Below the pieces are notes generated by a model. That model was not told the DNA's origin. It made no database searches and worked only from the letters and a program-made list of their open reading frames with translations. A program made the position numbers and the translations under genes. 64,000 bases of DNA from a virus. The stretch is taken from positions 123,012 through 187,011 of IMG/VR virus record IMGVR_UViG_3300036766_002288; one strand, written 5' to 3'. This document shows positions 1 to 64,000 of this stretch, piece by piece; the stretch's first letter is position 1; the number at the start of each line of letters is the position of its first letter.

Positions 1-1
1 A

Positions 2-841
2 TTGGCTGGTAATAACAAACGTGTTAGCGGTATGCCTGATGCACTTGCTAGTGATATAACTGGTTGTGAAATTATTCTTCTAAACGGCAATACTAAGACT
101 GTTAGAGGTCCGCTTTTCTGCAATGTTATTTTAGCTGACGAAATCAATCGTTTCCCACCAAAGGCGCAAAACGCTTTTATTGAAGCCCTGGCAGAAGGGT
201 CAGTTACGATTAGCAACGACACTTATCGTTTGGAGCAACCATTTTTCTGTTTAGCAACGCAAAATCCAACAGAACAAAAGGGTACTAGTCGTATTCAAGA
301 AGCTCTTGCTGACCGATTTATGTTTAAGTTGGTAATGAGAGAGACTACGGAAGCGGAAAAAGTAGAGATTGCACGGAAGACCCACAATTTTGATTTGTCT
401 GCATTGAAGCAGATTGTTGATAGTGATACGGTTTGTAAGATTAGAAATGAATTATTTGAACACACGTATGTCAGTGACCCGACACGTAAGTATTGTGCAA
501 GGTTATTGCACGCTATTAATCATCCTGAACTATTTGGATTATTCACGGATGAACTTAAGACTTTGGGGACTGATCCATTGTTCAAGCAGCGTCCTGCTTT
601 GAATGACCGTGCCATGTTGCATTTAGAAGGTGCGGCGATGATGGAAGCGGTCATGAATGGTAGGGATTATGTAACACCGTATGATGTGGTATCGGTTGCA
701 CCTGATGTATTTAGAGTTAGGTTGATCGTGTTTGATTCCTCGCTCCACCTTTTGACTTCGACATATCCAGAGAGGTATTTGGCTGAGACTAAGTTGATTG
801 ACTACTTAATCAATGAGACTTTGAATAAGGTGGGAATGTGA
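2..841 (+). CDS. moxR: MoxR-family AAA+ ATPase (5' truncated by window edge)
   Basis: Walker B ILADEINR, ATQNPTEQKGT, EALADRF arginine-finger region, PD-x-x-x-SDITG motif; Walker A lies upstream of the window. Confidence 0.9.
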   Translation: MAGNNKRVSGMPDALASDITGCEIILLNGNTKTVRGPLFCNVILADEINRFPPKAQNAFIEALAEGSVTISNDTYRLEQPFFCLATQNPTEQKGTSRIQEALADRFMFKLVMRETTEAEKVEIARKTHNFDLSALKQIVDSDTVCKIRNELFEHTYVSDPTRKYCARLLHAINHPELFGLFTDELKTLGTDPLFKQRPALNDRAMLHLEGAAMMEAVMNGRDYVTPYDVVSVAPDVFRVRLIVFDSSLHLLTSTYPERYLAETKLIDYLINETLNKVGM

Positions 842-1047
842 TTAAGTATGCTTGGAAATATGATGATGGTTCTTATTATGCTTGGTGTAGTTCTTGGGGA
901 TTCCATTGTCGTAGTATAGAGGCAGCACACCTTACCGACACTATTGAGGAGTGGGCTAGCTGTACAGCTGAGGGTAAGCCAGTTATGATTGATGTGTTTG
1001 GTGAACTTAAATATCCGTGGAATCCGACCCGCAGAGAAATAATATGA
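838..1047 (+). CDS. hypothetical protein
   Basis: ATGA-type overlaps with both neighbours. Confidence 0.5.
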   Translation: MIKYAWKYDDGSYYAWCSSWGFHCRSIEAAHLTDTIEEWASCTAEGKPVMIDVFGELKYPWNPTRREII

Positions 1048-1745
1048 CACTGAATAATGGACAAGAAGTTAGAATCGCACTGAAATCAAGACCCCCTGAC
1101 AACAAATGGGGTCTTTATGGAAGTGTTTATTGTGAAGAAGCAAAAACTTATCGCAAACGTCGTCTAATACTTCCTAAAGATTTTGTAAAAGGTCTATTCT
1201 ACATGGAAGCTGGATGTGGAATGGACGGTTGGATGGGTGCAACAAGATTTCAAATTGATGAAGTAATAGGCGATGAAGCTAAGATTTCTGTTTATTCATT
1301 AGGAAATAAAAGCAGGGGAAAAAAAGATAAAATTATTCAAGTTGCGTGGCCGCACGAATTTATAGCCGATGAACAGTCAGATGAAGTTCTGTATGAACTT
1401 TATAAAAAAGGCGTTTTTGTAAAAGGTTATGCCCACAAAGAAGTTTCTTATTTCACAGAAAAGATGAAGGAACAAGACAAAATTACTACTGACAAATATA
1501 GGCCACAAGTTGAGCAGGCTATTAAGGATGGTAAAGCCAAAATAGAATTTGAAATTTGTGAGGTTAGAGAAGGTATTGAATACTATCGTGCAAAATGTTA
1601 TGTAGATGGTTTACATGTGCCGCCTGCATTTGGGTTTACTCGTAAAGACTCCATGTATGAGTCATATTGGGATGAATGTGTTATGTTGTTAGCCAGAGAA
1701 TTAGGGTTTGTGCCAAAGAATGAGAGAGGATATTTTGTAGAATGA
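1044..1745 (+). CDS. hypothetical protein
   Basis: long ORF; start taken at the ATG coupled to the upstream TGA. Confidence 0.6.
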   Translation: MTLNNGQEVRIALKSRPPDNKWGLYGSVYCEEAKTYRKRRLILPKDFVKGLFYMEAGCGMDGWMGATRFQIDEVIGDEAKISVYSLGNKSRGKKDKIIQVAWPHEFIADEQSDEVLYELYKKGVFVKGYAHKEVSYFTEKMKEQDKITTDKYRPQVEQAIKDGKAKIEFEICEVREGIEYYRAKCYVDGLHVPPAFGFTRKDSMYESYWDECVMLLARELGFVPKNERGYFVE

Positions 1746-1936
1746 ATCATGAATGGCAGTTATTCGTCACGACTGAAAATTATGACTATGGTGGGGTAGA
1801 TTTCTATCATTGGTGCAAATGGTGTGGTTCTATGAAGAAAGTGCCTGGCAGAGTGGATAAGCAAACTATATTCTATCTTCCAGGGCGTAAATCCATACCA
1901 AATTGTGAGGAATGTGTGGGGGATATAAATGAGTGA
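1742..1936 (+). CDS. small hypothetical protein with CxxC pairs
   Basis: coupled ORF; CKWC and CEEC. Confidence 0.5.
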   Translation: MNHEWQLFVTTENYDYGGVDFYHWCKWCGSMKKVPGRVDKQTIFYLPGRKSIPNCEECVGDINE

Positions 1937-2120
1937 TTATTTAATCATTACAATGAAGGTCGTTCCTTACGATAACGTTTCCCCTGATAGTATTGAAAAG
2001 GAAATTGGAAACCAAACCACAAATTTACCCTGCAACAATCTTTTGTCTTGGGGTGGGTTGGGACCATTAGGAAAAATTTATGACGTGAAAGTTAGCCGTT
2101 CTCCTAAAGAATCATTATGA
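1929..2120 (+). CDS. hypothetical protein
   Basis: overlapping, coupled ORF. Confidence 0.45.
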   Translation: MSDYLIITMKVVPYDNVSPDSIEKEIGNQTTNLPCNNLLSWGGLGPLGKIYDVKVSRSPKESL

Positions 2121-2947
2121 AGAAGAATTTTCGTTCATTAGAACTGATAGCTAAAAAGTATTTAGATACTTTTTCTTCTGGTATTCACGGCACGCTTCTG
2201 AAGGATAGTCTCATCGAAGTAGATGTTATAAGGGAATATCAGCCTGGAGATAAAAGATTAGATTCTAAATCCAGTTTGAAAACTGGCAAAACAATGTCCA
2301 GGGTGTTCAATCCTGAACGGTCTCTTAATTTATTTATAATGTTGGATGTTAGTTCCTCCCAATATACGAAATTAGAGTCAGCGGTAATTACCGCTCTCTA
2401 CATGTCTTATTTGGGAGATATTTGTAACGAGAAGATAGGGTTATGTGTTTTTTCAGACCATGTTACTTCGGTTGTTGATGTAACAGACGATTATTCTTCG
2501 GTTGTAGGCACAATAGAAAAGTCCTTGCAATCTTTGAAGATGGACTCGGTTACAAGCGTCAATGATGCCGTAAATAAAGTATCTAATTTGTTTTTATCAA
2601 ATTCTTTGATTGTGCTTATATCTGATTTTTGTTATCCTTTGAATGATAAACTTTTGAATGATGTAAAAAAGATGGCATTATTGCCCACGAATAACTTTGT
2701 TAGTGTTGTGTTGCACAATCCTAATGATTGGATGTTATCGGTATCGGAATCTTTTAACATTACTTTGAAGGATGCTGAGAGTGGACAAGTTTCAAATTTT
2801 AATTTGAAATCAGCACAGGCTCAATATGATAAATGGCAAGCTAATTTGAAAACCAAGTTAGCTCGTTGTAATAGTGATGTTGTGTTTTTGAATGTCAAGG
2901 AAGAGAGATTTTTACTGCCATTGATAAAATATTTAATGAGGACTTGA
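2117..2947 (+). CDS. DUF58-family protein (MoxR-associated, VWA-like)
   Basis: REYQPGD motif, LDVSSS, LISDF; downstream of moxR. Confidence 0.8.
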   Translation: MKKNFRSLELIAKKYLDTFSSGIHGTLLKDSLIEVDVIREYQPGDKRLDSKSSLKTGKTMSRVFNPERSLNLFIMLDVSSSQYTKLESAVITALYMSYLGDICNEKIGLCVFSDHVTSVVDVTDDYSSVVGTIEKSLQSLKMDSVTSVNDAVNKVSNLFLSNSLIVLISDFCYPLNDKLLNDVKKMALLPTNNFVSVVLHNPNDWMLSVSESFNITLKDAESGQVSNFNLKSAQAQYDKWQANLKTKLARCNSDVVFLNVKEERFLLPLIKYLMRT

Positions 2948-2948
2948 T

Positions 2949-4472
2949 ATGAATTTTCTTGTATTGTTTACGTTGCTGTCTTTTATACCGCCTGATGATC
3001 CAATTATCGAACCTGCGCCTCCGAATCTTATTGCAGTACCGCCTGTAAAGGTGGTGCCGCGAGCGATGTTTAGTTTGGAAGATTTCCATATTTATGATGA
3101 AAAGCACAATCTACATGGATTGCCATTGACTCAAAAGATTTATGTAAGTGCCCCAAGTGACGAAGAAAAGAGACTTTTTATCAAGTTTGGTGAGAAACTT
3201 CCAGGCTTTACGGAGTTTTCGGTTATTGCCAACGGCATGAATAAGGACTTTAAGGGTTTGGTGCTTTTGTTCGACGAGAGGGGCAATGCTCTTAAGGCTT
3301 TAAATACTTGTTTGAAAGAAGGATATAGAGCCTTTCCTGTAGTAATTTATGACGATGTTGAGATGATTGTTCCTAATCAAGTAGTGGTCAGTATTCGGCC
3401 TAGTACTAGAAAGAGTGATTATTTTAAAAGATTGAATAAGGTGGCCGAAGGCAAGTTTGAAATTACAGAAATAGACAACAAAACTTTTTCTATTACTGCT
3501 AAAGAGATTGTCAATCCATCAAATATTTTAGTGTTATCGAATTTGATTTCACAAGATACTTTCTGGGTTAGTTGGGCATTGCCTGCTTTCGTACCATTGA
3601 ATGGATATATTTGGGCTACAGCAACAATTGAAACACCGTCTTATACTAACCTTGGGCAGGAACGCATTCTGAAGGTGGATATTAGTGTATTCGATCCTAA
3701 AATTGTTGTTAAGCTCGATTTGTTGCCACAAATGGGGCCAAGTTTGTATCCGTTTCCAAATGCTGGTGAAAATTGGCTTGATGTTAAACCACCTCAAATC
3801 ACAGAGACTGTTACTGCGACCAAGCGAGTAATTAGTATTTCATATCCATTTAGATATTTGCAGTTTGGCAATTTTGTATTTCAGCCAATTGCGATATCCT
3901 ATGAGAAGAATGGCAAGTTGATGCAAATAGGAACAAATACATGTCGGTTTGTCACTAAGAGTGTGATATTTGGCACTAATATCGAAGACTTACAACCAGA
4001 GTCTTATTCTCCCAATTTAGCTATGTTGCCCGCTGTTAAGCCAGTACAGACTCAAAAAGAATATTTAGGCGTGTTGGCTGGCGATGCCAAGTTGATTGTA
4101 ACAGGCTCGTTTGGTGTGGTTGGTGGAGTGTTGGTATTATTTTGGGCAGCTAGTTTACTTCCTATGTTGACTAGTATATTTAATAATAATCCTGGTGAAC
4201 ATTTATGGGAGCAATTGGATGCATGTCTGGATTTAGACCTAGAGGAAGATTGGCATCATGCTTATACTGCGATATCTTCTAGTTTGAATGCTGTGTTGGT
4301 CCGAGACTTTGGCGTATCCCTTTATTCTTTGACTCCTGAACACTGTACAGCGAATTTTTCAGAGTTGCTCGCTGAGTTGAACAAGTTGTATATGTGCGAG
4401 GAACATGTAGAGCCAGACTTTAGTGTATTGGAACACTCATTGATAGAGTTCTGCCGAAAACGTGAAATATGA
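2949..4472 (+). CDS. exported/membrane protein, BatD/DUF4381-like position in MoxR-VWA cluster
   Basis: N-terminal signal-like segment, beta-rich middle, one TM near C-terminus; gene context. Confidence 0.5.
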   Translation: MNFLVLFTLLSFIPPDDPIIEPAPPNLIAVPPVKVVPRAMFSLEDFHIYDEKHNLHGLPLTQKIYVSAPSDEEKRLFIKFGEKLPGFTEFSVIANGMNKDFKGLVLLFDERGNALKALNTCLKEGYRAFPVVIYDDVEMIVPNQVVVSIRPSTRKSDYFKRLNKVAEGKFEITEIDNKTFSITAKEIVNPSNILVLSNLISQDTFWVSWALPAFVPLNGYIWATATIETPSYTNLGQERILKVDISVFDPKIVVKLDLLPQMGPSLYPFPNAGENWLDVKPPQITETVTATKRVISISYPFRYLQFGNFVFQPIAISYEKNGKLMQIGTNTCRFVTKSVIFGTNIEDLQPESYSPNLAMLPAVKPVQTQKEYLGVLAGDAKLIVTGSFGVVGGVLVLFWAASLLPMLTSIFNNNPGEHLWEQLDACLDLDLEEDWHHAYTAISSSLNAVLVRDFGVSLYSLTPEHCTANFSELLAELNKLYMCEEHVEPDFSVLEHSLIEFCRKREI

Positions 4473-5530
4473 TTGATAATCCTTATTTCCTGCTGCTTTT
4501 CCTAGTATTTCTGGCGTATTTATACTTCTGGAAATCTAGGAAATTCTATTTCCGTCATCCTTGTATGGAAAATCTCTCAACTTATAATCCAAGATTATGG
4601 TTGAGATGGGAATTTTTCATGCTAATGGGTGCTGCGTTTCTGGTGATGGGAGCGTGTAATTTCGTCTGGAAGACCAAAGAGAGTTTTAGGGTTAGTTTAG
4701 TCCATAAGTATGTTTTGATTAATGATGGCAGTGGCTCAATGGTGGATTATAACAAGCCAAATGGCATCGGCAAAGAACTGACTTCTGTTTTATCAGGCAA
4801 TGCCAAGTTATTTGAGTTCTTAGGCAAGCGGCAAGATGGTAGTAAGGACTTGGTTGGTGCCGTCGTATTTTCTAGTGACTCGTATGTAGTTTCATTCTTA
4901 TCAGATGATCCAGAGTTTGTGCATAAGAAACTAAAAAGGGTGGATTATAGGCTTCCGCCTATGAATCAGGGGACATATGTAGGAATTGGTCTGTGGACTG
5001 GTCTAGAAATGGTTTTGTCTCACGACAAGTCGATCAGTCAAAGTGACCTTGACCACTTGCAATTGAAATTCTATGGTGCAGGACACAATATCAAAAAAGA
5101 TAGTGTTACTGAGGCTCTGGTTGCGAACAAGAATGTGTTTGCAGGAAGCTCGCTCATATTCTTCACAGATGGGATTTTCGATTATCCTGAAGGTAATCCC
5201 AGGATAATGTCCACTTACAAGATCATTAATTTTTGTAAGGATATGGGTATTAGGGTCTATTTCATATCTATATTCCAATTGGACCCACTTATCATAAGAT
5301 ACTGTAAGGATTCTGGGGGCAGAGGAGAACTTATTACGGATGGTTACAACAAGAAAAGATTAGAAGAGATTTACGAAGACATAGTAACTAGTCAGGCTAA
5401 GGAATATACAATAAAAGAAGAAAGTGTAGATAGGTCATTAGGTACTATTTTAGGTTTAATTGGTTTGGCTTTAGTATTATGTGGATTGGTTTTACACAAC
5501 ACAAAACAGTTGAATTTTACAGAGGTTTAA
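4469..5530 (+). CDS. membrane-anchored VWA protein (BatA-like)
   Basis: N-terminal TMs, MIDAS DGSGS...T...FFTDG, C-terminal TM. Confidence 0.85.
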   Translation: MIDNPYFLLLFLVFLAYLYFWKSRKFYFRHPCMENLSTYNPRLWLRWEFFMLMGAAFLVMGACNFVWKTKESFRVSLVHKYVLINDGSGSMVDYNKPNGIGKELTSVLSGNAKLFEFLGKRQDGSKDLVGAVVFSSDSYVVSFLSDDPEFVHKKLKRVDYRLPPMNQGTYVGIGLWTGLEMVLSHDKSISQSDLDHLQLKFYGAGHNIKKDSVTEALVANKNVFAGSSLIFFTDGIFDYPEGNPRIMSTYKIINFCKDMGIRVYFISIFQLDPLIIRYCKDSGGRGELITDGYNKKRLEEIYEDIVTSQAKEYTIKEESVDRSLGTILGLIGLALVLCGLVLHNTKQLNFTEV

Positions 5531-5532
5531 AC

Positions 5533-6333
5533 ATGAAGAAGTTATTGTTTGGTTTGGGATTTCTTGCACTAGCTTGTGCATCCTTTGTTTATTTAGGGCA
5601 CAAAGAAACTCAGTTTTCTAATGCTGATTTCAGAGTTGCAGAAGACGATTATTTTAACCAACTTAAGTTCAATAAGGTTAATGGGATGTTTAATAAGGCA
5701 AATTCAGAGAGTAGTCTTGCCATAGTTGAAGCGTTATATTTGGGGACATTGGATGAAGTTGCTGAAGCAAGAATGGGGCCTTATGTTACTTTGAAGAAGG
5801 CTTCATTGTTGTTTAATCAAGGGGAATACTATTTGCATAGGGCGGAAGAGATTGAGTTTTCTTTATCCTCGCCGCCTAAGCCAGCAGGTCCACCAGATGT
5901 TGACCCAGAGAATCCAAATGTAGAGCCAATAGCCGCCCCGAACGAACAGAGGAAATATCATCCTTTGACAATACAGATGTTGCAGAAGGCTACGGATTCT
6001 TATGAAGCTGCTAGAAAAGAAGTTGACAAATTGTCAGAAAATACTGATATTGAGTTCAATTTTGGAATGAATTATCTTAAGGGTGAGATTTACTATCGCT
6101 TTTTAGAATTCATGTCAGATAGTGATACTGCACAAGAGTTATTCAATCAGACATTGAACTATTACAAGATAGCTCTTAGGCACAAACCTGGGGATATCAA
6201 TACGGTGGTAAACATTGAAATCCTAATTAAGAACCAGAATGATTTTTTATCTAATGCTAGTAATCCACAAGTGAAGCGTAAGCAAATGTTGAATGTTCGT
6301 AAGGCTGGACTTGGTTCGTCAAAGGGGAACTAA
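5533..6333 (+). CDS. N-terminally anchored helical/TPR-like protein (BatC-like position)
   Basis: hydrophobic N-terminus; YLKGEIYY...ALRHKPGDINTVVNIE is TPR-like. Confidence 0.5.
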   Translation: MKKLLFGLGFLALACASFVYLGHKETQFSNADFRVAEDDYFNQLKFNKVNGMFNKANSESSLAIVEALYLGTLDEVAEARMGPYVTLKKASLLFNQGEYYLHRAEEIEFSLSSPPKPAGPPDVDPENPNVEPIAAPNEQRKYHPLTIQMLQKATDSYEAARKEVDKLSENTDIEFNFGMNYLKGEIYYRFLEFMSDSDTAQELFNQTLNYYKIALRHKPGDINTVVNIEILIKNQNDFLSNASNPQVKRKQMLNVRKAGLGSSKGN

Positions 6334-6334
6334 C

Positions 6335-7357
6335 ATGCTGTTTGATAATCCAGTCTATCTGTGGTTGCTACTTATTTCTGCACCAATAGCGATTCTTTTA
6401 TTGAACACTATTCGTTTGTTCATGAGATTTCATAACAAGATAGCGGAAGAGTTTTTCGCTTATAGTAAATTCCCTTCTTACCTTAGAAGAGGTATTAGTC
6501 ATGGCGGTTATATTGCTGCGTTGATATTTCTTATTGTAGGCTTGGCGGAACCATACATTATGGTGAACGTCAGGGATAAGGAATATAAGGATATGCGTCT
6601 TTTGTTTGTATTAGACGTTTCCAGGTCTATGGTCTATGCGGAAGATGTTTTACCAAATCGCATGGAAGCGATGAAAAATCATGTGAAGGATTTTTATCTG
6701 CATTTAGATGGCCTGTATGAGTGTGCTATTCTTCCTTTTGCTGGTGATGCTAATCCATACTTTTGTCCTTTGACCAAGAGTAGGACTTCATTTGTGGCGA
6801 TGGTGGAAGAATTGGATTGGCGTTCAGCACCAGTATTGGGCACAGATTTAACTCGGGCAATGCAGTCTGTGCAAGATGTGTATATCAAGCAGGATAAGAT
6901 TGATAAATCTGGATTTAACATTATCATATTGATATCTGATGGTGGCAAAGAAGAATCCGTGGCCACCAATAGAATTGAATTATTGAAAATTGCGCGGGAA
7001 TTGGCAAAGAAGAATTTCAAAATTTACACGGTTGGTGTTGGTGGTGAGAAACCTTGTCCGTTGGTGGTAAGGGATAGCAAAGGTGGTTTTAAATCTTACG
7101 TACTTGGCGACAACAACCAGCCTGCAACTTCGCAATTAGATGAAGAAATTTTGAGGCAACTTGCGTCGATTGGTCACGGCAAGTATTATAGCCTAAATGC
7201 TTCTACCGCTTTAGCTTCCGACTTGAAGGAAATTGTTAAGGAGAATCAAGCTCTTATTACAGAGCAGATTCGACCAGAAAAATTTCCTTTACAGGGATAC
7301 TTATTTTCTGTTACAGTCTGCCTTCTATTCGGCTGCATGTTACTGAACAAGGTATAA
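6335..7357 (+). CDS. membrane-anchored VWA protein (BatB-like)
   Basis: MLFDNPVYLWLL BatA-type N-terminus, MIDAS DVSRS...GTD...LISDG, C-terminal TM. Confidence 0.85.
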   Translation: MLFDNPVYLWLLLISAPIAILLLNTIRLFMRFHNKIAEEFFAYSKFPSYLRRGISHGGYIAALIFLIVGLAEPYIMVNVRDKEYKDMRLLFVLDVSRSMVYAEDVLPNRMEAMKNHVKDFYLHLDGLYECAILPFAGDANPYFCPLTKSRTSFVAMVEELDWRSAPVLGTDLTRAMQSVQDVYIKQDKIDKSGFNIIILISDGGKEESVATNRIELLKIARELAKKNFKIYTVGVGGEKPCPLVVRDSKGGFKSYVLGDNNQPATSQLDEEILRQLASIGHGKYYSLNASTALASDLKEIVKENQALITEQIRPEKFPLQGYLFSVTVCLLFGCMLLNKV

Positions 7358-7361
7358 AGAA

Positions 7362-8924
7362 ATGGATAAGCTAAATGACCAAGACCAAGTAATCATTAAT
7401 TCCTTTATTGATCCTGATAAAACTGGTGTAGAGCCAAAATACCCCTTTGATGAGGAATTTCTTAGGGTTGTTCTAGGCACACTTCTTTGCAATCGTTATT
7501 TCATTTGTCAGGGCATCAACCTGATAAAGCCGATTTATTTCAGAAGTGAAATACATCAGGTCATATGCAGGACTCTATTTACATATTTCGAGCAATATAG
7601 ACAGCAGCCTAGCAAGGTATTTCTTCGTGAGTTAGTAGATGAGTATCTTAAGAAGAGATACAATAACCAGGAAGATACTTACCGTGCTATTCGTTTGATA
7701 TATCAGACTGAAATTAACTTAGTCTACGACTATTACACAAAGGGTGGTAGTGGTAGCATTATGCTCATGGTGGATTCTCCAGAAGCTATTTTGGACAAGA
7801 TCACCAGTTTTGCTAAAACACAAGCCATTAAGATTGCATTTGCTAAATCTGTGGACTTGATTAGAAGAAATCCAGAATCAGATGAGACTTTTGATAAAGT
7901 GGATTTGTTGTATAAGGAAGCGAGATTAGTAAATCGTAATATAGATTTAGGTTTGAATTATTTTGAGACTTTGGAAGAACGATATGCGAGAACCCAAGAA
8001 AATGTAGAAAAGGCAGAAACTTTTTGTAGTGGCTTCAGGTCTATTGATAGTGGTTTGATGGGTGGTGGTTTGGTCCGTGGTGAGATGGGTGCTTGGATGG
8101 GTGCTTCAGGTACGGGTAAGAGTTTAGCGTTGACATGGGCATCTGTTTGCAATATTCAAAAAGGCAAAAAGGTTCTGTATATTTCAACAGAAATGGACCC
8201 AGACCGCATTGCCACTAGATTTGATGCCCAATTAACACATATTGGCCATCATCAATTAATGCTTAGGCAGGAGGAAGTGTGGGCAGCGTTAAGAAGGCAG
8301 GTGGATGAATATGAGGATAAGAGAAGGTTAGTCATTAAGCAATTCCCAAGTGGCAGTGCGGATATGACTACCGTAAGGGCGTATTATTCGCAAATCACTT
8401 CTATGGGCTTCAGGCCAGATTTGGTTATATTTGATTATCCTGGTGATATGAAGGATAATTCTAATCTATCTGGCTGGGATTCACGTTTTAGATTGTTGAG
8501 AGAGATTCGTGGTTTTGGTGTAGAAGAAAAACATTGTACATTTATTGCAGTTCACCCAAATAGAAGTGTTTCTGAATTGGGTCTTGAGGAGTTCATGGAT
8601 GAGAAGAATCAGGGTGATTCTTTTAAGCAATTCCAGATATTTGATGCATTTTGGACATTGAATCAGACAGCGGTGGAGAATAAAGCGAATGTTGGTAGAG
8701 GATTTGTTGCCAAGGCAAGAAATGGTAAGTCAAAGTTTTCGTTTAAGATTCGCTATCATTTTGACGATCAAACTTTGAGATTGGAAGAGATAAGTCATCA
8801 AACCTATATGGGATTCATGACGAAGACCCAGGATGCAGATACGGATCACACAGAAACAGTAATTGATAAGGTCAGTGTTGAAAAAAAGAAATTTGAACCA
8901 TCTGATGGCGAGAGAATTGGCTAG
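7362..8924 (+). CDS. replicative DNA helicase, DnaB/T4 gp41-like
   Basis: Walker A GASGTGKS, YISTEM, VIFDYPG, KARNG. Confidence 0.9.
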   Translation: MDKLNDQDQVIINSFIDPDKTGVEPKYPFDEEFLRVVLGTLLCNRYFICQGINLIKPIYFRSEIHQVICRTLFTYFEQYRQQPSKVFLRELVDEYLKKRYNNQEDTYRAIRLIYQTEINLVYDYYTKGGSGSIMLMVDSPEAILDKITSFAKTQAIKIAFAKSVDLIRRNPESDETFDKVDLLYKEARLVNRNIDLGLNYFETLEERYARTQENVEKAETFCSGFRSIDSGLMGGGLVRGEMGAWMGASGTGKSLALTWASVCNIQKGKKVLYISTEMDPDRIATRFDAQLTHIGHHQLMLRQEEVWAALRRQVDEYEDKRRLVIKQFPSGSADMTTVRAYYSQITSMGFRPDLVIFDYPGDMKDNSNLSGWDSRFRLLREIRGFGVEEKHCTFIAVHPNRSVSELGLEEFMDEKNQGDSFKQFQIFDAFWTLNQTAVENKANVGRGFVAKARNGKSKFSFKIRYHFDDQTLRLEEISHQTYMGFMTKTQDADTDHTETVIDKVSVEKKKFEPSDGERIG

Positions 8925-8957
8925 CATTATTTGGTCTATTATGGTAAAAGGTGATAT

Positions 8958-9473
8958 ATGCTTGAAGAAAAAAGAAAAGTAAATGTGAATGGTCAAGAAG
9001 TGGTTCTTGACTCTGGTAAATTATTTTTTAGTGAAGGAACACTGGATAATTATCTAGAAGTTGAAGGCGGCTGGATTGATTATTTTGGAGCAAAACTCGC
9101 GGATGCTGAGCGACAGCTAGCAGAGTGGGAAATGAAAGTTGAGATTGAAGAAGATGAATATGAGCGGGTATATGCCAGAGTATTCAGCACGATTAAATCT
9201 ACGGAAGGCGGCTCAGATAAGTTGGTCGAAGGTCAGACTAAGATAGAAGCCACAGTCGTAGCCGCAAAAACCAAAGTTCAAGAATATAGAGAAAAGGCTA
9301 TTGCTTACAAACATGCTGTGAATATGCTTAAACAGCACTTACGCGCATGGGATAAAAATCATGAAAATGCACAAAATCGCGGTAATACGTTAAGAAAAGA
9401 AATGGAAAGGTTACATAAGGATCGTTTCTTAGATGACAAGATTGACGATATTATTAAACATGTAGATGTATAG
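8958..9473 (+). CDS. UvsY-like recombination mediator (coiled coil)
   Basis: size, coiled-coil character and position next to helicase. Confidence 0.5.
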   Translation: MLEEKRKVNVNGQEVVLDSGKLFFSEGTLDNYLEVEGGWIDYFGAKLADAERQLAEWEMKVEIEEDEYERVYARVFSTIKSTEGGSDKLVEGQTKIEATVVAAKTKVQEYREKAIAYKHAVNMLKQHLRAWDKNHENAQNRGNTLRKEMERLHKDRFLDDKIDDIIKHVDV

Positions 9474-9483
9474 GAGTTTGCAA

Positions 9484-10110
9484 ATGAATCGGCGTGAAGT
9501 TATTGCATTAGGTGCTAGTATAGTTTTTTCTTTACCTGCACAAGCGGCCAAGAAGTCTGAAAAATGTCCTTGTGTAGATCAAGACAAGAAGGCTACTAAT
9601 CCATTAGAAAGAAAGCACGCTCAGATTTGTGCTTTCCACATTGGATATGATGACTCTAAGTTGCAAATTGAAACAACTCATTATTGTACTGCTGTAGGGG
9701 ACGGAGTGTTTCAATGCATACTATATGATTCACCTGAAAAAGATGCTAAGTTAATTGGTGTTGAGTATGTTGTTACAGAGCAGGTTTTCGGTCAACTACC
9801 CCAAGAAGAAACTAAATTATGGCATCCTCATAGATTTGAAATTGAGGAAGGTTTGTTTACTATTCATAAAGTGACTAAAAACTGTGAAGAAACTTTGTTG
9901 AAGGCTTTGTATAGTTCTTGGGGCAAAACATGGCAAACTTGGCCTGACGTAACTAGCAAGGTTCCAATGGGTAAACCAATTCTTATGTGGTCTGCTAGAC
10001 AGGCGAATGAGGTCGATCCAAAGTTAATTCAAAAGCGGGATAAGAAATATAATATTAAAATAGAGGATGTGAAGAAATCCAGAGAGTTTTTAGGGGAGGG
10101 ACAAAAGTGA
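9484..10110 (+). CDS. DUF1264/OBAP-family protein with Tat-like signal
   Basis: MNRREVIALGA twin-Arg leader; ETTHYC, QCILYDS, LIGVEY, LWHPH, GKTWQTW; SD AGGAG. Confidence 0.8.
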   Translation: MNRREVIALGASIVFSLPAQAAKKSEKCPCVDQDKKATNPLERKHAQICAFHIGYDDSKLQIETTHYCTAVGDGVFQCILYDSPEKDAKLIGVEYVVTEQVFGQLPQEETKLWHPHRFEIEEGLFTIHKVTKNCEETLLKALYSSWGKTWQTWPDVTSKVPMGKPILMWSARQANEVDPKLIQKRDKKYNIKIEDVKKSREFLGEGQK

Positions 10111-10358
10111 AAGATTACTATTTCTTTTTCAAAGATGGTATGCCTTTAGCTGTGTTCTTAACAGAATTCATGGGCGATGCGATGGATTTATTTGGACGCC
10201 TTTATAGACAGTCTTGGTCTGAGTCCATCCGCGAAGGCGTAACGGTTATCAAGGAAAAAGATGTTGACCCTGAAGTTTGGCAAAGAGTTCATGATGAATA
10301 TAAGGCTCAAGCTGAATTAAAGAATCAGATAGAAGAAAGTAAGCATAAGCTTGAATAG
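10107..10358 (+). CDS. hypothetical protein; possible TAG readthrough to 10463
   Basis: ends in TAG but the frame stays open 34 codons to a TGA coupled (ATGA) with the next gene. Confidence 0.55.
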   Translation: MKDYYFFFKDGMPLAVFLTEFMGDAMDLFGRLYRQSWSESIREGVTVIKEKDVDPEVWQRVHDEYKAQAELKNQIEESKHKLE

Positions 10359-10459
10359 GAAGCAGCACAAGCAAAATTGGCTAAGGCAAACTTAATTGCA
10401 CCAAAACCCAGAATTATTGAGCATGGTTCTACCATGTTAGAGACTGCGAAATATATGAA

Positions 10460-10759
10460 ATGAATATGAAAGCTCCTACCTGTAAATTAGGTAAATTTAT
10501 CATCAAGTATAAGCAAGTGCTTTATGATGATAGGTATTTTTTTGTTTCTCACGAAGATTGTAGGATGTGTGGTGCATTATCTCGCAAGCACATAATCCAA
10601 ATTCCAGGTGGCTTGGTTAAGGATACCACCATATCTTTATTTGATTGGTTAGTTCAGTCTTGTGCAAAAGAATATAGAAGGAATTATTTGGACAGAATAG
10701 AAAGATTCATGGGTAGAATAGAGCGGTATGACGAATGTTTAGACTCAGATATGAGGTAA
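10460..10759 (+). CDS. hypothetical protein
   Basis: ORF in operon context. Confidence 0.5.
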   Translation: MNMKAPTCKLGKFIIKYKQVLYDDRYFFVSHEDCRMCGALSRKHIIQIPGGLVKDTTISLFDWLVQSCAKEYRRNYLDRIERFMGRIERYDECLDSDMR

Positions 10760-10764
10760 CATAA

Positions 10765-11367
10765 GTGGTTGACCCGATAAATTTTACTAATTTTAATCGT
10801 AACACTTACGAACTAGAAGAAACATTGCTTTTTGGGCTTTTGGTAGCTGGCAAGAATGCTATTACGACTTCTAGGTTATTAGACAACTTCATTAAAGACT
10901 TCAAATATGAGGATGAGACTCCATTTGAAATCTTTAGGCGATTCAATGCAGATGAAGTGCCTACGTTATCTGTAGCATTGAAAGATTATGGTTTTGGTTG
11001 TTACAACGCTAAGGCCAAGGGTATTCATCAACTCGTTAGAGCAAATCTCGATTTGAAAACCTGCACTGTCGATGACCTTGAGAAGATTCATGGCATCGGC
11101 ATGAAAACATCACGTTTGTTTGTGCTACACACCAGGCAGAATGCTAAGTGTATTCCTTTGGATGTTCATATTTTGCATTATCTAAGGGATTTAGGATATG
11201 AAGTTCCTAAAGCAACTCCAGACAAGACGAAGTATTTAGCTATTGAGAAAATTTGTATAGGACTCGCTAAGAAGGCGAAGAAGACTTGCTCAGAATGGGA
11301 TTTGGGTATTTGGCGGATGTATAGTAGCAAATCCTATGGTATGAATAAAAGTAAATTAGCAATATAA
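10765..11367 (+). CDS. HhH-GPD DNA glycosylase/AP lyase
   Basis: HhH LEKIHGIGMKTS with catalytic Lys, PLDVH; no C-terminal 4Fe-4S Cys cluster. Confidence 0.8.
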   Translation: MVDPINFTNFNRNTYELEETLLFGLLVAGKNAITTSRLLDNFIKDFKYEDETPFEIFRRFNADEVPTLSVALKDYGFGCYNAKAKGIHQLVRANLDLKTCTVDDLEKIHGIGMKTSRLFVLHTRQNAKCIPLDVHILHYLRDLGYEVPKATPDKTKYLAIEKICIGLAKKAKKTCSEWDLGIWRMYSSKSYGMNKSKLAI

Positions 11368-11378
11368 GGTGATTAAAA

Positions 11379-12095
11379 ATGGGTGAGATAAGAGAAGTGG
11401 GTAAGTTAATAGAACTTTGGGGTCAAACAGTAGAAACAGACTTTCACGATGTTAGATTATCCAAAGAGTCTGTCAAAAAGTGGATGCGACTTGCTAAGAC
11501 TGTCAAGGAGGTTGAAAATCCTTGTTATTCTAGGCAAATTGGGGTGGTCATAGTAGACCCGAATACTAATTCCCTAGTATCATCAGGGCATAATGGGCCA
11601 CCAGAGGGTTGTCCTAAGAATGATGACCCTGATTATTTGCGGAACGTTGTATGGCCGCAATTGACGGAAAATGAGAAAGTCGGTGCTTTTGACATTACGA
11701 CGACAGGTTGGACCTTCCACCTATCGAAAGAACCGTGTGAGCCTGCTGATTATTCAGTAGACAAGTTCGTGGATAAGTTTGCTAATTGCAAGACCTGTCC
11801 ACGAAAGCCAATAGGCGCGCCAAGTGGAAAGAGACTGGAGCTATGCACTTGTATTCATGGAGAAGTTGATGCTATAACTAGGGCGAATAGGGACGTATCT
11901 GGGTGCTGGATGATGTGTTATTGTGGTGTTCCATGCATAGAATGCACCAAGGTAATAATTAATGCTGGAATAGAGACTGTTTTAGCGATAAATCATGGAC
12001 GGGAAGATTATAGTCAATATTCTTCCAGGTGGCTATTTGAGAAGTCTAAGGTGAATTTAATTCTTGTTAAAGAAGAATGGATTTGGAAGGACTAA
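11379..12095 (+). CDS. dCMP deaminase
   Basis: SRQIGVVIV, GHNGPP, HGE, PCIEC zinc motifs. Confidence 0.9.
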   Translation: MGEIREVGKLIELWGQTVETDFHDVRLSKESVKKWMRLAKTVKEVENPCYSRQIGVVIVDPNTNSLVSSGHNGPPEGCPKNDDPDYLRNVVWPQLTENEKVGAFDITTTGWTFHLSKEPCEPADYSVDKFVDKFANCKTCPRKPIGAPSGKRLELCTCIHGEVDAITRANRDVSGCWMMCYCGVPCIECTKVIINAGIETVLAINHGREDYSQYSSRWLFEKSKVNLILVKEEWIWKD

Positions 12096-12340
12096 TGTTT
12101 TACGCTATCAAGAATAAAGAAGGTAAGTATTTGGTGTTAGATAGTCGTTTTATCCATTGGCTTGAAATGCCTAATGCTCAATTTTTTACCACCAAAGAAG
12201 AAGCTCAAAAAGTGATTGATTATTTTTTTAAAGAACAGGAATACAATCCATTGGAATACGATATGCCTTTGGAAATTTGTGGTTTCGAGGTGAACTGGAA
12301 AGAGATTGAAAGAGAACTTTATGTTGTCACACCAAAGTAA
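12095..12340 (+). CDS. hypothetical protein
   Basis: TAATG coupling to deaminase stop. Confidence 0.5.
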   Translation: MFYAIKNKEGKYLVLDSRFIHWLEMPNAQFFTTKEEAQKVIDYFFKEQEYNPLEYDMPLEICGFEVNWKEIERELYVVTPK

Positions 12341-12677
12341 GGGCTGTTTTCAATATAGAGTTTAGTTGACCAGGGAAGGCTTCGCCTGCTTTGAAATATT
12401 GAAGCCAGGATTGAAGATATTTATCTAGATTTTTGTTTCCGACTTCGACTTTACTAAGGTCGCCAGTGTGTGGGTCAACTAGTTGAGAAACATACATAAA
12501 GGCATTTTGTGGCTCTTGCATTGCTTTGGCTAACTTGTCTTTTATAGTTTGCTTCAGTTGTTGTGTTGATTGTATTGATTGTGCAAATTGTGACTGACCT
12601 GTGGTAGGTTGGTATGCCCCAGGTAGGTTTTGAGGACCATTACCTTCAATACGCTCAAGGAATTCTCTGAAAGTCAT
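12327..12677 (-). CDS. putative internal virion protein (T4 IP-like N-terminus)
   Basis: MTFREFLERIE resembles the T4 capsid-targeting sequence. Confidence 0.5.
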   Translation of the reverse strand: MTFREFLERIEGNGPQNLPGAYQPTTGQSQFAQSIQSTQQLKQTIKDKLAKAMQEPQNAFMYVSQLVDPHTGDLSKVEVGNKNLDKYLQSWLQYFKAGEAFPGQLNSILKTALTLV

Positions 12678-12821
12678 GCTTTATATATGAATTAAAATAT
12701 GATATGTGACGTAATAATATACTCATTATTTTTCTTTCTCTCTCATAGGGCCATTTATGGAGATGGGGCTAGGGAAGTGGATAATGGTAAGATTTTATAG
12801 CAATTTATTTATAATTTAAAG

Positions 12822-13030
12822 TCATGGATATAGATATTTCGTATGGTCTTCTGTCGAAGGATTATGGGGACTCAATCTATGACTGCCCGTGTGGACGTTG
12901 TAAAATTGACCATAATCATAAAATGAGGCTTTCACGGACGCATGATGGTTTAAGCCAATGCGGGAGCTTCAAAGGAAGGAAACCATCTTCCATAGTGATT
13001 TACAGGGTGTTCTTGTAAGTCACTATTTTT
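12822..13030 (+). ncRNA. candidate structured ncRNA (rod with central bubble, 6S-like)
   Basis: TATAAT at 12810-12815, nested pairings ATGGT/ACCAT, CTTCT/GGAAG, GAAG/CTTC, CCGTG/CACGG, then a terminator. Confidence 0.3.
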
Positions 13031-13032
13031 TA
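12992..13032 (+). terminator. intrinsic terminator
   Basis: ATAGTGATTTACA/TGTAAGTCACTAT stem followed by a T-run. Confidence 0.7.
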
Positions 13033-13070
13033 TTTGTGTCCTTCTCGGTGTGCCAACCGAGTTTATCATA

Positions 13071-13107
13071 AAGGGCCGTCACAAAAAATGTGACGGCCCT
13101 TCTTATT
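13071..13107. terminator. GC-rich hairpin / terminator
   Basis: 12-bp perfect stem AAGGGCCGTCAC/GTGACGGCCCTT. Confidence 0.65.
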
Positions 13108-13113
13108 TAGATT

Positions 13114-13728
13114 ATGGAAATAAAGTCTTATATTGAAGGAAAGTTGAAAAAACAACTGCCTTCTCATATCTTTTTAAATCGTATGCGTGTCATTGATGAA
13201 GACTCAAGGCAAAGCTTTGCCTATAACGATCATACATACGTGCCTTTTTATTACTGGTTAGGTACTATTTTGAAGCCCAAGACTATGATAGAGATAGGGC
13301 TAAGACTTGGGCTTCTAAGTGGCAATTTTCTTAAATCCTGTAAAACGGTAAATAAGTTTGTTGCTCTACAAGAAGATAAGTCTGGGGAATATTATTCTAG
13401 TCGGTTGGCAAAGGCTAATATAAAGGACAATTATAAGGGCGACTTATACGTTCACGTCGGCGTCATAGACGATGAAATTTTTTCTACCAAATTGAAATCT
13501 ATGGAATTTGATTTGGCGATTATTAACGAAGAAACTAGTTATGACAGACACCGTTTATATTTTGATTTATTGTGGCCACAAATGGCGGGTGATGGTCTCA
13601 TAGTGGTGGATTACGTTGAAAAGCATAAATCTTCTTCTGTGGCGGTTAAGGACTTTTGTGTAAGTATAAATTTGGAGCCTATATATATAAACACCACTTA
13701 TGGTGTGGCTTTAATTAGAAAGGTTTAA
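13114..13728 (+). CDS. class I SAM-dependent methyltransferase (Methyltransf_24-like)
   Basis: MIEIGLRLGLLS motif I; DG-x-IVVD near C-terminus. Confidence 0.65.
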   Translation: MEIKSYIEGKLKKQLPSHIFLNRMRVIDEDSRQSFAYNDHTYVPFYYWLGTILKPKTMIEIGLRLGLLSGNFLKSCKTVNKFVALQEDKSGEYYSSRLAKANIKDNYKGDLYVHVGVIDDEIFSTKLKSMEFDLAIINEETSYDRHRLYFDLLWPQMAGDGLIVVDYVEKHKSSSVAVKDFCVSINLEPIYINTTYGVALIRKV

Positions 13729-13732
13729 AAAC

Positions 13733-14446
13733 ATGGGATATGAAATTATTTATTCTTTCCATCCGAGAGATGAAGAAGGAAATTACAAGAAAGATGAAAT
13801 AAAGGAACTTAAGAAAAAGTTGGGTGATCCATTTGAAGACGTTACTAAGGAGAAATTAGCCTCAATGGTTATGTCTCAATTGGCGAGACGGGATATTTGG
13901 ATATTTGATGTGAAGATTTATGAACTTGTTAAGAGAGAAATTAGTTTCCGTGAGACTAAAGGTGGTATTGTTATTGGTAACAAGAAGTTCATGTTGGACG
14001 ATGAGGCGAACATTACTGTCCAGGAGATAACAGAGATACCAGCGGTTGCAGCACCTACACATGCTTTGGTGCCACAACATAATGGTAATATGCCTTTGGT
14101 TAATCTTGTAAATCCTGCTAGACCGAATAGGGCGATTAAGTGGGTGGTGCTTGATCCCGACTTGCCGAATTTGGATAAAGTGAAAACTTCTGGATTGGCA
14201 TTTACTCCTGATAAACGGTATCCAGTTTTTTCTGAAATTGCTCATCCAAAGAAAATTGGCGTCCAAATTTACCAGATGATGGACGATAATAAGCGAGAGG
14301 TAACGCTAGAAGATACTTACTTTTTGAATGCAGACCAGATTTTGCAACAGGGATTTGTTTCGAGTATTGACAAGGAAGTTGGTGCGCCAAAGTTGAAATT
14401 CGAAGATACTTACAAAGATACCATCCCAGATATCAGGGGAAGATGA
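13733..14446 (+). CDS. hypothetical protein
   Basis: long ORF in operon. Confidence 0.6.
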   Translation: MGYEIIYSFHPRDEEGNYKKDEIKELKKKLGDPFEDVTKEKLASMVMSQLARRDIWIFDVKIYELVKREISFRETKGGIVIGNKKFMLDDEANITVQEITEIPAVAAPTHALVPQHNGNMPLVNLVNPARPNRAIKWVVLDPDLPNLDKVKTSGLAFTPDKRYPVFSEIAHPKKIGVQIYQMMDDNKREVTLEDTYFLNADQILQQGFVSSIDKEVGAPKLKFEDTYKDTIPDIRGR

Positions 14447-14480
14447 TTTTTGGAAAATTCCTGAAAAAGATTTAATATCA

Positions 14481-14509
14481 TTGACACAATTCTCGATTTA
14501 TCCTATAAC
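14481..14509 (+). promoter_or_regulatory. sigma70-type promoter upstream of SSB-uvsX
   Basis: TTGACA-N17-TATAAC. Confidence 0.75.
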
Positions 14510-14592
14510 GGGACTCACTGAGACTAAATGTTAGTAACAGTTAGTGCTGTTAGCACGAACAAAAAACTTTGTTTTACTAAGGAGCGAGAACT

Positions 14593-15582
14593 ATGTCAGA
14601 AAACTATGAAGCAGTTAATCTAGCGGAAATCTTTGAGGAAGCCGAACGCTTTGATTCCCAGAGCGAAGGCAACGAAGATTATCTTGCTAACTTTGTTAGA
14701 ATGCCTGATAAGGAAGGTTACGTAACGGTAAGGCTCTTACCACCAGTTAAGGGTAAGAGATTCTATTGTGCGACCCGCACACACCGTCTCGGTAAAAAGA
14801 ATCTCCATTGTCCAAGAGAATTAGTGTCGATTCAGGGCAAAAAGCGTTGGGTTGATAACAATCCAAAAGACCCATGCCCAATTTGCAAGTTCTATAATGG
14901 TCTCTGGCGAGAGTCAGAAGATGCTGAGGCTGATGAAGCCAAGGTCTTGCAGGATGACGCTCGTAAGATCAAGCCTATTGAGAGATATTACTACAATTGT
15001 ATCGTTCGTCATCAAGTCAATAAGAAGGGTGAAGTTGAGAAGAATGTTGGCCCAAAGATTCTTTCAATTGGCAAGACTCTCCACGAAAGAATTGTAAGAG
15101 CAATCACTGGTGATGCTAAGAACGATGAGAAGGGTTTGGGCGACGTAAGCGATCTCAAGATCGGTCGTGACTTCAAGATCGTCAAGAAGTTAAGAGGTCA
15201 AGGTAAGGAACAATATCCTTATTACGAGGAATCCAAGTTCCAAGACCCATCTCCTCTCGCGGATAAGGATCAGATTGACATTTGGCTTGGCCAGATGCAT
15301 GACCTTAACGCATTGCGAGTTTTGAAGGACAGCGGTGAACTTGATATTCTGTTGCAGAAGTACAATGGTGTTATCCCAGATGATGATGCTGAGACTTCTT
15401 TCGACATGAGCAAATATCGTAAAAAGCCAGAGACTCTTGAGGAACAAGTTGAGCAAGCCAAGGCAGAAAGTAAGCCAAGGTTAGCACCTGTTCCAGAGGT
15501 CAAAGACACAGCAAAATCTGCTGATACTGTCTTAGAGGCAGAAGACTTTTTCGATGAGTTGAGAGCAGTAAAAGGTAAGTAA
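14593..15582 (+). CDS. single-stranded DNA-binding protein, T4 gp32-like
   Basis: VRLLPP, H/CP...CPIC zinc site, YYYNCIV, GRDFKI, acidic C-tail; SD AAGGAG. Confidence 0.85.
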   Translation: MSENYEAVNLAEIFEEAERFDSQSEGNEDYLANFVRMPDKEGYVTVRLLPPVKGKRFYCATRTHRLGKKNLHCPRELVSIQGKKRWVDNNPKDPCPICKFYNGLWRESEDAEADEAKVLQDDARKIKPIERYYYNCIVRHQVNKKGEVEKNVGPKILSIGKTLHERIVRAITGDAKNDEKGLGDVSDLKIGRDFKIVKKLRGQGKEQYPYYEESKFQDPSPLADKDQIDIWLGQMHDLNALRVLKDSGELDILLQKYNGVIPDDDAETSFDMSKYRKKPETLEEQVEQAKAESKPRLAPVPEVKDTAKSADTVLEAEDFFDELRAVKGK

Positions 15583-15592
15583 TCCAATCGTT

Positions 15593-15624
15593 TGGCCCAC
15601 AGTCGCAAGACTGTGGGCCATTTC
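15593..15624 (+). terminator. intrinsic terminator/processing hairpin
   Basis: 12-bp stem with GCAA tetraloop, short T tail. Confidence 0.7.
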
Positions 15625-15656
15625 TTAAAACTATATTTTACACAAAGGAGTAACAA

Positions 15657-16865
15657 ATGGCTAAAAAGAAAGTGGCCGACGAAGATAGTATTTTCAATTT
15701 AATTGCGAAAAAACTTGATGGTGATGTTTTGGCGGATGCGGTGCCAGTTCAATACTTTTTAGATACAGGTAATCTAGCATTTAATTGGGTGTTGAGTGGT
15801 AAGTTTATGCATGGTGGAATTCCAGGTGGCAAGATCACAGAATTTTTTGGGCCTGAAGCTTCGGGCAAATCGTATTGGGGAGCCAATATAGCGCGTGGCA
15901 CGCAAGCAATTGGTGCAATTCCAGTTTATTTAGATTGCGAAAATTCTCTCAATAATGATTTCGTTGTCAAGACAAGTCACATTGATTTAAATAGGATTAT
16001 AAGATTCGATCCTTCTAAAGGTGTTGATTGTTTGGAAGGTGTTTTTAATAAAATCTATACTGTTATTAAGACAGTTAGGGATGCTAAAGATGATAGGCCA
16101 ATTGTATTTATCTATGATAGTATTGCATCTTCTCCTTGTGCAAGGGAATTAAGAGAAACTGAAATTGATATGGACAAATGCACAAAAGAAGAATATAAAG
16201 CGGTTGTTGGCGGTAAGGAGCAACCAGGGGAAAGAGCGAGAATATGCAGTCGAGAATTTAGAAAGTTAGGGTCGGTGCTGGAAAAATCTAATGCAACTTT
16301 ATTAGTACTGAATCAAACCAGAATGAAAATTGGTGTTATGTATGGTAATCCAGAGACAACAGCGGGCGGTGGAGAATCTTTGAAGTTTTATGCTTCTTGT
16401 CGTGTTAGAACTTCGATTCAGAAGAAGATCGAGAATAAGAAGTTGAAGACTTCGATTGGTATTAATTTGAAAGTAACGAATAAGAAAAACCGTTGTTGTT
16501 CGCCTTTCCGAGAAGCCGAAGGTGTCCATTTGTATTGGAATGATGGTGTTAATCCATTAAGTGGATTGCTCACATGTCTGATTCAGGATGAAAGAATTGA
16601 TAAGGTTGGAAATGGGACATATATTGTTAAGGAACCTTGGGCAGCTGGTCAAGAAATCAAATTTAGAGCTTCAAAGGCAAAGAATGAGATAGAGTCAGAT
16701 GTTCTTTGTAAATGTCCTGCTTTAATTGATGCTGCGACCGAACAAGAGGTCAGAGACTATTTTGATGTTTTTGGTGCAGCTATTAAGGCTGGTAGTAACG
16801 AAGAAAACGAAGAAACTGCTGTATCAAGTGATGATTCAAGTGATGATGATTATGGGGCAGAGTAA
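15657..16865 (+). CDS. uvsX: RecA/UvsX recombinase
   Basis: GKITEFFGPEASGKS, YLDCEN, YDSIA, LNQTR, GGGESLKFYAS. Confidence 0.92.
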   Translation: MAKKKVADEDSIFNLIAKKLDGDVLADAVPVQYFLDTGNLAFNWVLSGKFMHGGIPGGKITEFFGPEASGKSYWGANIARGTQAIGAIPVYLDCENSLNNDFVVKTSHIDLNRIIRFDPSKGVDCLEGVFNKIYTVIKTVRDAKDDRPIVFIYDSIASSPCARELRETEIDMDKCTKEEYKAVVGGKEQPGERARICSREFRKLGSVLEKSNATLLVLNQTRMKIGVMYGNPETTAGGGESLKFYASCRVRTSIQKKIENKKLKTSIGINLKVTNKKNRCCSPFREAEGVHLYWNDGVNPLSGLLTCLIQDERIDKVGNGTYIVKEPWAAGQEIKFRASKAKNEIESDVLCKCPALIDAATEQEVRDYFDVFGAAIKAGSNEENEETAVSSDDSSDDDYGAE

Positions 16866-16920
16866 GTTTAGATGGCTAATGCCTACTGACTTAGTGACGG
16901 GCGATTCTGAGCGGTAGGTG

Positions 16921-17421
16921 TTAGTTCATTTTGTATTTACCACCACCAATTTTTGTGAAGGTGTGTCCTTGGTTTTCTAATTCTGTCCTAATTTGTTTGA
17001 AATGATTGCAAAGACATGCTGTTGTTATTTCTCTGTATTTTTTAGCTAAATCTCTTAGAGAAACAGTTTTACCCTTAATAAGGTTATTCTTAATTGTATT
17101 TTTGATGCCTTTGGCTCTTTTTAAGATCATGGTGCGGGCTTCTTTTGGTTTTAGTTTAATTTCCACAACCTCATATTCTGCTGTATTTTGTGACTTTTTC
17201 TCACATAGAGCGGGTGCCAACTCTTCTAATTCCAGAATTTCTTTTTCATTTGAGATTTGAACGATGGATATTTCTGCACTGAACGCTTTAGAATACACAA
17301 TTAATTGTGGCAGATTTTTTTCATGTGTGAAAAACTTTTTACGATCATCAGTTTGGATCATTAAGCATTGTTTCATGATATCTCTCTTGCTAGATTCTTG
17401 ATTATTATATAGAATACGCAT
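16921..17421 (-). CDS. hypothetical protein, possible C-terminal winged HTH
   Basis: basic; VSLRDLAKKY...GGGKY. Confidence 0.5.
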   Translation of the reverse strand: MRILYNNQESSKRDIMKQCLMIQTDDRKKFFTHEKNLPQLIVYSKAFSAEISIVQISNEKEILELEELAPALCEKKSQNTAEYEVVEIKLKPKEARTMILKRAKGIKNTIKNNLIKGKTVSLRDLAKKYREITTACLCNHFKQIRTELENQGHTFTKIGGGKYKMN

Positions 17422-17491
17422 ATACAGGTCAATAGATTAACTGTCAATATAGCAAAATTTGTTCGACTTAACTAAATAAGTATGGGGCAAT

Positions 17492-17953
17492 ATGTTGTTT
17501 AAAAATAAGAGTTTACCGCAGAATATAAAAGAAGTTAAGGCTTTTGGGGCATATTTAATGCCTTTTAATTTCCCTAAAGTCAGCATGGAAAATGAAGATG
17601 AAATAGGTTATATTAAAAGTCGTGAGATTGTTGTGGATGGGTATGATGTTGCGGTTTATTACAATAAGGCTGATTGGACTGACCATTATTTAGAGATTTT
17701 GCAGGTTATTGGTAAATATGTACCATTTCTGCCATTTTCTTTAGTTTGCAAAATTGGTAAAAGTTTTCTTGGGGATAAAGAGCTTTCATACGTGGACTTT
17801 ATCAAGGACAGTCGAAAGGTTTATTGTTGGACATGCGCGTTAAATTTGAATAATGAGCCGATTGTTAATCCTTATAAAGCTGACGTTTTAGACTGTTCTT
17901 ACGAAGGTTTATGCTATAGATGTTTAAATCCAGCCAATGTGAACTTCTACTAA
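17492..17953 (+). CDS. hypothetical protein
   Basis: ORF. Confidence 0.6.
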   Translation: MLFKNKSLPQNIKEVKAFGAYLMPFNFPKVSMENEDEIGYIKSREIVVDGYDVAVYYNKADWTDHYLEILQVIGKYVPFLPFSLVCKIGKSFLGDKELSYVDFIKDSRKVYCWTCALNLNNEPIVNPYKADVLDCSYEGLCYRCLNPANVNFY

Positions 17954-18023
17954 AAATTTAGAATTACCATGTTTATTAAAACTATATACCTTGCAGTTCA
18001 ATTCAATTTGTGAGGAAATAGTC

Positions 18024-18323
18024 ATGTTAAACAACAAGATTCAGGCATTGTTAATAAATCATTTGCAGAGATACGGTAATCTCAAATTACTGTTACCAGA
18101 TGGAATTATATTAGAAATAGGGACAAATCAGATTGGTGTGCATGGTGAATTGGTGAACGTAAATGACTACTGTTGGATTACCGCAGCCAAAGAGGACAAG
18201 ATGACTATTCTTGATTCCTACAATCTCGGACTTCGTTTCAATGACAATACAAAATTACTAGTTTTTGAAGATACCGTCATCAATGAAGAAGGTGAAAAGG
18301 TAAGAAGGCTGGACGTAGTGTAA
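18024..18323 (+). CDS. hypothetical protein
   Basis: SD GAGG before ATG 18024. Confidence 0.55.
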   Translation: MLNNKIQALLINHLQRYGNLKLLLPDGIILEIGTNQIGVHGELVNVNDYCWITAAKEDKMTILDSYNLGLRFNDNTKLLVFEDTVINEEGEKVRRLDVV

Positions 18324-18407
18324 TATTTGTGTTATACTGTACTAGTACCTTCTGGTGCATCAGATGTTATGATGTGCTGTTATTTTCCAATTATTAAGGA
18401 GCGAGTG

Positions 18408-18668
18408 ATGAAGAAGGTTGATACATCAGTCAAGGACTATGTTTCCAAATTGTCCTTTGATAATCTTAAGTATTTAGGAGAACGGTTCAATAACCGAATC
18501 GGTTCTGATCTTTCAGAATGTGTGGAGTTAATATCTAAGAGTTCTGACATAGACAGACTCCTTGGTGCAGCAAAGAACGGCGAAGAGTTTTTCGCCGTAG
18601 TTGATGCTGTTGCAGCAGCGGTGGATAGAGAGTTTTCAAGGCGGGTTCCAGATGCAATCCATGCATAA
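18408..18668 (+). CDS. hypothetical protein
   Basis: SD AAGGAG before ATG 18408. Confidence 0.55.
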   Translation: MKKVDTSVKDYVSKLSFDNLKYLGERFNNRIGSDLSECVELISKSSDIDRLLGAAKNGEEFFAVVDAVAAAVDREFSRRVPDAIHA

Positions 18669-19071
18669 AATTAAATATTCTTTCACTTATGAAGTGACCT
18701 TCTGCATTGGGAGTAGAGAAGGTTATAATGGCAGAGCATTTACTAGGGAAGAAGTCCTAGATCAGATTAATCTTTTTCAAAAAGGATTTACTGGTTCAAT
18801 GCCTGTAAAGGTTAGTGACACTGTTACTTTTACGATGAAGGATTATCGTGAAAATGGATGGGAAGTATCTGCTATTACATATCCTAATAGCTCGGCAAGT
18901 ATTGATGAAGTTAAAAATTTCATGCGTAATTTGGCTGAGCATTTGTTATATCATTTTAAGCAAAATCGTATTACAATAAGAGAGACTTTCAATGGGCCAA
19001 CGCTCGTGGGAAGTGAGCCAAATACTATAATGTTAGAAATGAACGATGCAGAGAAAACCCATCATAAGTAA
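18661..19071 (+). CDS. hypothetical protein
   Basis: coupled ORF. Confidence 0.5.
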   Translation: MHKIKYSFTYEVTFCIGSREGYNGRAFTREEVLDQINLFQKGFTGSMPVKVSDTVTFTMKDYRENGWEVSAITYPNSSASIDEVKNFMRNLAEHLLYHFKQNRITIRETFNGPTLVGSEPNTIMLEMNDAEKTHHK

Positions 19072-19077
19072 GAATCA

Positions 19078-19108
19078 GGTCAGGCACTGCTAAATACAGT
19101 GCCTGACC
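19078..19108. terminator. hairpin (terminator or processing site)
   Basis: 12-bp stem GGTCAGGCACTG/CAGTGCCTGACC. Confidence 0.6.
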
Positions 19109-19123
19109 ATATTTATTAGGAGC

Positions 19124-21163
19124 ATGGATATGCCGCCAGTAATTAAAGTAGGAGACCGTGGAGAATTAACTGAATCAAGTAAATTCCCGCTCGCCAAATT
19201 CCCTTTTGCACAATTCAATCCTGTTCAAAGCCGCATTATAGACTATTATGACCAAGATAATAATCTCTTAATCGCATCTAATACATCGTCTGGTAAGACG
19301 GTAGTGGCAGAAATGGTGTTAGCCCATGAAGTGCGTATAAGAAAAGGTAAAGGTCTATATCTAGTGCCATTAAAAGCGTTGGCACAAGAAAAACTAGATG
19401 ATTGGCAAGATGAGGGTCATCATTTTGGTGATTTGAAAATTTCAGTTTGTACAGGTGATTATCGCCTTACAGCCGAAAGGAAGAAAGAGTTGGAGGCGGC
19501 TGATATCATCGTAATGAGTTACGAGATGTTTAATTCTAGGGTGCGCAACCTTGGGTCGGAACGTAGTGAATTCTTAAAAAAGGTGGGCACCCTTGTAGCT
19601 GATGAAGTTCATTTGTTGACTGTTCCTAATCGTGGCGACCATCTCGAAGCTGGTTTAATGCGGTTTAGTGAGATTAATAAAGATTGTAGATTGGTATTCT
19701 TATCCGCAACGATGCCTAATGTAGATGAACTTGCTGATTGGGTTAGTTTTATCCTAAACAATAAGCAAACCATATTATTGAAATCTACTTTTAGGCCATG
19801 CCCACTTAACCTTCATTATGAAAAGTATTGGGACGGAGAACGTTCTTATGAAGATAATGAGAAACAAAAAGTGAACATGGCTTTGGAAATAGTGGAATAC
19901 TATCCAGATGATAAGTTCCTTATATTCTCCCATACTAAAAAGACCTGTGCTTTAATGAAAGAAGCGTTAGTAGGTGCGGGTATTAAATGCGAAGTGCATA
20001 ATGCTGATTTGGATAAAGCAAAAAGGAACAAAGTTGAGAAAGAATTTAAAACAAATAAGAACCTGCGAATTATTGTAGCCACTAGTACTTTGGCGTGGGG
20101 GTTAAATCTACCAGCTAGGAGGGTGATTATTCTTGGTGTCCATCGTGGGTTAGATGAAGTAGCCACGTATGATATATGGCAGATGGTAGGTCGTGCTGGT
20201 CGTCCAGCATTTGATCCCGTAGGCGATGCGTATGTACTTCTCCCTGAAAAGACTTATGATATGCATAAGGAAAGGATCAGGAAGCCGCAATTGATTCAAT
20301 CCCAAATGCTTACAGCAATGGGGGAGCATCATAAAGTTCTAGCTTTTCATTTAGTCAGTGAGATTCATCAAGAAACAATCAAGAATAGGGAAGATGTGCA
20401 TCATTGGTATAAGAGAAGCTTGGCTTGTTTCCAATCTCATGAATTAGACGAACATATTGTTGACCATACGATGGAATTATTGAAGAAGTGTGGGGCGGTT
20501 TGGGAGGAAGATGGTCAATATACGGTGACTTCAATTGGCAAGATAGCCAGTTTGTTTTATTTTTCACCATTTGATGTTTCTGATTTGAAGAAAAACTTTA
20601 CGCAATTGTTTGATAACAATAAGCAAGAGGATGATTTATCATTGGCTATAGCTTTGGCCAATATAGATACCCATAGATTTGGCATTGTCAGCAAAACGGA
20701 ACGCGAAGAGATGAGTATGTTTGCTGGCCAGGTGCGACAAGCTATTGGCAAGGATGCCGTAATGGAACCTGTTGTTAAAGTTGCATATGCTTATCATCAG
20801 ATGATGAATGGTATTTCTAATCCCATTTTTGTATCTCTCACAAGGGGTTTACATTTTGATTTTCCTAGACTAAATCAAGTTCTTCAAGCTATAGACGGAT
20901 TTACTGGCAAGTGGCAGAAGACCAATTGGTTTAGGCAAATGCAATTAAGGGTTACTTATGGTGTCAAGGGGCCAATGGTTACACTGTGTCAACTTCCACA
21001 CATTGGCAAGGTTAGAGCTACTAAACTATGGAAAGCTGGCATACGTGATATGCTTGCCGTTATAGGCAGTCCAGAAATGGTAAGGAAGATTACTGGCCTA
21101 AAAGGTACGGAAGTTGATGAAATCTTGGCGAAGGCTAAGGACTTATTTTCTTCTTCTTCTTGA
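19124..21163 (+). CDS. Ski2/Hel308-like SF2 DExH helicase
   Basis: PFAQFNPVQ Q-motif, TSSGKT, DEVH, LSAT, TSTLAWGLNLPA, QMVGRAGR, C-terminal HhH LPHIGKVRA. Confidence 0.9.
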   Translation: MDMPPVIKVGDRGELTESSKFPLAKFPFAQFNPVQSRIIDYYDQDNNLLIASNTSSGKTVVAEMVLAHEVRIRKGKGLYLVPLKALAQEKLDDWQDEGHHFGDLKISVCTGDYRLTAERKKELEAADIIVMSYEMFNSRVRNLGSERSEFLKKVGTLVADEVHLLTVPNRGDHLEAGLMRFSEINKDCRLVFLSATMPNVDELADWVSFILNNKQTILLKSTFRPCPLNLHYEKYWDGERSYEDNEKQKVNMALEIVEYYPDDKFLIFSHTKKTCALMKEALVGAGIKCEVHNADLDKAKRNKVEKEFKTNKNLRIIVATSTLAWGLNLPARRVIILGVHRGLDEVATYDIWQMVGRAGRPAFDPVGDAYVLLPEKTYDMHKERIRKPQLIQSQMLTAMGEHHKVLAFHLVSEIHQETIKNREDVHHWYKRSLACFQSHELDEHIVDHTMELLKKCGAVWEEDGQYTVTSIGKIASLFYFSPFDVSDLKKNFTQLFDNNKQEDDLSLAIALANIDTHRFGIVSKTEREEMSMFAGQVRQAIGKDAVMEPVVKVAYAYHQMMNGISNPIFVSLTRGLHFDFPRLNQVLQAIDGFTGKWQKTNWFRQMQLRVTYGVKGPMVTLCQLPHIGKVRATKLWKAGIRDMLAVIGSPEMVRKITGLKGTEVDEILAKAKDLFSSSS

Positions 21164-21904
21164 TTTTCTTAGTCGTTCTTGTATTCTTCGCAAAAGTTCT
21201 GCTTTATTCCAGACTACTAATGGTCTGCCAGTTTTAGGATTGATTTTAACTTTACCAGTCCTACTATCGGTTTTCCTTTTCCACAATGGGACTCGTTTAA
21301 CTGCAAATCCCATTGATACTGGACAGGGAGCGCAAAGAACGTTATTTTGAACACATTGACAGCATTCAGTTTCTTCTGGTGTAAGTGTAACTACGATTTC
21401 TTGTCCGTCATTAATGAATATTGGTGGTGGCATACCATTTAAAAAGACTGTGGCTGATACGCATTCGCTGTCAATCATAACACTTGTCGGAGCAGTTACA
21501 TAACCATTGCCGACTGCTATTATTTTACCATTTACTACTTGTAGACAGCAGCATGGAGTATCACCACCACCGCACCTTAATTCCACACAAATGTTTGAGC
21601 AAGGTACAGAGCATGGCACGGAACCAGTTCCAAGTGTGAATTTACCATCTTTGGATTGGATTAATTCAGTGCTGAATCCTGGTATATCGGGTACTGGTGT
21701 TGAAAATTCAGCCCATAATGGATTTTCTACAGGGGCTAGGGACATAGGGAACATGCACCCTGACGGATTATCGACTGAATATGGGGCACCACATTCAAAA
21801 TAAACCGCTACAACAGGGCAGCACGTTGGCGGGCAACATTTACAGTTACACCCGCAAAAGCCGCCTGTTCCATTAACAAATGGACCTTGGCAACCAGTCT
21901 GCAT
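21143..21904 (-). CDS. Cys-rich protein with basic C-terminus
   Basis: CGCNCKCC, PCSVPCSNIC, PCCC, ECCQC clusters. Confidence 0.6.
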   Translation of the reverse strand: MQTGCQGPFVNGTGGFCGCNCKCCPPTCCPVVAVYFECGAPYSVDNPSGCMFPMSLAPVENPLWAEFSTPVPDIPGFSTELIQSKDGKFTLGTGSVPCSVPCSNICVELRCGGGDTPCCCLQVVNGKIIAVGNGYVTAPTSVMIDSECVSATVFLNGMPPPIFINDGQEIVVTLTPEETECCQCVQNNVLCAPCPVSMGFAVKRVPLWKRKTDSRTGKVKINPKTGRPLVVWNKAELLRRIQERLRKSRRRRK

Positions 21905-22173
21905 TACTTTTTATTATTCTCCCCAAAGAATTTTTCTGGATATTCAATTTTAACAATACCTTTTCCATCAGTGGGTTTGCCTGTTTTAGGGTCTTCAACC
22001 CACCAACGAACTTGTTCAACTGGAATACCTAATTCATCCATGTGACAGTTATCTTCGGGAGAAACAGGGAGATGTATCTGTTCCCCGTTTATTAGAATTG
22101 CGACTTTGCACTGTTCTTTTCTACGGTCGTATAAAAGACAGTTTTTGCATTTCTTTTCTATTTCTTTTTTCAT
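21904..22173 (-). CDS. hypothetical protein (CxxC)
   Basis: TAATG coupling. Confidence 0.55.
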   Translation of the reverse strand: MKKEIEKKCKNCLLYDRRKEQCKVAILINGEQIHLPVSPEDNCHMDELGIPVEQVRWWVEDPKTGKPTDGKGIVKIEYPEKFFGENNKK

Positions 22174-22195
22174 TCATTCATCCCTACCTTTCATT

Positions 22196-22360
22196 CTATC
22201 TTTTTTCATTCGTATATTGTATCATAAAGTCTCTGATTACTTGTGAGATAGATTTGTAGTCATTGGTGCATTTATTTTGGAATTTTTTAAAAAGTGAAGG
22301 CTGCACCCTGACAATCAAATCTTTTTGCAATTTCTCTTTTTTATTCTGCATATACATCAT
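22196..22360 (-). CDS. ribbon-helix-helix DNA-binding protein
   Basis: LIVRV...LFKKF...SISQVIRDFM pattern. Confidence 0.55.
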   Translation of the reverse strand: MMYMQNKKEKLQKDLIVRVQPSLFKKFQNKCTNDYKSISQVIRDFMIQYTNEKR

Positions 22361-22433
22361 ATTAGTGTTGTCCAGACAAAATTTTGAAAAAAAGTGATAT
22401 TGATTTTTAGGCATAATTGGATATCATAAACCC

Positions 22434-22472
22434 ATGACTAATAAAATTTGCATATTCGCACAGTCTTATTAA
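22434..22472 (+). pseudogene. remnant 5' end of dNMP kinase gene
   Basis: encodes MTNKICIFAQSY*, matching kinase start MNKICVFAQ at 23257. Confidence 0.6.
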
Positions 22473-22495
22473 GGCATGGACACTATATTAATTGT

Positions 22496-23260
22496 ATGGA
22501 ATACGATCATAAGCAAATTTTAGAATTATATGGATTAGGGTTCACATGTCGAGAGATAGCGGACGCTATAGGGTGCAATCATAGAAGTGCTGCCTACGTA
22601 GTGCAGAAGCATGGCAAGAGTAGATATAAAGGTCCGAGGCCAGGTATTGTTTTTAAGGATGTTTTAAAATGCCAAAAATTCAATCAAAAATTTATAGAGT
22701 ATCTTGATGGATTAGTAATATCTGATGGTAGTTTGACATGTAAAGCTACATCTCCAACTGCTTGTTATAGGCAATCATGCGTTAATTTGGATTGGCTTAA
22801 GTATATTGGTGTGGAGTTTAATGGGAGAGAAATTAAGACTATATTTTCCATAGATGGTAGGAAAAAGAGAATATCCCATGTGTTAAGGACTCCAGTTTAC
22901 GAGGAGTTTTTCAGTCAGTATTCTAGATGGTACATTAATGACAAGAAAATAGTTCCGAGGGACTTAAATTTTTTAAGTAAGACATTTTTAATAAATTGGG
23001 TATATGGGGACGGCACGCTCGTAAACAATAGTACTCTTAGGTTATGCACAGATGATTTTACTGAAAAAGAAGTAGATTGGCTGATATTTTATTTGAATAA
23101 AAATCTTGACTTAAGATTCAAAAAAGTTTATATGGGAATGAGTAAAAAAGGCAATCCTAAATTTAGACCCGCATTATGTTTGCGTGATGGTTTGCTGGAT
23201 TTTTATAAATATATAGGAAATCCCATTAGTTGTTTTAACTATAAGTGGAGATATAAGTGA
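22496..23260 (+). CDS. free-standing LAGLIDADG homing endonuclease
   Basis: YLDGLVISDGS and NWVYGDGT motifs, N-terminal HTH. Confidence 0.85.
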   Translation: MEYDHKQILELYGLGFTCREIADAIGCNHRSAAYVVQKHGKSRYKGPRPGIVFKDVLKCQKFNQKFIEYLDGLVISDGSLTCKATSPTACYRQSCVNLDWLKYIGVEFNGREIKTIFSIDGRKKRISHVLRTPVYEEFFSQYSRWYINDKKIVPRDLNFLSKTFLINWVYGDGTLVNNSTLRLCTDDFTEKEVDWLIFYLNKNLDLRFKKVYMGMSKKGNPKFRPALCLRDGLLDFYKYIGNPISCFNYKWRYK

Positions 23261-23886
23261 ATAAGATATGTGTGTTCGCGCAATTGTCTAATGGAAAGGA
23301 TGTTGTTGCTAATTACCTTGTCAAACAACTGAATATTCTCGCTCTTTATCATGAAGATAAATGGAGACGCATTGGTTTTGCTGATGCGTTGAAAAAGGTT
23401 TTCATGGAGTCTTTCAACGTAAGTTGGGAGTTTATTGAGGAATGGAAACGCAAAGACGAGCCACCACCAGAATTCGATTTAAATATTCGAAAAAGTTTGC
23501 AGCAGATTGGCGACGGTTTCAGACAGATACAATCTGACGTATGGATCAGAACTGCCTTGCGAAATAATTTCAATATGGTTATATCTGATGGGCGGTATCT
23601 CAATGAAGCCAAGATGGTGAAACAGCAAGGCGGTGTTACGGTTCTTCTTTGGCGTCCTGGTTTTGAAAATACTGACCCGAATCCATCTGAGTCTCAGATT
23701 AAACCTTATATTGAATATTGCTCAAAACATTATAGTGGAGGTCCAATATTTTTCGACCCTAATTGGATAAACGCATGTGTTCCAGAATTGAGATATTTTG
23801 ATTATTTCTTAATAAACAACGGTAATTTGGACGATTTATATGGGAAGATTGACAGTCAGTTAATACCTTTTATATGGGAAGATTGA
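23257..23886 (+). CDS. deoxynucleoside monophosphate kinase
   Basis: GKD, FADALK, LQQIG, VWI, ISDGRYLNE. Confidence 0.85.
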   Translation: MNKICVFAQLSNGKDVVANYLVKQLNILALYHEDKWRRIGFADALKKVFMESFNVSWEFIEEWKRKDEPPPEFDLNIRKSLQQIGDGFRQIQSDVWIRTALRNNFNMVISDGRYLNEAKMVKQQGGVTVLLWRPGFENTDPNPSESQIKPYIEYCSKHYSGGPIFFDPNWINACVPELRYFDYFLINNGNLDDLYGKIDSQLIPFIWED

Positions 23887-23900
23887 CAGTCAGTTAATAC
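23835..23900 (+). repeat. tandem duplication, 32-nt identical copies with 34-nt period
   Basis: TTTATATGGGAAGATTGACAGTCAGTTAATAC at 23835 and 23869. Confidence 0.9.
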
Positions 23901-23928
23901 TTTGTTTTAAATGTAAAGGGGTTATTTC

Positions 23929-24231
23929 GTGGATGCAATGCTTTTTAGAAATATGTGCGCTGAGGACGGGTTTGAACTCACGCCCGCAGAGGCTAAGGAA
24001 ACAATTACTTGTTATGAAAATTTCTTATCGTCTATAAAAGAAGCTTGCGAAGACTGCCCAGATTTTTATAATGATCTCTGTAACAGAACAACTGAAGAAA
24101 AATTAGCTGATATTAAAAGATTAGAAAAGAAGGGTTGTAAGATGACCCTTAAACAATATAACGAACTTCAAAAGACAATTATTAAAGTTTGCGAATTAGA
24201 AGGCTATGATAATGGAAATCAAGGTTTCTGA
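23929..24231 (+). CDS. hypothetical protein
   Basis: ORF with SD. Confidence 0.5.
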   Translation: MDAMLFRNMCAEDGFELTPAEAKETITCYENFLSSIKEACEDCPDFYNDLCNRTTEEKLADIKRLEKKGCKMTLKQYNELQKTIIKVCELEGYDNGNQGF

Positions 24232-24535
24232 AATTCGAGAGCTTGAATATTTTTTTCTTTTAAGAAGGAATTGCAGGTATAGTTACCATCTCTTCCATCA
24301 TTTTAAATGTGGTTGGCATAGTAACATTCCTGTTTGTTGCACGATTTTCTTTGTAACTGTATGGCAATTATGTTGGGTTTTAGGACATTTTCCTCTTGTT
24401 AGAAAGTTTCTTTCCTGTTATCCTCCTAGAAAGCACAGGAATTACAGATATGTTCCTTGCTTTTTTTGTTTTCTTATGCGACGGTGTAATCGAGTTTTAG
24501 TGTGTGACAAATCGAAATGTCACTGTTATCATTAG
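24206..24535 (+). CDS. hypothetical Cys-rich membrane protein
   Basis: hydrophobic segment, many Cys. Confidence 0.4.
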   Translation: MIMEIKVSEIRELEYFFLLRRNCRYSYHLFHHFKCGWHSNIPVCCTIFFVTVWQLCWVLGHFPLVRKFLSCYPPRKHRNYRYVPCFFCFLMRRCNRVLVCDKSKCHCYH

Positions 24536-24583
24536 CTGTAGCGTTTATGGCTAAGGTTGTTTACTTGTTTAAGGAGTAGAAGT

Positions 24584-25099
24584 ATGAGTAAGTTTGGTAT
24601 CGTTTTAATGGGTTTGGCAGTGTATTGCCTTACCTTTGGCAGCACAGCGTTTGCTGGTGCGCCGTGTGTAAGTAAGTGCAGACCAGTATGCAATAGCAAG
24701 CCTGCGTGCCATACTGGTCATGGCAGTCAGTGTAAGCCTAAACCTGTGTGTAATACTGGTCATGGCAAGGATTGCGGCAATGGTCATGGCAAGGATTGCG
24801 GCAATGGTCATGGCAAGGATTGCGGCAATGGTCATGGCAAGGATTGCGGCAATGGCAATAGCGGGCATAGTTGCAAGCCCGTCTGCAAGCCGACCACAGG
24901 TCATGGCAAGGATTGTGGGAACGGTGCTGGTTCTGGCAAGCCAAGTGGTCCTGGCGTAGCAAACGGTAACGGCAATAGTAATGCCAATAATAACGCCAAT
25001 ACCAACACGAATACTAACACCAACACCAATACCAATACCAATAACAACAATATTAGCAACAACATCAGCAATACCATTAACAATGGTTTTAGCAATTAA
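24584..25099 (+). CDS. exported Cys/His/Gly repeat protein with Asn/Thr tail
   Basis: SD AGGAG, signal peptide ending AFA, GHGKDCGN repeats, (NT)n tail. Confidence 0.75.
   Translation: MSKFGIVLMGLAVYCLTFGSTAFAGAPCVSKCRPVCNSKPACHTGHGSQCKPKPVCNTGHGKDCGNGHGKDCGNGHGKDCGNGHGKDCGNGNSGHSCKPVCKPTTGHGKDCGNGAGSGKPSGPGVANGNGNSNANNNANTNTNTNTNTNTNTNNNNISNNISNTINNGFSN
24758..24853 (+). repeat. 4 exact tandem copies of a 24-bp coding repeat
   Basis: GGTCATGGCAAGGATTGCGGCAAT x4; degenerate fifth copy near 24899. Confidence 0.95.
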
Positions 25100-25106
25100 G
25101 TTGTGT

Positions 25107-25139
25107 AAGGGCAGAGCAAAAATTGCTCTGCCCTTTTTT
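25107..25139 (+). terminator. intrinsic terminator
   Basis: 13-bp stem plus T-run. Confidence 0.8.
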
Positions 25140-25163
25140 CTCATTTTTTAGAGGTGAGTTACC

Positions 25164-26168
25164 ATGAGTAAGATTTTCAAGTTATTCCTGTTTGTAGCAG
25201 TGGCGTCTATGTTCAGTGCGGCGGCGGTTGCTGATGATGGTTCTTCGTGCTAGCCTCAACAACTGCAACAGCAAATAGTTGTCCCTTATAAGCAACCAAT
25301 CTGTCCTATGCCAAATAACGGCAGTGGTAGTGCTAACGGTAATGGTAATACGAACAAGAACGGTAATGGTAATGCTAATGCTAATAAAAACGGCAATACT
25401 AACACCAATAAGAACGTTAATAATGTGACGGTTAATGTTAATACTGGTGCTGGACACACTAAGAACAAAAACAACAACAGCAATACCAATAACAATGTCA
25501 ATGGAAGTAGTTTGTTGGGCTTGAGCGGTGGGTTTAATGGACTTGGTGGAAATGGAAGTAGCGGATTTGGCAGTGGGACTTATAGTCCAAGTAGCAGCCC
25601 AACCAACACTTATAGTCCTTCATACTCGTTTTCGTATGGCAACACTCCTGGCTATGGTGTAGCTGGTATTGCAGGGGCGGTAGGTGTGGTTCCACCACCC
25701 AATGCGGCTTTTAATGAAGAAGACCCAAACACTGCTTGGCTGACAGTTGAAGTGCCTAATGAACAAGCTGAAGTTTGGTTGAATGGCACTAAGATGCCGC
25801 ATCAAGGTGCGGTGAGAAAGTATGTAAGCCCGCCATTGGACCCTAAGTTGTTGTATAATTATGATGTTAAAGTTCAGTGGTTTGATAAGGGTATCAAGCA
25901 GAACCATAACACGAAGATTGTCTTGAAAGCTGGAGATGAAATCTATCATATCGTCCCAAAGGAAGGGGCGAACGCTGTTCCAGCACCGAATGCATTACAG
26001 AGTGAAGAAGATGACGAAAAGGCTGCTGCTAGTAAGTTAGGTTTGGCCAAACAGTTAATGGATGAGAAGAAGATGGCATCCATTAAGGGTAGGTTAGAGG
26101 ATATCATCAAGAAGTATCCAAAGACCAAGGCAGCAGAGGAAGCAAAGGCATTGCTATCGAAGATTTAG
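25164..26168 (+). CDS. exported TIGR03000-type (Planctomycete) domain protein with in-frame TAG at 25251
   Basis: SD GAGGTG, signal peptide in frame with ORF 25308-26168; VP...AEVWLNG...RKYVSPPL...Y-Y-V domain; KYPKTKAAEEAK tail. Confidence 0.75.
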
Positions 26169-26185
26169 GTTAGCAGCGGGTTAGG

Positions 26186-26225
26186 ACAACAGAGAGTGTG
26201 AAATATCACTCTCTGTTGTTTTTTA
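26186..26225. terminator. terminator between convergent genes
   Basis: 13-bp stem ACAACAGAGAGTG/CACTCTCTGTTGT plus T-run. Confidence 0.75.
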
Positions 26226-26871
26226 CACGATGTTTTAGTTTTCCTATCCCGACTTCGGTTATGACGATGAATTCCCAGCCTCTAGTTTGACAATAAAGGG
26301 TTGCAGCGTGCCATTTAGCTTCGTTGAGTGGCAGCATAGTCTGGTTTGCTGGTTTGATTTCCCACACTTCTACATGTCCGTCGTTGAATTTGAGTAGTAT
26401 ATCTGGGAAGTAATGGTGTGCTTCACCTTTGTACAAATAAGGAATTCCTTGCTTGAATGGTTGGGCTTCATAGGCTATGACTTCTGGGATTACTTCAATA
26501 CATTCCAGCACTTCACATTCATAGCTAGATTCATATTCAAATTCTTTACCACCGTTTTTCAAGCTGACAAAGTGACCTTTTCTAAAAGTTGGTTTTCTTG
26601 ATTTCTTACCACCTTTTTTACCAATGTCTTTCCAAACTATTGCTCTGTTGGGGCCTTTTTGCATTGGCATTGAGTCTTGTGGGTGTTTGGCTTTGAAATG
26701 TAGCATTACATCTCTTACAGGTGCGCCGCAACGGGCCAATGGGCAGACAACATACTCTCTTCCTTCTTCGTGTTTTTCCAATATATGGGCGCGAAATGTT
26801 TCAAAATCTCCATATTCGTGGCCACAAACAAAACATTGCCATTTTCTTTTGCCGTCGTCTTTTCCGAACAT
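26206..26871 (-). CDS. TnsA-like PD-(D/E)xK nuclease (T4 gp4 head-completion-like) with N-terminal C2H2 fingers
   Basis: YESSYE, YFPD, EIKP; CxxC...HxxxH twice. Confidence 0.7.
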   Translation of the reverse strand: MFGKDDGKRKWQCFVCGHEYGDFETFRAHILEKHEEGREYVVCPLARCGAPVRDVMLHFKAKHPQDSMPMQKGPNRAIVWKDIGKKGGKKSRKPTFRKGHFVSLKNGGKEFEYESSYECEVLECIEVIPEVIAYEAQPFKQGIPYLYKGEAHHYFPDILLKFNDGHVEVWEIKPANQTMLPLNEAKWHAATLYCQTRGWEFIVITEVGIGKLKHRVKNNRE

Positions 26872-26873
26872 TT

Positions 26874-27221
26874 TTATCCTTTGGACATAAGTTGTTTTTC
26901 TATCTGATTTCTGTCTAAAACTTTAATTAAAGGCAAATCTTTTGCCGTGAATATATTCTCCGTAGTTTGTCCAGTAAGGGCATTCATAAGGTCATGTGCC
27001 ATGAAGTTGGCTTCATCTTCCCAATTATCTGGCATGTCTTCATCGCCTTCTGGATTCTTCATTTTGGCAAAAACAATCCTACTTTCTTCAGGGGCACCAA
27101 ATAGCTTATTGTTTTTGGTGAAAAACATTATTAAATTTTGGTTGTCTAGAAGATTTTTTATCTTATTTTTCTTCTGAGCATCCTTATTTTCTTGGAAGAT
27201 TTTAAAGTTGTAATTCTTCAT
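26874..27221 (-). CDS. hypothetical, possible internal virion protein
   Basis: MKNYNFKIFQE N-terminus; SD GAGG. Confidence 0.5.
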   Translation of the reverse strand: MKNYNFKIFQENKDAQKKNKIKNLLDNQNLIMFFTKNNKLFGAPEESRIVFAKMKNPEGDEDMPDNWEDEANFMAHDLMNALTGQTTENIFTAKDLPLIKVLDRNQIEKQLMSKG

Positions 27222-27253
27222 GTTTTTCCTCTATCATTCATTATATACTGTGT

Positions 27254-27673
27254 ATGGTTTTTAGTTTTAAAAGATTTGTGGAAGAAAAAAAGCCTGACAA
27301 GCCATTAAACCACATAGATGCGATGGATCAGGAGCTAGGTATAGACCGAGCTTCTTTACCTAAAGATTTTTCGACTGGTTGGTTGGAATTACCAGAAGAA
27401 GGCTTATATTTCAATCAGGCAATTTGGCAATTATTACCTGTTGGTGAACATGATATGTTTGCTAGGATTAAGTATTTCAGGGCTAATAACTCTAATCCTA
27501 ATTTTGTCAGGTGTTATACTAAAGGACAGGATGGTAAGCTTCAGCCTTATATGGGTGAAATAGATGGCTCAGTACACTTAATAAGTATTGGAAGATTAGC
27601 AAAGGCATTGGGAATGCCTTTCCAGGCATCAGCAGCGGCAGCCACAGGTGGCGGCGCAGGAGGAATAACATGA
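27254..27673 (+). CDS. hypothetical, possible internal virion protein
   Basis: MVFSFKRFVEE N-terminus. Confidence 0.5.
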   Translation: MVFSFKRFVEEKKPDKPLNHIDAMDQELGIDRASLPKDFSTGWLELPEEGLYFNQAIWQLLPVGEHDMFARIKYFRANNSNPNFVRCYTKGQDGKLQPYMGEIDGSVHLISIGRLAKALGMPFQASAAAATGGGAGGIT

Positions 27674-27837
27674 AATTTAAGGATTGGTATATTAAAGAAG
27701 TAGGGACTTGTACGGGCAGTATTGCTCATTTTTCTTTGCCTTTATTTGGGGGTTCAGTAGATCGTACTTGGCCACCACTTATTGGATATGATGGCAAAGA
27801 TAAAAAACACAAGAAAAAGAAGAAAAAGAAGGAGTAA
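27670..27837 (+). CDS. 55-aa basic protein (below ORF-track cutoff)
   Basis: ATGA coupling; MKFKDWYIKE...KKHKKKKKKKE. Confidence 0.55.
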   Translation: MKFKDWYIKEVGTCTGSIAHFSLPLFGGSVDRTWPPLIGYDGKDKKHKKKKKKKE

Positions 27838-27845
27838 ATAGACTT

Positions 27846-28118
27846 ATGAAGACATTGAAAGAATTCCTTGATGATGCAAGGCAAAGTTTTGCTTCTCCAC
27901 AGGCAGAGAAGTATTCTCCTCAAACTCTAAGCCCGATCCATTTTTCCGCACAATTCCCAGGTGAAGCTGCGGCATACAAAGCCGCATTTGAAGAATTTTT
28001 AAAATATTACGGGAAGGATAGCCGAAGGGCAGACCATTTTGGCAGTATGTTGCATGATGCCCTTGTCAAAAGAAACACAGCAATGTTGCATATGTGGTAT
28101 AATATTCACAAGAATTAA
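27846..28118 (+). CDS. putative internal virion protein (T4 IP-like N-terminus)
   Basis: MKTLKEFLD. Confidence 0.55.
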   Translation: MKTLKEFLDDARQSFASPQAEKYSPQTLSPIHFSAQFPGEAAAYKAAFEEFLKYYGKDSRRADHFGSMLHDALVKRNTAMLHMWYNIHKN

Positions 28119-28181
28119 CTTGTTTTAATCTTGTGAATTTGCTATTGTTCATGAACTTTCCATTCAATTCAAGAGGGTCAA

Positions 28182-28796
28182 ATGCGTAAACTTTTTGCTG
28201 CACTTTTTGTGCTAGTATTGTTCTCTGCGCCTGCATATTCACAAATACAACTAAAATTAGAAGACTGTGTTTCAAATGAAACACATGACGGCGGTGGCTA
28301 TTGTGCTTGGTGTTGCATTGAAACATTAGGCAGGCATCATAAAATCAAATCACTTTATGGGCTAAAAGATAAACGTTCATATGAATCAGATTTCAAAACT
28401 TGGGATGCGAAGAACAAGAAGTGGATTATTGAACCATATGTTTGGGTGGATCATGGCAATTATAAAGAGAAAGTGCATCGCGGTCCAGGTGATTATACAG
28501 CCATGAAACAAAAATTAGATGCGGCGAATGTAAAATACCGAATTCAAGAAACTGGCATTTTCAAAACCGACATTATCAAGTATGCTGTCAAAGACAAGTT
28601 CGGCTGCATGATTGTTGTCAACAACTGGTCTGGCAATAGTCCTACCGTCCCACATGCAGTCTGTATTCAGGATTATGATGATGATAAATTGGTGATTTTT
28701 GACCCCAATGATCTTGAACATAATTACCATATTACATGGAATTGGTTTAGGTCACATTGGACTGGCTACGTTCTAGTTGTAGAAGGAAGTAAATGA
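28182..28796 (+). CDS. exported papain-like/C39-like cysteine peptidase
   Basis: signal peptide; GYCAWC catalytic Cys, HAV His, FDPN. Confidence 0.6.
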   Translation: MRKLFAALFVLVLFSAPAYSQIQLKLEDCVSNETHDGGGYCAWCCIETLGRHHKIKSLYGLKDKRSYESDFKTWDAKNKKWIIEPYVWVDHGNYKEKVHRGPGDYTAMKQKLDAANVKYRIQETGIFKTDIIKYAVKDKFGCMIVVNNWSGNSPTVPHAVCIQDYDDDKLVIFDPNDLEHNYHITWNWFRSHWTGYVLVVEGSK

Positions 28797-29941
28797 TGAA
28801 CGCATTGCTTATTTTGTCTTTAGCATTATCTGCAACCCCACAAGATGTTGTTTCATTGGCAGAGAAGGACGGTCAGACCATAGCAGGGACTAGATATCTA
28901 TCTCTGCATGATATTGATGAGGAAAACCGCGAAGATTACAAATCGGTAGTGTCTTTCATTCTTAATTCCTTGAGTAAAGAAGAAGTCATAACAGTCCCAG
29001 ACTTTGTAGATGATGAAAAACTATTAATTAGATTCAATATTGAAAATTATAAAATAGCCAAATCAGGCTATGATTCTTTAGGTGTTGATAAACAACTAGT
29101 ATCCAATAAATTGAATAAAATTCTTCAATGTGAGAACCCTATACTAAGGGTCGAGCATTTCATTGTTAAGGCTTTATCTGCACAATCTTATTATAAGTTG
29201 TTAGGAGTTAAGACTTTAGAGGAATTCAGACGTAGAGCAGGATTTAATCCGAAGGTTCTTGGGGAGCATGGGGTTGTGCTTGATAGTATGGTGTGTGTTA
29301 ATAGCCAGCAGATAAGACGGTCTCCGACTTTAACGGGATATATCTGGGAGGCAAGAGTGACTAAGCAAGATTATTTAAAGAATTTGCTTAGTGAAGAATT
29401 TGATTCTATTCAAGTTTTGGCATCTGGTAATAATGGGTTATTGTTGTATTTTGCAGCGGATTCTAAAGGTGAACTACAAGAATCCCTAGATTGCAAATTA
29501 ACTATGGACAATAGTGGAATCAATAGAGACTCTATTGTTCGTATTTCCAGTAGTTGTGTTGCATGTCATGCGAGTAAAGGCATATTGCCATTTAAAGACG
29601 TAATTAGGGATTCACGTATTGGCGTAGTGGGAGATGCCAAATTGATGGAAAAATTGGCACAATTTTACGGTGCGGACTTTCCTTTCAAAAAGGACATGGC
29701 TCGCTATCAAAAGTCTCTTGCTAAAGCAACTGACATGGAGCCAGAGAAATTCCAAAAGGCGCTTATTAAAGTTTTCCAGAATTACCACAGTGATTTGACA
29801 TTTAAACAAGTGGCGAAGTATCTTGGTAAATCAGAGCAGGAACTTACGAGATTGTGCAAGGATAACACGGACATATACTGGATTAAGTTGTTGTTGGATG
29901 GTAAGATAAGTAGGTCTAGATTCAACGAAATATTAGAATAA
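28793..29941 (+). CDS. exported protein with single CxxCH (putative c-type cytochrome)
   Basis: signal peptide; CVACH at 29555-29569. Confidence 0.5.
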   Translation: MMNALLILSLALSATPQDVVSLAEKDGQTIAGTRYLSLHDIDEENREDYKSVVSFILNSLSKEEVITVPDFVDDEKLLIRFNIENYKIAKSGYDSLGVDKQLVSNKLNKILQCENPILRVEHFIVKALSAQSYYKLLGVKTLEEFRRRAGFNPKVLGEHGVVLDSMVCVNSQQIRRSPTLTGYIWEARVTKQDYLKNLLSEEFDSIQVLASGNNGLLLYFAADSKGELQESLDCKLTMDNSGINRDSIVRISSSCVACHASKGILPFKDVIRDSRIGVVGDAKLMEKLAQFYGADFPFKKDMARYQKSLAKATDMEPEKFQKALIKVFQNYHSDLTFKQVAKYLGKSEQELTRLCKDNTDIYWIKLLLDGKISRSRFNEILE

Positions 29942-29996
29942 CTCCATTATATTAGCATTACTTCACTACTATATAGTGATGCTAATATAATGGAGT
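29941..29996 (+). promoter_or_regulatory. hairpin sequestering SD of HNH gene
   Basis: 18-bp perfect inverted repeat; 3' arm contains GGAG two nt before ATG 29998. Confidence 0.7.
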
Positions 29997-29997
29997 A

Positions 29998-30657
29998 ATG
30001 ATGTTAATTAGTGATAGGTCTGTAGATGGTAAACTTATAGAGGATTTGACGCCTTCTAGTGAAAGAAGAGTATTGGCAAAGTGCGACAAATGTGGGATTG
30101 TAAAGGAGTTAATATATGCTAATTACTCTCGGTCACAGGTTAAGAATGGATATAATGGACTGACATATTGCAGGAAGTGTGTAACTCAATTCAATGGTAT
30201 AAAACGTCGTGGTAAAGTGCCCCATAATAAAGGCAAGAAACTAAAAGCCGAACAAAAAGGTGTAAATCATCCAAGTTGGAAAGGTGGAAAGTATGTTGAT
30301 GGCAACGGATATGTAATGGTTTACATTGGTGATAATAGTTCAGAAATTGGGTGGAACTCCTACAGGAAAGAGCATACAATTGTTGTTGAAGACTTTTTGA
30401 ATAGGAAGTTGGCCGTAGATGAGGTGATTCACCATATTGATGGTGATAAAACAGAAAACCAAATAGAAAATTTATGGCTGACAGATGGGGTTGGGCATAG
30501 AAAAGCACATAATTCTTTGCAGAATATTGGGTATGTTCTTTACAAAAAAGGCATAATAGGTTTTGATAAAACTCAAGGTTTTTATTTTTTGAAGGATAAT
30601 CATGAGAATTTTGAAAGCTCCGAAGGTTTACTTGGTTGCTCGTCCTCAGATTGTTGA
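29998..30657 (+). CDS. HNH homing endonuclease
   Basis: IHHIDGDKTENQIENL; N-terminal CxxC pairs; HPSWKGG. Confidence 0.85.
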   Translation: MMLISDRSVDGKLIEDLTPSSERRVLAKCDKCGIVKELIYANYSRSQVKNGYNGLTYCRKCVTQFNGIKRRGKVPHNKGKKLKAEQKGVNHPSWKGGKYVDGNGYVMVYIGDNSSEIGWNSYRKEHTIVVEDFLNRKLAVDEVIHHIDGDKTENQIENLWLTDGVGHRKAHNSLQNIGYVLYKKGIIGFDKTQGFYFLKDNHENFESSEGLLGCSSSDC

Positions 30658-31477
30658 AGAAGGTCTAAACGATTTTCTGAAAGATCAAAAACTTGATTGG
30701 CCTACTCCCACCGAAGGTGTGAAGGGTGCAGAGCGTTTGGTGGAGTTATCTGGCCGCTGTTGTTATATGTCTTTTGGAAAAAAGGCAGGCAGTAAGACCA
30801 ATAGGAAGTATATCCAAAATCTACTTGGCAGAGAAGAAGATGGAAGTTTTAAGCCAGGCCCTGCACATGGCTCTGTTTGTGAACATCCTTGTTGGAGTTT
30901 CTTAATTGTAGGTGCAGGACGTGGATTTACTCATGAGCAAGTAAGGCATCGGACGGGGTGGGCATATTCACAGCTTAGTACACGTTACTGTGATTTTGAA
31001 AGAGAAGAGGAAGAAGGAACTTGGGAGCCTGGTTTCTGTGTGCCACCTCTTGCTCAATTAAGCGAAGAAGCGACAATCGCATTTAATGAAAAAATCAAAA
31101 AGAGCCAACAGGCTTATTGCGAATTATTAGCTTTAATTGAGAATGATTTAAAAAATAGCAAACTCTTTATGGATACTCTTTCTGGATATGAGGAAAGGGA
31201 GCGTAAGAGGATGTTAAGGAAAGCTGCCCGTGGTGCAGCGAGAGATATCTTACCGATTGCCACTGAAGCAATCATGGTCATGAGTGCTAATGCTAGGGCT
31301 ATATGGAACTGCATTTATCTTCGTGCTAATGAACATGCGGAAGCGGTGATAAGAGATATATATGTTCAGATAGCAAAGATAATGGAAGCCGAGATGCCAG
31401 CATTATTCAACAATATCAAGTATGAGAAGTGTTGGGACGGTAGTGAAGTTGTTATCATGCCTAGAGATAAATTATAG
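30602..31477 (+). CDS. thyX: FAD-dependent thymidylate synthase
   Basis: GRCCYMS, HGSVCEH, RGFTHEQVRHR, YSQLSTRY, ARGAARDILP. Confidence 0.92.
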   Translation: MRILKAPKVYLVARPQIVEEGLNDFLKDQKLDWPTPTEGVKGAERLVELSGRCCYMSFGKKAGSKTNRKYIQNLLGREEDGSFKPGPAHGSVCEHPCWSFLIVGAGRGFTHEQVRHRTGWAYSQLSTRYCDFEREEEEGTWEPGFCVPPLAQLSEEATIAFNEKIKKSQQAYCELLALIENDLKNSKLFMDTLSGYEERERKRMLRKAARGAARDILPIATEAIMVMSANARAIWNCIYLRANEHAEAVIRDIYVQIAKIMEAEMPALFNNIKYEKCWDGSEVVIMPRDKL

Positions 31478-31487
31478 GAGTCAAAAC

Positions 31488-31664
31488 ATGGAAAGAGAAA
31501 CTTTTAGCAGACTTGAAGAAGAAATTGATTATTATGCCTACAATTCTAGAGAGAAGACCATAGCAAAGGCTATAAGAAGAGGCATGTATTCTGGGATACT
31601 TATAGGTTTCATTGCTGGTATGACTGTTGCTATTTACATGATGCTTTATGCTTGGAGAATTTGA
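31488..31664 (+). CDS. small membrane protein
   Basis: SD AGGAG, C-terminal TM. Confidence 0.5.
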   Translation: MERETFSRLEEEIDYYAYNSREKTIAKAIRRGMYSGILIGFIAGMTVAIYMMLYAWRI

Positions 31665-31666
31665 TT

Positions 31667-32122
31667 ATGAGTTGGCTTAAACAACAAAAGAAAAAATTTG
31701 ATGAACGAGATGCCGAAATAGAGGAAGAAAGAAAGAAAGAAAAAACTAATAGCATTGCGAGGCAAGTGGCAGCGATTTCAGAGTTAAAATCGTTTGTTAA
31801 TAATAATTTGAAAGAATTGGTCGGTAAAAAAACCAAGGATGGCAACAAGATCAGTATCAAATGGGATGAAAACCTAGTAACATTAATGGCTGGCAAAGAG
31901 CCATTAATGGAACTGTATTTTACTTCAAGGGAGGAAGAGGATACTGATAGGGATGGTTATTCATGTGGTAATGGTAAATATTATACTAGTAAACAAGTGA
32001 AGTATCATCGTGAATGGCCGTGTAAAGGTTATGCAATGTGCAAGGGTGGATCATATTCTGGAATGGAATCATTTAATGAAGATAGAGTAGCAGAGTATTT
32101 GCTTAAATTTATCAATGTATAA
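31667..32122 (+). CDS. hypothetical protein
   Basis: ORF in operon. Confidence 0.55.
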   Translation: MSWLKQQKKKFDERDAEIEEERKKEKTNSIARQVAAISELKSFVNNNLKELVGKKTKDGNKISIKWDENLVTLMAGKEPLMELYFTSREEEDTDRDGYSCGNGKYYTSKQVKYHREWPCKGYAMCKGGSYSGMESFNEDRVAEYLLKFINV

Positions 32123-32134
32123 CTATTTTAGGGG

Positions 32135-32608
32135 ATGAATACATTATTATTTTGTTTACTATTACAGAATCCTATGATTGACCTAGTGAAAGAAGGAAAA
32201 GTAGCCACCTTGTCAACAACTTATGACAAGGTGGCTTTTGGTTCGTTATCACCATACGTTTTAGACAGTAAGGGCAATCCAGTTATTTTTGTAAGTGACA
32301 TGGCACTTCATACGAAGAACCTTAAAAAAGACCCAAAATGTAGTTTGATGATTGCCAAGTTAAGTAAAGACGACATTTTTAACAGTGCTAGGATTACTTT
32401 TGTTGGTAAGATGGTCAAGGTGCCAGATAAGGAATTAGACGTAATTAGAAAGATTTATCTGGAAAAATACCCTGCTGCTAAGAACTTTGTTGAACTTGAA
32501 GACTTCGCTTTTTATAGATTAGAAATAGACAAGATTTATTGGGTCGGCGGGTTTGGTGATATAGAATGGATTGATGTTAAGGAGTACTTAGAGAATTTCA
32601 ATGAATAA
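32135..32608 (+). CDS. pyridoxamine 5'-phosphate oxidase/HugZ-like split-barrel protein
   Basis: ATLST, SDMALHTKNL, RITFVG, DFAFYRL, VGGFG. Confidence 0.8.
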   Translation: MNTLLFCLLLQNPMIDLVKEGKVATLSTTYDKVAFGSLSPYVLDSKGNPVIFVSDMALHTKNLKKDPKCSLMIAKLSKDDIFNSARITFVGKMVKVPDKELDVIRKIYLEKYPAAKNFVELEDFAFYRLEIDKIYWVGGFGDIEWIDVKEYLENFNE

Positions 32609-32852
32609 AGATGCCGAAGAAATATTGCGTTTATACGAAACGTGCTATGCATACAATGAGTCTTTTAATTTTTACTATAAGCAAACGATGCCAAGATGTG
32701 AGTGTGAGGAATTTATAACAAGAAGAAATGTATGTAAAGGCGGTCATTGGGTTGTGCGACGTAAAATAGTCTATCAAGAGCATTTCGAGTTATTAAAAGA
32801 TAAAATTTGTGCGGGGGATGGGAGTGAATTGTATACATATGGACCTGATTAA
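32601..32852 (+). CDS. hypothetical protein
   Basis: overlapping ORF. Confidence 0.45.
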   Translation: MNKDAEEILRLYETCYAYNESFNFYYKQTMPRCECEEFITRRNVCKGGHWVVRRKIVYQEHFELLKDKICAGDGSELYTYGPD

Positions 32853-34224
32853 TGAATTTTCTAACCGTTTGCAAGAAAATAAAAGGTCTATATTTATTCA
32901 TGTGATTGGCGACTCGATGTTGGATCAGGATTATAGAGTTAATACTAATCGTATCTCCCCAGAATGTCCTAATGTAAATGTCCTCCAATCACCAGATGAT
33001 AAGCCATTTAGACAATTCCCAGGTGGTGCGGCTAATGTCTGCTATCAGCTAAGCAATTTCAATGTAATTTGTCGTTTATTCTCCTTCATAGATGAAGAAG
33101 CCTACCAAATCATCAGGGATAAGGGTGTTAAATATTGGGGGTTAGTGGGACTTCCACATGGTTATTTTGTGCCAAGGAAGAAGCGTTTCTATGCTCAAGG
33201 ATTTCAAGTAGTCTCTAGGTGGGATATAGAAAGGACTAATTATGGTATCGAATTTTTGGGAAACTTACAGAGTGAATTGCTCGATACTTGGCAAGTGTTC
33301 CAGGCAGAGCCAGATGTTATCATATTTTCCGATTATGATAAAGGTGTATTCAATAATTTTAGCATTAGCAGGATTAAGACTAATGCAATCACGATTGTAG
33401 ACCCTAAAGCCGCTCCATTAGAGCGGTGGAAAGGTTGCACGGTTTTCAAACCAAACAGTAAGGAAGCACGCGACCTGAGCGGTAAACAAGATTGGAAATC
33501 TCAGTGCGAATATTTCCAGCAAGTATTAGGCTGTAAGGTTGTAATTATAACCCAAGCAGGGGACGGCATTGTTGGTAAGACCGATGATTATTTCGAGTAT
33601 AGACCTAAGCTTAATATTACTCCAGTTGATATCGTAGGGGCGGGGGACTGTTTTGCTGGCATTCTAGCATTAGCGATGGCAATGGGGTTTAACGCTGAAC
33701 AATCTGCCATGATTGCTTTTCATGGTGGCATATTGTGTGTTCAGCAGAAAGAACGTGGTAGTTTTGGTCCCTGGTCATTTGGTAATAAGATCGTTAAGAA
33801 TGTTGATTTCCTGAAGGATAGAAACTACAAGCTGATATTCACCAATGGAGTTTTTGATTTACTACACACTTCTCACATTAATATGCTCAAATTTGCCAAG
33901 GCTCAAGGGGATAAGTTAATTGTTGCTTTGAACAGTGATGCTAGTGTTAAAAGGCTTAAAGGAGAGTCTAGACCTATTATCCCCTTAAAAAATAGGATGG
34001 AAGTTATTGCAGCTTTGGAATGCGTTGATTATGTAACCAGTTTTGAAGAGGATACGCCGCTTGAATTAGTCAAGCGGCTTAATCCAATTATGGTCAAAGG
34101 CGGCGATTACAGGAAGGAAGATATTGCTGGTTACGAAGTAGTAGGCCAAGACAACATTATTCTGTACCCGTATGAGCAGGGCAATTCCACTAGTCGTATC
34201 ATTCAGCAAATGAATTCAGAGTAA
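32839..34224 (+). CDS. hldE: bifunctional heptose-7-P kinase / heptose-1-P adenylyltransferase
   Basis: VIGDSMLD, GGAANV, SDYDKG, VDPK, KPN, DIVGAGD; FTNGVFDLLH, ALNSDASVKRLKG, STSRII. Confidence 0.92.
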   Translation: MDLINEFSNRLQENKRSIFIHVIGDSMLDQDYRVNTNRISPECPNVNVLQSPDDKPFRQFPGGAANVCYQLSNFNVICRLFSFIDEEAYQIIRDKGVKYWGLVGLPHGYFVPRKKRFYAQGFQVVSRWDIERTNYGIEFLGNLQSELLDTWQVFQAEPDVIIFSDYDKGVFNNFSISRIKTNAITIVDPKAAPLERWKGCTVFKPNSKEARDLSGKQDWKSQCEYFQQVLGCKVVIITQAGDGIVGKTDDYFEYRPKLNITPVDIVGAGDCFAGILALAMAMGFNAEQSAMIAFHGGILCVQQKERGSFGPWSFGNKIVKNVDFLKDRNYKLIFTNGVFDLLHTSHINMLKFAKAQGDKLIVALNSDASVKRLKGESRPIIPLKNRMEVIAALECVDYVTSFEEDTPLELVKRLNPIMVKGGDYRKEDIAGYEVVGQDNIILYPYEQGNSTSRIIQQMNSE

Positions 34225-34436
34225 TACTCACGTTTCGCGTCTGGACTCATGTTTTCTATTCTGGCATTTTCTTCCAATGTAGATTTAATGGAATTGTTTA
34301 AGGCATCCGCAAGTTTATCAGTCATGTTTAACCAATAATTTTGATTTTTGCCTTTTGAATCCATAATGGTAAAACAAATCCTTTTACCTTTTACTTCAAA
34401 TGAAACGCCAGACAGGTTTGAAGTGTAAATTTTCAT
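34203..34436 (-). CDS. hypothetical protein
   Basis: ORF in minus-strand run. Confidence 0.45.
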   Translation of the reverse strand: MKIYTSNLSGVSFEVKGKRICFTIMDSKGKNQNYWLNMTDKLADALNNSIKSTLEENARIENMSPDAKREYYSEFIC

Positions 34437-34445
34437 GTTTTAATC

Positions 34446-34715
34446 TCACTTTTTGTCAGGTGGATGTTGTTGTCTTTTGCCTTGATCTGGTTGACAACAA
34501 TCCTTGCAACAGTCTCCCGCACAATCCTTTGGACAATTTTCGCACTTGCATTCCTTGCAACAGCACTTTTTGTGATGTGGGGCTAATTTGCCATGATGCC
34601 AAACCATTGGTGCTTTGCCCGTAATTACATCCCAATGCAAATAGGTCTCCCAGCCCGCCCAAGCTAAAACAACTAAAGCGGCAAGGAACGTAACTAAATT
34701 ATAGATTGCTTTCAT
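34446..34715 (-). CDS. membrane-anchored protein with metallothionein-like Cys cluster
   Basis: N-terminal TM, HHKKCCCKECKCENCPKDCAGDCCKDCC; SD AGGAG. Confidence 0.6.
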   Translation of the reverse strand: MKAIYNLVTFLAALVVLAWAGWETYLHWDVITGKAPMVWHHGKLAPHHKKCCCKECKCENCPKDCAGDCCKDCCQPDQGKRQQHPPDKK

Positions 34716-34760
34716 AAATTGACTCCTGTATAATAGGTTAATATTATTATACGGTGGTCG

Positions 34761-35042
34761 GTGAGAAAATCAAGGAAATACTCAAAACAACAATGCATTA
34801 AGCTGATAGACAAAGAGTGTCTTTTCTGTGGCGAAAAAGAATATAAGTTGTTAGACTGTCATAGGATATATCCAGGTGAAAAAGGCGGAACTTATGTTCA
34901 ACGTAACACAATTACAAGCTGTGCAAACTGTCACAGAAAGATGCATGGTGGGCTAATCAGGGTTGTTGGGAAATATCTAGGCTCTGATGGCAGGTGGGTA
35001 GTTATCTATTTTGACGAGAATAATGTTGAACATTTGAAATAG
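34761..35042 (+). CDS. small HNH endonuclease
   Basis: CLFC...HRI...N...CANCH. Confidence 0.75.
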   Translation: MRKSRKYSKQQCIKLIDKECLFCGEKEYKLLDCHRIYPGEKGGTYVQRNTITSCANCHRKMHGGLIRVVGKYLGSDGRWVVIYFDENNVEHLK

Positions 35043-35050
35043 ATAGTTTG

Positions 35051-35260
35051 ATGAATTTCCGTGAATTTGCTATGAATGAGTTTTCAATTAGGGGTATCCA
35101 ATACCGTCCTAATTATGTTCCTTGCGGGATTCCTAAAAAGGGGAAGAAGGGTGGCCCTGGTAGCATGAATTTAGCGGCAGTAATTAACCCTTCTAGACCT
35201 TACCAACCTACATTCAGAATGGGTAAGTCGCATGTCAAGAGTCAGATTGCGATGAAGTAG
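35051..35260 (+). CDS. small basic protein, T4 IP-like N-terminus
   Basis: MNFREFAMNE. Confidence 0.45.
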   Translation: MNFREFAMNEFSIRGIQYRPNYVPCGIPKKGKKGGPGSMNLAAVINPSRPYQPTFRMGKSHVKSQIAMK

Positions 35261-35450
35261 GTTCTTCTATGTAGTAGCAATATTGTATCCCTATGATTTT
35301 CGCAATATCATCATCCAAGGATGAACCGTTGCATACTGTTGGTGGGGCACCATGAGCTAAAAGGTCATTAATGATTTCTTTTGGGTCGATTCCCATAGCT
35401 TCAGCTATTGTCTTTATCATCCAAGGTTTTTTGACTTTTAGCGTTATCAT
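35235..35450 (-). CDS. stand-alone IF2 N-terminal-domain-like protein
   Basis: IKTIAEAMGIDPKEIINDLLAHG...SLDDDIAKIIG matches IF2_N pattern; SD AGGAG. Confidence 0.6.
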   Translation of the reverse strand: MITLKVKKPWMIKTIAEAMGIDPKEIINDLLAHGAPPTVCNGSSLDDDIAKIIGIQYCYYIEEPTSSQSDS

Positions 35451-35640
35451 CTTCTCTCCTTTGAAAAAAGCTTTTGCCATCTCCACCTCTAGGTGTATGT
35501 AAGTCATTATTGGAGTCTTTTACACACCAATCAATAAATTTGATTACATCCGCATTGCTTTCATTACCATCAAATAACCAATGACAGTATTTGGTTGTTA
35601 AGTGTTCTACAAAATCTTCGATAAAATCAGCTTGATTCAT
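35401..35640 (-). CDS. hypothetical protein
   Basis: coupled ORF. Confidence 0.4.
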   Translation of the reverse strand: MNQADFIEDFVEHLTTKYCHWLFDGNESNADVIKFIDWCVKDSNNDLHTPRGGDGKSFFQRREDDNAKSQKTLDDKDNS

Positions 35641-35908
35641 TTTTGTGTAACTTTTTATAAGATTTCATTGCTTTGGCAAATGGTACGTTTCTAACTTTGC
35701 GACCTTTTCTATCATACCAACCTACGTGTTCAGGCCATTCACTATCATCTAACTCGCTCGATTGTATTTCCCACCAAGACCAAGTATCTACCGCAGAGTC
35801 TTTAATAAGCTCAACAGCTTTTTCTACACTTGATGTTAAGTAAAAAACCATTTCGTCTATATGGTTTTCCGAAAATATTTCATGATGTAGGACAATGTAA
35901 ATTTTCAT
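35627..35908 (-). CDS. hypothetical protein
   Basis: coupled ORF. Confidence 0.5.
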   Translation of the reverse strand: MKIYIVLHHEIFSENHIDEMVFYLTSSVEKAVELIKDSAVDTWSWWEIQSSELDDSEWPEHVGWYDRKGRKVRNVPFAKAMKSYKKLHKNESS

Positions 35909-36156
35909 TGCATGTGTGGTTTGGAGATTTCCCAGGCTTTGCTAATATTTTCTTTTGCAACACGTAATGCATTAGATGCAGCTAATAAGGAAGAGGCAAG
36001 TAAATACCTTTCTCTAACATAATCCGCAATTGAGTCAGCGTAAAGCTCATTGGCTAATTTATCTAGAAATTCTTCTAGTGCATCGTAACGAAGATGGGCA
36101 AGATCAGTGGCGAGTTTTTCTAAACCACCTTCATAATTAATTTCTGTATTGTGCAT
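35905..36156 (-). CDS. hypothetical protein
   Basis: coupled ORF. Confidence 0.5.
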   Translation of the reverse strand: MHNTEINYEGGLEKLATDLAHLRYDALEEFLDKLANELYADSIADYVRERYLLASSLLAASNALRVAKENISKAWEISKPHMQ

Positions 36157-36617
36157 TATTGTTCCTTTGATTGCATATAAATGCTATTTTTGCCCGCTGT
36201 AACTGACTCCTGGTATCTTCGACACGTTAAATTAAGTCTATATTTGCCGATGAAGCGATTGTATATGTAATTCCTGTTTACAACAAGCCAATCGCTATCT
36301 TCAACCAGTAGTAGTGTACCTATTGGGGGGATTAAACCCAACTTACTATATGCAACTTTGGCATTTACTTGAATCCCTATTTCATCAGGCTCATCAATAC
36401 CAAACGTATTAAGTTGCTGTTGTTTCGGATAATCATAGAACGCATAAATTAGCACGGGAGGTATTGCTACAAAGACAGTTCCTTCGAGATAAAGTTTTTC
36501 AACAGTTTTATCTCGCTTGCAATAACCTTTGATTGTAACTGGATGCCCTGCACTTTCGATCCAATAACCATCTACTTTTCTTAATACATTTTTTATAAAA
36601 TCAAATATAATTCTCAT
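36156..36617 (-). CDS. possible neck/head-closure protein (T4 gp14-like)
   Basis: FGIDEPDEI...PPIGTLL pattern; weak resemblance only. Confidence 0.4.
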   Translation of the reverse strand: MRIIFDFIKNVLRKVDGYWIESAGHPVTIKGYCKRDKTVEKLYLEGTVFVAIPPVLIYAFYDYPKQQQLNTFGIDEPDEIGIQVNAKVAYSKLGLIPPIGTLLLVEDSDWLVVNRNYIYNRFIGKYRLNLTCRRYQESVTAGKNSIYMQSKEQ

Positions 36618-37140
36618 TTAATACTCCTAAGACTAAGTTAGCTACGTATTCATTGTTTTTGAATATTGCTTTTCGTTGGGTGCCTTCTACTTTAAACCCA
36701 GCGGCCTCGGCACATTTCACTGATACTTCATTAGTTATCAATATCTGAGCGTCAAGTCTGTGTAAATTCATTAATTTAAAGGCAAAAGCAACACCAGCAA
36801 TAACTAGCTTCTTACCATAGCCTTTTCCTCGCCAGCCCTGAAAGATATCCCAGCCCACATCCGCCTTCCTGTTTTGCCAATCAATATTGAAAAATTTAAA
36901 TACGCCACAATCGTAACCGCTAGTGTTTAATGAAACATTGGCAATGAGTATCAGAGTTCTGGGACATTGTGTTTCTTGACTGATGGATTCAAGCCATTTT
37001 TCCTGACTAGTAAGGTTGGCATAGGTGACAGTATGCGTGCCGAAATGACTTTCATTCTTTAAATCAAGTAATTTAGCAGCATCACACTTATCTGCTTTAC
37101 GAAAGGCTATAGTGTTTGTATGTGTGTACAAATAACTCAT
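36601..37140 (-). CDS. GNAT acetyltransferase, RimJ/RimL/PseH type
   Basis: IDWQNRKADVG, WRGKGYG, LHRL, N-x-x-S, GFKVEG. Confidence 0.88.
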   Translation of the reverse strand: MSYLYTHTNTIAFRKADKCDAAKLLDLKNESHFGTHTVTYANLTSQEKWLESISQETQCPRTLILIANVSLNTSGYDCGVFKFFNIDWQNRKADVGWDIFQGWRGKGYGKKLVIAGVAFAFKLMNLHRLDAQILITNEVSVKCAEAAGFKVEGTQRKAIFKNNEYVANLVLGVLNENYI

Positions 37141-38262
37141 TTACCAGCCCTCTTTAATGCAGTCTACGATGTAAGCTCGGTCTTTTTCAGTTACCCACCA
37201 GCCACAAGGGATTGCTATCATTTCTTTTGCGATTAGTTCCAGTCCAGGTAGTTGCGCCCTGAATTCTTTCAAGCAATCATGTTTGTCATTACGATCATGT
37301 ACTTGACTCACCATGATGCCTTTTTCTTTCATCTTTGTTATAAAGTTCTCTCTATTCCTAACCATTATTGTGTAAATCCAATAACTTGATTCATGATTAG
37401 TTTCATTCTCAGGTAGTGTTACACCAGGCATGTCCCATAGATTATTGTTATAGAACTTAGCGTTTTCTTTGTTTTTTTCAACTAAGCCCGATATATGTGG
37501 ATAATTTTCTATGCCGATAGTGGCATTAATATCATTCATATGGAATTTGAATCCAAAGTTCTTTATGTTTTGTGCGCATCTAAAATCTTGATTACTTGTT
37601 CTGTCTAGTCCATACCATCTTAATAATTTGGCATCATCGTGCCATAGTGCATTAGGGCTTATAATTAGTCCACCATCGCCAGTAGTAAAGTGCTTAATTG
37701 CCTGGAAACTGAATACCGAGAAATTGCCATGTGTGCCGATTAGTTTATTTTTGTATTTAGCACCCCATGCATGGGCACAGTCTTCGATTATATGTGGGGT
37801 GAATCCATATAGGTTGTTGCATTTTTCCTGTATTGTTTTTAATTTGTCAAGGTCTACTGGATAGCCACCCCAATGGACTACCATAACTGCTTTAGTTTTT
37901 GGGCTTATTTTTCTTGCAACATCATCTAAGTCAATATTGTAATTTCTTGGGTCAACATCAGCCCATCGCAGTTTCACTCCTCTTGAAAGTATGGCAAAGT
38001 TGGTTGCCGTGCAGGTCAATGGGGTCGTTATGATTTCATCATCTTTTTCAAAAGCTAATGTTCTTTTAATCATCTCTACGACAAGTTCTAATCCTGACGT
38101 GCAGCTATTTACTGTATTGACATAGGGGTTATCAAAATGATTGGATAACATCCTTTCAAATTCATCAACTTTTTTACCTTGCCCAATAAAGCCGCTCATT
38201 AATACTTTTCCTACTTCTATTGGTGCAGTAGGGGACATAAACACTTTAAATAAATCTATCAT
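37141..38262 (-). CDS. DegT/DnrJ/EryC1/StrS sugar aminotransferase
   Basis: VNSCTSGL, TPLTCTAT, VHWGG, IEDCAHA, FSFQAIKHFTTGDGG, GFKFHMNDI. Confidence 0.95.
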   Translation of the reverse strand: MIDLFKVFMSPTAPIEVGKVLMSGFIGQGKKVDEFERMLSNHFDNPYVNTVNSCTSGLELVVEMIKRTLAFEKDDEIITTPLTCTATNFAILSRGVKLRWADVDPRNYNIDLDDVARKISPKTKAVMVVHWGGYPVDLDKLKTIQEKCNNLYGFTPHIIEDCAHAWGAKYKNKLIGTHGNFSVFSFQAIKHFTTGDGGLIISPNALWHDDAKLLRWYGLDRTSNQDFRCAQNIKNFGFKFHMNDINATIGIENYPHISGLVEKNKENAKFYNNNLWDMPGVTLPENETNHESSYWIYTIMVRNRENFITKMKEKGIMVSQVHDRNDKHDCLKEFRAQLPGLELIAKEMIAIPCGWWVTEKDRAYIVDCIKEGW

Positions 38263-39041
38263 TTTGACTCCAGTGCCGTTTTGTATTCGGCAAATGCTGT
38301 ATCTGAGACTGACACCGATTGATGATATAATAGTTTTGTAATTGGTAAGTTTTTAATTTTAGGGCTTGAAGCGTGATACTTTGTAGAATAATTGTGTAAA
38401 TCTATTGTTTGGAACGATAGCCAGTTCATATTGTTTTGAATGGCCCAAGGATATAATAAGCAACCAGTGTCGTAATGTCCATTAGGTTTCAAAAATAATT
38501 CCTTGAAATTTTCTGGGGGACTATCACGCCACTCAAGTTTGAATCCAAGAAAATGATTTACGCCGAATTGTTGGGCAAACTTTTGGGTTGGCAATTTGGA
38601 TTTCCTTACCATCATGTTTACAACAGTAGGGAAGTATCCATGTACATACCAATTGGGATTATTTCTAGAAACACCAATCATATCAAGATTAAACTTTAGC
38701 ATTAGGTCATAATATAATTTGTCTACGTTGGTATAGAAAAATACATCTACGTCCGAGATAAGTATCAAGTCATTAGATGAGCAATCTATGGATTGGTGAA
38801 GTGCATGGAGGTGATCTTGACTTACATCCAATTTGTTAAATTTTCTGTACTCACTAAATGGGGAGCCTATTTCGCGGAAAGCGATACCATTTTCAATCCA
38901 CGTATTTGAATAAGTGTAATGTTGATCGGCTTTGCAGATTACGACTTCAGTTATTAATTTTGAGTGTTCAATTATTGATTTTTTGAAATGCTCAAAATAT
39001 CTTTCTACTTCTGGTATTGTGGTGGTTACTAATGTAATCAT
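38259..39041 (-). CDS. GT-A glycosyltransferase, subfamily A (copy A1)
   Basis: ILISDVD DxD; YDTGC...WLSFQTxD shared signature. Confidence 0.7.
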   Translation of the reverse strand: MITLVTTTIPEVERYFEHFKKSIIEHSKLITEVVICKADQHYTYSNTWIENGIAFREIGSPFSEYRKFNKLDVSQDHLHALHQSIDCSSNDLILISDVDVFFYTNVDKLYYDLMLKFNLDMIGVSRNNPNWYVHGYFPTVVNMMVRKSKLPTQKFAQQFGVNHFLGFKLEWRDSPPENFKELFLKPNGHYDTGCLLYPWAIQNNMNWLSFQTIDLHNYSTKYHASSPKIKNLPITKLLYHQSVSVSDTAFAEYKTALESK

Positions 39042-40024
39042 TTGTATTTGTTGGGTAAATATTTGGAATATAGTGGTCCATAATCAGGATGAGCATATAT
39101 TTCTTCTTCTAGCTCACGAACAACTGGTAGCCACTGTTTCAGTTTTTGTTCTTTACCAGTATCTATCTCCCAACTCATCGCCCCAAAATGAGTTATTAAG
39201 TGTGGGTCTAATTGCACAAATTTCAAGCCTTGTTGGACAGCATTATAGTAATGCCACGCACCCATTTCCATGCTTATATAATGATAATCAGCAGCTGTTT
39301 GTGGTGGATTGTCAAGTAACCCTAAATTCCTATAATATTTGAAAAACTCTTCAACGTTTCCAACCTTATCAGTCAATCTAAAAGGCGGCGTTTCTATGTG
39401 ATAACCACACCATGAAGACCCTAGTTTTCTAATCCATTTCTTTCGGCACACTAGAAAAGCACATAGTAGGTGCGGGAATCTTAATAATGGTTTATTTTGG
39501 TGTATCGCTGAGTCGCATTGACAACAGTGTAGGATTGGCGAATAAGCGATTACTACATTGGGGTCAGTGTAGAATTTGTCTTTAACCTCTTGTAGCCAAT
39601 TATGCTTGTTGATGATGATATCATCATGCATGATTAAATAGGCATCAGTATGTACCCAAGGAAGTGCCATCTCTACAGATTCAGGATGGCCTATTCGACT
39701 CCAAACTCTTATAACACTGACTGGCATATCGCGTTTGATTTTAGGCTCATCAATATGCCACCATTTTAGGCGTCTTAATTCTTCCAGAAAAGCCTGTTTC
39801 TGATCTTGGTTAGTCGGATCACCAGTTCTTTTATCTGGCCCATTAATAACCACCATGAAATGCTCAAGTAAGTCTTTAACTTTAGCTCTAAGTAAGAGCG
39901 AGAAGGTAGACCAGAGTAAACATTCTATCGGGGCCTGATATGTGGGGTATATGGCGGTTATTTTCTCTGGTACATGAGTTAATTCCACCGCGTCATCAAT
40001 ATCACAAATCATGTGGTTATGCAT
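39038..40024 (-). CDS. GT-A (GT2-like) glycosyltransferase, subfamily B (copy B1)
   Basis: KITAIYPT, INGPD, YLIMHDD; paralog of 42415-43410. Confidence 0.7.
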   Translation of the reverse strand: MHNHMICDIDDAVELTHVPEKITAIYPTYQAPIECLLWSTFSLLLRAKVKDLLEHFMVVINGPDKRTGDPTNQDQKQAFLEELRRLKWWHIDEPKIKRDMPVSVIRVWSRIGHPESVEMALPWVHTDAYLIMHDDIIINKHNWLQEVKDKFYTDPNVVIAYSPILHCCQCDSAIHQNKPLLRFPHLLCAFLVCRKKWIRKLGSSWCGYHIETPPFRLTDKVGNVEEFFKYYRNLGLLDNPPQTAADYHYISMEMGAWHYYNAVQQGLKFVQLDPHLITHFGAMSWEIDTGKEQKLKQWLPVVRELEEEIYAHPDYGPLYSKYLPNKYK

Positions 40025-41744
40025 ATATGTTCTCTATATTTTTTTTAGGAATAAATTCATTATAATCTTTGTTTGGGAAGTTTAAATAACAATTATCCTG
40101 TCCGTAAAATTTTATTGCATAATAATCGTAGTTTTCAGCGGCTTCTTGTGCCGTGGCGAATAAGCCAAGGTGTATAGGTCTTTTATTTATTACTAATTTA
40201 CTTATCCAGTGCTTGTTTTTTTGCAAAGTAATGCCCTTGAAGCCTGATTCTGATCTTGGAACTCTTAACCTTAGTATTTTTTGTATTTTTATTTTCTGTT
40301 GCTGAGTTCTTGGAATTTTTTTACAAATTTCTTTGTTTTGCTCACGCAATATAGCGTAATGTTCTAAATTTTTATTTCCATTTTTATATAACTCAAAAGC
40401 AGCTGACCGTATAGATACGGCTTTATTTTCAGTATTATAATTACCAAGGCGAATACATTGTCCGTTGATATAGATGAACGCAGACCAGCGGTTTCTTATG
40501 CGTTTGACTCCAGCATGTCCAGATGTATTAGATTTCATCAACAGAGAATGTCTGTCGATTTTTTGGCGGCTAATGCATTTATATTGAAAGCACTTCCAAG
40601 GTATGAAAGGTTTGATATTTTCAATAAAGTTAAACCAATTATCGCCGCCTATCCTGATGGTTGGTTTATCACGATGTTTATTTAATGTGCTAATTATTCC
40701 TAAATCTTTATATAATTTATCTCTCAAAAGGTTTACGTCATCATAAGTAAAAGATTCCGTATGCAGCATCAGGTTCCTACTACGGCTACAGTGATTGGAC
40801 CCATCATCGCACATCCATATTGCAGCAGTCTGCCAAGTTAATTTTAAATCCAATGGTACTATTTTTTGACTGTTTTTAACATAGGGGTCTTTATACCATT
40901 TTTTTCGGTACTCAGTGAACAGAGGATGGCAAACTGTATACAAGAAGGATGATGCAAGATATTTGCCGTTCCAGTGTTTTATATCATGGCAAATCATGCC
41001 ATTCATTGTGGAAGGTTTTCTAGTTTCTTTCTTACCATATGCTGACGAAAATGGTTCATATATTTGTTGTAAACCTTGTACGTATTCAGATGAATCTAAT
41101 TTTTGACATATTCTGAAACAGCTGTTTCCATTAGTTCCAGGTTTTAAATAACTTAACGACCCATCTCCTAGCATATTGCCAATAAAAATTTCTTCTTGTC
41201 TTTGTGAAAGTTTATCTGGGCATTGAAGTCTGTGAACGGTTGCTTTACCAAATACGCTATATTTACTTAAAAAGTTTTGCATACTGCTACAAGAAAGTCC
41301 ATATTCAATTGCTGTTTCTGCGACTGAATGAGTCTGTCTATATTGCGTTATTTCTGGGATTAATTTCGTATTTTTATTATTAGTTTCTGATTTGTAATAT
41401 GCATACCAACATTTACGTGAACAAAATCTAGCATTTTTTTCCATACGGTGTCGCTTAATTATAAATTTATTGTTACACCACTGACAGGATAATTCAACTT
41501 TTTTGCTGGTGTACGCTCCTACGCAGGCACGAGAACAAAATTTAAGTCTGTTGATGTCGTGTGGCATTACTAGGAATTGCTTGCTACATTGTTTGCAAAT
41601 TTTTTCAACTCTTTTTACACGTTGAACATGTTGAGAATCACTTGAACATTTACGAGAGCAAAATTTGCGTCTATTGGTGTCGTGTGGCATTACTAGGAAT
41701 TGTTTGTCACATTGCTTGCAAGTTTTTGTAAGTTTGTTGTTCAT
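40017..41744 (-). CDS. LAGLIDADG homing endonuclease with Zn-finger repeats and two AP2-like domains
   Basis: CKQC..F......RKFCSRxC repeats; GNMLGDGS and WMCDDGS; SNTSGHAGV...W...LG and SGFKGI...W...LGLF. Confidence 0.85.
   Translation of the reverse strand: MNNKLTKTCKQCDKQFLVMPHDTNRRKFCSRKCSSDSQHVQRVKRVEKICKQCSKQFLVMPHDINRLKFCSRACVGAYTSKKVELSCQWCNNKFIIKRHRMEKNARFCSRKCWYAYYKSETNNKNTKLIPEITQYRQTHSVAETAIEYGLSCSSMQNFLSKYSVFGKATVHRLQCPDKLSQRQEEIFIGNMLGDGSLSYLKPGTNGNSCFRICQKLDSSEYVQGLQQIYEPFSSAYGKKETRKPSTMNGMICHDIKHWNGKYLASSFLYTVCHPLFTEYRKKWYKDPYVKNSQKIVPLDLKLTWQTAAIWMCDDGSNHCSRSRNLMLHTESFTYDDVNLLRDKLYKDLGIISTLNKHRDKPTIRIGGDNWFNFIENIKPFIPWKCFQYKCISRQKIDRHSLLMKSNTSGHAGVKRIRNRWSAFIYINGQCIRLGNYNTENKAVSIRSAAFELYKNGNKNLEHYAILREQNKEICKKIPRTQQQKIKIQKILRLRVPRSESGFKGITLQKNKHWISKLVINKRPIHLGLFATAQEAAENYDYYAIKFYGQDNCYLNFPNKDYNEFIPKKNIENIYA
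41555..41702. repeat. 25-bp exact direct repeat, 123-nt period (duplicated Zn-finger module)
   Basis: TGTCGTGTGGCATTACTAGGAATTG at 41555 and 41678. Confidence 0.85.
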
Positions 41745-41747
41745 ATT

Positions 41748-42359
41748 TTAATCTCTTTTATAGTAAATTCTTTGTATTACAATCCCATTTTCATTATTGT
41801 CAGCTAATTCTAAGCCCCATACAAATGCTGGGGACATAGAACGTCTGTTATCTGGATATGGCATGTTTTGCCAAATATCAAAAGTGCTTAAATATAAAAC
41901 ATCTTTTTCAATTTTTGGGTCCATGTATAGTCCGTTAGTACTTGTTAAGGTTATTCCAGTGTTTTTTAAATCATCTTTCAGGATAATTTCTTTTTCCCAA
42001 AAATAACGAGAAGTAGGTATGTTGTGTGTTATTTTTTGGTATGTTCCGATTTCAAGTCCTGCATAACCTTGCGGTTCTGGCTCGCTACCTACTAACCAAC
42101 CACGATAATCACCGATATTAAAATCGCCAAGAATTTTTAAGACTGATGGTAGTTTTCTAAAAGTTTCATATTGAATATGATATACAAAAGGATTTTTCAT
42201 GACTTCTTTTAGAGACTCAATTTGCCAGCGATAATAGCGCCGATGACCACCTGCTGTTCTTTGTGGGATCAAATAACCCCGACTTTCGCAAAGTCGGATA
42301 GTTTCTGCACTAGTACCCCATATTTCAGCGGCCTCGCCTATCGAAATTAATTCATTCAT
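41748..42359 (-). CDS. MerR-type HTH fused to unknown domain
   Basis: ISIGEAAEIWG...TIRL...RTAGGHRRY. Confidence 0.7.
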   Translation of the reverse strand: MNELISIGEAAEIWGTSAETIRLCESRGYLIPQRTAGGHRRYYRWQIESLKEVMKNPFVYHIQYETFRKLPSVLKILGDFNIGDYRGWLVGSEPEPQGYAGLEIGTYQKITHNIPTSRYFWEKEIILKDDLKNTGITLTSTNGLYMDPKIEKDVLYLSTFDIWQNMPYPDNRRSMSPAFVWGLELADNNENGIVIQRIYYKRD

Positions 42360-42381
42360 AATCTTATATAGTGTGGATTCG

Positions 42382-42418
42382 ATAATTCTCAAAAATTATT
42401 TCGATTTTTGAGAATTAT
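42382..42418. promoter_or_regulatory. 15-bp perfect inverted repeat (operator or terminator)
   Basis: ATAATTCTCAAAAAT-N7-ATTTTTGAGAATTAT. Confidence 0.6.
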
Positions 42419-43410
42419 GCATATCTTGGTCCTCCAGGCATATATTTCACGTATAATTCAGAATAAGCTGGGTGTGCCATTATTTCATTTTCTAGATCAA
42501 TAATTTGGGTCTTGTAAGTTTCCATCTTCTTATTTGCAGTTTCTGCATTGGTATTGCTCATCTGTTCAAAGTGAATGATGTTGTCTTCCTTTAGCTTTGT
42601 GAATTTTGCACCTAATTGACAAAGTTTGTAGTAAAGCCATGCACCTATTTCTTGCCTGACAAAATTATACAATTCTACGGTTTGGATTTTCTCTGGCATT
42701 AAGTCACGATCTTCATAATATTTGAAAAATTCATTTTGGTCTGGTAACTCACTAATTTCAAACTGTAAAAAATTATCGTCTGATGGAATGTGGTAGCCAG
42801 TCCAACTTGCTCCCGCTTTCATAGTCCATCTTTTCTTAGCTACAAGGAAGGTCGTGTCTATTTGTGGCAGTCTTAGCAAATACATGCCACGGTGTATGGC
42901 ATAATCACAGTTACAGCCAAGTAGTTTAGGTGTATAGGCAATGGCTACATCTGGGTCATCATAGAAATTAGTTTTAAGTTCTGTAAGCCATTCTGGGTTT
43001 ATGAGGATTACATCGTCATGCATACACAAATAACTATCTGTATGCACCCAGCTTAGTGCCATTTCTAACGCTTCTGCATAGCCAACTCTGCTCCATGCAC
43101 GGATGACGGTAAGTGGCATTTGGCGACCAATTTCACCTGTATGAAACCAATCTAGGTCTCTTAATTCTTCAAGAAATTTTTGCTTAACGTCTTGCGGTTT
43201 AGGATCGCCAGTTCTTTCGTCTGGTCCATTAATATTGACGCAGATATGCTCTAACATTCCATGTGGTTTATTTCGGAGTAGTAGTGAAAATACTGCCCAA
43301 AGTAGACATTCTATGCCAGCATTCGAAGTGGGAATGATTGCAGTGATTTTATCTTTAAGATGTGTCAAATCGACGCATTCTTCTATGTTCATCGCCATTT
43401 GTGGGTGCAT
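42415..43410 (-). CDS. GT-A (GT2-like) glycosyltransferase, subfamily B (copy B2)
   Basis: KITAIIPT, INGPD, YLCMHDD. Confidence 0.7.
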   Translation of the reverse strand: MHPQMAMNIEECVDLTHLKDKITAIIPTSNAGIECLLWAVFSLLLRNKPHGMLEHICVNINGPDERTGDPKPQDVKQKFLEELRDLDWFHTGEIGRQMPLTVIRAWSRVGYAEALEMALSWVHTDSYLCMHDDVILINPEWLTELKTNFYDDPDVAIAYTPKLLGCNCDYAIHRGMYLLRLPQIDTTFLVAKKRWTMKAGASWTGYHIPSDDNFLQFEISELPDQNEFFKYYEDRDLMPEKIQTVELYNFVRQEIGAWLYYKLCQLGAKFTKLKEDNIIHFEQMSNTNAETANKKMETYKTQIIDLENEIMAHPAYSELYVKYMPGGPRYA

Positions 43411-43411
43411 A

Positions 43412-44284
43412 TCATTCCTCTAATTTCGACAACTCATACTCTTTTTTAAATTTAGCATAACGTTCCTCCACCATCATACCACTTGGTTTGCTTCCATGCA
43501 ATATAATTTGGTCTAATTCCAGGCCAATTGTTGTACCATGATTGCAATGATAGAGTAACTTTTGTTTTTGTGGTCTTGGTATTTTTAAGTTACATTTGTG
43601 ATATAAAGTTGAGTAAGTGTTGCAATCTAGGGTTTGAAAGGCTAACCATTTCCAATTTCTTTCTTTATTAAATATCCATAAATTACAACCCGTTTCAAAT
43701 AAACCGTTTTTATTAGGGAAAAGGTCAACATATTCAGGGATTGCCCCAGGTATAAGATATTTGCCAGGGAAATTAGTCTTTAGGTTAACTTGATTTTCTT
43801 CCGATTTGTACCCTCTTATTTTTAATTTATTTTCTAAGAATTTTGGGGTGGGTAGATCATTTTTTCGTACAAGAAGACTGATTTGATTTGGAAAGAAAGT
43901 TGCTGAATGTTCTACTGAATGATGATGTGAACAGCCTATAATGTTTAGGTTATGTTCTTTCATTAAATCAAAATAGATTTCATCTGCTGCATTGTAGAAG
44001 AATAAATCTGGGTCAGATAAAAATATATAGTCGTTTTTTGCTCTATCAATACATTCATGCAAACCAATTGCGTGTTGAATTCCATGTATTTGGTAGTTAG
44101 GACAACCAAACTTAATGAATTTAATCGAACCCACTTGCCATTCTTTATAGAAAGATTTTTCTGCGTCTACTTTTGCCAATAGAACTTCGGAGATAAGTTT
44201 TGTTTTTCTTAGTATTGAGTCCAGAAAGATTTTTTCAAAATATTTTTCTAGGCAGTCTAAGGTCACTGTACACAAACTAATCAT
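43412..44284 (-). CDS. GT-A glycosyltransferase, subfamily A (copy A2)
   Basis: HAIGLH, FLSDPD, FETGCNLW...WLAFQTLDC. Confidence 0.72.
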   Translation of the reverse strand: MISLCTVTLDCLEKYFEKIFLDSILRKTKLISEVLLAKVDAEKSFYKEWQVGSIKFIKFGCPNYQIHGIQHAIGLHECIDRAKNDYIFLSDPDLFFYNAADEIYFDLMKEHNLNIIGCSHHHSVEHSATFFPNQISLLVRKNDLPTPKFLENKLKIRGYKSEENQVNLKTNFPGKYLIPGAIPEYVDLFPNKNGLFETGCNLWIFNKERNWKWLAFQTLDCNTYSTLYHKCNLKIPRPQKQKLLYHCNHGTTIGLELDQIILHGSKPSGMMVEERYAKFKKEYELSKLEE

Positions 44285-45152
44285 TTTTCATTTCCTCAAA
44301 TTTCTGGAAGAAGGCTTCTTTTGCTGTGCTTTCTTGCTCTGCGTCGCCTCTTGAACCACTGATTAGATGGTATAGTAACTTGCGATTTTTGATTTTGTCT
44401 ATTCTAATATTACCCCTATTATAGGCAGTATTGTAAAGGTGGCAATCCGTTGTCTGAAATGCTAGCCATCTCCAATTTTTTTCGAGACTCCATAACCATA
44501 GGTTGCAGCCCACGTCAAACAGTCCATAGTCCTTAGATAAATTTTTGTTTGGAAACTTATCATATAAGCCTTCTATTGGGCCTTGTAGCAACCAGTAGCC
44601 ATCCATAGGTTCTGCGGTTTGGTTTTCCACTGTTTCTAAATTGTTTATATGGAGGGCATTTATTAATTTGATTTTACCTTTCAAGAAGGTGTTGGTCGGT
44701 AATGACCGTTTTTTAACCATGCTGTTCGTTATGCAGGGAAACCAAGTGAAGGCTTGTGTCATTGCTGCATGGTGAGAAATACCTATGTAGTCAATATCAT
44801 ATTCGTTGATTAAGTCTAAATATAAGGTTTCAACTGGATGATAGAAAAATACGTCAGGATCGCAGAACATGACGTATTCACTGTTTGCACGTTCAAGACA
44901 TGCGTGCATCCCTAGAGCATGACCATTTGCTAAGCAGTTCCATGTTTTATCTTTCCAAATGTCAAGTAAAGGGTGGCCAAACTGTTTGAATTGTATATTT
45001 CCCTTAGTCCAGACTCTATCGTAGTAGTTTTTTGCATCTATATGGGCAATGATGACTTCTGAGACGTTTTTACAGTGCATGGCTATGGATTCAAATAATG
45101 CTTCTATGAATACATCACACCCAGCGTAAAGAACAGTGCATATACTAACCAT
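44277..45152 (-). CDS. GT-A glycosyltransferase, subfamily A (copy A3)
   Basis: HALGMH, MFCDPD, FDVGCNLW...WLAFQTTDCH. Confidence 0.72.
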   Translation of the reverse strand: MVSICTVLYAGCDVFIEALFESIAMHCKNVSEVIIAHIDAKNYYDRVWTKGNIQFKQFGHPLLDIWKDKTWNCLANGHALGMHACLERANSEYVMFCDPDVFFYHPVETLYLDLINEYDIDYIGISHHAAMTQAFTWFPCITNSMVKKRSLPTNTFLKGKIKLINALHINNLETVENQTAEPMDGYWLLQGPIEGLYDKFPNKNLSKDYGLFDVGCNLWLWSLEKNWRWLAFQTTDCHLYNTAYNRGNIRIDKIKNRKLLYHLISGSRGDAEQESTAKEAFFQKFEEMKND

Positions 45153-45990
45153 CTTCGTATGCCTTTTTAAAAGTGTCTAATTCTTCTGTATTTCCCCTTG
45201 AGCCACTCCCTAGATGGTAGAGCAATCTTTCTTTTTTGAATCGTTCTTTCAGCCCAAAGTTGTTTTTGGAGAAACCTACTAAGTGATAAAATAACTTCAT
45301 TTTGTCCAGTCTATAATTTAACTTAATATTGCCCCGACAAAAATTAGTTGTATAATTATGACAATCTGGCGTTTGGAATGCTAGCCATTTACCATTCTTA
45401 AACTTATTCCATAGAGTTAGGTTACTTCCAGTGTCAAAATGACCTTTGGGATTGGGAAATAGATCAGCAAATTTTTCTATTTTGTTTGGGATTAAAAATT
45501 TGCCATCCAATGGTTGGTCGCCGTCTTTTAGATAACCTTTCAGGAAGTCATCCCCAGGTAGTTCTGATTTTTTAATAAGGCAGTTTCCAATCCAGGGGAA
45601 AAATGAGTATGCCATGATTGTGGCACTGTGATGAGAAGCTCCTACTATGCTTAAATCATGTTTATTCATTAAATTAAGATATAGTTCTTCTACAGGATTG
45701 TAGTAGATTATGTCTGGGTCTGAAAGTAATATATAGTCGTTTTTAGCCTTAGCTATACAGGCATGTAGGCCCAGAGCATGTTCAACGCCTTGTTGAGTTC
45801 GTTTGAGTGGATGACCAAATCTGACTATTTTTACATTACCTTTAGTATCTTCGTTTTTATAGTTGTCTATAGCATCGACTTTTGCGATTAATACTTCTGA
45901 AATTAGTTTTGTGTGTCTGACTATAGACTTTAGGAACAATTCCATGAATGGTTCCATTCCATTGAGTTCAACTGTACATAAGGAAATCAT
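45145..45990 (-). CDS. GT-A glycosyltransferase, subfamily A (copy A4)
   Basis: HALGLH, LLSDPD, FDTGSNL...WLAFQTPDCH. Confidence 0.72.
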   Translation of the reverse strand: MISLCTVELNGMEPFMELFLKSIVRHTKLISEVLIAKVDAIDNYKNEDTKGNVKIVRFGHPLKRTQQGVEHALGLHACIAKAKNDYILLSDPDIIYYNPVEELYLNLMNKHDLSIVGASHHSATIMAYSFFPWIGNCLIKKSELPGDDFLKGYLKDGDQPLDGKFLIPNKIEKFADLFPNPKGHFDTGSNLTLWNKFKNGKWLAFQTPDCHNYTTNFCRGNIKLNYRLDKMKLFYHLVGFSKNNFGLKERFKKERLLYHLGSGSRGNTEELDTFKKAYEDG

Positions 45991-46817
45991 TCTGCCTCCT
46001 TGGACTGGTCATAAGCATTTATAAAAGTATCCCAATCCCTGCCATTTGAGCCGCCGACTACATGATAGATGAGTTTTTGTTTAGGTAACTTGTCTATTTT
46101 TATATTGCCCCTATTACAGGTAGTTGAATAGGTGTGGCAGTCTGTCGTTTGAAATGACAGATATTTCCAATTTTTTTCTTGTGCCCATAGCCAGAGATTA
46201 CAGGAAGTGTCGAAATAACATGGTGCATATCTTGGATTTTTATTTGGAAATTTGTCATGATGTTCTGGCAAAGGGCTTTCAATCAAATACTTACCATCGG
46301 CCAGTTTATAATCATCATCAGGTCTTAAATCCTTGACGTGTAGAACCCCGAGTCGATATTTTAGTTGTCCTTTCATCCAATTTGGGTCGGGTAGGTCTGA
46401 TTTTTTCACCATTGAACAGACGACATATGGGAAGAAGGTATAAGCTTGGATTACTGATGCATGGTGAGAACAACCTATGTAGTTTATCCCGTATTTGTGC
46501 ATTAAATCCAGATACAACTTTTCTACTGGAGAGTAAAAGAAAATGTCTGGATCGCAAAACAGAAGGTAGTCGTTAGTGGCCCTATCTATGCAGGCGTGCA
46601 GACCCAACGGATGACCATACCACATATGCTGTGCCATGTGCCCAAACATGTGGAATTTTATTCCTCTTTCTGTCCAGGTTTTATCTAAGCTAGAGTCAGA
46701 ATCAACTTTGGCTATTAGCACTTCAGACACTAGTTCTGTTTTACGAAGGACAGAATCTAGCATTATTTTGATATGTTCTTGCAGTGAATCTATTAGAACA
46801 ACGCAAATTGTAATCAT
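45987..46817 (-). CDS. GT-A glycosyltransferase, subfamily A (copy A5)
   Basis: HPLGLH, LFCDPD, FDTSCNLW...YLSFQTTDCH. Confidence 0.72.
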   Translation of the reverse strand: MITICVVLIDSLQEHIKIMLDSVLRKTELVSEVLIAKVDSDSSLDKTWTERGIKFHMFGHMAQHMWYGHPLGLHACIDRATNDYLLFCDPDIFFYSPVEKLYLDLMHKYGINYIGCSHHASVIQAYTFFPYVVCSMVKKSDLPDPNWMKGQLKYRLGVLHVKDLRPDDDYKLADGKYLIESPLPEHHDKFPNKNPRYAPCYFDTSCNLWLWAQEKNWKYLSFQTTDCHTYSTTCNRGNIKIDKLPKQKLIYHVVGGSNGRDWDTFINAYDQSKEAE

Positions 46818-47632
46818 GAATTTTCATATTCCTTTTTAAATTCTTCGAATTCATCGTCTCTCATGTTTGAGCCACCAACGTTATGGTATGCAAGTTTTTG
46901 AAAGGGTAATTTCCCAGGTTTTATATTGCCCCTAATATATTTTGTTGTGTAGATGTGGCAATCGTCCGTTTGGAATGATAGCCATTTCCAGTTGTTTAAT
47001 TTAGCCCAAGCCCAGACTTTACATCCAGTATCGAATACTCCGTCTTTATTTGGATATAATTCAGTACACACCCTAATTAAGCCTGGAGCAAGGAATTTAC
47101 CATCGTAACTAGTATATGAAGTTTCATCTTCATGCATTTCTTTAATCCTGAACATGCCATAGAATTTGAATTGGCCCTTTAACCAATCTTCACCTGGCAA
47201 ATCTTTTTTGTTCATTAAAGTGGCATATACACATGGGAAGAAGGTCATTGCATGGTTTACTGCTGAATTATGCGATAACCCAATGTAATTTAGTTCATAT
47301 TTATTTATCAAATTTATGTAAAGTTCGTCTATGGCTGAATACCAGAAGGTATCTACATCACCTATCATCACGTATTCATTTTGGCTTCTATCAATGCAAT
47401 GATGCAGATTTATGGCATGTTCTAGAGATTGTTGGTGCCTTACACCAGTAAATGTGCCGAATTTAGTGAATTTTATCCCGTTTTTTGTCCAAGTTTCATT
47501 AAGACTCGGTGGGCTATCTGTCTTGGCAATAAGCACCTCGGAGATCAGTTTACTCCTGTTCACTAGAGATTCCAGGAGGTAGGGCAGGTATCTTTCTGTC
47601 TGGTCTAGGGTTACAGTGCAATAAGAAATCAT
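46814..47632 (-). CDS. GT-A glycosyltransferase, subfamily A (copy A6)
   Basis: HAINLH, MIGDVD, FDTGCKVW...WLSFQTDDCH. Confidence 0.72.
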   Translation of the reverse strand: MISYCTVTLDQTERYLPYLLESLVNRSKLISEVLIAKTDSPPSLNETWTKNGIKFTKFGTFTGVRHQQSLEHAINLHHCIDRSQNEYVMIGDVDTFWYSAIDELYINLINKYELNYIGLSHNSAVNHAMTFFPCVYATLMNKKDLPGEDWLKGQFKFYGMFRIKEMHEDETSYTSYDGKFLAPGLIRVCTELYPNKDGVFDTGCKVWAWAKLNNWKWLSFQTDDCHIYTTKYIRGNIKPGKLPFQKLAYHNVGGSNMRDDEFEEFKKEYENS

Positions 47633-47666
47633 GATAAAATTTTTTCAATGCCGCTAATTTAAGTTA

Positions 47667-48167
47667 ATGGTTACGAGCGGCTTAGGCATAAATGTTTTGG
47701 TGAACTCAACTTACAATATTCCAGGGGACTGGATGGCGTTTAGTTTATGTTATTCCATACATAAATTTTTACCAGACGCCAGTATTTTCATTAAATATAC
47801 CAAAAAATCTCAAGTTAGCAAGCAATTATTCAGGTGGATAACCAGCTTGAACATCAAGAATATCAGTAAATTATCTGAGCCATTTCTTAACTTGGAATCA
47901 ACCTTCATCATGATTAGACCTATGGAAACAGTTGTTTTTGACCTAGCGGAAGTGTGTTCAGAGGTCAAGGAAGATAAATTTACACCATTTGTATCTTACC
48001 AAAAAGGATGTGGTAAGTTTGTTGTGGAGGAGTGGATAAATAAAGAGGAGTATCCATTTGCTCAAGCTGATAGTTTTATGACAGAGGATGTGTGTGCCAA
48101 TGAAATTCAAGTATTAAAGCTTTGGAGACAAATGAATACTTTATATCCCTTGCTTACACGAGGTTAA
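47667..48167 (+). CDS. hypothetical protein
   Basis: ORF divergent from GT operon. Confidence 0.55.
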   Translation: MVTSGLGINVLVNSTYNIPGDWMAFSLCYSIHKFLPDASIFIKYTKKSQVSKQLFRWITSLNIKNISKLSEPFLNLESTFIMIRPMETVVFDLAEVCSEVKEDKFTPFVSYQKGCGKFVVEEWINKEEYPFAQADSFMTEDVCANEIQVLKLWRQMNTLYPLLTRG

Positions 48168-48169
48168 TT

Positions 48170-48496
48170 ATGAAAAGATTTGACTACGATGAAAACGAAG
48201 ATGATGACCTATTCCCAGATACTGATGGCATGGGTGATGAAGAAATTTTGAACGCCGAATATATTAAAGTCCTTGAGAAAAGAGAATTAGTTGAAGCAAT
48301 TAAACTTCAATTAATGCAAAGGGAGTTAAATTCTTTCGTTTTAACCGAGGCACTAAAGTATTTGGAAAAAAATTGGTTTTGGAGATTTAAATCTAAAAAA
48401 AAGAAACTAGAGTTAATAGTAGAGACATATCAACTTTTTAAGGCATTAGTGGATATGGAGTCTCAAGGAGAAACAGAAGTTGAGGAACAAGAGTAA
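48170..48496 (+). CDS. acidic hypothetical protein
   Basis: SD GAGG before ATG 48170. Confidence 0.55.
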   Translation: MKRFDYDENEDDDLFPDTDGMGDEEILNAEYIKVLEKRELVEAIKLQLMQRELNSFVLTEALKYLEKNWFWRFKSKKKKLELIVETYQLFKALVDMESQGETEVEEQE

Positions 48497-48507
48497 GGAG
48501 GTGTATC

Positions 48508-48801
48508 ATGCCGCAATACACCTTTAAATGTTTGAAGTGTTCACGTTGCTATACAGAATTAGCTGAATGGGACGAAACAAATAAATACAAGGGCGTTAAA
48601 TGTCCACATTGTAAGTCAAAGAAAAAAGAAAGAACCTTTGATTATAATGTTAATTGCACTTTTGGTAATCCTAAAGAGAGTAGTAAGTGGGATAATTTTG
48701 GTTATAGGGCTGGCTATAACATGGAAGGTGCCAAAAATGACCGTCGCAAAGCTGCGGCTAAATCACATATGGGCATTGATCCTTATCCTAATATGTCTTA
48801 A
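48508..48801 (+). CDS. FmdB-family zinc-ribbon protein
   Basis: MPQYTFKCLKC...KCPHC. Confidence 0.75.
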   Translation: MPQYTFKCLKCSRCYTELAEWDETNKYKGVKCPHCKSKKKERTFDYNVNCTFGNPKESSKWDNFGYRAGYNMEGAKNDRRKAAAKSHMGIDPYPNMS

Positions 48802-48875
48802 ATTTTTAAAATTAGATTGTTTTGATATAAAGCATACTGTATAGTTATAAATTACAGACCCTATGGAGTTAAAGT

Positions 48876-50957
48876 ATGGAGAAATCCCTTAATTTAGACC
48901 GCATTGCTGCTAAGTTTAACGTTGAAGAATTCAACACCCTTAATGAGGAAATGAGTTTTTCTGAGTATTTGGACAAAGTATATGCCAACCCATTGCTGAT
49001 TAGAACTGCGTATCAAAGACTTTATGATATGGTTGTCAGTGAAGGCATGGAAGAAATATATGAGAACAAAGAGAAGTTGTTTAGATATAAGTTCTTCGAT
49101 AACCCAGAAATCCCTATTTTTGGCTTGCACAAGCCTTTGAACGAGCTAGTTAAGTTCTTCAGGGGTGCTGCTGGTGGCTATGGTACCGAAAAGAGAATTC
49201 TTCTTCTTCATGGTCCAGTAGGTTCTTCCAAATCGACCATTCTTAGATTAATCAAACATGGCCTTGAGAAATATACGGCAAAGCCTGAAGGGGCATGGTA
49301 TTCCTTTAAGTGGATTAATCTGCCAACAGGTAAAGATGGCATTTATACCCATTGCGAAAATGATTGCCCAATGCACGAAGAACCTATCAAACTTATCCCT
49401 AAGCAATTGAGAAAGAAAGTCATTGCTGAATTGAATGAGATTCATCAGGAAAACTTGGCTGATAAGGACAAAAATGCTGCTTATACCCTAACCTGCATCG
49501 GTGAACTTGATCCACGTTGCCGTAAGTTTATGAAGGAATTGATGATAAAGGAGAAGGGGAATTGGAAAGTAGTCCTTGATAAGTATATCAGAGTTGTGAG
49601 AAAGGTTCACTCTGAAAGTGACCGTTGTGGCATTGCTACCTTCCAGCCAAAGGACGAAAAGAACCAGGATGCTACAGAACTAACTGGTGATATTGATTTT
49701 GGTAAGATCGGTCAATTTGGTGCAGATTCTGATTCCAGAGCATTCAGTTTTGATGGTGAATTGTGTGTGGGTAATCGTGGTGTCGTTGAATTCATCGAAA
49801 TGCTCAAACTTGCACAAGAATTCCTATATGACCTATTAGGCGCAAGCCAAGAACGTCAAATCAAACCCAAGAAGTTCTCGCAGATTTCAATTGATGAAGC
49901 AATCATAGGTCATACTAACAATCCAGAATATGAGAGACTTAAGAGCAATCAATATATGGAAGCTCTTAAGGATAGAACTGTAAAGATTGATATTCCTTAC
50001 TTGCTGAGTTGGGCAGATGAGACAAGAGTATTAGAACAGGATTATGGAACTGGCAAAGTAAAACAGCATGTCGCACCTCATACGTTAGAAATCGCAAGTT
50101 TGTGGTGTATTTTGACACGTTTGGAAGATGACAAGGATGGCAAACTTACTCTTGTACAAAAGGCAAAGCTTTATAATGGAGAAATACTTCCTGGCTATAC
50201 AGAAGATACCATTAAAGAACTACATGACAAACACCCAAATGAAGGGCTAAAGTTTGGTGTCAGTGCCCGTTATTCACAGGACAAGATCAGTAATTGCTTG
50301 AGCAACAATCACGATTACATCAGTCCTTTCATGGTCCTACATGAGATTAAGGAAGGTCTAGGCAACAACACATTAATCAACAAGAAGGAAGAGTTGGCCC
50401 ACTATTATAATTGTGTGGATTTAACGATCAAGGAGTTTAATAAAATCCTCATGGACGAGGTAAGAAAGGCATTAGTGGGCGATGAGAAGGTAATTGAAAG
50501 ACTGTGTGCGAATTATATTGAGAATATCTTGGCGTATATCAGAAAGTCCAAGGTTAAGAATAAGTTTACGGGTAGGGATGAACCGCCAAATGAACGTTTG
50601 ATGCGTTCTATCGAAGAAAAGATTGGTATCCCAGATCAAGGTGTTGACGATTTTCGTCGCACAATTGCTGCTTTCATTGGTGATATGGCTAATAGCGACA
50701 AGAAATTCCGTTGGGACAGCAATCCTGAGTTAAAACAGGCTTTGCAAGACAAGTTGTTCGAAGATACACAAGATCATATTAAGCTATCAACGCTTAATGT
50801 ATCAGAGGCAACTGTAGTACAACCAGATATCCAAGAAAAAATCGACCAGATCAAGAAGAGACTTATCGACCAATATGGATATAACGAAAGGTCTGCTTCG
50901 GATGTTTTGGATTATGTTGGAAGTTTGTTCGCTCAGAATAAGACTGAGGAGAAGTAA
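48876..50957 (+). CDS. prkA: PrkA/YeaG-family AAA+ protein
   Basis: ILLLHGPVGSSKS, CPMHEEP, FQPKDEKNQD, NRGVVEFIEMLK, GHTNNPEY, EALKDR. Confidence 0.93.
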   Translation: MEKSLNLDRIAAKFNVEEFNTLNEEMSFSEYLDKVYANPLLIRTAYQRLYDMVVSEGMEEIYENKEKLFRYKFFDNPEIPIFGLHKPLNELVKFFRGAAGGYGTEKRILLLHGPVGSSKSTILRLIKHGLEKYTAKPEGAWYSFKWINLPTGKDGIYTHCENDCPMHEEPIKLIPKQLRKKVIAELNEIHQENLADKDKNAAYTLTCIGELDPRCRKFMKELMIKEKGNWKVVLDKYIRVVRKVHSESDRCGIATFQPKDEKNQDATELTGDIDFGKIGQFGADSDSRAFSFDGELCVGNRGVVEFIEMLKLAQEFLYDLLGASQERQIKPKKFSQISIDEAIIGHTNNPEYERLKSNQYMEALKDRTVKIDIPYLLSWADETRVLEQDYGTGKVKQHVAPHTLEIASLWCILTRLEDDKDGKLTLVQKAKLYNGEILPGYTEDTIKELHDKHPNEGLKFGVSARYSQDKISNCLSNNHDYISPFMVLHEIKEGLGNNTLINKKEELAHYYNCVDLTIKEFNKILMDEVRKALVGDEKVIERLCANYIENILAYIRKSKVKNKFTGRDEPPNERLMRSIEEKIGIPDQGVDDFRRTIAAFIGDMANSDKKFRWDSNPELKQALQDKLFEDTQDHIKLSTLNVSEATVVQPDIQEKIDQIKKRLIDQYGYNERSASDVLDYVGSLFAQNKTEEK

Positions 50958-50960
50958 TTT

Positions 50961-50999
50961 AACGGACCTTCTGCCTAATTACGCAGAAGGTCCGTTTTT
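50961..50999 (+). terminator. intrinsic terminator
   Basis: 14-bp stem plus T-run. Confidence 0.8.
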
Positions 51000-51013
51000 C
51001 TTAGGAGACTAAT

Positions 51014-51244
51014 ATGTTTAATCCTTGGTTATTTAGGCATCAGTTTCCAGTAGGTAGTCAAGTTGAAATATTAAGGGAAGGGACGCTTGATGTTTATCAA
51101 GAGAAAATGGTTGGTAAAATAGGCACTGTTACGAATGTTGACTTTTTTAACGAATGGGTAGGTGTGCATATTGATGGTGGTCCTAAATGGATTTGTAACG
51201 TAAGGAGTTCAGATGAAATTTTATTTAAGAGATCGCAACCCTAA
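51014..51244 (+). CDS. hypothetical (SH3/KOW-like) protein
   Basis: SD AGGAG; VGSQV...GKIGTV pattern. Confidence 0.45.
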   Translation: MFNPWLFRHQFPVGSQVEILREGTLDVYQEKMVGKIGTVTNVDFFNEWVGVHIDGGPKWICNVRSSDEILFKRSQP

Positions 51245-51803
51245 AATCACGGAAGCATGGCAGATGTTCTTTAAAGACAATCCTGACTTTGATGTGTCTA
51301 CAGGGAATATATTCGAAGGGCCAAAAACTGATGCAATCATAAGTCCTGCAAATAGTTTTGGGTTCATGTGCGGTGGTATTGATGCAGTTTACACTGCTTT
51401 ATTCGGTGTCCAACTACAAAATAGACTGCAAGCTTTGATTAAAGAACAGTTTTTTGGTGAGATACCAGTAGGTCAAGCCGCAATTATTGAGACCAATCAT
51501 ACAAGACATAAGTGGCTTATTTGTGCCCCAACTATGCGAGTACCAGATGTTGTCAAAGGTACCGTGAACGCTTTTCTAGCTTTTAGGGCATCATTACTGG
51601 TGGTCAAACATTTCAACGAATATTCAGACACTCCTATTGAATCAATTCTGTGTCCAGGTCTTGGCACTGCTGTAGGAGAATTAACTTCATGGAGTTGTGC
51701 CAGACAGATGTATGAAGCATATAAGGCAATTTGGCTAGGACAGCCTAAAGACCCAACTGATATTGCCGATATATTTTGCCAAAACAGGGAGTTAGCTCAG
51801 TGA
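51213..51803 (+). CDS. macrodomain (ADP-ribose binding/hydrolase)
   Basis: DAIISPANSFGFMCGGID, CAPTMRVP, CPGLGTAVG. Confidence 0.88.
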   Translation: MKFYLRDRNPKITEAWQMFFKDNPDFDVSTGNIFEGPKTDAIISPANSFGFMCGGIDAVYTALFGVQLQNRLQALIKEQFFGEIPVGQAAIIETNHTRHKWLICAPTMRVPDVVKGTVNAFLAFRASLLVVKHFNEYSDTPIESILCPGLGTAVGELTSWSCARQMYEAYKAIWLGQPKDPTDIADIFCQNRELAQ

Positions 51804-51862
51804 GAAAAATATGTCAAGCATGATAAGAAGCCTGATGACACTGAATTCATTGAACATTAAGA

Positions 51863-51902
51863 TTGATTTGGCATTAAGACATGTATATAATAATGGAGGA
51901 GG
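51863..51902 (+). promoter_or_regulatory. sigma70-type promoter and strong SD for yeaH-spoVR
   Basis: TTGATT-N17-TATAAT (51863-51891), GGAGGAGG (51895-51902). Confidence 0.7.
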
Positions 51903-51908
51903 TGTCAT

Positions 51909-53090
51909 ATCCCTAAGACAATCGACGAAGACCACAAACATTTTATTGATGTTATTGATGGCAAGCTAAGAAAAGAGCTTAAAAAATATATTAAAACAAA
52001 CCGTTTCGTTCGGCTCAGGGGCAAAAACGGTCATGCAGTAGTGTCACTTCCAACGATTGATATTCCACATTTCACTTGTGGTGAAGGTAATACAGGCGTA
52101 GGTCGCGGTCCAGGTAAGCCTGGTGATGTTTTCAAGAAAGATAAAGAAAAAGGCAATGGAAATGAAGCTGGTGAAGATGAAGGCGAAGGAATGCTTGTTA
52201 ACGTTCCTATTGAATATTTTATAGACGAATTTGGTAATGAATTGAAATTACCACCGTTGCTGCCAAAGCCGACAGAGACTTTCGAAGATGTTAAAATCAA
52301 GTATAATGACATTTCTAAATCAGGTCCAGAATCATTGCGACATAATCGCAGAACAATTCTTCAAGCCTTGAGGAGACAAGCTTCTCAAGGTGAATTAGAG
52401 AAGTTCTTAGAGGTTCCTGGCAGTACTGACCCGATTAGGGTTATCCAACCTATTAATAGTGACCGTCGTTATCGTCAATATAAGCAAATCAGGATTCCTA
52501 GTACACAAGCGGTTGTCATGTTTGGGCGGGATGGTTCTGGGTCGATCAATGATGAAAAGTGTGAAATAATAAGTGACATGGCATATTGGATTGATAAGTG
52601 GGTAAGGCGGTTCTATGAAAAAGTAGAAGTTTGTTACTATTGGCATGATGTTGTGGCCAAGGAAGTGGATGAAGATACTTTCTATAAGTTGCGACATGGT
52701 GGTGGTACGATGTGTAGTTCTTGTACTAAAATGATGGCTAGTGAGTTCGAGAATAGATTTCCGCCTAATAAGTGGAATATATACTGTTTTTATTTCACTG
52801 ATGGTGATAATTGGAGTGGCGACACTCCTAAGTTTATAGAAGATTTAAAGGTTAAGTTCGCACCGAATATATGTAATCTATTCGGTGTTACACAGGTTTT
52901 GCCTGATGGCAGTGTGACTGTAAAAGATGCCGTTGATGAAGCTGACTTGCCTAATGTTCGTACCACCGCTATAGGAAGTGAAGGTGGGCATGATTCTTGG
53001 TCAAGTGAGGCAAGAATGACAGAAGACGAAAGAAACGAAGCTATTAAGCAAGCACTTAAGAAATTATTAAGTGTCGAAGAGGGTGCATAA
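51909..53090 (+). CDS. yeaH: YeaH/YhbH (DUF444) VWA-like protein, apparent ATC start
   Basis: homologous N-terminus PKTIDEDHKHF...LRKELKKYI lies upstream of the track's GTG; DGSGS, HGGGT, FYFTDGDNW. Confidence 0.88.
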   Translation: MPKTIDEDHKHFIDVIDGKLRKELKKYIKTNRFVRLRGKNGHAVVSLPTIDIPHFTCGEGNTGVGRGPGKPGDVFKKDKEKGNGNEAGEDEGEGMLVNVPIEYFIDEFGNELKLPPLLPKPTETFEDVKIKYNDISKSGPESLRHNRRTILQALRRQASQGELEKFLEVPGSTDPIRVIQPINSDRRYRQYKQIRIPSTQAVVMFGRDGSGSINDEKCEIISDMAYWIDKWVRRFYEKVEVCYYWHDVVAKEVDEDTFYKLRHGGGTMCSSCTKMMASEFENRFPPNKWNIYCFYFTDGDNWSGDTPKFIEDLKVKFAPNICNLFGVTQVLPDGSVTVKDAVDEADLPNVRTTAIGSEGGHDSWSSEARMTEDERNEAIKQALKKLLSVEEGA

Positions 53091-54698
53091 ATGAGTTCTA
53101 AATTCATGCGGGGTTCACCACTGTTAGATTGTGGTCAAACAACTCCAGGCTGTCATCTTACAATCGAAGAAAAGAAAGTGTTTAACCAAGTTCTCAGGAT
53201 ATCCAAGGACTATGGTTTAGATTTTTATCCAACCATAATTCAAAAAGTAAAATACGATGAGATGAGTGAGATTGCTGCTTATGGTGGCTTCCCACATCGT
53301 TATCCACATTGGTATTGGGGAATGCAGTATGAAGAACTTCAGAGAGGATATGAGTATAACCAACACAGAATCTATGAGTTAGTTGTCAATACGAATCCTT
53401 GTGTCATGTATTTGTTGGCATCTAACACCATGACCGACAATATTTGTGTTGTGTTCCACGCGACTGGACATAATGACTTTTTTAAGAATAACATATTCTT
53501 CACGCCAACTGATGAAAATATGATGAATAAGTTGGCTAATAATGGGGATAGGATTAGAAAGTATTCGGCTAGGTGGGGCAGGGAAAAGGTTACTGAGTTT
53601 ATTGACCACGTTCTTAGAATTCAGAATTTAATTGACCCATCTAAAGCATGGTTAAACAGAGAGATCAAAGAACCTGTTATAAGGGATAGTAGAGAATATG
53701 AATTCCCAAGAAGATTAAAGACCAAGAGTGATAGGACACATATGGATTCTTGGCTTAATCCACAGAGATATATTGACGAAGAATACAAAAGAATTCAGGA
53801 TTTAGAATTGGCTAAAGAGCTAGATTTATTCCAAAACCCAGATAAGGATATCTTGGGATTTATCAAGGATTATGCAAGGTTTAAGCCTTGGCAGGCAGAT
53901 ATTATTGCAATGTTGTATGAGGAAGCAATGTATTTTGCCCCGCAGAGACAAACCAAGACGTTGAATGAAGGTTGGGCGTCCTTGATGGACTATGAGTTCC
54001 TTGCAAGACAAGGTTATGTTTCACTAGGACTGAAAAGCCATGATATGGGCATTTTTGAATATGCCGAACATAAAATGGGCGTCTTGGGCGGTAAGTATTC
54101 AATGAATCCATATAAAACTGGTTTCTATCTGTTGCTTGATATAGAAGAACGTTGGAACAAAGGCCGATTTGGTGAAGCTTGGGAAGATTGTAAAACCCTA
54201 AAAGAAAAAGAAAATTGGGACTTAAAACTCAACCTTGGTAAGGAAAAGGTCTTCGAAGTTAGAAGAAATTATAATGACGTAACTTTTATTAATGAATTCT
54301 TTACCCAAGAGTTTTGTGATAAGTATGAATATTTTGATTGGAGACATTATCCAGGGGGTGAGTGGAAGATCGAAAGTAGGGATGCAAAGGTAATCAAGAG
54401 AAAATTATTACAACGACATGTTAATGGCGGCTCACCAGATATTAGATTGGTTGATCCTAATCACCGTAATAAAGATTATTTGCTATTACAGCATTATTCG
54501 GATAGCCTGGACGACCGTGCTTTGTTTGAACCTTATGCTAGAGCAGTGATGACTTCTCTTTATTATTTCTGGGGTAAAGAAGTTATGCTGGTTTCAGCTA
54601 ATTCAAATAAAGAGGAAATAGTCTACGTTTGCATGGGTAAAGACCCAGAAAAAGATGTGGCTGTCATGAGCAGAGAAGAATACGAAAAGACATGGTAG
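53091..54698 (+). CDS. spoVR: SpoVR/YcgB-family protein
   Basis: GFPHRYPHWYWG, IYELVVN, GHNDFFKNN, QTKTLNEGWAS, NPYKTG. Confidence 0.93.
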   Translation: MSSKFMRGSPLLDCGQTTPGCHLTIEEKKVFNQVLRISKDYGLDFYPTIIQKVKYDEMSEIAAYGGFPHRYPHWYWGMQYEELQRGYEYNQHRIYELVVNTNPCVMYLLASNTMTDNICVVFHATGHNDFFKNNIFFTPTDENMMNKLANNGDRIRKYSARWGREKVTEFIDHVLRIQNLIDPSKAWLNREIKEPVIRDSREYEFPRRLKTKSDRTHMDSWLNPQRYIDEEYKRIQDLELAKELDLFQNPDKDILGFIKDYARFKPWQADIIAMLYEEAMYFAPQRQTKTLNEGWASLMDYEFLARQGYVSLGLKSHDMGIFEYAEHKMGVLGGKYSMNPYKTGFYLLLDIEERWNKGRFGEAWEDCKTLKEKENWDLKLNLGKEKVFEVRRNYNDVTFINEFFTQEFCDKYEYFDWRHYPGGEWKIESRDAKVIKRKLLQRHVNGGSPDIRLVDPNHRNKDYLLLQHYSDSLDDRALFEPYARAVMTSLYYFWGKEVMLVSANSNKEEIVYVCMGKDPEKDVAVMSREEYEKTW

Positions 54699-54919
54699 AA
54701 AAATTTCTCGCTTTCCTGATTTTTTATTTTACGTTCGTAATTCTACCATTTATTGGCGGTATAAGTGGCATTTTAGAGTGTTATCAAGAGTTTAAAAACA
54801 AGAAGATAGTTCAAGGTTGTTTTACACTCTCCTTGGCTATCTTTTTGTTAATTTTTGAAGTGGCTTTTTTCTGGCTGTTTCTTTTCAAGATAATGCTTGA
54901 GTTACTCCATAGTGCGTAG
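54692..54919 (+). CDS. small membrane protein
   Basis: two hydrophobic segments. Confidence 0.45.
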   Translation: MVEKFLAFLIFYFTFVILPFIGGISGILECYQEFKNKKIVQGCFTLSLAIFLLIFEVAFFWLFLFKIMLELLHSA

Positions 54920-54993
54920 TTTACCAGCTTGCACTCCACTATTGGCCATATCCATTGGCTCACCTTGTATAGACTTGGTTTTTCTCGTTGGCA

Positions 54994-55752
54994 TTACCTT
55001 ACTTTTTTTTTTGTATCTTCCAAATTGTCTATTTCAGGTGGTGCCGTAGTTTCTCTCATAATCTTGTTAAGCCTATTTAGGTTGGTCTCAACTTGAAGTG
55101 CTTTCGCAATTTCTAAGTATGCTTCTGGCTGACTTAATACTGCCTGCATAAGTTCTTCAAAGCCACCTTTTCTCTTAATCTCCCTTACTAAGGTCTCGAT
55201 TAAGTTCTTGTTGTGAGTGACGAGTGTACTAGCTTGCATAACTTGATTGATTTCTGTGCCACTATTCTTTTTCAATATAAAATCAGCAAACTGTTCATAA
55301 TTCAAATCCTTGGTTTCACTTAGGAAGGATTCAGTTTTGCTAGCTTTTACCATTTTTGGTGGGATTGGTTCTTTTGTAGTGGTATCGACTTTTTTATTAA
55401 CACGCACATCCAATTTCTGGCTTGCGGTCTTAGGGTTATAAATTAGGCCAGCGTCACCTTTATCACCAAGGGATTCCTTTTCAGGGCCACCATCGGCAGT
55501 TTCTAGTCCAGGGTCTTTGCCTGGAGCGCTGTAGGGCACTGGATCGGCTCCATTTGGAGTGTCATTTATCTGGGCTGCTTCGGTTGCAGCAGCAGCACCA
55601 CTTTTGCCTACAAGGTGCCAACCTTTGCCTTTAGTCGCCGCTTTTGGTGGTTTTGGTGTAGGAGTTGGTCCTGTATCTGCCAAAGGGTCAACTATCGGTT
55701 TCTCGATTTTCTTGTTTTTATCCAAATATTCTTGAAAACTGGTAAATGCCAT
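54994..55752 (-). CDS. putative internal virion protein (T4 IP-like N-terminus, Pro-rich)
   Basis: ATG is on the minus strand at 55752 with SD GAGAGG; MAFTSFQEYLD. Confidence 0.6.
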   Translation of the reverse strand: MAFTSFQEYLDKNKKIEKPIVDPLADTGPTPTPKPPKAATKGKGWHLVGKSGAAAATEAAQINDTPNGADPVPYSAPGKDPGLETADGGPEKESLGDKGDAGLIYNPKTASQKLDVRVNKKVDTTTKEPIPPKMVKASKTESFLSETKDLNYEQFADFILKKNSGTEINQVMQASTLVTHNKNLIETLVREIKRKGGFEELMQAVLSQPEAYLEIAKALQVETNLNRLNKIMRETTAPPEIDNLEDTKKKVR

Positions 55753-55833
55753 AATTTTTTCCTCTCAAATATATATTAAGTCTTGAGAAATTTGTTTTGA
55801 CTTATTATTATTTTCGGGTATATATGGATGTTC

Positions 55834-56182
55834 GGGGGTGAAATGGTATCGACAGTTTTGTTGAAAAACAACTCTGCAAGCCGCAGTTGAACGAAGGGCT
55901 GCGATAAAAATCGTTCAATTTTCAGATGCAGAAAATACTTATGCATTGGCTGCTTAATTAAATAAGCAGGAACCTTCTACGGGATATCTGCGACTGTAGC
56001 GGGTTAATTAGCAGGTTGGGTTATTCAAATGTAGATTTTGAATAATCGAGATTTTTCTACTGGTTATCTTCGGGATTTGCTGGTTGTTCCTTGAGATAGC
56101 GAGATTAAACAATTAGAAAAGCTTGTAACGAAGATTGTTTATTAGACCAAGCTGGACCAGAGTTCGACTCTCTGCACCTCCA
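55834..56182 (+). ncRNA. ssrA: tmRNA
   Basis: 5' GGGGGTG...TCGAC; 3' T-arm GTTCGACTC and CACCTCCA; G3:U70 pair; tag ORF AENTYALAA* at 55928-55957. Confidence 0.95.
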
Positions 56183-56216
56183 ATAAAAACCTCCCCAAAA
56201 GGGAGGTTTTTATTTT
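56183..56216 (+). terminator. intrinsic terminator after tmRNA
   Basis: ATAAAAACCTCCC/GGGAGGTTTTTAT. Confidence 0.8.
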
Positions 56217-56221
56217 GTCTA

Positions 56222-56250
56222 TTGCTTTATTCTGGATAAATTACTATCAT
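56222..56250 (+). promoter_or_regulatory. sigma70-type promoter
   Basis: TTGCTT-N17-TATCAT. Confidence 0.55.
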
Positions 56251-56287
56251 GAAATGAGTTCTAAATCACACTATCGGAGTTTGAATA

Positions 56288-57301
56288 ATGGACCGAGACA
56301 GCTTAGCATTAAACGAAAAAATGAAATCATTTTATCCAAGGAAGAGTGCAAATAGAAATGATGATCCATGTATTGCGGAATGTGGGTCTCCTTGTCCTCC
56401 TTATGGTGAGGAAAAACCACTTGGCAAGTTGAGTCAATGGACTACAGGGGATGGTAAGCGTTTTCTCCCATCTGGCTACACTAAAGAAGTTTTACCCCCT
56501 GGTCTCTATGAAATTAGTCATTCCAGTGATATTGGTTTGTATTTTGAAAAAGTACCAATAAGAACTGAAGGCTTAATTCGTTTTCCTCAAACCAATTCTG
56601 AAAAAGTTTTAAAAGAAATTGATATTTTCTGGAATAGAGAAGCTGTATTCAAAGAGTATGGTTTAAACTATAAACGTGGTATCATGTTGTGGGGACCGCC
56701 AGGTGGTGGTAAAACTTGCACTGTTAATTTAATAATGAAAGATGTAGTTATAGATCGCGCTGGCATAGTGATAAAATTCACTTCACCTGGGTTGTTTATT
56801 GCTGGAATGCGAGTTCTAAGAGAAATTCAGCCCACGACACCAGTTGTAATTTTAATGGAAGATATAGATGCTATTATAGAGCATTATCAAGAATCACCAG
56901 TTTTGAATATATTGGATGGTGTTGAAAGCGTTCAGAAGGTTGTTTTCTTAGCAACCACCAATTATCCAGAAATGCTTGGACCGCGTATCATTAACAGACC
57001 TTCTAGATTTGATAAGAGATTTCATATTGGGTATCCTAATCCTGCATCTAGAAGGTTATATTTCGAGCATCTACGTGGTAATAGGGACTTGAATATTAAT
57101 TTGGATACTTGGGTCAGGGATACTGAAGAATTTTCCATTGCACATCTTAAAGAACTTTTTGTTGCAGTTATTATTCTTGGAGATGAATATGAGGAAGCTT
57201 TAGAGAATCTGAAGTTGATGAAGGAAGATATATCTTCGGATAAGGATAATTGTAAGAGTTTCAACCTATTTAAGCGTAAGCAAAACGATGAAGAATATTA
57301 A
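56288..57301 (+). CDS. AAA+ ATPase (BCS1/FtsH-like module, no protease domain)
   Basis: GPPGGGKT, MEDID, ATTNYPE, RPSRFD. Confidence 0.88.
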   Translation: MDRDSLALNEKMKSFYPRKSANRNDDPCIAECGSPCPPYGEEKPLGKLSQWTTGDGKRFLPSGYTKEVLPPGLYEISHSSDIGLYFEKVPIRTEGLIRFPQTNSEKVLKEIDIFWNREAVFKEYGLNYKRGIMLWGPPGGGKTCTVNLIMKDVVIDRAGIVIKFTSPGLFIAGMRVLREIQPTTPVVILMEDIDAIIEHYQESPVLNILDGVESVQKVVFLATTNYPEMLGPRIINRPSRFDKRFHIGYPNPASRRLYFEHLRGNRDLNINLDTWVRDTEEFSIAHLKELFVAVIILGDEYEEALENLKLMKEDISSDKDNCKSFNLFKRKQNDEEY

Positions 57302-57596
57302 AGAATTCTTTGGTATATTTTGGTCTTTTATATTTCTATTTTTATTGTCTGTAACGCTTGAAGGTTTAGTCTTCTCTTACTTATGGTTGTGGTTTGTCAC
57401 ACCATTTGGCGTTAAAGCAATATCAATATTACATGCTTTTGGCATATGTGTAATGATAGATTTTGTATCTTATCGCTATTACGACTATGTGAGAAACGAT
57501 GTGGGCTTAGCCACGTCAATTAATTATCTCTTAATAAGGCCATTGATGGCACTCACTACAGGATTTTTGTTAAAGCTTTTGATGGGCGTGTTATGA
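57288..57596 (+). CDS. membrane protein
   Basis: multiple hydrophobic segments. Confidence 0.55.
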   Translation: MKNIKEFFGIFWSFIFLFLLSVTLEGLVFSYLWLWFVTPFGVKAISILHAFGICVMIDFVSYRYYDYVRNDVGLATSINYLLIRPLMALTTGFLLKLLMGVL

Positions 57597-58003
57597 AAGT
57601 TGGTATTGTAGGAAGTCGTTCTTATAATAATTCAGGTCGTATACGGGCGGTCATTGAGAAATATGTTGGGAAGTATGGTGCGGAAAATTTATCTATCGTT
57701 AGTGGTGGTTGTCCTGATGGGGCCGACGCTTTAGCTAAGAATTTGGCTCTTGAGATGGGGCTGGATTACCAGGAATTTCCACCAGCACATTCAAAACATA
57801 ATTCTTATTGTGTTCTTCCACCAGAAAACTATAATAAGCCTTACCAAGTTGGAAATTTCTTTAAAAGAAATGGTCAAATTGCTGAATATGTTGACCATTT
57901 AATTGCATTTGTTGTTCATGGTATCAAAGCAAACGGAACGATGGATACTGTTAGGAGAGCTAATAAATTTGACAAGCAAGTATTGGTGCTGGAGGATAAA
58001 TGA
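57593..58003 (+). CDS. SLOG-family (YspA/DUF2493-like) protein
   Basis: IVGSRSY, IVSGG...GAD, FKRNGQI, GTMDTV. Confidence 0.75.
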   Translation: MKVGIVGSRSYNNSGRIRAVIEKYVGKYGAENLSIVSGGCPDGADALAKNLALEMGLDYQEFPPAHSKHNSYCVLPPENYNKPYQVGNFFKRNGQIAEYVDHLIAFVVHGIKANGTMDTVRRANKFDKQVLVLEDK

Positions 58004-58416
58004 GTGATAAAATGGGTATAAGTGGAGAGTTTCTTCTGTGGCCTAAGAAAAAATTTCGTTGGATGGTTCAATTCTTTAAGGATGGAGTTGCCGTAAGGGA
58101 CGCTGAATTTGTGAAAATGGGCAACAAGCCGCCGCCATCAGTTCTTTATCCTGAAAACACAAGATTTGAATTGATAATTTTTAATTTATGGCGTAAAAAA
58201 GGTTGGGAGCCAGAAGAATTTAATCAAGTTGAAATAAAATTGTTTGATGGAATGGGTAATCTGTTTGAGAGATGGTTACTTAAGGATGCTAAATTTTATA
58301 GTTTGGACCGCGATTTTATTAATGAGGATGAGTCTGATGAAGAAGAGTTGTTTACGGGGATTGTTACATTTGGGCCAGATATAGAATATAAAAGTGAGTT
58401 TCAGATGGGTGAATGA
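58000..58416 (+). CDS. possible tail-tube (gp19)-like protein
   Basis: PKKKFRW..., IKLFDG.G...ERW.L.DA pattern; weak. Confidence 0.35.
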   Translation: MSDKMGISGEFLLWPKKKFRWMVQFFKDGVAVRDAEFVKMGNKPPPSVLYPENTRFELIIFNLWRKKGWEPEEFNQVEIKLFDGMGNLFERWLLKDAKFYSLDRDFINEDESDEEELFTGIVTFGPDIEYKSEFQMGE

Positions 58417-58417
58417 A

Positions 58418-61400
58418 ATGCATCACGAAGTATGTGGATTAGAATTGACGCATTTGCATACGACCGAAGGCAGTCTATTAGACGGTTTTGGGTTCGTGAG
58501 TGAGTATGCAGAGAGGTGGAAGTCACATGGAAAGTATCTCTGCATAACCGATCACGGCATGATGGCGGCAATCCCAAGTCAGGTTAGAGAATGTAAGAAA
58601 AATGACCTTACTCCTATTTACGGTTGTGAGTTATATGTCAATTCTTTGCAGATTCAATATCATAGTGAGAAGGAATTTAAGGATTATCAAAAGACATTAG
58701 ACCCAGACAGCCTCAAATTACTTCGCAAAAGTTATCACTTATTAGCTATTGCACATAACGAAGTTGGTTATAGTAATTTAGTTACACTCAGTTCTTTGGC
58801 ATGGATTCATGGCCATTATTACCGTCCAAGAGTCAATCATGAACTCTTAATGCAATACAAAGAAGGAATTACATTCACTTCCTGTTGTTATGCTGGAGAG
58901 ATTGGCCAGGCTTTTGACAAGGGTGGTGAAGATGCTGGATTTGCCATGATTGAGAAATATATGGCAATGTTTGGCGAACATTTCTACTTGGAATTCATGT
59001 TATTGGATTTTGCAAAACAGAGACCATATAATCAATTCATTCTTAAGGCTAAAGATAAGTATGGATTGCCAATTATAGTGACGACAGACACACATTATTG
59101 TAATAAGGAAGATAGCCACAATCAGCGTTTGATGTTGATGGTTCAGACAAAAAATACAATTCAGGATATTCAAAAGAAAATAGAAGATGCGGGCGCTCAA
59201 GATTTGTTTGAGCTACAGGATACAAATCTATGGCAAAAAACCGAGGACGAACTGAATGAGAAATGGGAGAAAGACTTTCAGGACATAGATTACGATATCT
59301 TCAAGGAAGCGAAGCGGACGACTGTAGAAATCTGCCGTAAGGCTGGTAATGTCCAGCTTGATAGGTCTATGAAGTTTCCACAGATTCCTGATGCGAACGA
59401 TAAACTAAGAGAGGCGGTATTTGAAGGCTTTAAGAGCCGTGACTTGCCCAAGAATAAGACATACTCGAATAGGCTTAAAGAAGAGTTTGAGTTGGTTTTT
59501 GATAAGGGTTTTTCGAGTTATTTCTTGATTTTGAAGGCTACTGTTGATGAAGCTCGTCGTTATTCTATGGAGGTTTTTGGACACCCTAATGTTATTGGAC
59601 CTGGGAGAGGTTCATGTGTTGGCTCATTAATTTGCTATTGTTTAAGGGCTACTAATGTTGACCCGATTCAGCATGATTTGCTGTTTAGTAGATTTTTGAG
59701 TAAGGCCCGTAATGACTTGCCTGATGCTGACGTAGACTTTTTGAAGAGTGCAAGGGATTATTTAAAGACTGATTGGGCACCGAAATATTTTGGTGTAGAT
59801 TATGTTGCTAATATTGGGAGCTACAACACTTTTGGTATTAAAAGTAGCTTTATTGATATGGCAAAAGTTCATGGTAAAGATAGGCATGAAATCCTTAATT
59901 TGACTACCAAGCTAGGGTTGAAAGATGATGATGGCGACGTTTTGACATGGGACAAGGCATTAGAAATTTATCCCGAACTTAATAAGTATTGCGAAGCTAA
60001 TCAAGACATAGCACATGCATCCAAGAAATTAATTAATCGTAGCCGTAGTATGGGCAAACATGCTGGCGGTATCATTATTTCCAGTGAACCAATCAACAAA
60101 TACGTACCACTTGTTCGCGGTAAGGAAGGCGAGATTGTAACTGCTTGGACAGAAGGTTTGCATAGTCAAGACCTTGGGCCAATGGGATTTGTTAAGTATG
60201 ATTGGCTGGTAATTACAAACCTTGAGCAGATAAACTATGCTTGCAAGATCATTAAAGAGCGTCATGGTTTGACTGGCATCTGTAATAAGCCAGGGCAAGA
60301 GGATTGGAGCGATTCTGCATTCATTAATGATCCAGCTTCTATTGCTATGGCGAATGAAGCAGATTTGAAAGGTATATTCCAATTTGATTCAGATGGCATT
60401 AGGAACTTGGTTAGGAAGGGTGGAGTCAATACTTTCAACGATCTAGTCGCATACGCAAGCCTGTATCGTCCTGGGCCTATGTCTGAAGGTATGCATGAAG
60501 AATATTGTGCCAGAAAGAAGGGCACCAAGGAATATGTTATCCATGAGTTATTAAAGCCTGTTCTAGAAACCACTTATGGAGTTATTTGTTACCAAGAGCA
60601 GTGCATGAAGATTCTCCATATTGTTGGAGATATTCCGCTAGAAGACTGCGAAATCCTAAGAAAAGCTATTAGCAAGAAAAAAGAAGAATACTTTGCCAAA
60701 TATAAGGTTATGTTCATTCAGAATGGAATGAAAAACCTTGGCTGGACAGAAGAAGAGGTAATCACTCTATGGAAGTTACTTGAAGCGTTTGCAGGCTATG
60801 CTTTCAACCTAAGTCATGCCTGTGCATACACTTACATCTCGTCAATGCTATTATGGTTGAAGTCACATTATCCATTAGAGTTTTATACAGCTATTTTGCA
60901 TTTTGAGAATGATGCTGACAAGATTAAGGAATACAGGTTGGATGCGAAGAGGCATGATATCGTTATTCAGCCATTGGATTTAAATAAATCTAAGTGTAAG
61001 TTTGACATTACAGATGACCAGATTTATTTTGGATTTGCCAATATTAGTGGTATTGGGGAGGTTGCTGCACAACGTATAGTAGATAATCAGCCTTATGCAG
61101 GGTTTCATGAATTCTTGGTTCGTTTTGGTACTGATGAGAGTGTTATTAAGCCTTTGATTGGGTTGAAGATGTTTGAGAAGGATGGGGAGCCAACTCAGCT
61201 TTATTCTCATTATAAATGGTTCAAGGATATCAAAGATAAGCTTAAGGCAAGGGACTCACGGTTCAAGGATAGTTGTAAGCGTAATATTGAAACTGCTAAA
61301 ACGTTTGGTCTGGAAGTAAATGAGCATACGGATATATTGAATTTGAATGATTCCAGGGAGGAGGTCCAGGCTTTAGTCAAAAAACATGAAACAATGGTGG

Positions 61401-61951
61401 GTAAGTATAATGAAAAGCTGAATACAGTAATTAACGAACATACTTATAAATTGGCATTAATGGAAGGGGCTGTAAAGCCTGTTGAGATGGATGAGAAGTT
61501 GGTAGCGTTGTTTGCGTCTCCTGAAGAGTGTGAGACTAAGTTTTATGGATTTTTGTGGAATCACCCAATTTGTAAGAGTCCAGATTGGGAAGGCAAGCGG
61601 ACTTTTGATGTGTTTAAGGAAAAGGGGTTACAGATTGGTTATGTGGAGATTGTGGTTAATGCTGTAGTTAAGCAGGTTTCCAAGAAAAACACTAATTATT
61701 GGTTGGTAAAAGCGGAAGATGAGAATGGTGAAGATGCTCAAATACAGGTTTGGGAAGATGATTGGGAGCGTTTCAAGGATGATTTAAAAACTGGTCAATT
61801 TATAAAAATGGAGGTAAAAGCTCCTGATAAGGGGTTCTATCGTTACACATTGTATAGTCCGCCGAAGTGGATGCGTAATAAGTTAGTTCCTAAGACAAGG
61901 GCTGCTGATATGCGTGTATGGGTATTAAGAAAGCCAGAATTGTCTGATTAA
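58418..61951 (+). CDS. dnaE: DNA polymerase III alpha subunit
   Basis: PHP HLHT/TDHG, GPGRGS, LPDADVDF, KYDWL, YQEQ, GYAFNLSHA; no intein seen. Confidence 0.96.
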   Translation: MHHEVCGLELTHLHTTEGSLLDGFGFVSEYAERWKSHGKYLCITDHGMMAAIPSQVRECKKNDLTPIYGCELYVNSLQIQYHSEKEFKDYQKTLDPDSLKLLRKSYHLLAIAHNEVGYSNLVTLSSLAWIHGHYYRPRVNHELLMQYKEGITFTSCCYAGEIGQAFDKGGEDAGFAMIEKYMAMFGEHFYLEFMLLDFAKQRPYNQFILKAKDKYGLPIIVTTDTHYCNKEDSHNQRLMLMVQTKNTIQDIQKKIEDAGAQDLFELQDTNLWQKTEDELNEKWEKDFQDIDYDIFKEAKRTTVEICRKAGNVQLDRSMKFPQIPDANDKLREAVFEGFKSRDLPKNKTYSNRLKEEFELVFDKGFSSYFLILKATVDEARRYSMEVFGHPNVIGPGRGSCVGSLICYCLRATNVDPIQHDLLFSRFLSKARNDLPDADVDFLKSARDYLKTDWAPKYFGVDYVANIGSYNTFGIKSSFIDMAKVHGKDRHEILNLTTKLGLKDDDGDVLTWDKALEIYPELNKYCEANQDIAHASKKLINRSRSMGKHAGGIIISSEPINKYVPLVRGKEGEIVTAWTEGLHSQDLGPMGFVKYDWLVITNLEQINYACKIIKERHGLTGICNKPGQEDWSDSAFINDPASIAMANEADLKGIFQFDSDGIRNLVRKGGVNTFNDLVAYASLYRPGPMSEGMHEEYCARKKGTKEYVIHELLKPVLETTYGVICYQEQCMKILHIVGDIPLEDCEILRKAISKKKEEYFAKYKVMFIQNGMKNLGWTEEEVITLWKLLEAFAGYAFNLSHACAYTYISSMLLWLKSHYPLEFYTAILHFENDADKIKEYRLDAKRHDIVIQPLDLNKSKCKFDITDDQIYFGFANISGIGEVAAQRIVDNQPYAGFHEFLVRFGTDESVIKPLIGLKMFEKDGEPTQLYSHYKWFKDIKDKLKARDSRFKDSCKRNIETAKTFGLEVNEHTDILNLNDSREEVQALVKKHETMVGKYNEKLNTVINEHTYKLALMEGAVKPVEMDEKLVALFASPEECETKFYGFLWNHPICKSPDWEGKRTFDVFKEKGLQIGYVEIVVNAVVKQVSKKNTNYWLVKAEDENGEDAQIQVWEDDWERFKDDLKTGQFIKMEVKAPDKGFYRYTLYSPPKWMRNKLVPKTRAADMRVWVLRKPELSD

Positions 61952-61981
61952 TATTTATGAATTAGTAATATATAATTCATT

Positions 61982-62617
61982 ATGGGACACGATGCAAAAT
62001 TTGATAAGTGGCTTGAACAGTGGGATAAAGCCAAGGATACGAAAGCTTTTCAGTCAGAACCTAAACCTAAAGCTGAAGCAAAGACACCAGATTTTTTTGG
62101 TATTGGTGAGACAAAACCACGTCAAGAAAAGTTCAGTTTAAATGAAGTAGACTCCAAATATTGGAAAAAGCTTTACAAGTTATCTAAGGGTGAAACAGAG
62201 CTATTTCAGGAGTTAACGGGGATTCCAAGTATAGATGATGATCCTCTCCAATCTAAGACTGCGGAAGATGATGATGGTGGTGAGCGTGAGACTCCTGATA
62301 GGGATGAATTAGGTAAGAAGACGAAGAAGATGGCGAATACCGCCAATCCTACGATTCCTTCAACTATAGGAAAAGATCAAAGACCAGTAGTCACTGGTGA
62401 GTGGGAAGATGGTAAGGGGCTTAGGGAAATTAATGATATGAAGCTAAGTCTCTATAAATTAGAGAGTAAGCTTAATGCTGATCCTAAGTTTGGCGCATAT
62501 GGGCCAGAAGCACCTTCCATTAAGAATATTCAGGGGCAAATCAACGATTTAAAAGATAAGATCGACAAGTTAAGCAATTCACTTTCTCCAGATTTTGTAG
62601 CAGACGAAGAATCTTAA
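61982..62617 (+). CDS. hypothetical protein, C-terminal coiled coil
   Basis: long ORF; FDKWLEQ N-terminus. Confidence 0.55.
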   Translation: MGHDAKFDKWLEQWDKAKDTKAFQSEPKPKAEAKTPDFFGIGETKPRQEKFSLNEVDSKYWKKLYKLSKGETELFQELTGIPSIDDDPLQSKTAEDDDGGERETPDRDELGKKTKKMANTANPTIPSTIGKDQRPVVTGEWEDGKGLREINDMKLSLYKLESKLNADPKFGAYGPEAPSIKNIQGQINDLKDKIDKLSNSLSPDFVADEES

Positions 62618-62624
62618 TATATTT

Positions 62625-62665
62625 AAATAAGCCTTACTATTTTAAAGCAATAGTAAGGCTTATTT
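62625..62665. terminator. hairpin terminator
   Basis: 17-bp stem AAATAAGCCTTACTATT/AATAGTAAGGCTTATTT. Confidence 0.7.
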
Positions 62666-62667
62666 TT

Positions 62668-62874
62668 ATGAGTACAGTTTATTTTTTACTAAAATGCAAT
62701 AAATGTGGTTGGTGGAGGCGTTCAACTGGTCTCAGCGAAGACTTGAAGGACTTGTCCGAGGTGAAGGCTTGCAACAACTGTGGTGGCGCTAGGAAGTTCA
62801 AATGTCCTAAGTGTGGGCAATTAGTGAAGATGATAAGGGTAAAAAATGACATTGATAAAGAAAAAACAATCTGA
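62668..62874 (+). CDS. zinc-ribbon protein
   Basis: CNKC, CNNC, CPKC. Confidence 0.6.
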   Translation: MSTVYFLLKCNKCGWWRRSTGLSEDLKDLSEVKACNNCGGARKFKCPKCGQLVKMIRVKNDIDKEKTI

Positions 62875-64000
62875 AGAACCCATTTGTGATGTTCAATTTA
62901 ATATACATAAGTTCACAAAACGTATAAAGCCACAGGACAAGGATAAGATTCTGGTAATATCTTGTTTCAGTGAATTTGGTTGTGAAGTTATGGGTGCGAT
63001 GTATTGTGTTCCCAGGCTTATACGTGATAATCCAGGGGTATATATCATAGTGATGGGTTGGTATGGTAGGTCTTATTTATACAAGCATTTAGCTGATGAG
63101 TTCTGGGAAATGAAAGAAGAATTCCAATTTCTAAGAGATAAGGCGATGGCTTTTCACCATGTCAGTAAGAACTTGGCCAAGATAGAAAAGTATGCTGAAA
63201 ATTTTGGTAGGGTTGTAAGTTCTTATAAACTTGGCAGTATGGCTGTGGGCAGTACTTGTAAGCAGTGCGAGCATGTTTGGGGTGAAATGGGGGACAACAA
63301 TCGTTGCCCGAAATGTTCAAGTTTGGATATAGTTAAGTCCTTGTTTTCCAATGTTCCTTATTGGAAACCTACAAGAACACCGATTCCTTTACCTAGTGCT
63401 GAAAAAATGGCAGAAGCTGATAAGTTTCTGACCAGGAATAATGAGTGGCGTCCCGTTGCTGTTATAGCTAGAAATCGCACTACTTATGGTCGTAATTTAC
63501 AGCCAGAGTTTTATGTTAAGCTTATAGAATTATTAGAGAGGATGCGATATAAGCCAATTTGGTTGGGAGAAAAGCAGAGTACTTTGGCATGTCCAGTGCC
63601 GCACATCATTGATTTTTCAAGGATGCCAGAATCAAGAGATTTGGAATTAACGTTGGCTATAGTTGCAAAGTGTGAATTTACGGTGCAGTTTTGGACTGCC
63701 TCCACAAGGTTATCGGCTATGGTTGAAACTCCTTATTTGATATTTGAAAGTCCAGATCAGCTTTTTGGTCAAGGTCAAGAAGCTTATAGGATGGCATTGA
63801 CTACTAATAGCAAAAAGAAGTTGGCATTATGTCATTTCTTGAAGGTTTACAACGATAACGACTCTGCAATTAATTTAGTTGAAAGTTGTATTAAAGAAAT
63901 GCAGCATGGTAATTGGGAAGATGTGATAGGCATGGTGGATGAGCCAGATGTTGTTAAAGTTATAAGACAACAAAATCTTCATCGACTTGCGGGGATATAA
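62846..64000 (+). CDS. GT-B glycosyltransferase, GT9/heptosyltransferase-like, with zinc-ribbon insert
   Basis: GRNLQPEFYVKL...IWLG...IDF...DLELTLAIVAKC...TASTRLSAMVETP resembles GT9 C-domain; CKQC...CPKC. Confidence 0.6.
   Translation: MTLIKKKQSEEPICDVQFNIHKFTKRIKPQDKDKILVISCFSEFGCEVMGAMYCVPRLIRDNPGVYIIVMGWYGRSYLYKHLADEFWEMKEEFQFLRDKAMAFHHVSKNLAKIEKYAENFGRVVSSYKLGSMAVGSTCKQCEHVWGEMGDNNRCPKCSSLDIVKSLFSNVPYWKPTRTPIPLPSAEKMAEADKFLTRNNEWRPVAVIARNRTTYGRNLQPEFYVKLIELLERMRYKPIWLGEKQSTLACPVPHIIDFSRMPESRDLELTLAIVAKCEFTVQFWTASTRLSAMVETPYLIFESPDQLFGQGQEAYRMALTTNSKKKLALCHFLKVYNDNDSAINLVESCIKEMQHGNWEDVIGMVDEPDVVKVIRQQNLHRLAGI

Follow-up and report, generated by a model that had tools for sequence, protein, structure and literature searches.

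A variable island of predicted GT-A glycosyltransferases in huge phages: two uncharacterized families and a tentative link to strain-specific glycans

The window analyzed here is a stretch of 64,000 nucleotides (positions 123,012 to 187,011 of the virus record IMGVR_UViG_3300036766_002288, hereafter the 187-kb record) and contains a compact operon which, according to open reading frame calls, occupies positions 36601-47632 of the minus strand. In transcription order, five genes for glycosyltransferases of one family, hereafter family A, come first: A6 (46814-47632, 272 residues), A5 (45987-46817, 276 residues), A4 (45145-45990, 281 residues), A3 (44277-45152, 291 residues) and A2 (43412-44284, 290 residues). 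They are followed by B2 (42415-43410, 331 residues), which belongs to a second family, by genes for a MerR-like protein and a LAGLIDADG endonuclease, by B1 (39038-40024, 328 residues) of the same family as B2, and by A1 (38259-39041, 260 residues), a divergent member of family A. A DegT/DnrJ/EryC1-type PLP-dependent sugar aminotransferase (37141-38262, 373 residues) and a GNAT N-acetyltransferase (36601-37140, 179 residues) complete the series. Genes overlap by 4 or 8 nt or are separated by 0-22 nt, with an overlap (4-8 nt) at most of them. The order of the 12 genes, their coordinates, their common strand and their overlapping or abutting junctions are as given in a preliminary description of this DNA, and Pfam agrees with its naming of DegT (E 2.5e-74), GNAT (Acetyltransf_3, E 4.8e-15), MerR HTH (E 4.9e-11) and LAGLIDADG_2 (E 1.1e-20).

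The same description correctly listed the content of the operon but ended it too early, at 36601, for three further small coupled genes follow GNAT on the same strand, namely o153 (36156-36617), o83 (35905-36156) and o93 (35627-35908), with overlaps of 17, 1 and 4 nt, which extend the operon to 35627. None of the three matches a Pfam or PHROG family; the product of o83 is a helical protein of 83 residues that is retained in most islands of related phages, including two without A genes. A gene for an HldE-like bifunctional sugar kinase/nucleotidyltransferase (32809-34224, plus strand; PfkB and CTP_transf_like domains) is convergent with the operon. This gene and the small downstream genes had gone unmentioned before and are part of the conserved island described below. 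A scan for sigma-70 promoters was uninformative (55 sites vs 55.7 expected), and terminator-like sites numbered 16 vs 9.6 expected, none of them at an operon end.

Full-length alignment of the six A proteins gives 36-47% identity and shows them to share the invariant residues H71, H76, D91, D93, F216-Q-T, D220 and H246 (A2 numbering). The H-x-x-x-L/M-H motif, previously noted in A2-A6, is indeed present there but is not restricted to these proteins, since A1 has it too (6/6). Besides being invariant in the six copies, D91-x-D93 is conserved to at least 90% among 55 homologs, and its catalytic role is predicted. The signature block at residues 196-250 is the most conserved part of the family, whereas residues 146-195 and 251-290 are the most variable and contain indels, the pattern expected if acceptor loops differ between A paralogs. 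B1 and B2 are 50% identical and have the INGPD and MHDD motifs in common, as had been proposed; D64 of INGPD and D132-D133 of MHDD are invariant across 65 B homologs, again with a predicted catalytic role. B2 has 218 homologs, mostly found as B2/B1 pairs. The DxD or DD acids and a C-terminal histidine are retained in all eight glycosyltransferases, none of which has a transmembrane segment; their isoelectric points are mostly acidic or neutral (5.2 for B2). Homology between A and B is not detectable by sequence (hhalign probability 0.2%). Judged from their sequences, the enzymes thus fall into two separate families of six and two members, and of the earlier view of eight paralogous glycosyltransferases the GT-A assignment stands but the single paralogous set does not.

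The assignment to the GT-A scaffold is borne out by structure prediction. The AlphaFold model of A2 (pLDDT 96.4) retrieves WrtF, SpsA and TarS with Foldseek at E ~1e-6 and superposes on solved GT-A enzymes with VIA Z scores of 13.1 (WrtF) and 12.2 (SpsA) over 168-176 residues. The model of B2 (pLDDT 93.9) retrieves PcManGT and WrtF at E ~1e-7 (1.6e-7), with VIA Z scores ranging from 15.7 to 14.5, the highest being those to hyaluronan synthase (15.7) and the GT domain of BcsA (15.5). On these models, both families are predicted to have a GT-A, GT2-like fold, formed by one Rossmann-like alpha/beta/alpha domain.

Against Pfam PF00535 (Glycos_transf_2), which has a gathering cut-off of 23.3 bits, A6 scores 20.8 (E 4e-4) and B2 19.7, both below cut-off, while the other six glycosyltransferases have no match; PHROG and NCBIfam profiles include no family matching A, B or the small genes. 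Neither glycosyltransferase family has been characterized so far, in line with the initial remark that the signature of family A was not recognized as one already described. Searches of 50,697 phage records with A2 (tblastn) and with the region (megablast) returned nothing, and B2 found LR756511.1 as its sole match in phage records. The ESM Atlas returned "viral, GT2-like" and nothing more, and there are weak fusions of sulfotransferase and methyltransferase to the A domain. Profile searches of PDB sequences gave nothing above chance level, A matching cutinase and CBL and B matching a MerR-type regulator, and these were discarded.

The nearest NCBIfam models of DegT and GNAT are PseC and PseH, as the preliminary description implied for the PseH-type GNAT, but the scores lie well under the equivalog cut-offs (204 bits vs 423 and 38 bits vs 93, respectively) and do not make them members. 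NeuB (the PseI/NeuB synthase) is absent from the 187-kb record and from the complete relative LR756511.1. We rejected a pseudaminic or legionaminic acid pathway in view of these scores and of the lack of NeuB. The HldE-like protein scores 249 bits vs a cut-off of 521 for HldE, 163 vs 181.5 for domain II (adenylyltransferase) and 127 vs 345 for the kinase domain; it has the architecture of HldE, and its substrate may differ.

The window derives from an uncultured huge phage of about 590 kb: proteins of the 187-kb record are found also on a contig of 590,099 bp, and its relatives are contigs of 587-596 kb, so that the "provirus" label of the record is probably an artefact of classification. The same island is present at 12 further loci (designated L007 and so on) from about 10 distinct related phages, flanked on one side by a PrkA-YeaH-SpoVR operon and on the other by the HldE-like gene. 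The latter adjoins the island in L007, L011, L015, L027, L028, L029, L030 and L031 and is a conserved island boundary. In contrast to this synteny, the set of glycosyltransferases varies, with 0 to 6 A genes per phage in the same island. Tailoring genes are also seen in the islands of relatives: L015 has a methyltransferase gene and L017 a weak match to pyruvyl transferase. A scan covering 185,579 species, each represented by one genome, gave a single match, a 46-kb MAG contig, itself phage-like, which carries the same island together with two other genes of the window phage. The island is hence not an ordinary LPS/EPS locus of host chromosomes, an alternative that had been raised at the outset.

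The two genes separating B2 from B1 form an inserted mobile cassette (40017-42392). One encodes the MerR-HTH protein (41748-42392, 214 residues), the other a LAGLIDADG endonuclease (40017-41744, 575 residues) that is free-standing and carries zinc-finger and AP2 domains; both are on the minus strand. The cassette is missing in L007, L008, L016, L026, L027, L028, L030 and L031, where B2 and B1 directly adjoin or overlap. As no relative with a B2-B1 junction has it at this site, its proteins constitute a homing-type insertion outside the proposed glycan pathway. The possibility that MerR regulates the operon was rejected because all other islands lack the cassette.

In phylogenetic trees, the partner of five of the six A paralogs (A1-A5) is in each case a copy from another phage and not a neighbor. 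A5 has an ortholog in L008_p1 (76% identity, support 100) and A4 in L008_p2 (66% identity, support 99-100); A3 pairs with L026_p3 (53% identity, support 96), the orthologs of A2 are L007_p4 and L008_p4, and A1 has a positional ortholog in L016_p3 (46% identity, support 89). A6 has neither a supported partner nor an ortholog in L008, its nearest copies being L030_p5 and L031_p6. Orthologs of B1 in relatives are 67-89% identical. The pairing of A paralogs across phages points to an old family re-assorted between genomes. Recent amplification in situ was rejected on account of the trees, and the initial proposal that the operon was built by gene amplification is not supported.

The island therefore encodes eight predicted soluble GT-A enzymes with intact metal and nucleotide-sugar motifs, which are predicted to be co-transcribed with DegT and GNAT. 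The explanation that we favor, with somewhat less than even confidence, is a phage-encoded glycan island, belonging to a clade of huge phages of about 590 kb and devoid of recognizable lipid-carrier genes, in which soluble enzymes assemble a glycan stepwise on an acceptor that would most likely be phage proteins. DegT and GNAT would convert a keto-deoxy nucleotide sugar, produced by dehydratases of the host or encoded elsewhere in the phage, into an N-acetylated amino-deoxy sugar donor, while the HldE-like enzyme would activate a heptose-like sugar phosphate. One or more conserved core steps would fall to the B2/B1 pair, and every A paralog would contribute a single further linkage, so that the structure of the oligosaccharide would be set by the A subtypes of the phage. 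By analogy with mycobacteriophages, chloroviruses and Megavirinae, which glycosylate their virions, a phage protein is the most likely acceptor, and competing strains would then differ in the glycan on their particle surface. The presence of different enzyme sets in the same island of related huge phages suggests that the glycan is probably strain-specific. We consider it possible, if rather doubtful, that family A is a combinatorial set of cassettes, in which at least eight old subtypes are combined, in varying sets of 0-6 per phage, with an invariable B2/B1-DegT-GNAT-HldE core, so that every strain would decorate its particles with an oligosaccharide of its own. Two observations run against an acceptor among phage proteins: the island lies among auxiliary genes (the PrkA operon, ThyX and the HldE-like gene) with no capsid or tail genes adjoining it, and peripheral GT2 enzymes acting on undecaprenyl-linked intermediates of the host likewise lack transmembrane segments.

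Remodeling of the host envelope is the next reading to be considered, and one that we regard as rather unlikely. The soluble glycosyltransferases would then act on lipid-linked or polymer acceptors of the host (LPS core, O-antigen, capsule or teichoic-acid-like), exploiting host initiation and export, and could change the cell surface during a long infection, for example for superinfection exclusion or to prevent adsorption of progeny to debris. Their top structural neighbors are indeed enzymes of envelope glycans, namely WrtF (O-polysaccharide), TarS, the prophage-encoded TarP, RmlT, KfiA and SpsA (PMC12595478), but fold similarity at this level (TM 0.35-0.45, 9-18% identity) is uninformative on the acceptor. 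HldE homologs usually supply the heptose of LPS core, genes neighboring the island such as the PrkA operon are auxiliary genes that manipulate the host, and surveys of huge phages file such glycosyltransferases as envelope-associated (bioRxiv 10.64898/2026.10.24.761521). Against this, eight transferases are many for a simple receptor-masking side-branch, and the 187-kb record and LR756511.1 yielded no initiating transferase, flippase, polymerase or ligase, with no match to PF02397 (Bac_transf), PF00953 (WecA-type GT4) or PF01943 (Wzx flippase). On the same sequences, the island did not classify as a Wzx/Wzy- or ABC-type O-antigen/EPS locus. Such absences are only indicative, since the searches covered 187 kb of a genome of about 590 kb (37%) and the complete relative, LR756511.1 (595 kb), does not have family A.

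Hypermodification of phage DNA, with an oligosaccharide on a modified base protecting against restriction and CRISPR nucleases, appears improbable. 5hmC is glycosylated by phage GT-A enzymes whose fold is related to that of TarP and JGT, and DNA glycans are lengthened by transferases acting one after another (bioRxiv 10.1101/2023.12.21.572611); tri-arabinosylated cytosines also exist (PMC13326640). The known pathways, however, require a ThyA-type hydroxymethylase or hydroxylase, or else a C5-methyltransferase together with 5mYOX, and the transferases of the island are acidic or neutral. No ThyA homolog (PF00303) was found in the 187-kb record, about one third of the genome, and Tet_JBP (PF12851) matched neither this record nor LR756511.1, a weak result given that the search control was silent too. 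Several relatives do have a thymidylate-synthase gene ~1-3 kb away from the island, but in LR756511.1 ThyA and DHFR occupy the position of ThyX in the window phage, an exchange pointing to ordinary dTMP synthesis and so against this reading. Decoration of a small molecule or glycolipid, as in the antibiotic deoxysugar pathways to which the DegT/DnrJ/EryC1 family is common, is very improbable, because neither the window nor the islands of relatives contain genes forming an aglycone (PKS, NRPS or terpene) and natural-product glycosylation is mostly performed by GT-B enzymes, GT-A/GT2 enzymes being uncommon.

Among known enzymes, the closest comparison is with the GT2-type GT-A enzymes of CAZy (WrtF 9omh, SpsA 1qg8, TarS/TarP, RmlT and KfiA), with which both families share a Rossmann-like core and an acidic DxD-type motif; family A reaches VIA Z scores of 12-13 and family B of 14-16. 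They differ from these in having just 9-18% identity, a Foldseek TM of 0.35-0.45 and Pfam GT2 scores under the cut-off, and family A has in addition its own C-terminal W..W.WLxFQTxDC block and H-x-x-x-L-H motif. At the level of gene clusters, phage systems for DNA glycosylation (glucosyl-hmC of T-even phages; MT/5mYOX/GT clusters, bioRxiv 10.1101/2023.12.21.572611; arabinosyl-5hoC, PMC13326640) likewise combine serial glycosyltransferases, some of them GT-A, with phage nucleotide-sugar enzymes, but are defined by a base-hydroxylating or hydroxymethylating partner, which was not found in the 187-kb record. Flavobacterium phage vB_FspM_immuto (NC_055915.1) has a DegT homolog (50% identity) in a block with several glycosyltransferases, a second aminotransferase, an epimerase and a methyltransferase; this block is known from annotation alone, lacks family A and B genes and has a different gene order.

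For the favored reading, namely stepwise glycosylation of phage proteins, a close precedent in phages is that of mycobacteriophages Che8, Corndog and Myrna, whose glycosyltransferase operons, as summarized in PMC12619734 citing Freeman et al. 2023, decorate their own capsid and tail proteins. Each of these operons contains 2-6 glycosyltransferases, which belong to other families, and structural genes are close by, whereas here none adjoin and the fold alone is common. The synthesis of glycans by viruses is well documented in giant eukaryotic viruses and a few mycobacteriophages, and hardly at all in huge phages. The fibril clusters of Megavirinae (Mimivirus and relatives), which are clade-specific and comprise 6-33 genes (PMC10117803), and the autonomous capsid glycosylation of chlorovirus PBCV-1 (PMC9614988) resemble the island in combining a sugar aminotransferase, an N-acetyltransferase and several cytoplasmic glycosyltransferases, in varying between related viruses and in not needing lipid-carrier or export genes. 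They belong to eukaryotic giant viruses, with glycans and targets determined experimentally, whereas here a tailed huge phage has other, uncharacterized glycosyltransferase families. The island is thus a conserved yet variable locus with two confidently modeled, uncharacterized glycosyltransferase families that are easy to express; it offers a way of asking whether huge phages coat particles, DNA or host with strain-specific glycans, and islands having 0-6 family A genes form a natural series linking gene content to glycan structure. If the cassette model is true, it would be for phages what serotype variation of the O-antigen is for bacteria and fibril glycans are for giant viruses, built with all-soluble enzymes from two new GT-A families.

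The island lies on a 187-kb IMG/VR record, of which the window spans bases 123012-187011, with a GC content of about 37-38% and a CheckV completeness of 37%. We place it in a huge phage because proteins of the record recur on a 590,099-bp contig and its PrkA gene (48876-50957) is 78% identical to the counterpart in LR756511.1, an uncultured phage of 595 kb. From 47632 to 36601, twelve closely packed genes follow one another on the minus strand, separated by 0-22 nt gaps or joined by overlaps of 4 or 8 nt. The preliminary description ended the operon at 36601, which proved too short, since three small minus-strand genes after the GNAT gene (36156-36617, 35905-36156 and 35627-35908) overlap in like manner and extend it to 35627.

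The six proteins of glycosyltransferase family A (260-291 aa, pairwise identity 36-47%) share invariant H71, H76, D91, D93, FQT (216-218), D220 and H246 (A2 numbering), while B1 and B2 are 50% identical and have INGPD and MHDD in common. The earlier claim of eight paralogous glycosyltransferases thus holds within the six A proteins and within the B pair, but not between the two sets, for which profile-profile comparison gave a probability of 0.2%; A and B are separate families of six genes and two. Neither matches any NCBIfam or PHROGs family, and the only Pfam hits are sub-threshold GT2 matches for A6 and B2. AlphaFold2 models of A2 and B2, built on 55 and 65 homologs, respectively, are confident, with pLDDT values of 96.4 and 93.9. 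In Foldseek searches, the A2 model matched WrtF, SpsA, TarS, TarP and RmlT (E about 1e-6), and the B2 model GT-A/GT2 enzymes (E 1.6e-7); VIA gave Z scores of 13.1 (WrtF) and 12.2 (SpsA) for A2, and of 15.7 (hyaluronan synthase), 15.5 (GT domain of BcsA) and 14.9 (WrtF) for B2. The models therefore support a predicted GT-A/GT2 fold in common with solved enzymes, in agreement with the scaffold first proposed for the A proteins, at the level of fold rather than of specific activity, given TM-scores of only 0.35-0.45 and identities of 9-18% in the superpositions. None of the eight glycosyltransferases contains a transmembrane-grade hydrophobic stretch, and their pI is mostly 5-7. Two more GT2-like genes are located outside the window (47408-47731 and 88575-88991 of the 187-kb record), one of them above the Pfam cut-off.

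Conservation among A paralogs is highest in the signature block 196-250 (mean pairwise identity 51%), whereas residues 146-195 and 251-290 show the highest variability and indels, a pattern that fits a common catalytic core with acceptor loops differing by paralog. In phylogenetic trees of 14 (IQ-TREE, LG+C20) and 38 family A sequences, the nearest relative of any window paralog is never another window paralog, and recent amplification in situ is rejected. Instead, the paralogs group with copies from other phages: A5 with L008_p1 (support 100), A4 with L008_p2 (99-100), A2 with L007_p4 and L008_p4 (99-100), A3 with L026_p3 (96) and A1 with L016_p3 (89); A6 has no supported partner, L030_p5 and L031_p6 being closest. 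At least eight subtypes exist and their subset differs from genome to genome. The array is an old multigene family, differentially retained or exchanged.

Comparison of the window genes with 13 loci by tblastn, together with the gene tables of relatives, reveals a common frame. On one flank lies SpoVR-YeaH-(Macro)-PrkA-Zn-ribbon-o124-o166, from which the island diverges in the order A(n)-B2-B1-A(m)-DegT-GNAT plus small genes, with an HldE-like gene on its far side. The window and L031 each have 5+1 A copies, L030 has 4+2, L016 2+1, L026 0+3, L007 4 and L029 3 (between two B genes); L008, L027 and L028, which are near-identical copies of one phage, have 4 plus one beside HldE. LR756511.1, L015 and L017 have none, and at this position encode long proteins that contain B-like domains; the L015 island includes a methyltransferase and that of L017 a weak pyruvyl transferase match. 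In LR756511.1 (7180-11989) the B-like domains are N-terminal in proteins of 969 and 670 aa; in the other 350-650 residues Pfam recognises nothing except one GT2 in the shorter protein. The 83-aa product of 35905-36156 (o83), all-helical, acidic and matching no family, is kept in most islands, including A-less LR756511.1 and L015, and was undetected by tblastn in L016, L017, L026 and L029; it may serve the glycan system as an accessory or scaffold protein.

The PrkA, YeaH (DUF444) and SpoVR/YcgB stress-kinase operon (48876-54698, plus) adjoins the island in all relatives; here a Macro-domain gene (51213-51803) is inserted after PrkA. Downstream (56288-61951, plus) are genes for an AAA ATPase, for a small protein of the YspA/SLOG (DprA-like) type and for a Pol III alpha of the DnaE type, full-length at 1185 aa and comprising PHP, polymerase, finger and HHH. 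On the other side, ThyX (30602-31477, plus) lies upstream of the HldE-like gene; in LR756511.1 it has a non-orthologous replacement consisting of ThyA, DHFR and a small cytidylyltransferase-like gene (16078-18155).

Between B2 and B1 exactly sits a 2.4-kb block (40017-42392), in which a MerR-HTH gene (41748-42392, minus; 214 aa) precedes that of a free-standing 575-aa LAGLIDADG endonuclease (40017-41744, minus) that has a zinc-finger-like motif at its N terminus and an AP2 domain at its C terminus; its stop still overlaps the start of B1 by 8 nt. Because B2 and B1 are adjacent or overlapping in every relative having the pair, this block is a homing-type insertion. Mobile elements are plentiful in these phages, with inteins in DegT, ThyX and SpoVR of relatives: an intein that bears a LAGLIDADG endonuclease splits the L007 DegT gene (14511-16694; 727 aa), L007 ThyX holds a LAGLIDADG insert, and SpoVR of L008 and L016 an intein/LAGLIDADG insert. 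Also near the island are genes for a second LAGLIDADG_2 protein, for a TnsA-like endonuclease that has a zinc finger and for an HNH_3 protein (22448-23260, plus; 26206-26871, minus; 29998-30657, plus).

DegT (Pfam E 2.5e-74) is nearest to the NCBIfam model PseC (204 bits vs a cut-off of 423) and GNAT to PseH (38 vs 93). With such scores and no NeuB-type synthase in either the 187-kb record or LR756511.1, a pseudaminic acid pathway is rejected; the two enzymes probably form a generic route from keto-deoxy sugar to amino sugar to N-acetyl amino sugar. The HldE-like gene (32809-34224), convergent with the operon, has the HldE architecture of a PfkB kinase fused to a cytidylyltransferase-like domain and scores 249 bits vs a cut-off of 521. 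LR756511.1 has four SDR epimerase/dehydratases, two of which flank its DegT, and one NTP_transferase.

Neither a phosphoglycosyl-transferase initiator (PF02397, PF00953) nor a Wzx flippase (PF01943) was found in the 187-kb record (37% complete) or the complete LR756511.1. Because these were missing from both, and a ThyA-type partner from the 187 kb, our preferred reading is that soluble enzymes build a variable glycan step by step, with protein as the candidate acceptor. A close rival is remodelling of host envelope glycans, since the nearest solved folds are those of envelope enzymes, including prophage-encoded TarP. Modification of phage DNA seems improbable: known phage DNA-glycosylation clusters rely on base-modifying partners (PMC13326640), yet no ThyA-type enzyme occurs within the incomplete 187 kb, the thymidylate synthase near the island is ThyX, and its exchange for ThyA and DHFR at the same place in LR756511.1 points to ordinary dTMP synthesis (a Tet_JBP search gave no match, its control being silent too).

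Profile searches for family A returned 53 proteins among 5.8 billion clustered sequences and 254 representatives (159 with E < 1e-30) among 1.84 billion, all metagenomic; family B gave 218 matches, mostly two to a contig. IMG/VR yielded six additional island loci, and one genome from each of 185,579 prokaryote species a single locus, on a 46-kb contig in a Chloracidobacterium MAG bin. Since, besides the same island, homologs of window genes 61982-62617 and 62846-64000 are found on this contig, it is phage DNA.

Glycan clusters of phages and giant viruses are already known. Those of Megavirinae and chloroviruses (PMC10117803) offer analogues for glycan assembly on protein, as do mycobacteriophage systems (PMC12619734, citing Freeman 2023). 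An annotated glycosyltransferase/aminotransferase island also occurs in Flavobacterium phage immuto, which has a DegT 50% identical to that of the window. What is new here is the pair of uncharacterised GT-A families, one almost limited to this phage clade, the way in which this latter family is assorted like cassettes, in 0-6 copies per genome, and the fixed frame of the island, with the PrkA operon on one side and the HldE-like gene on the other.
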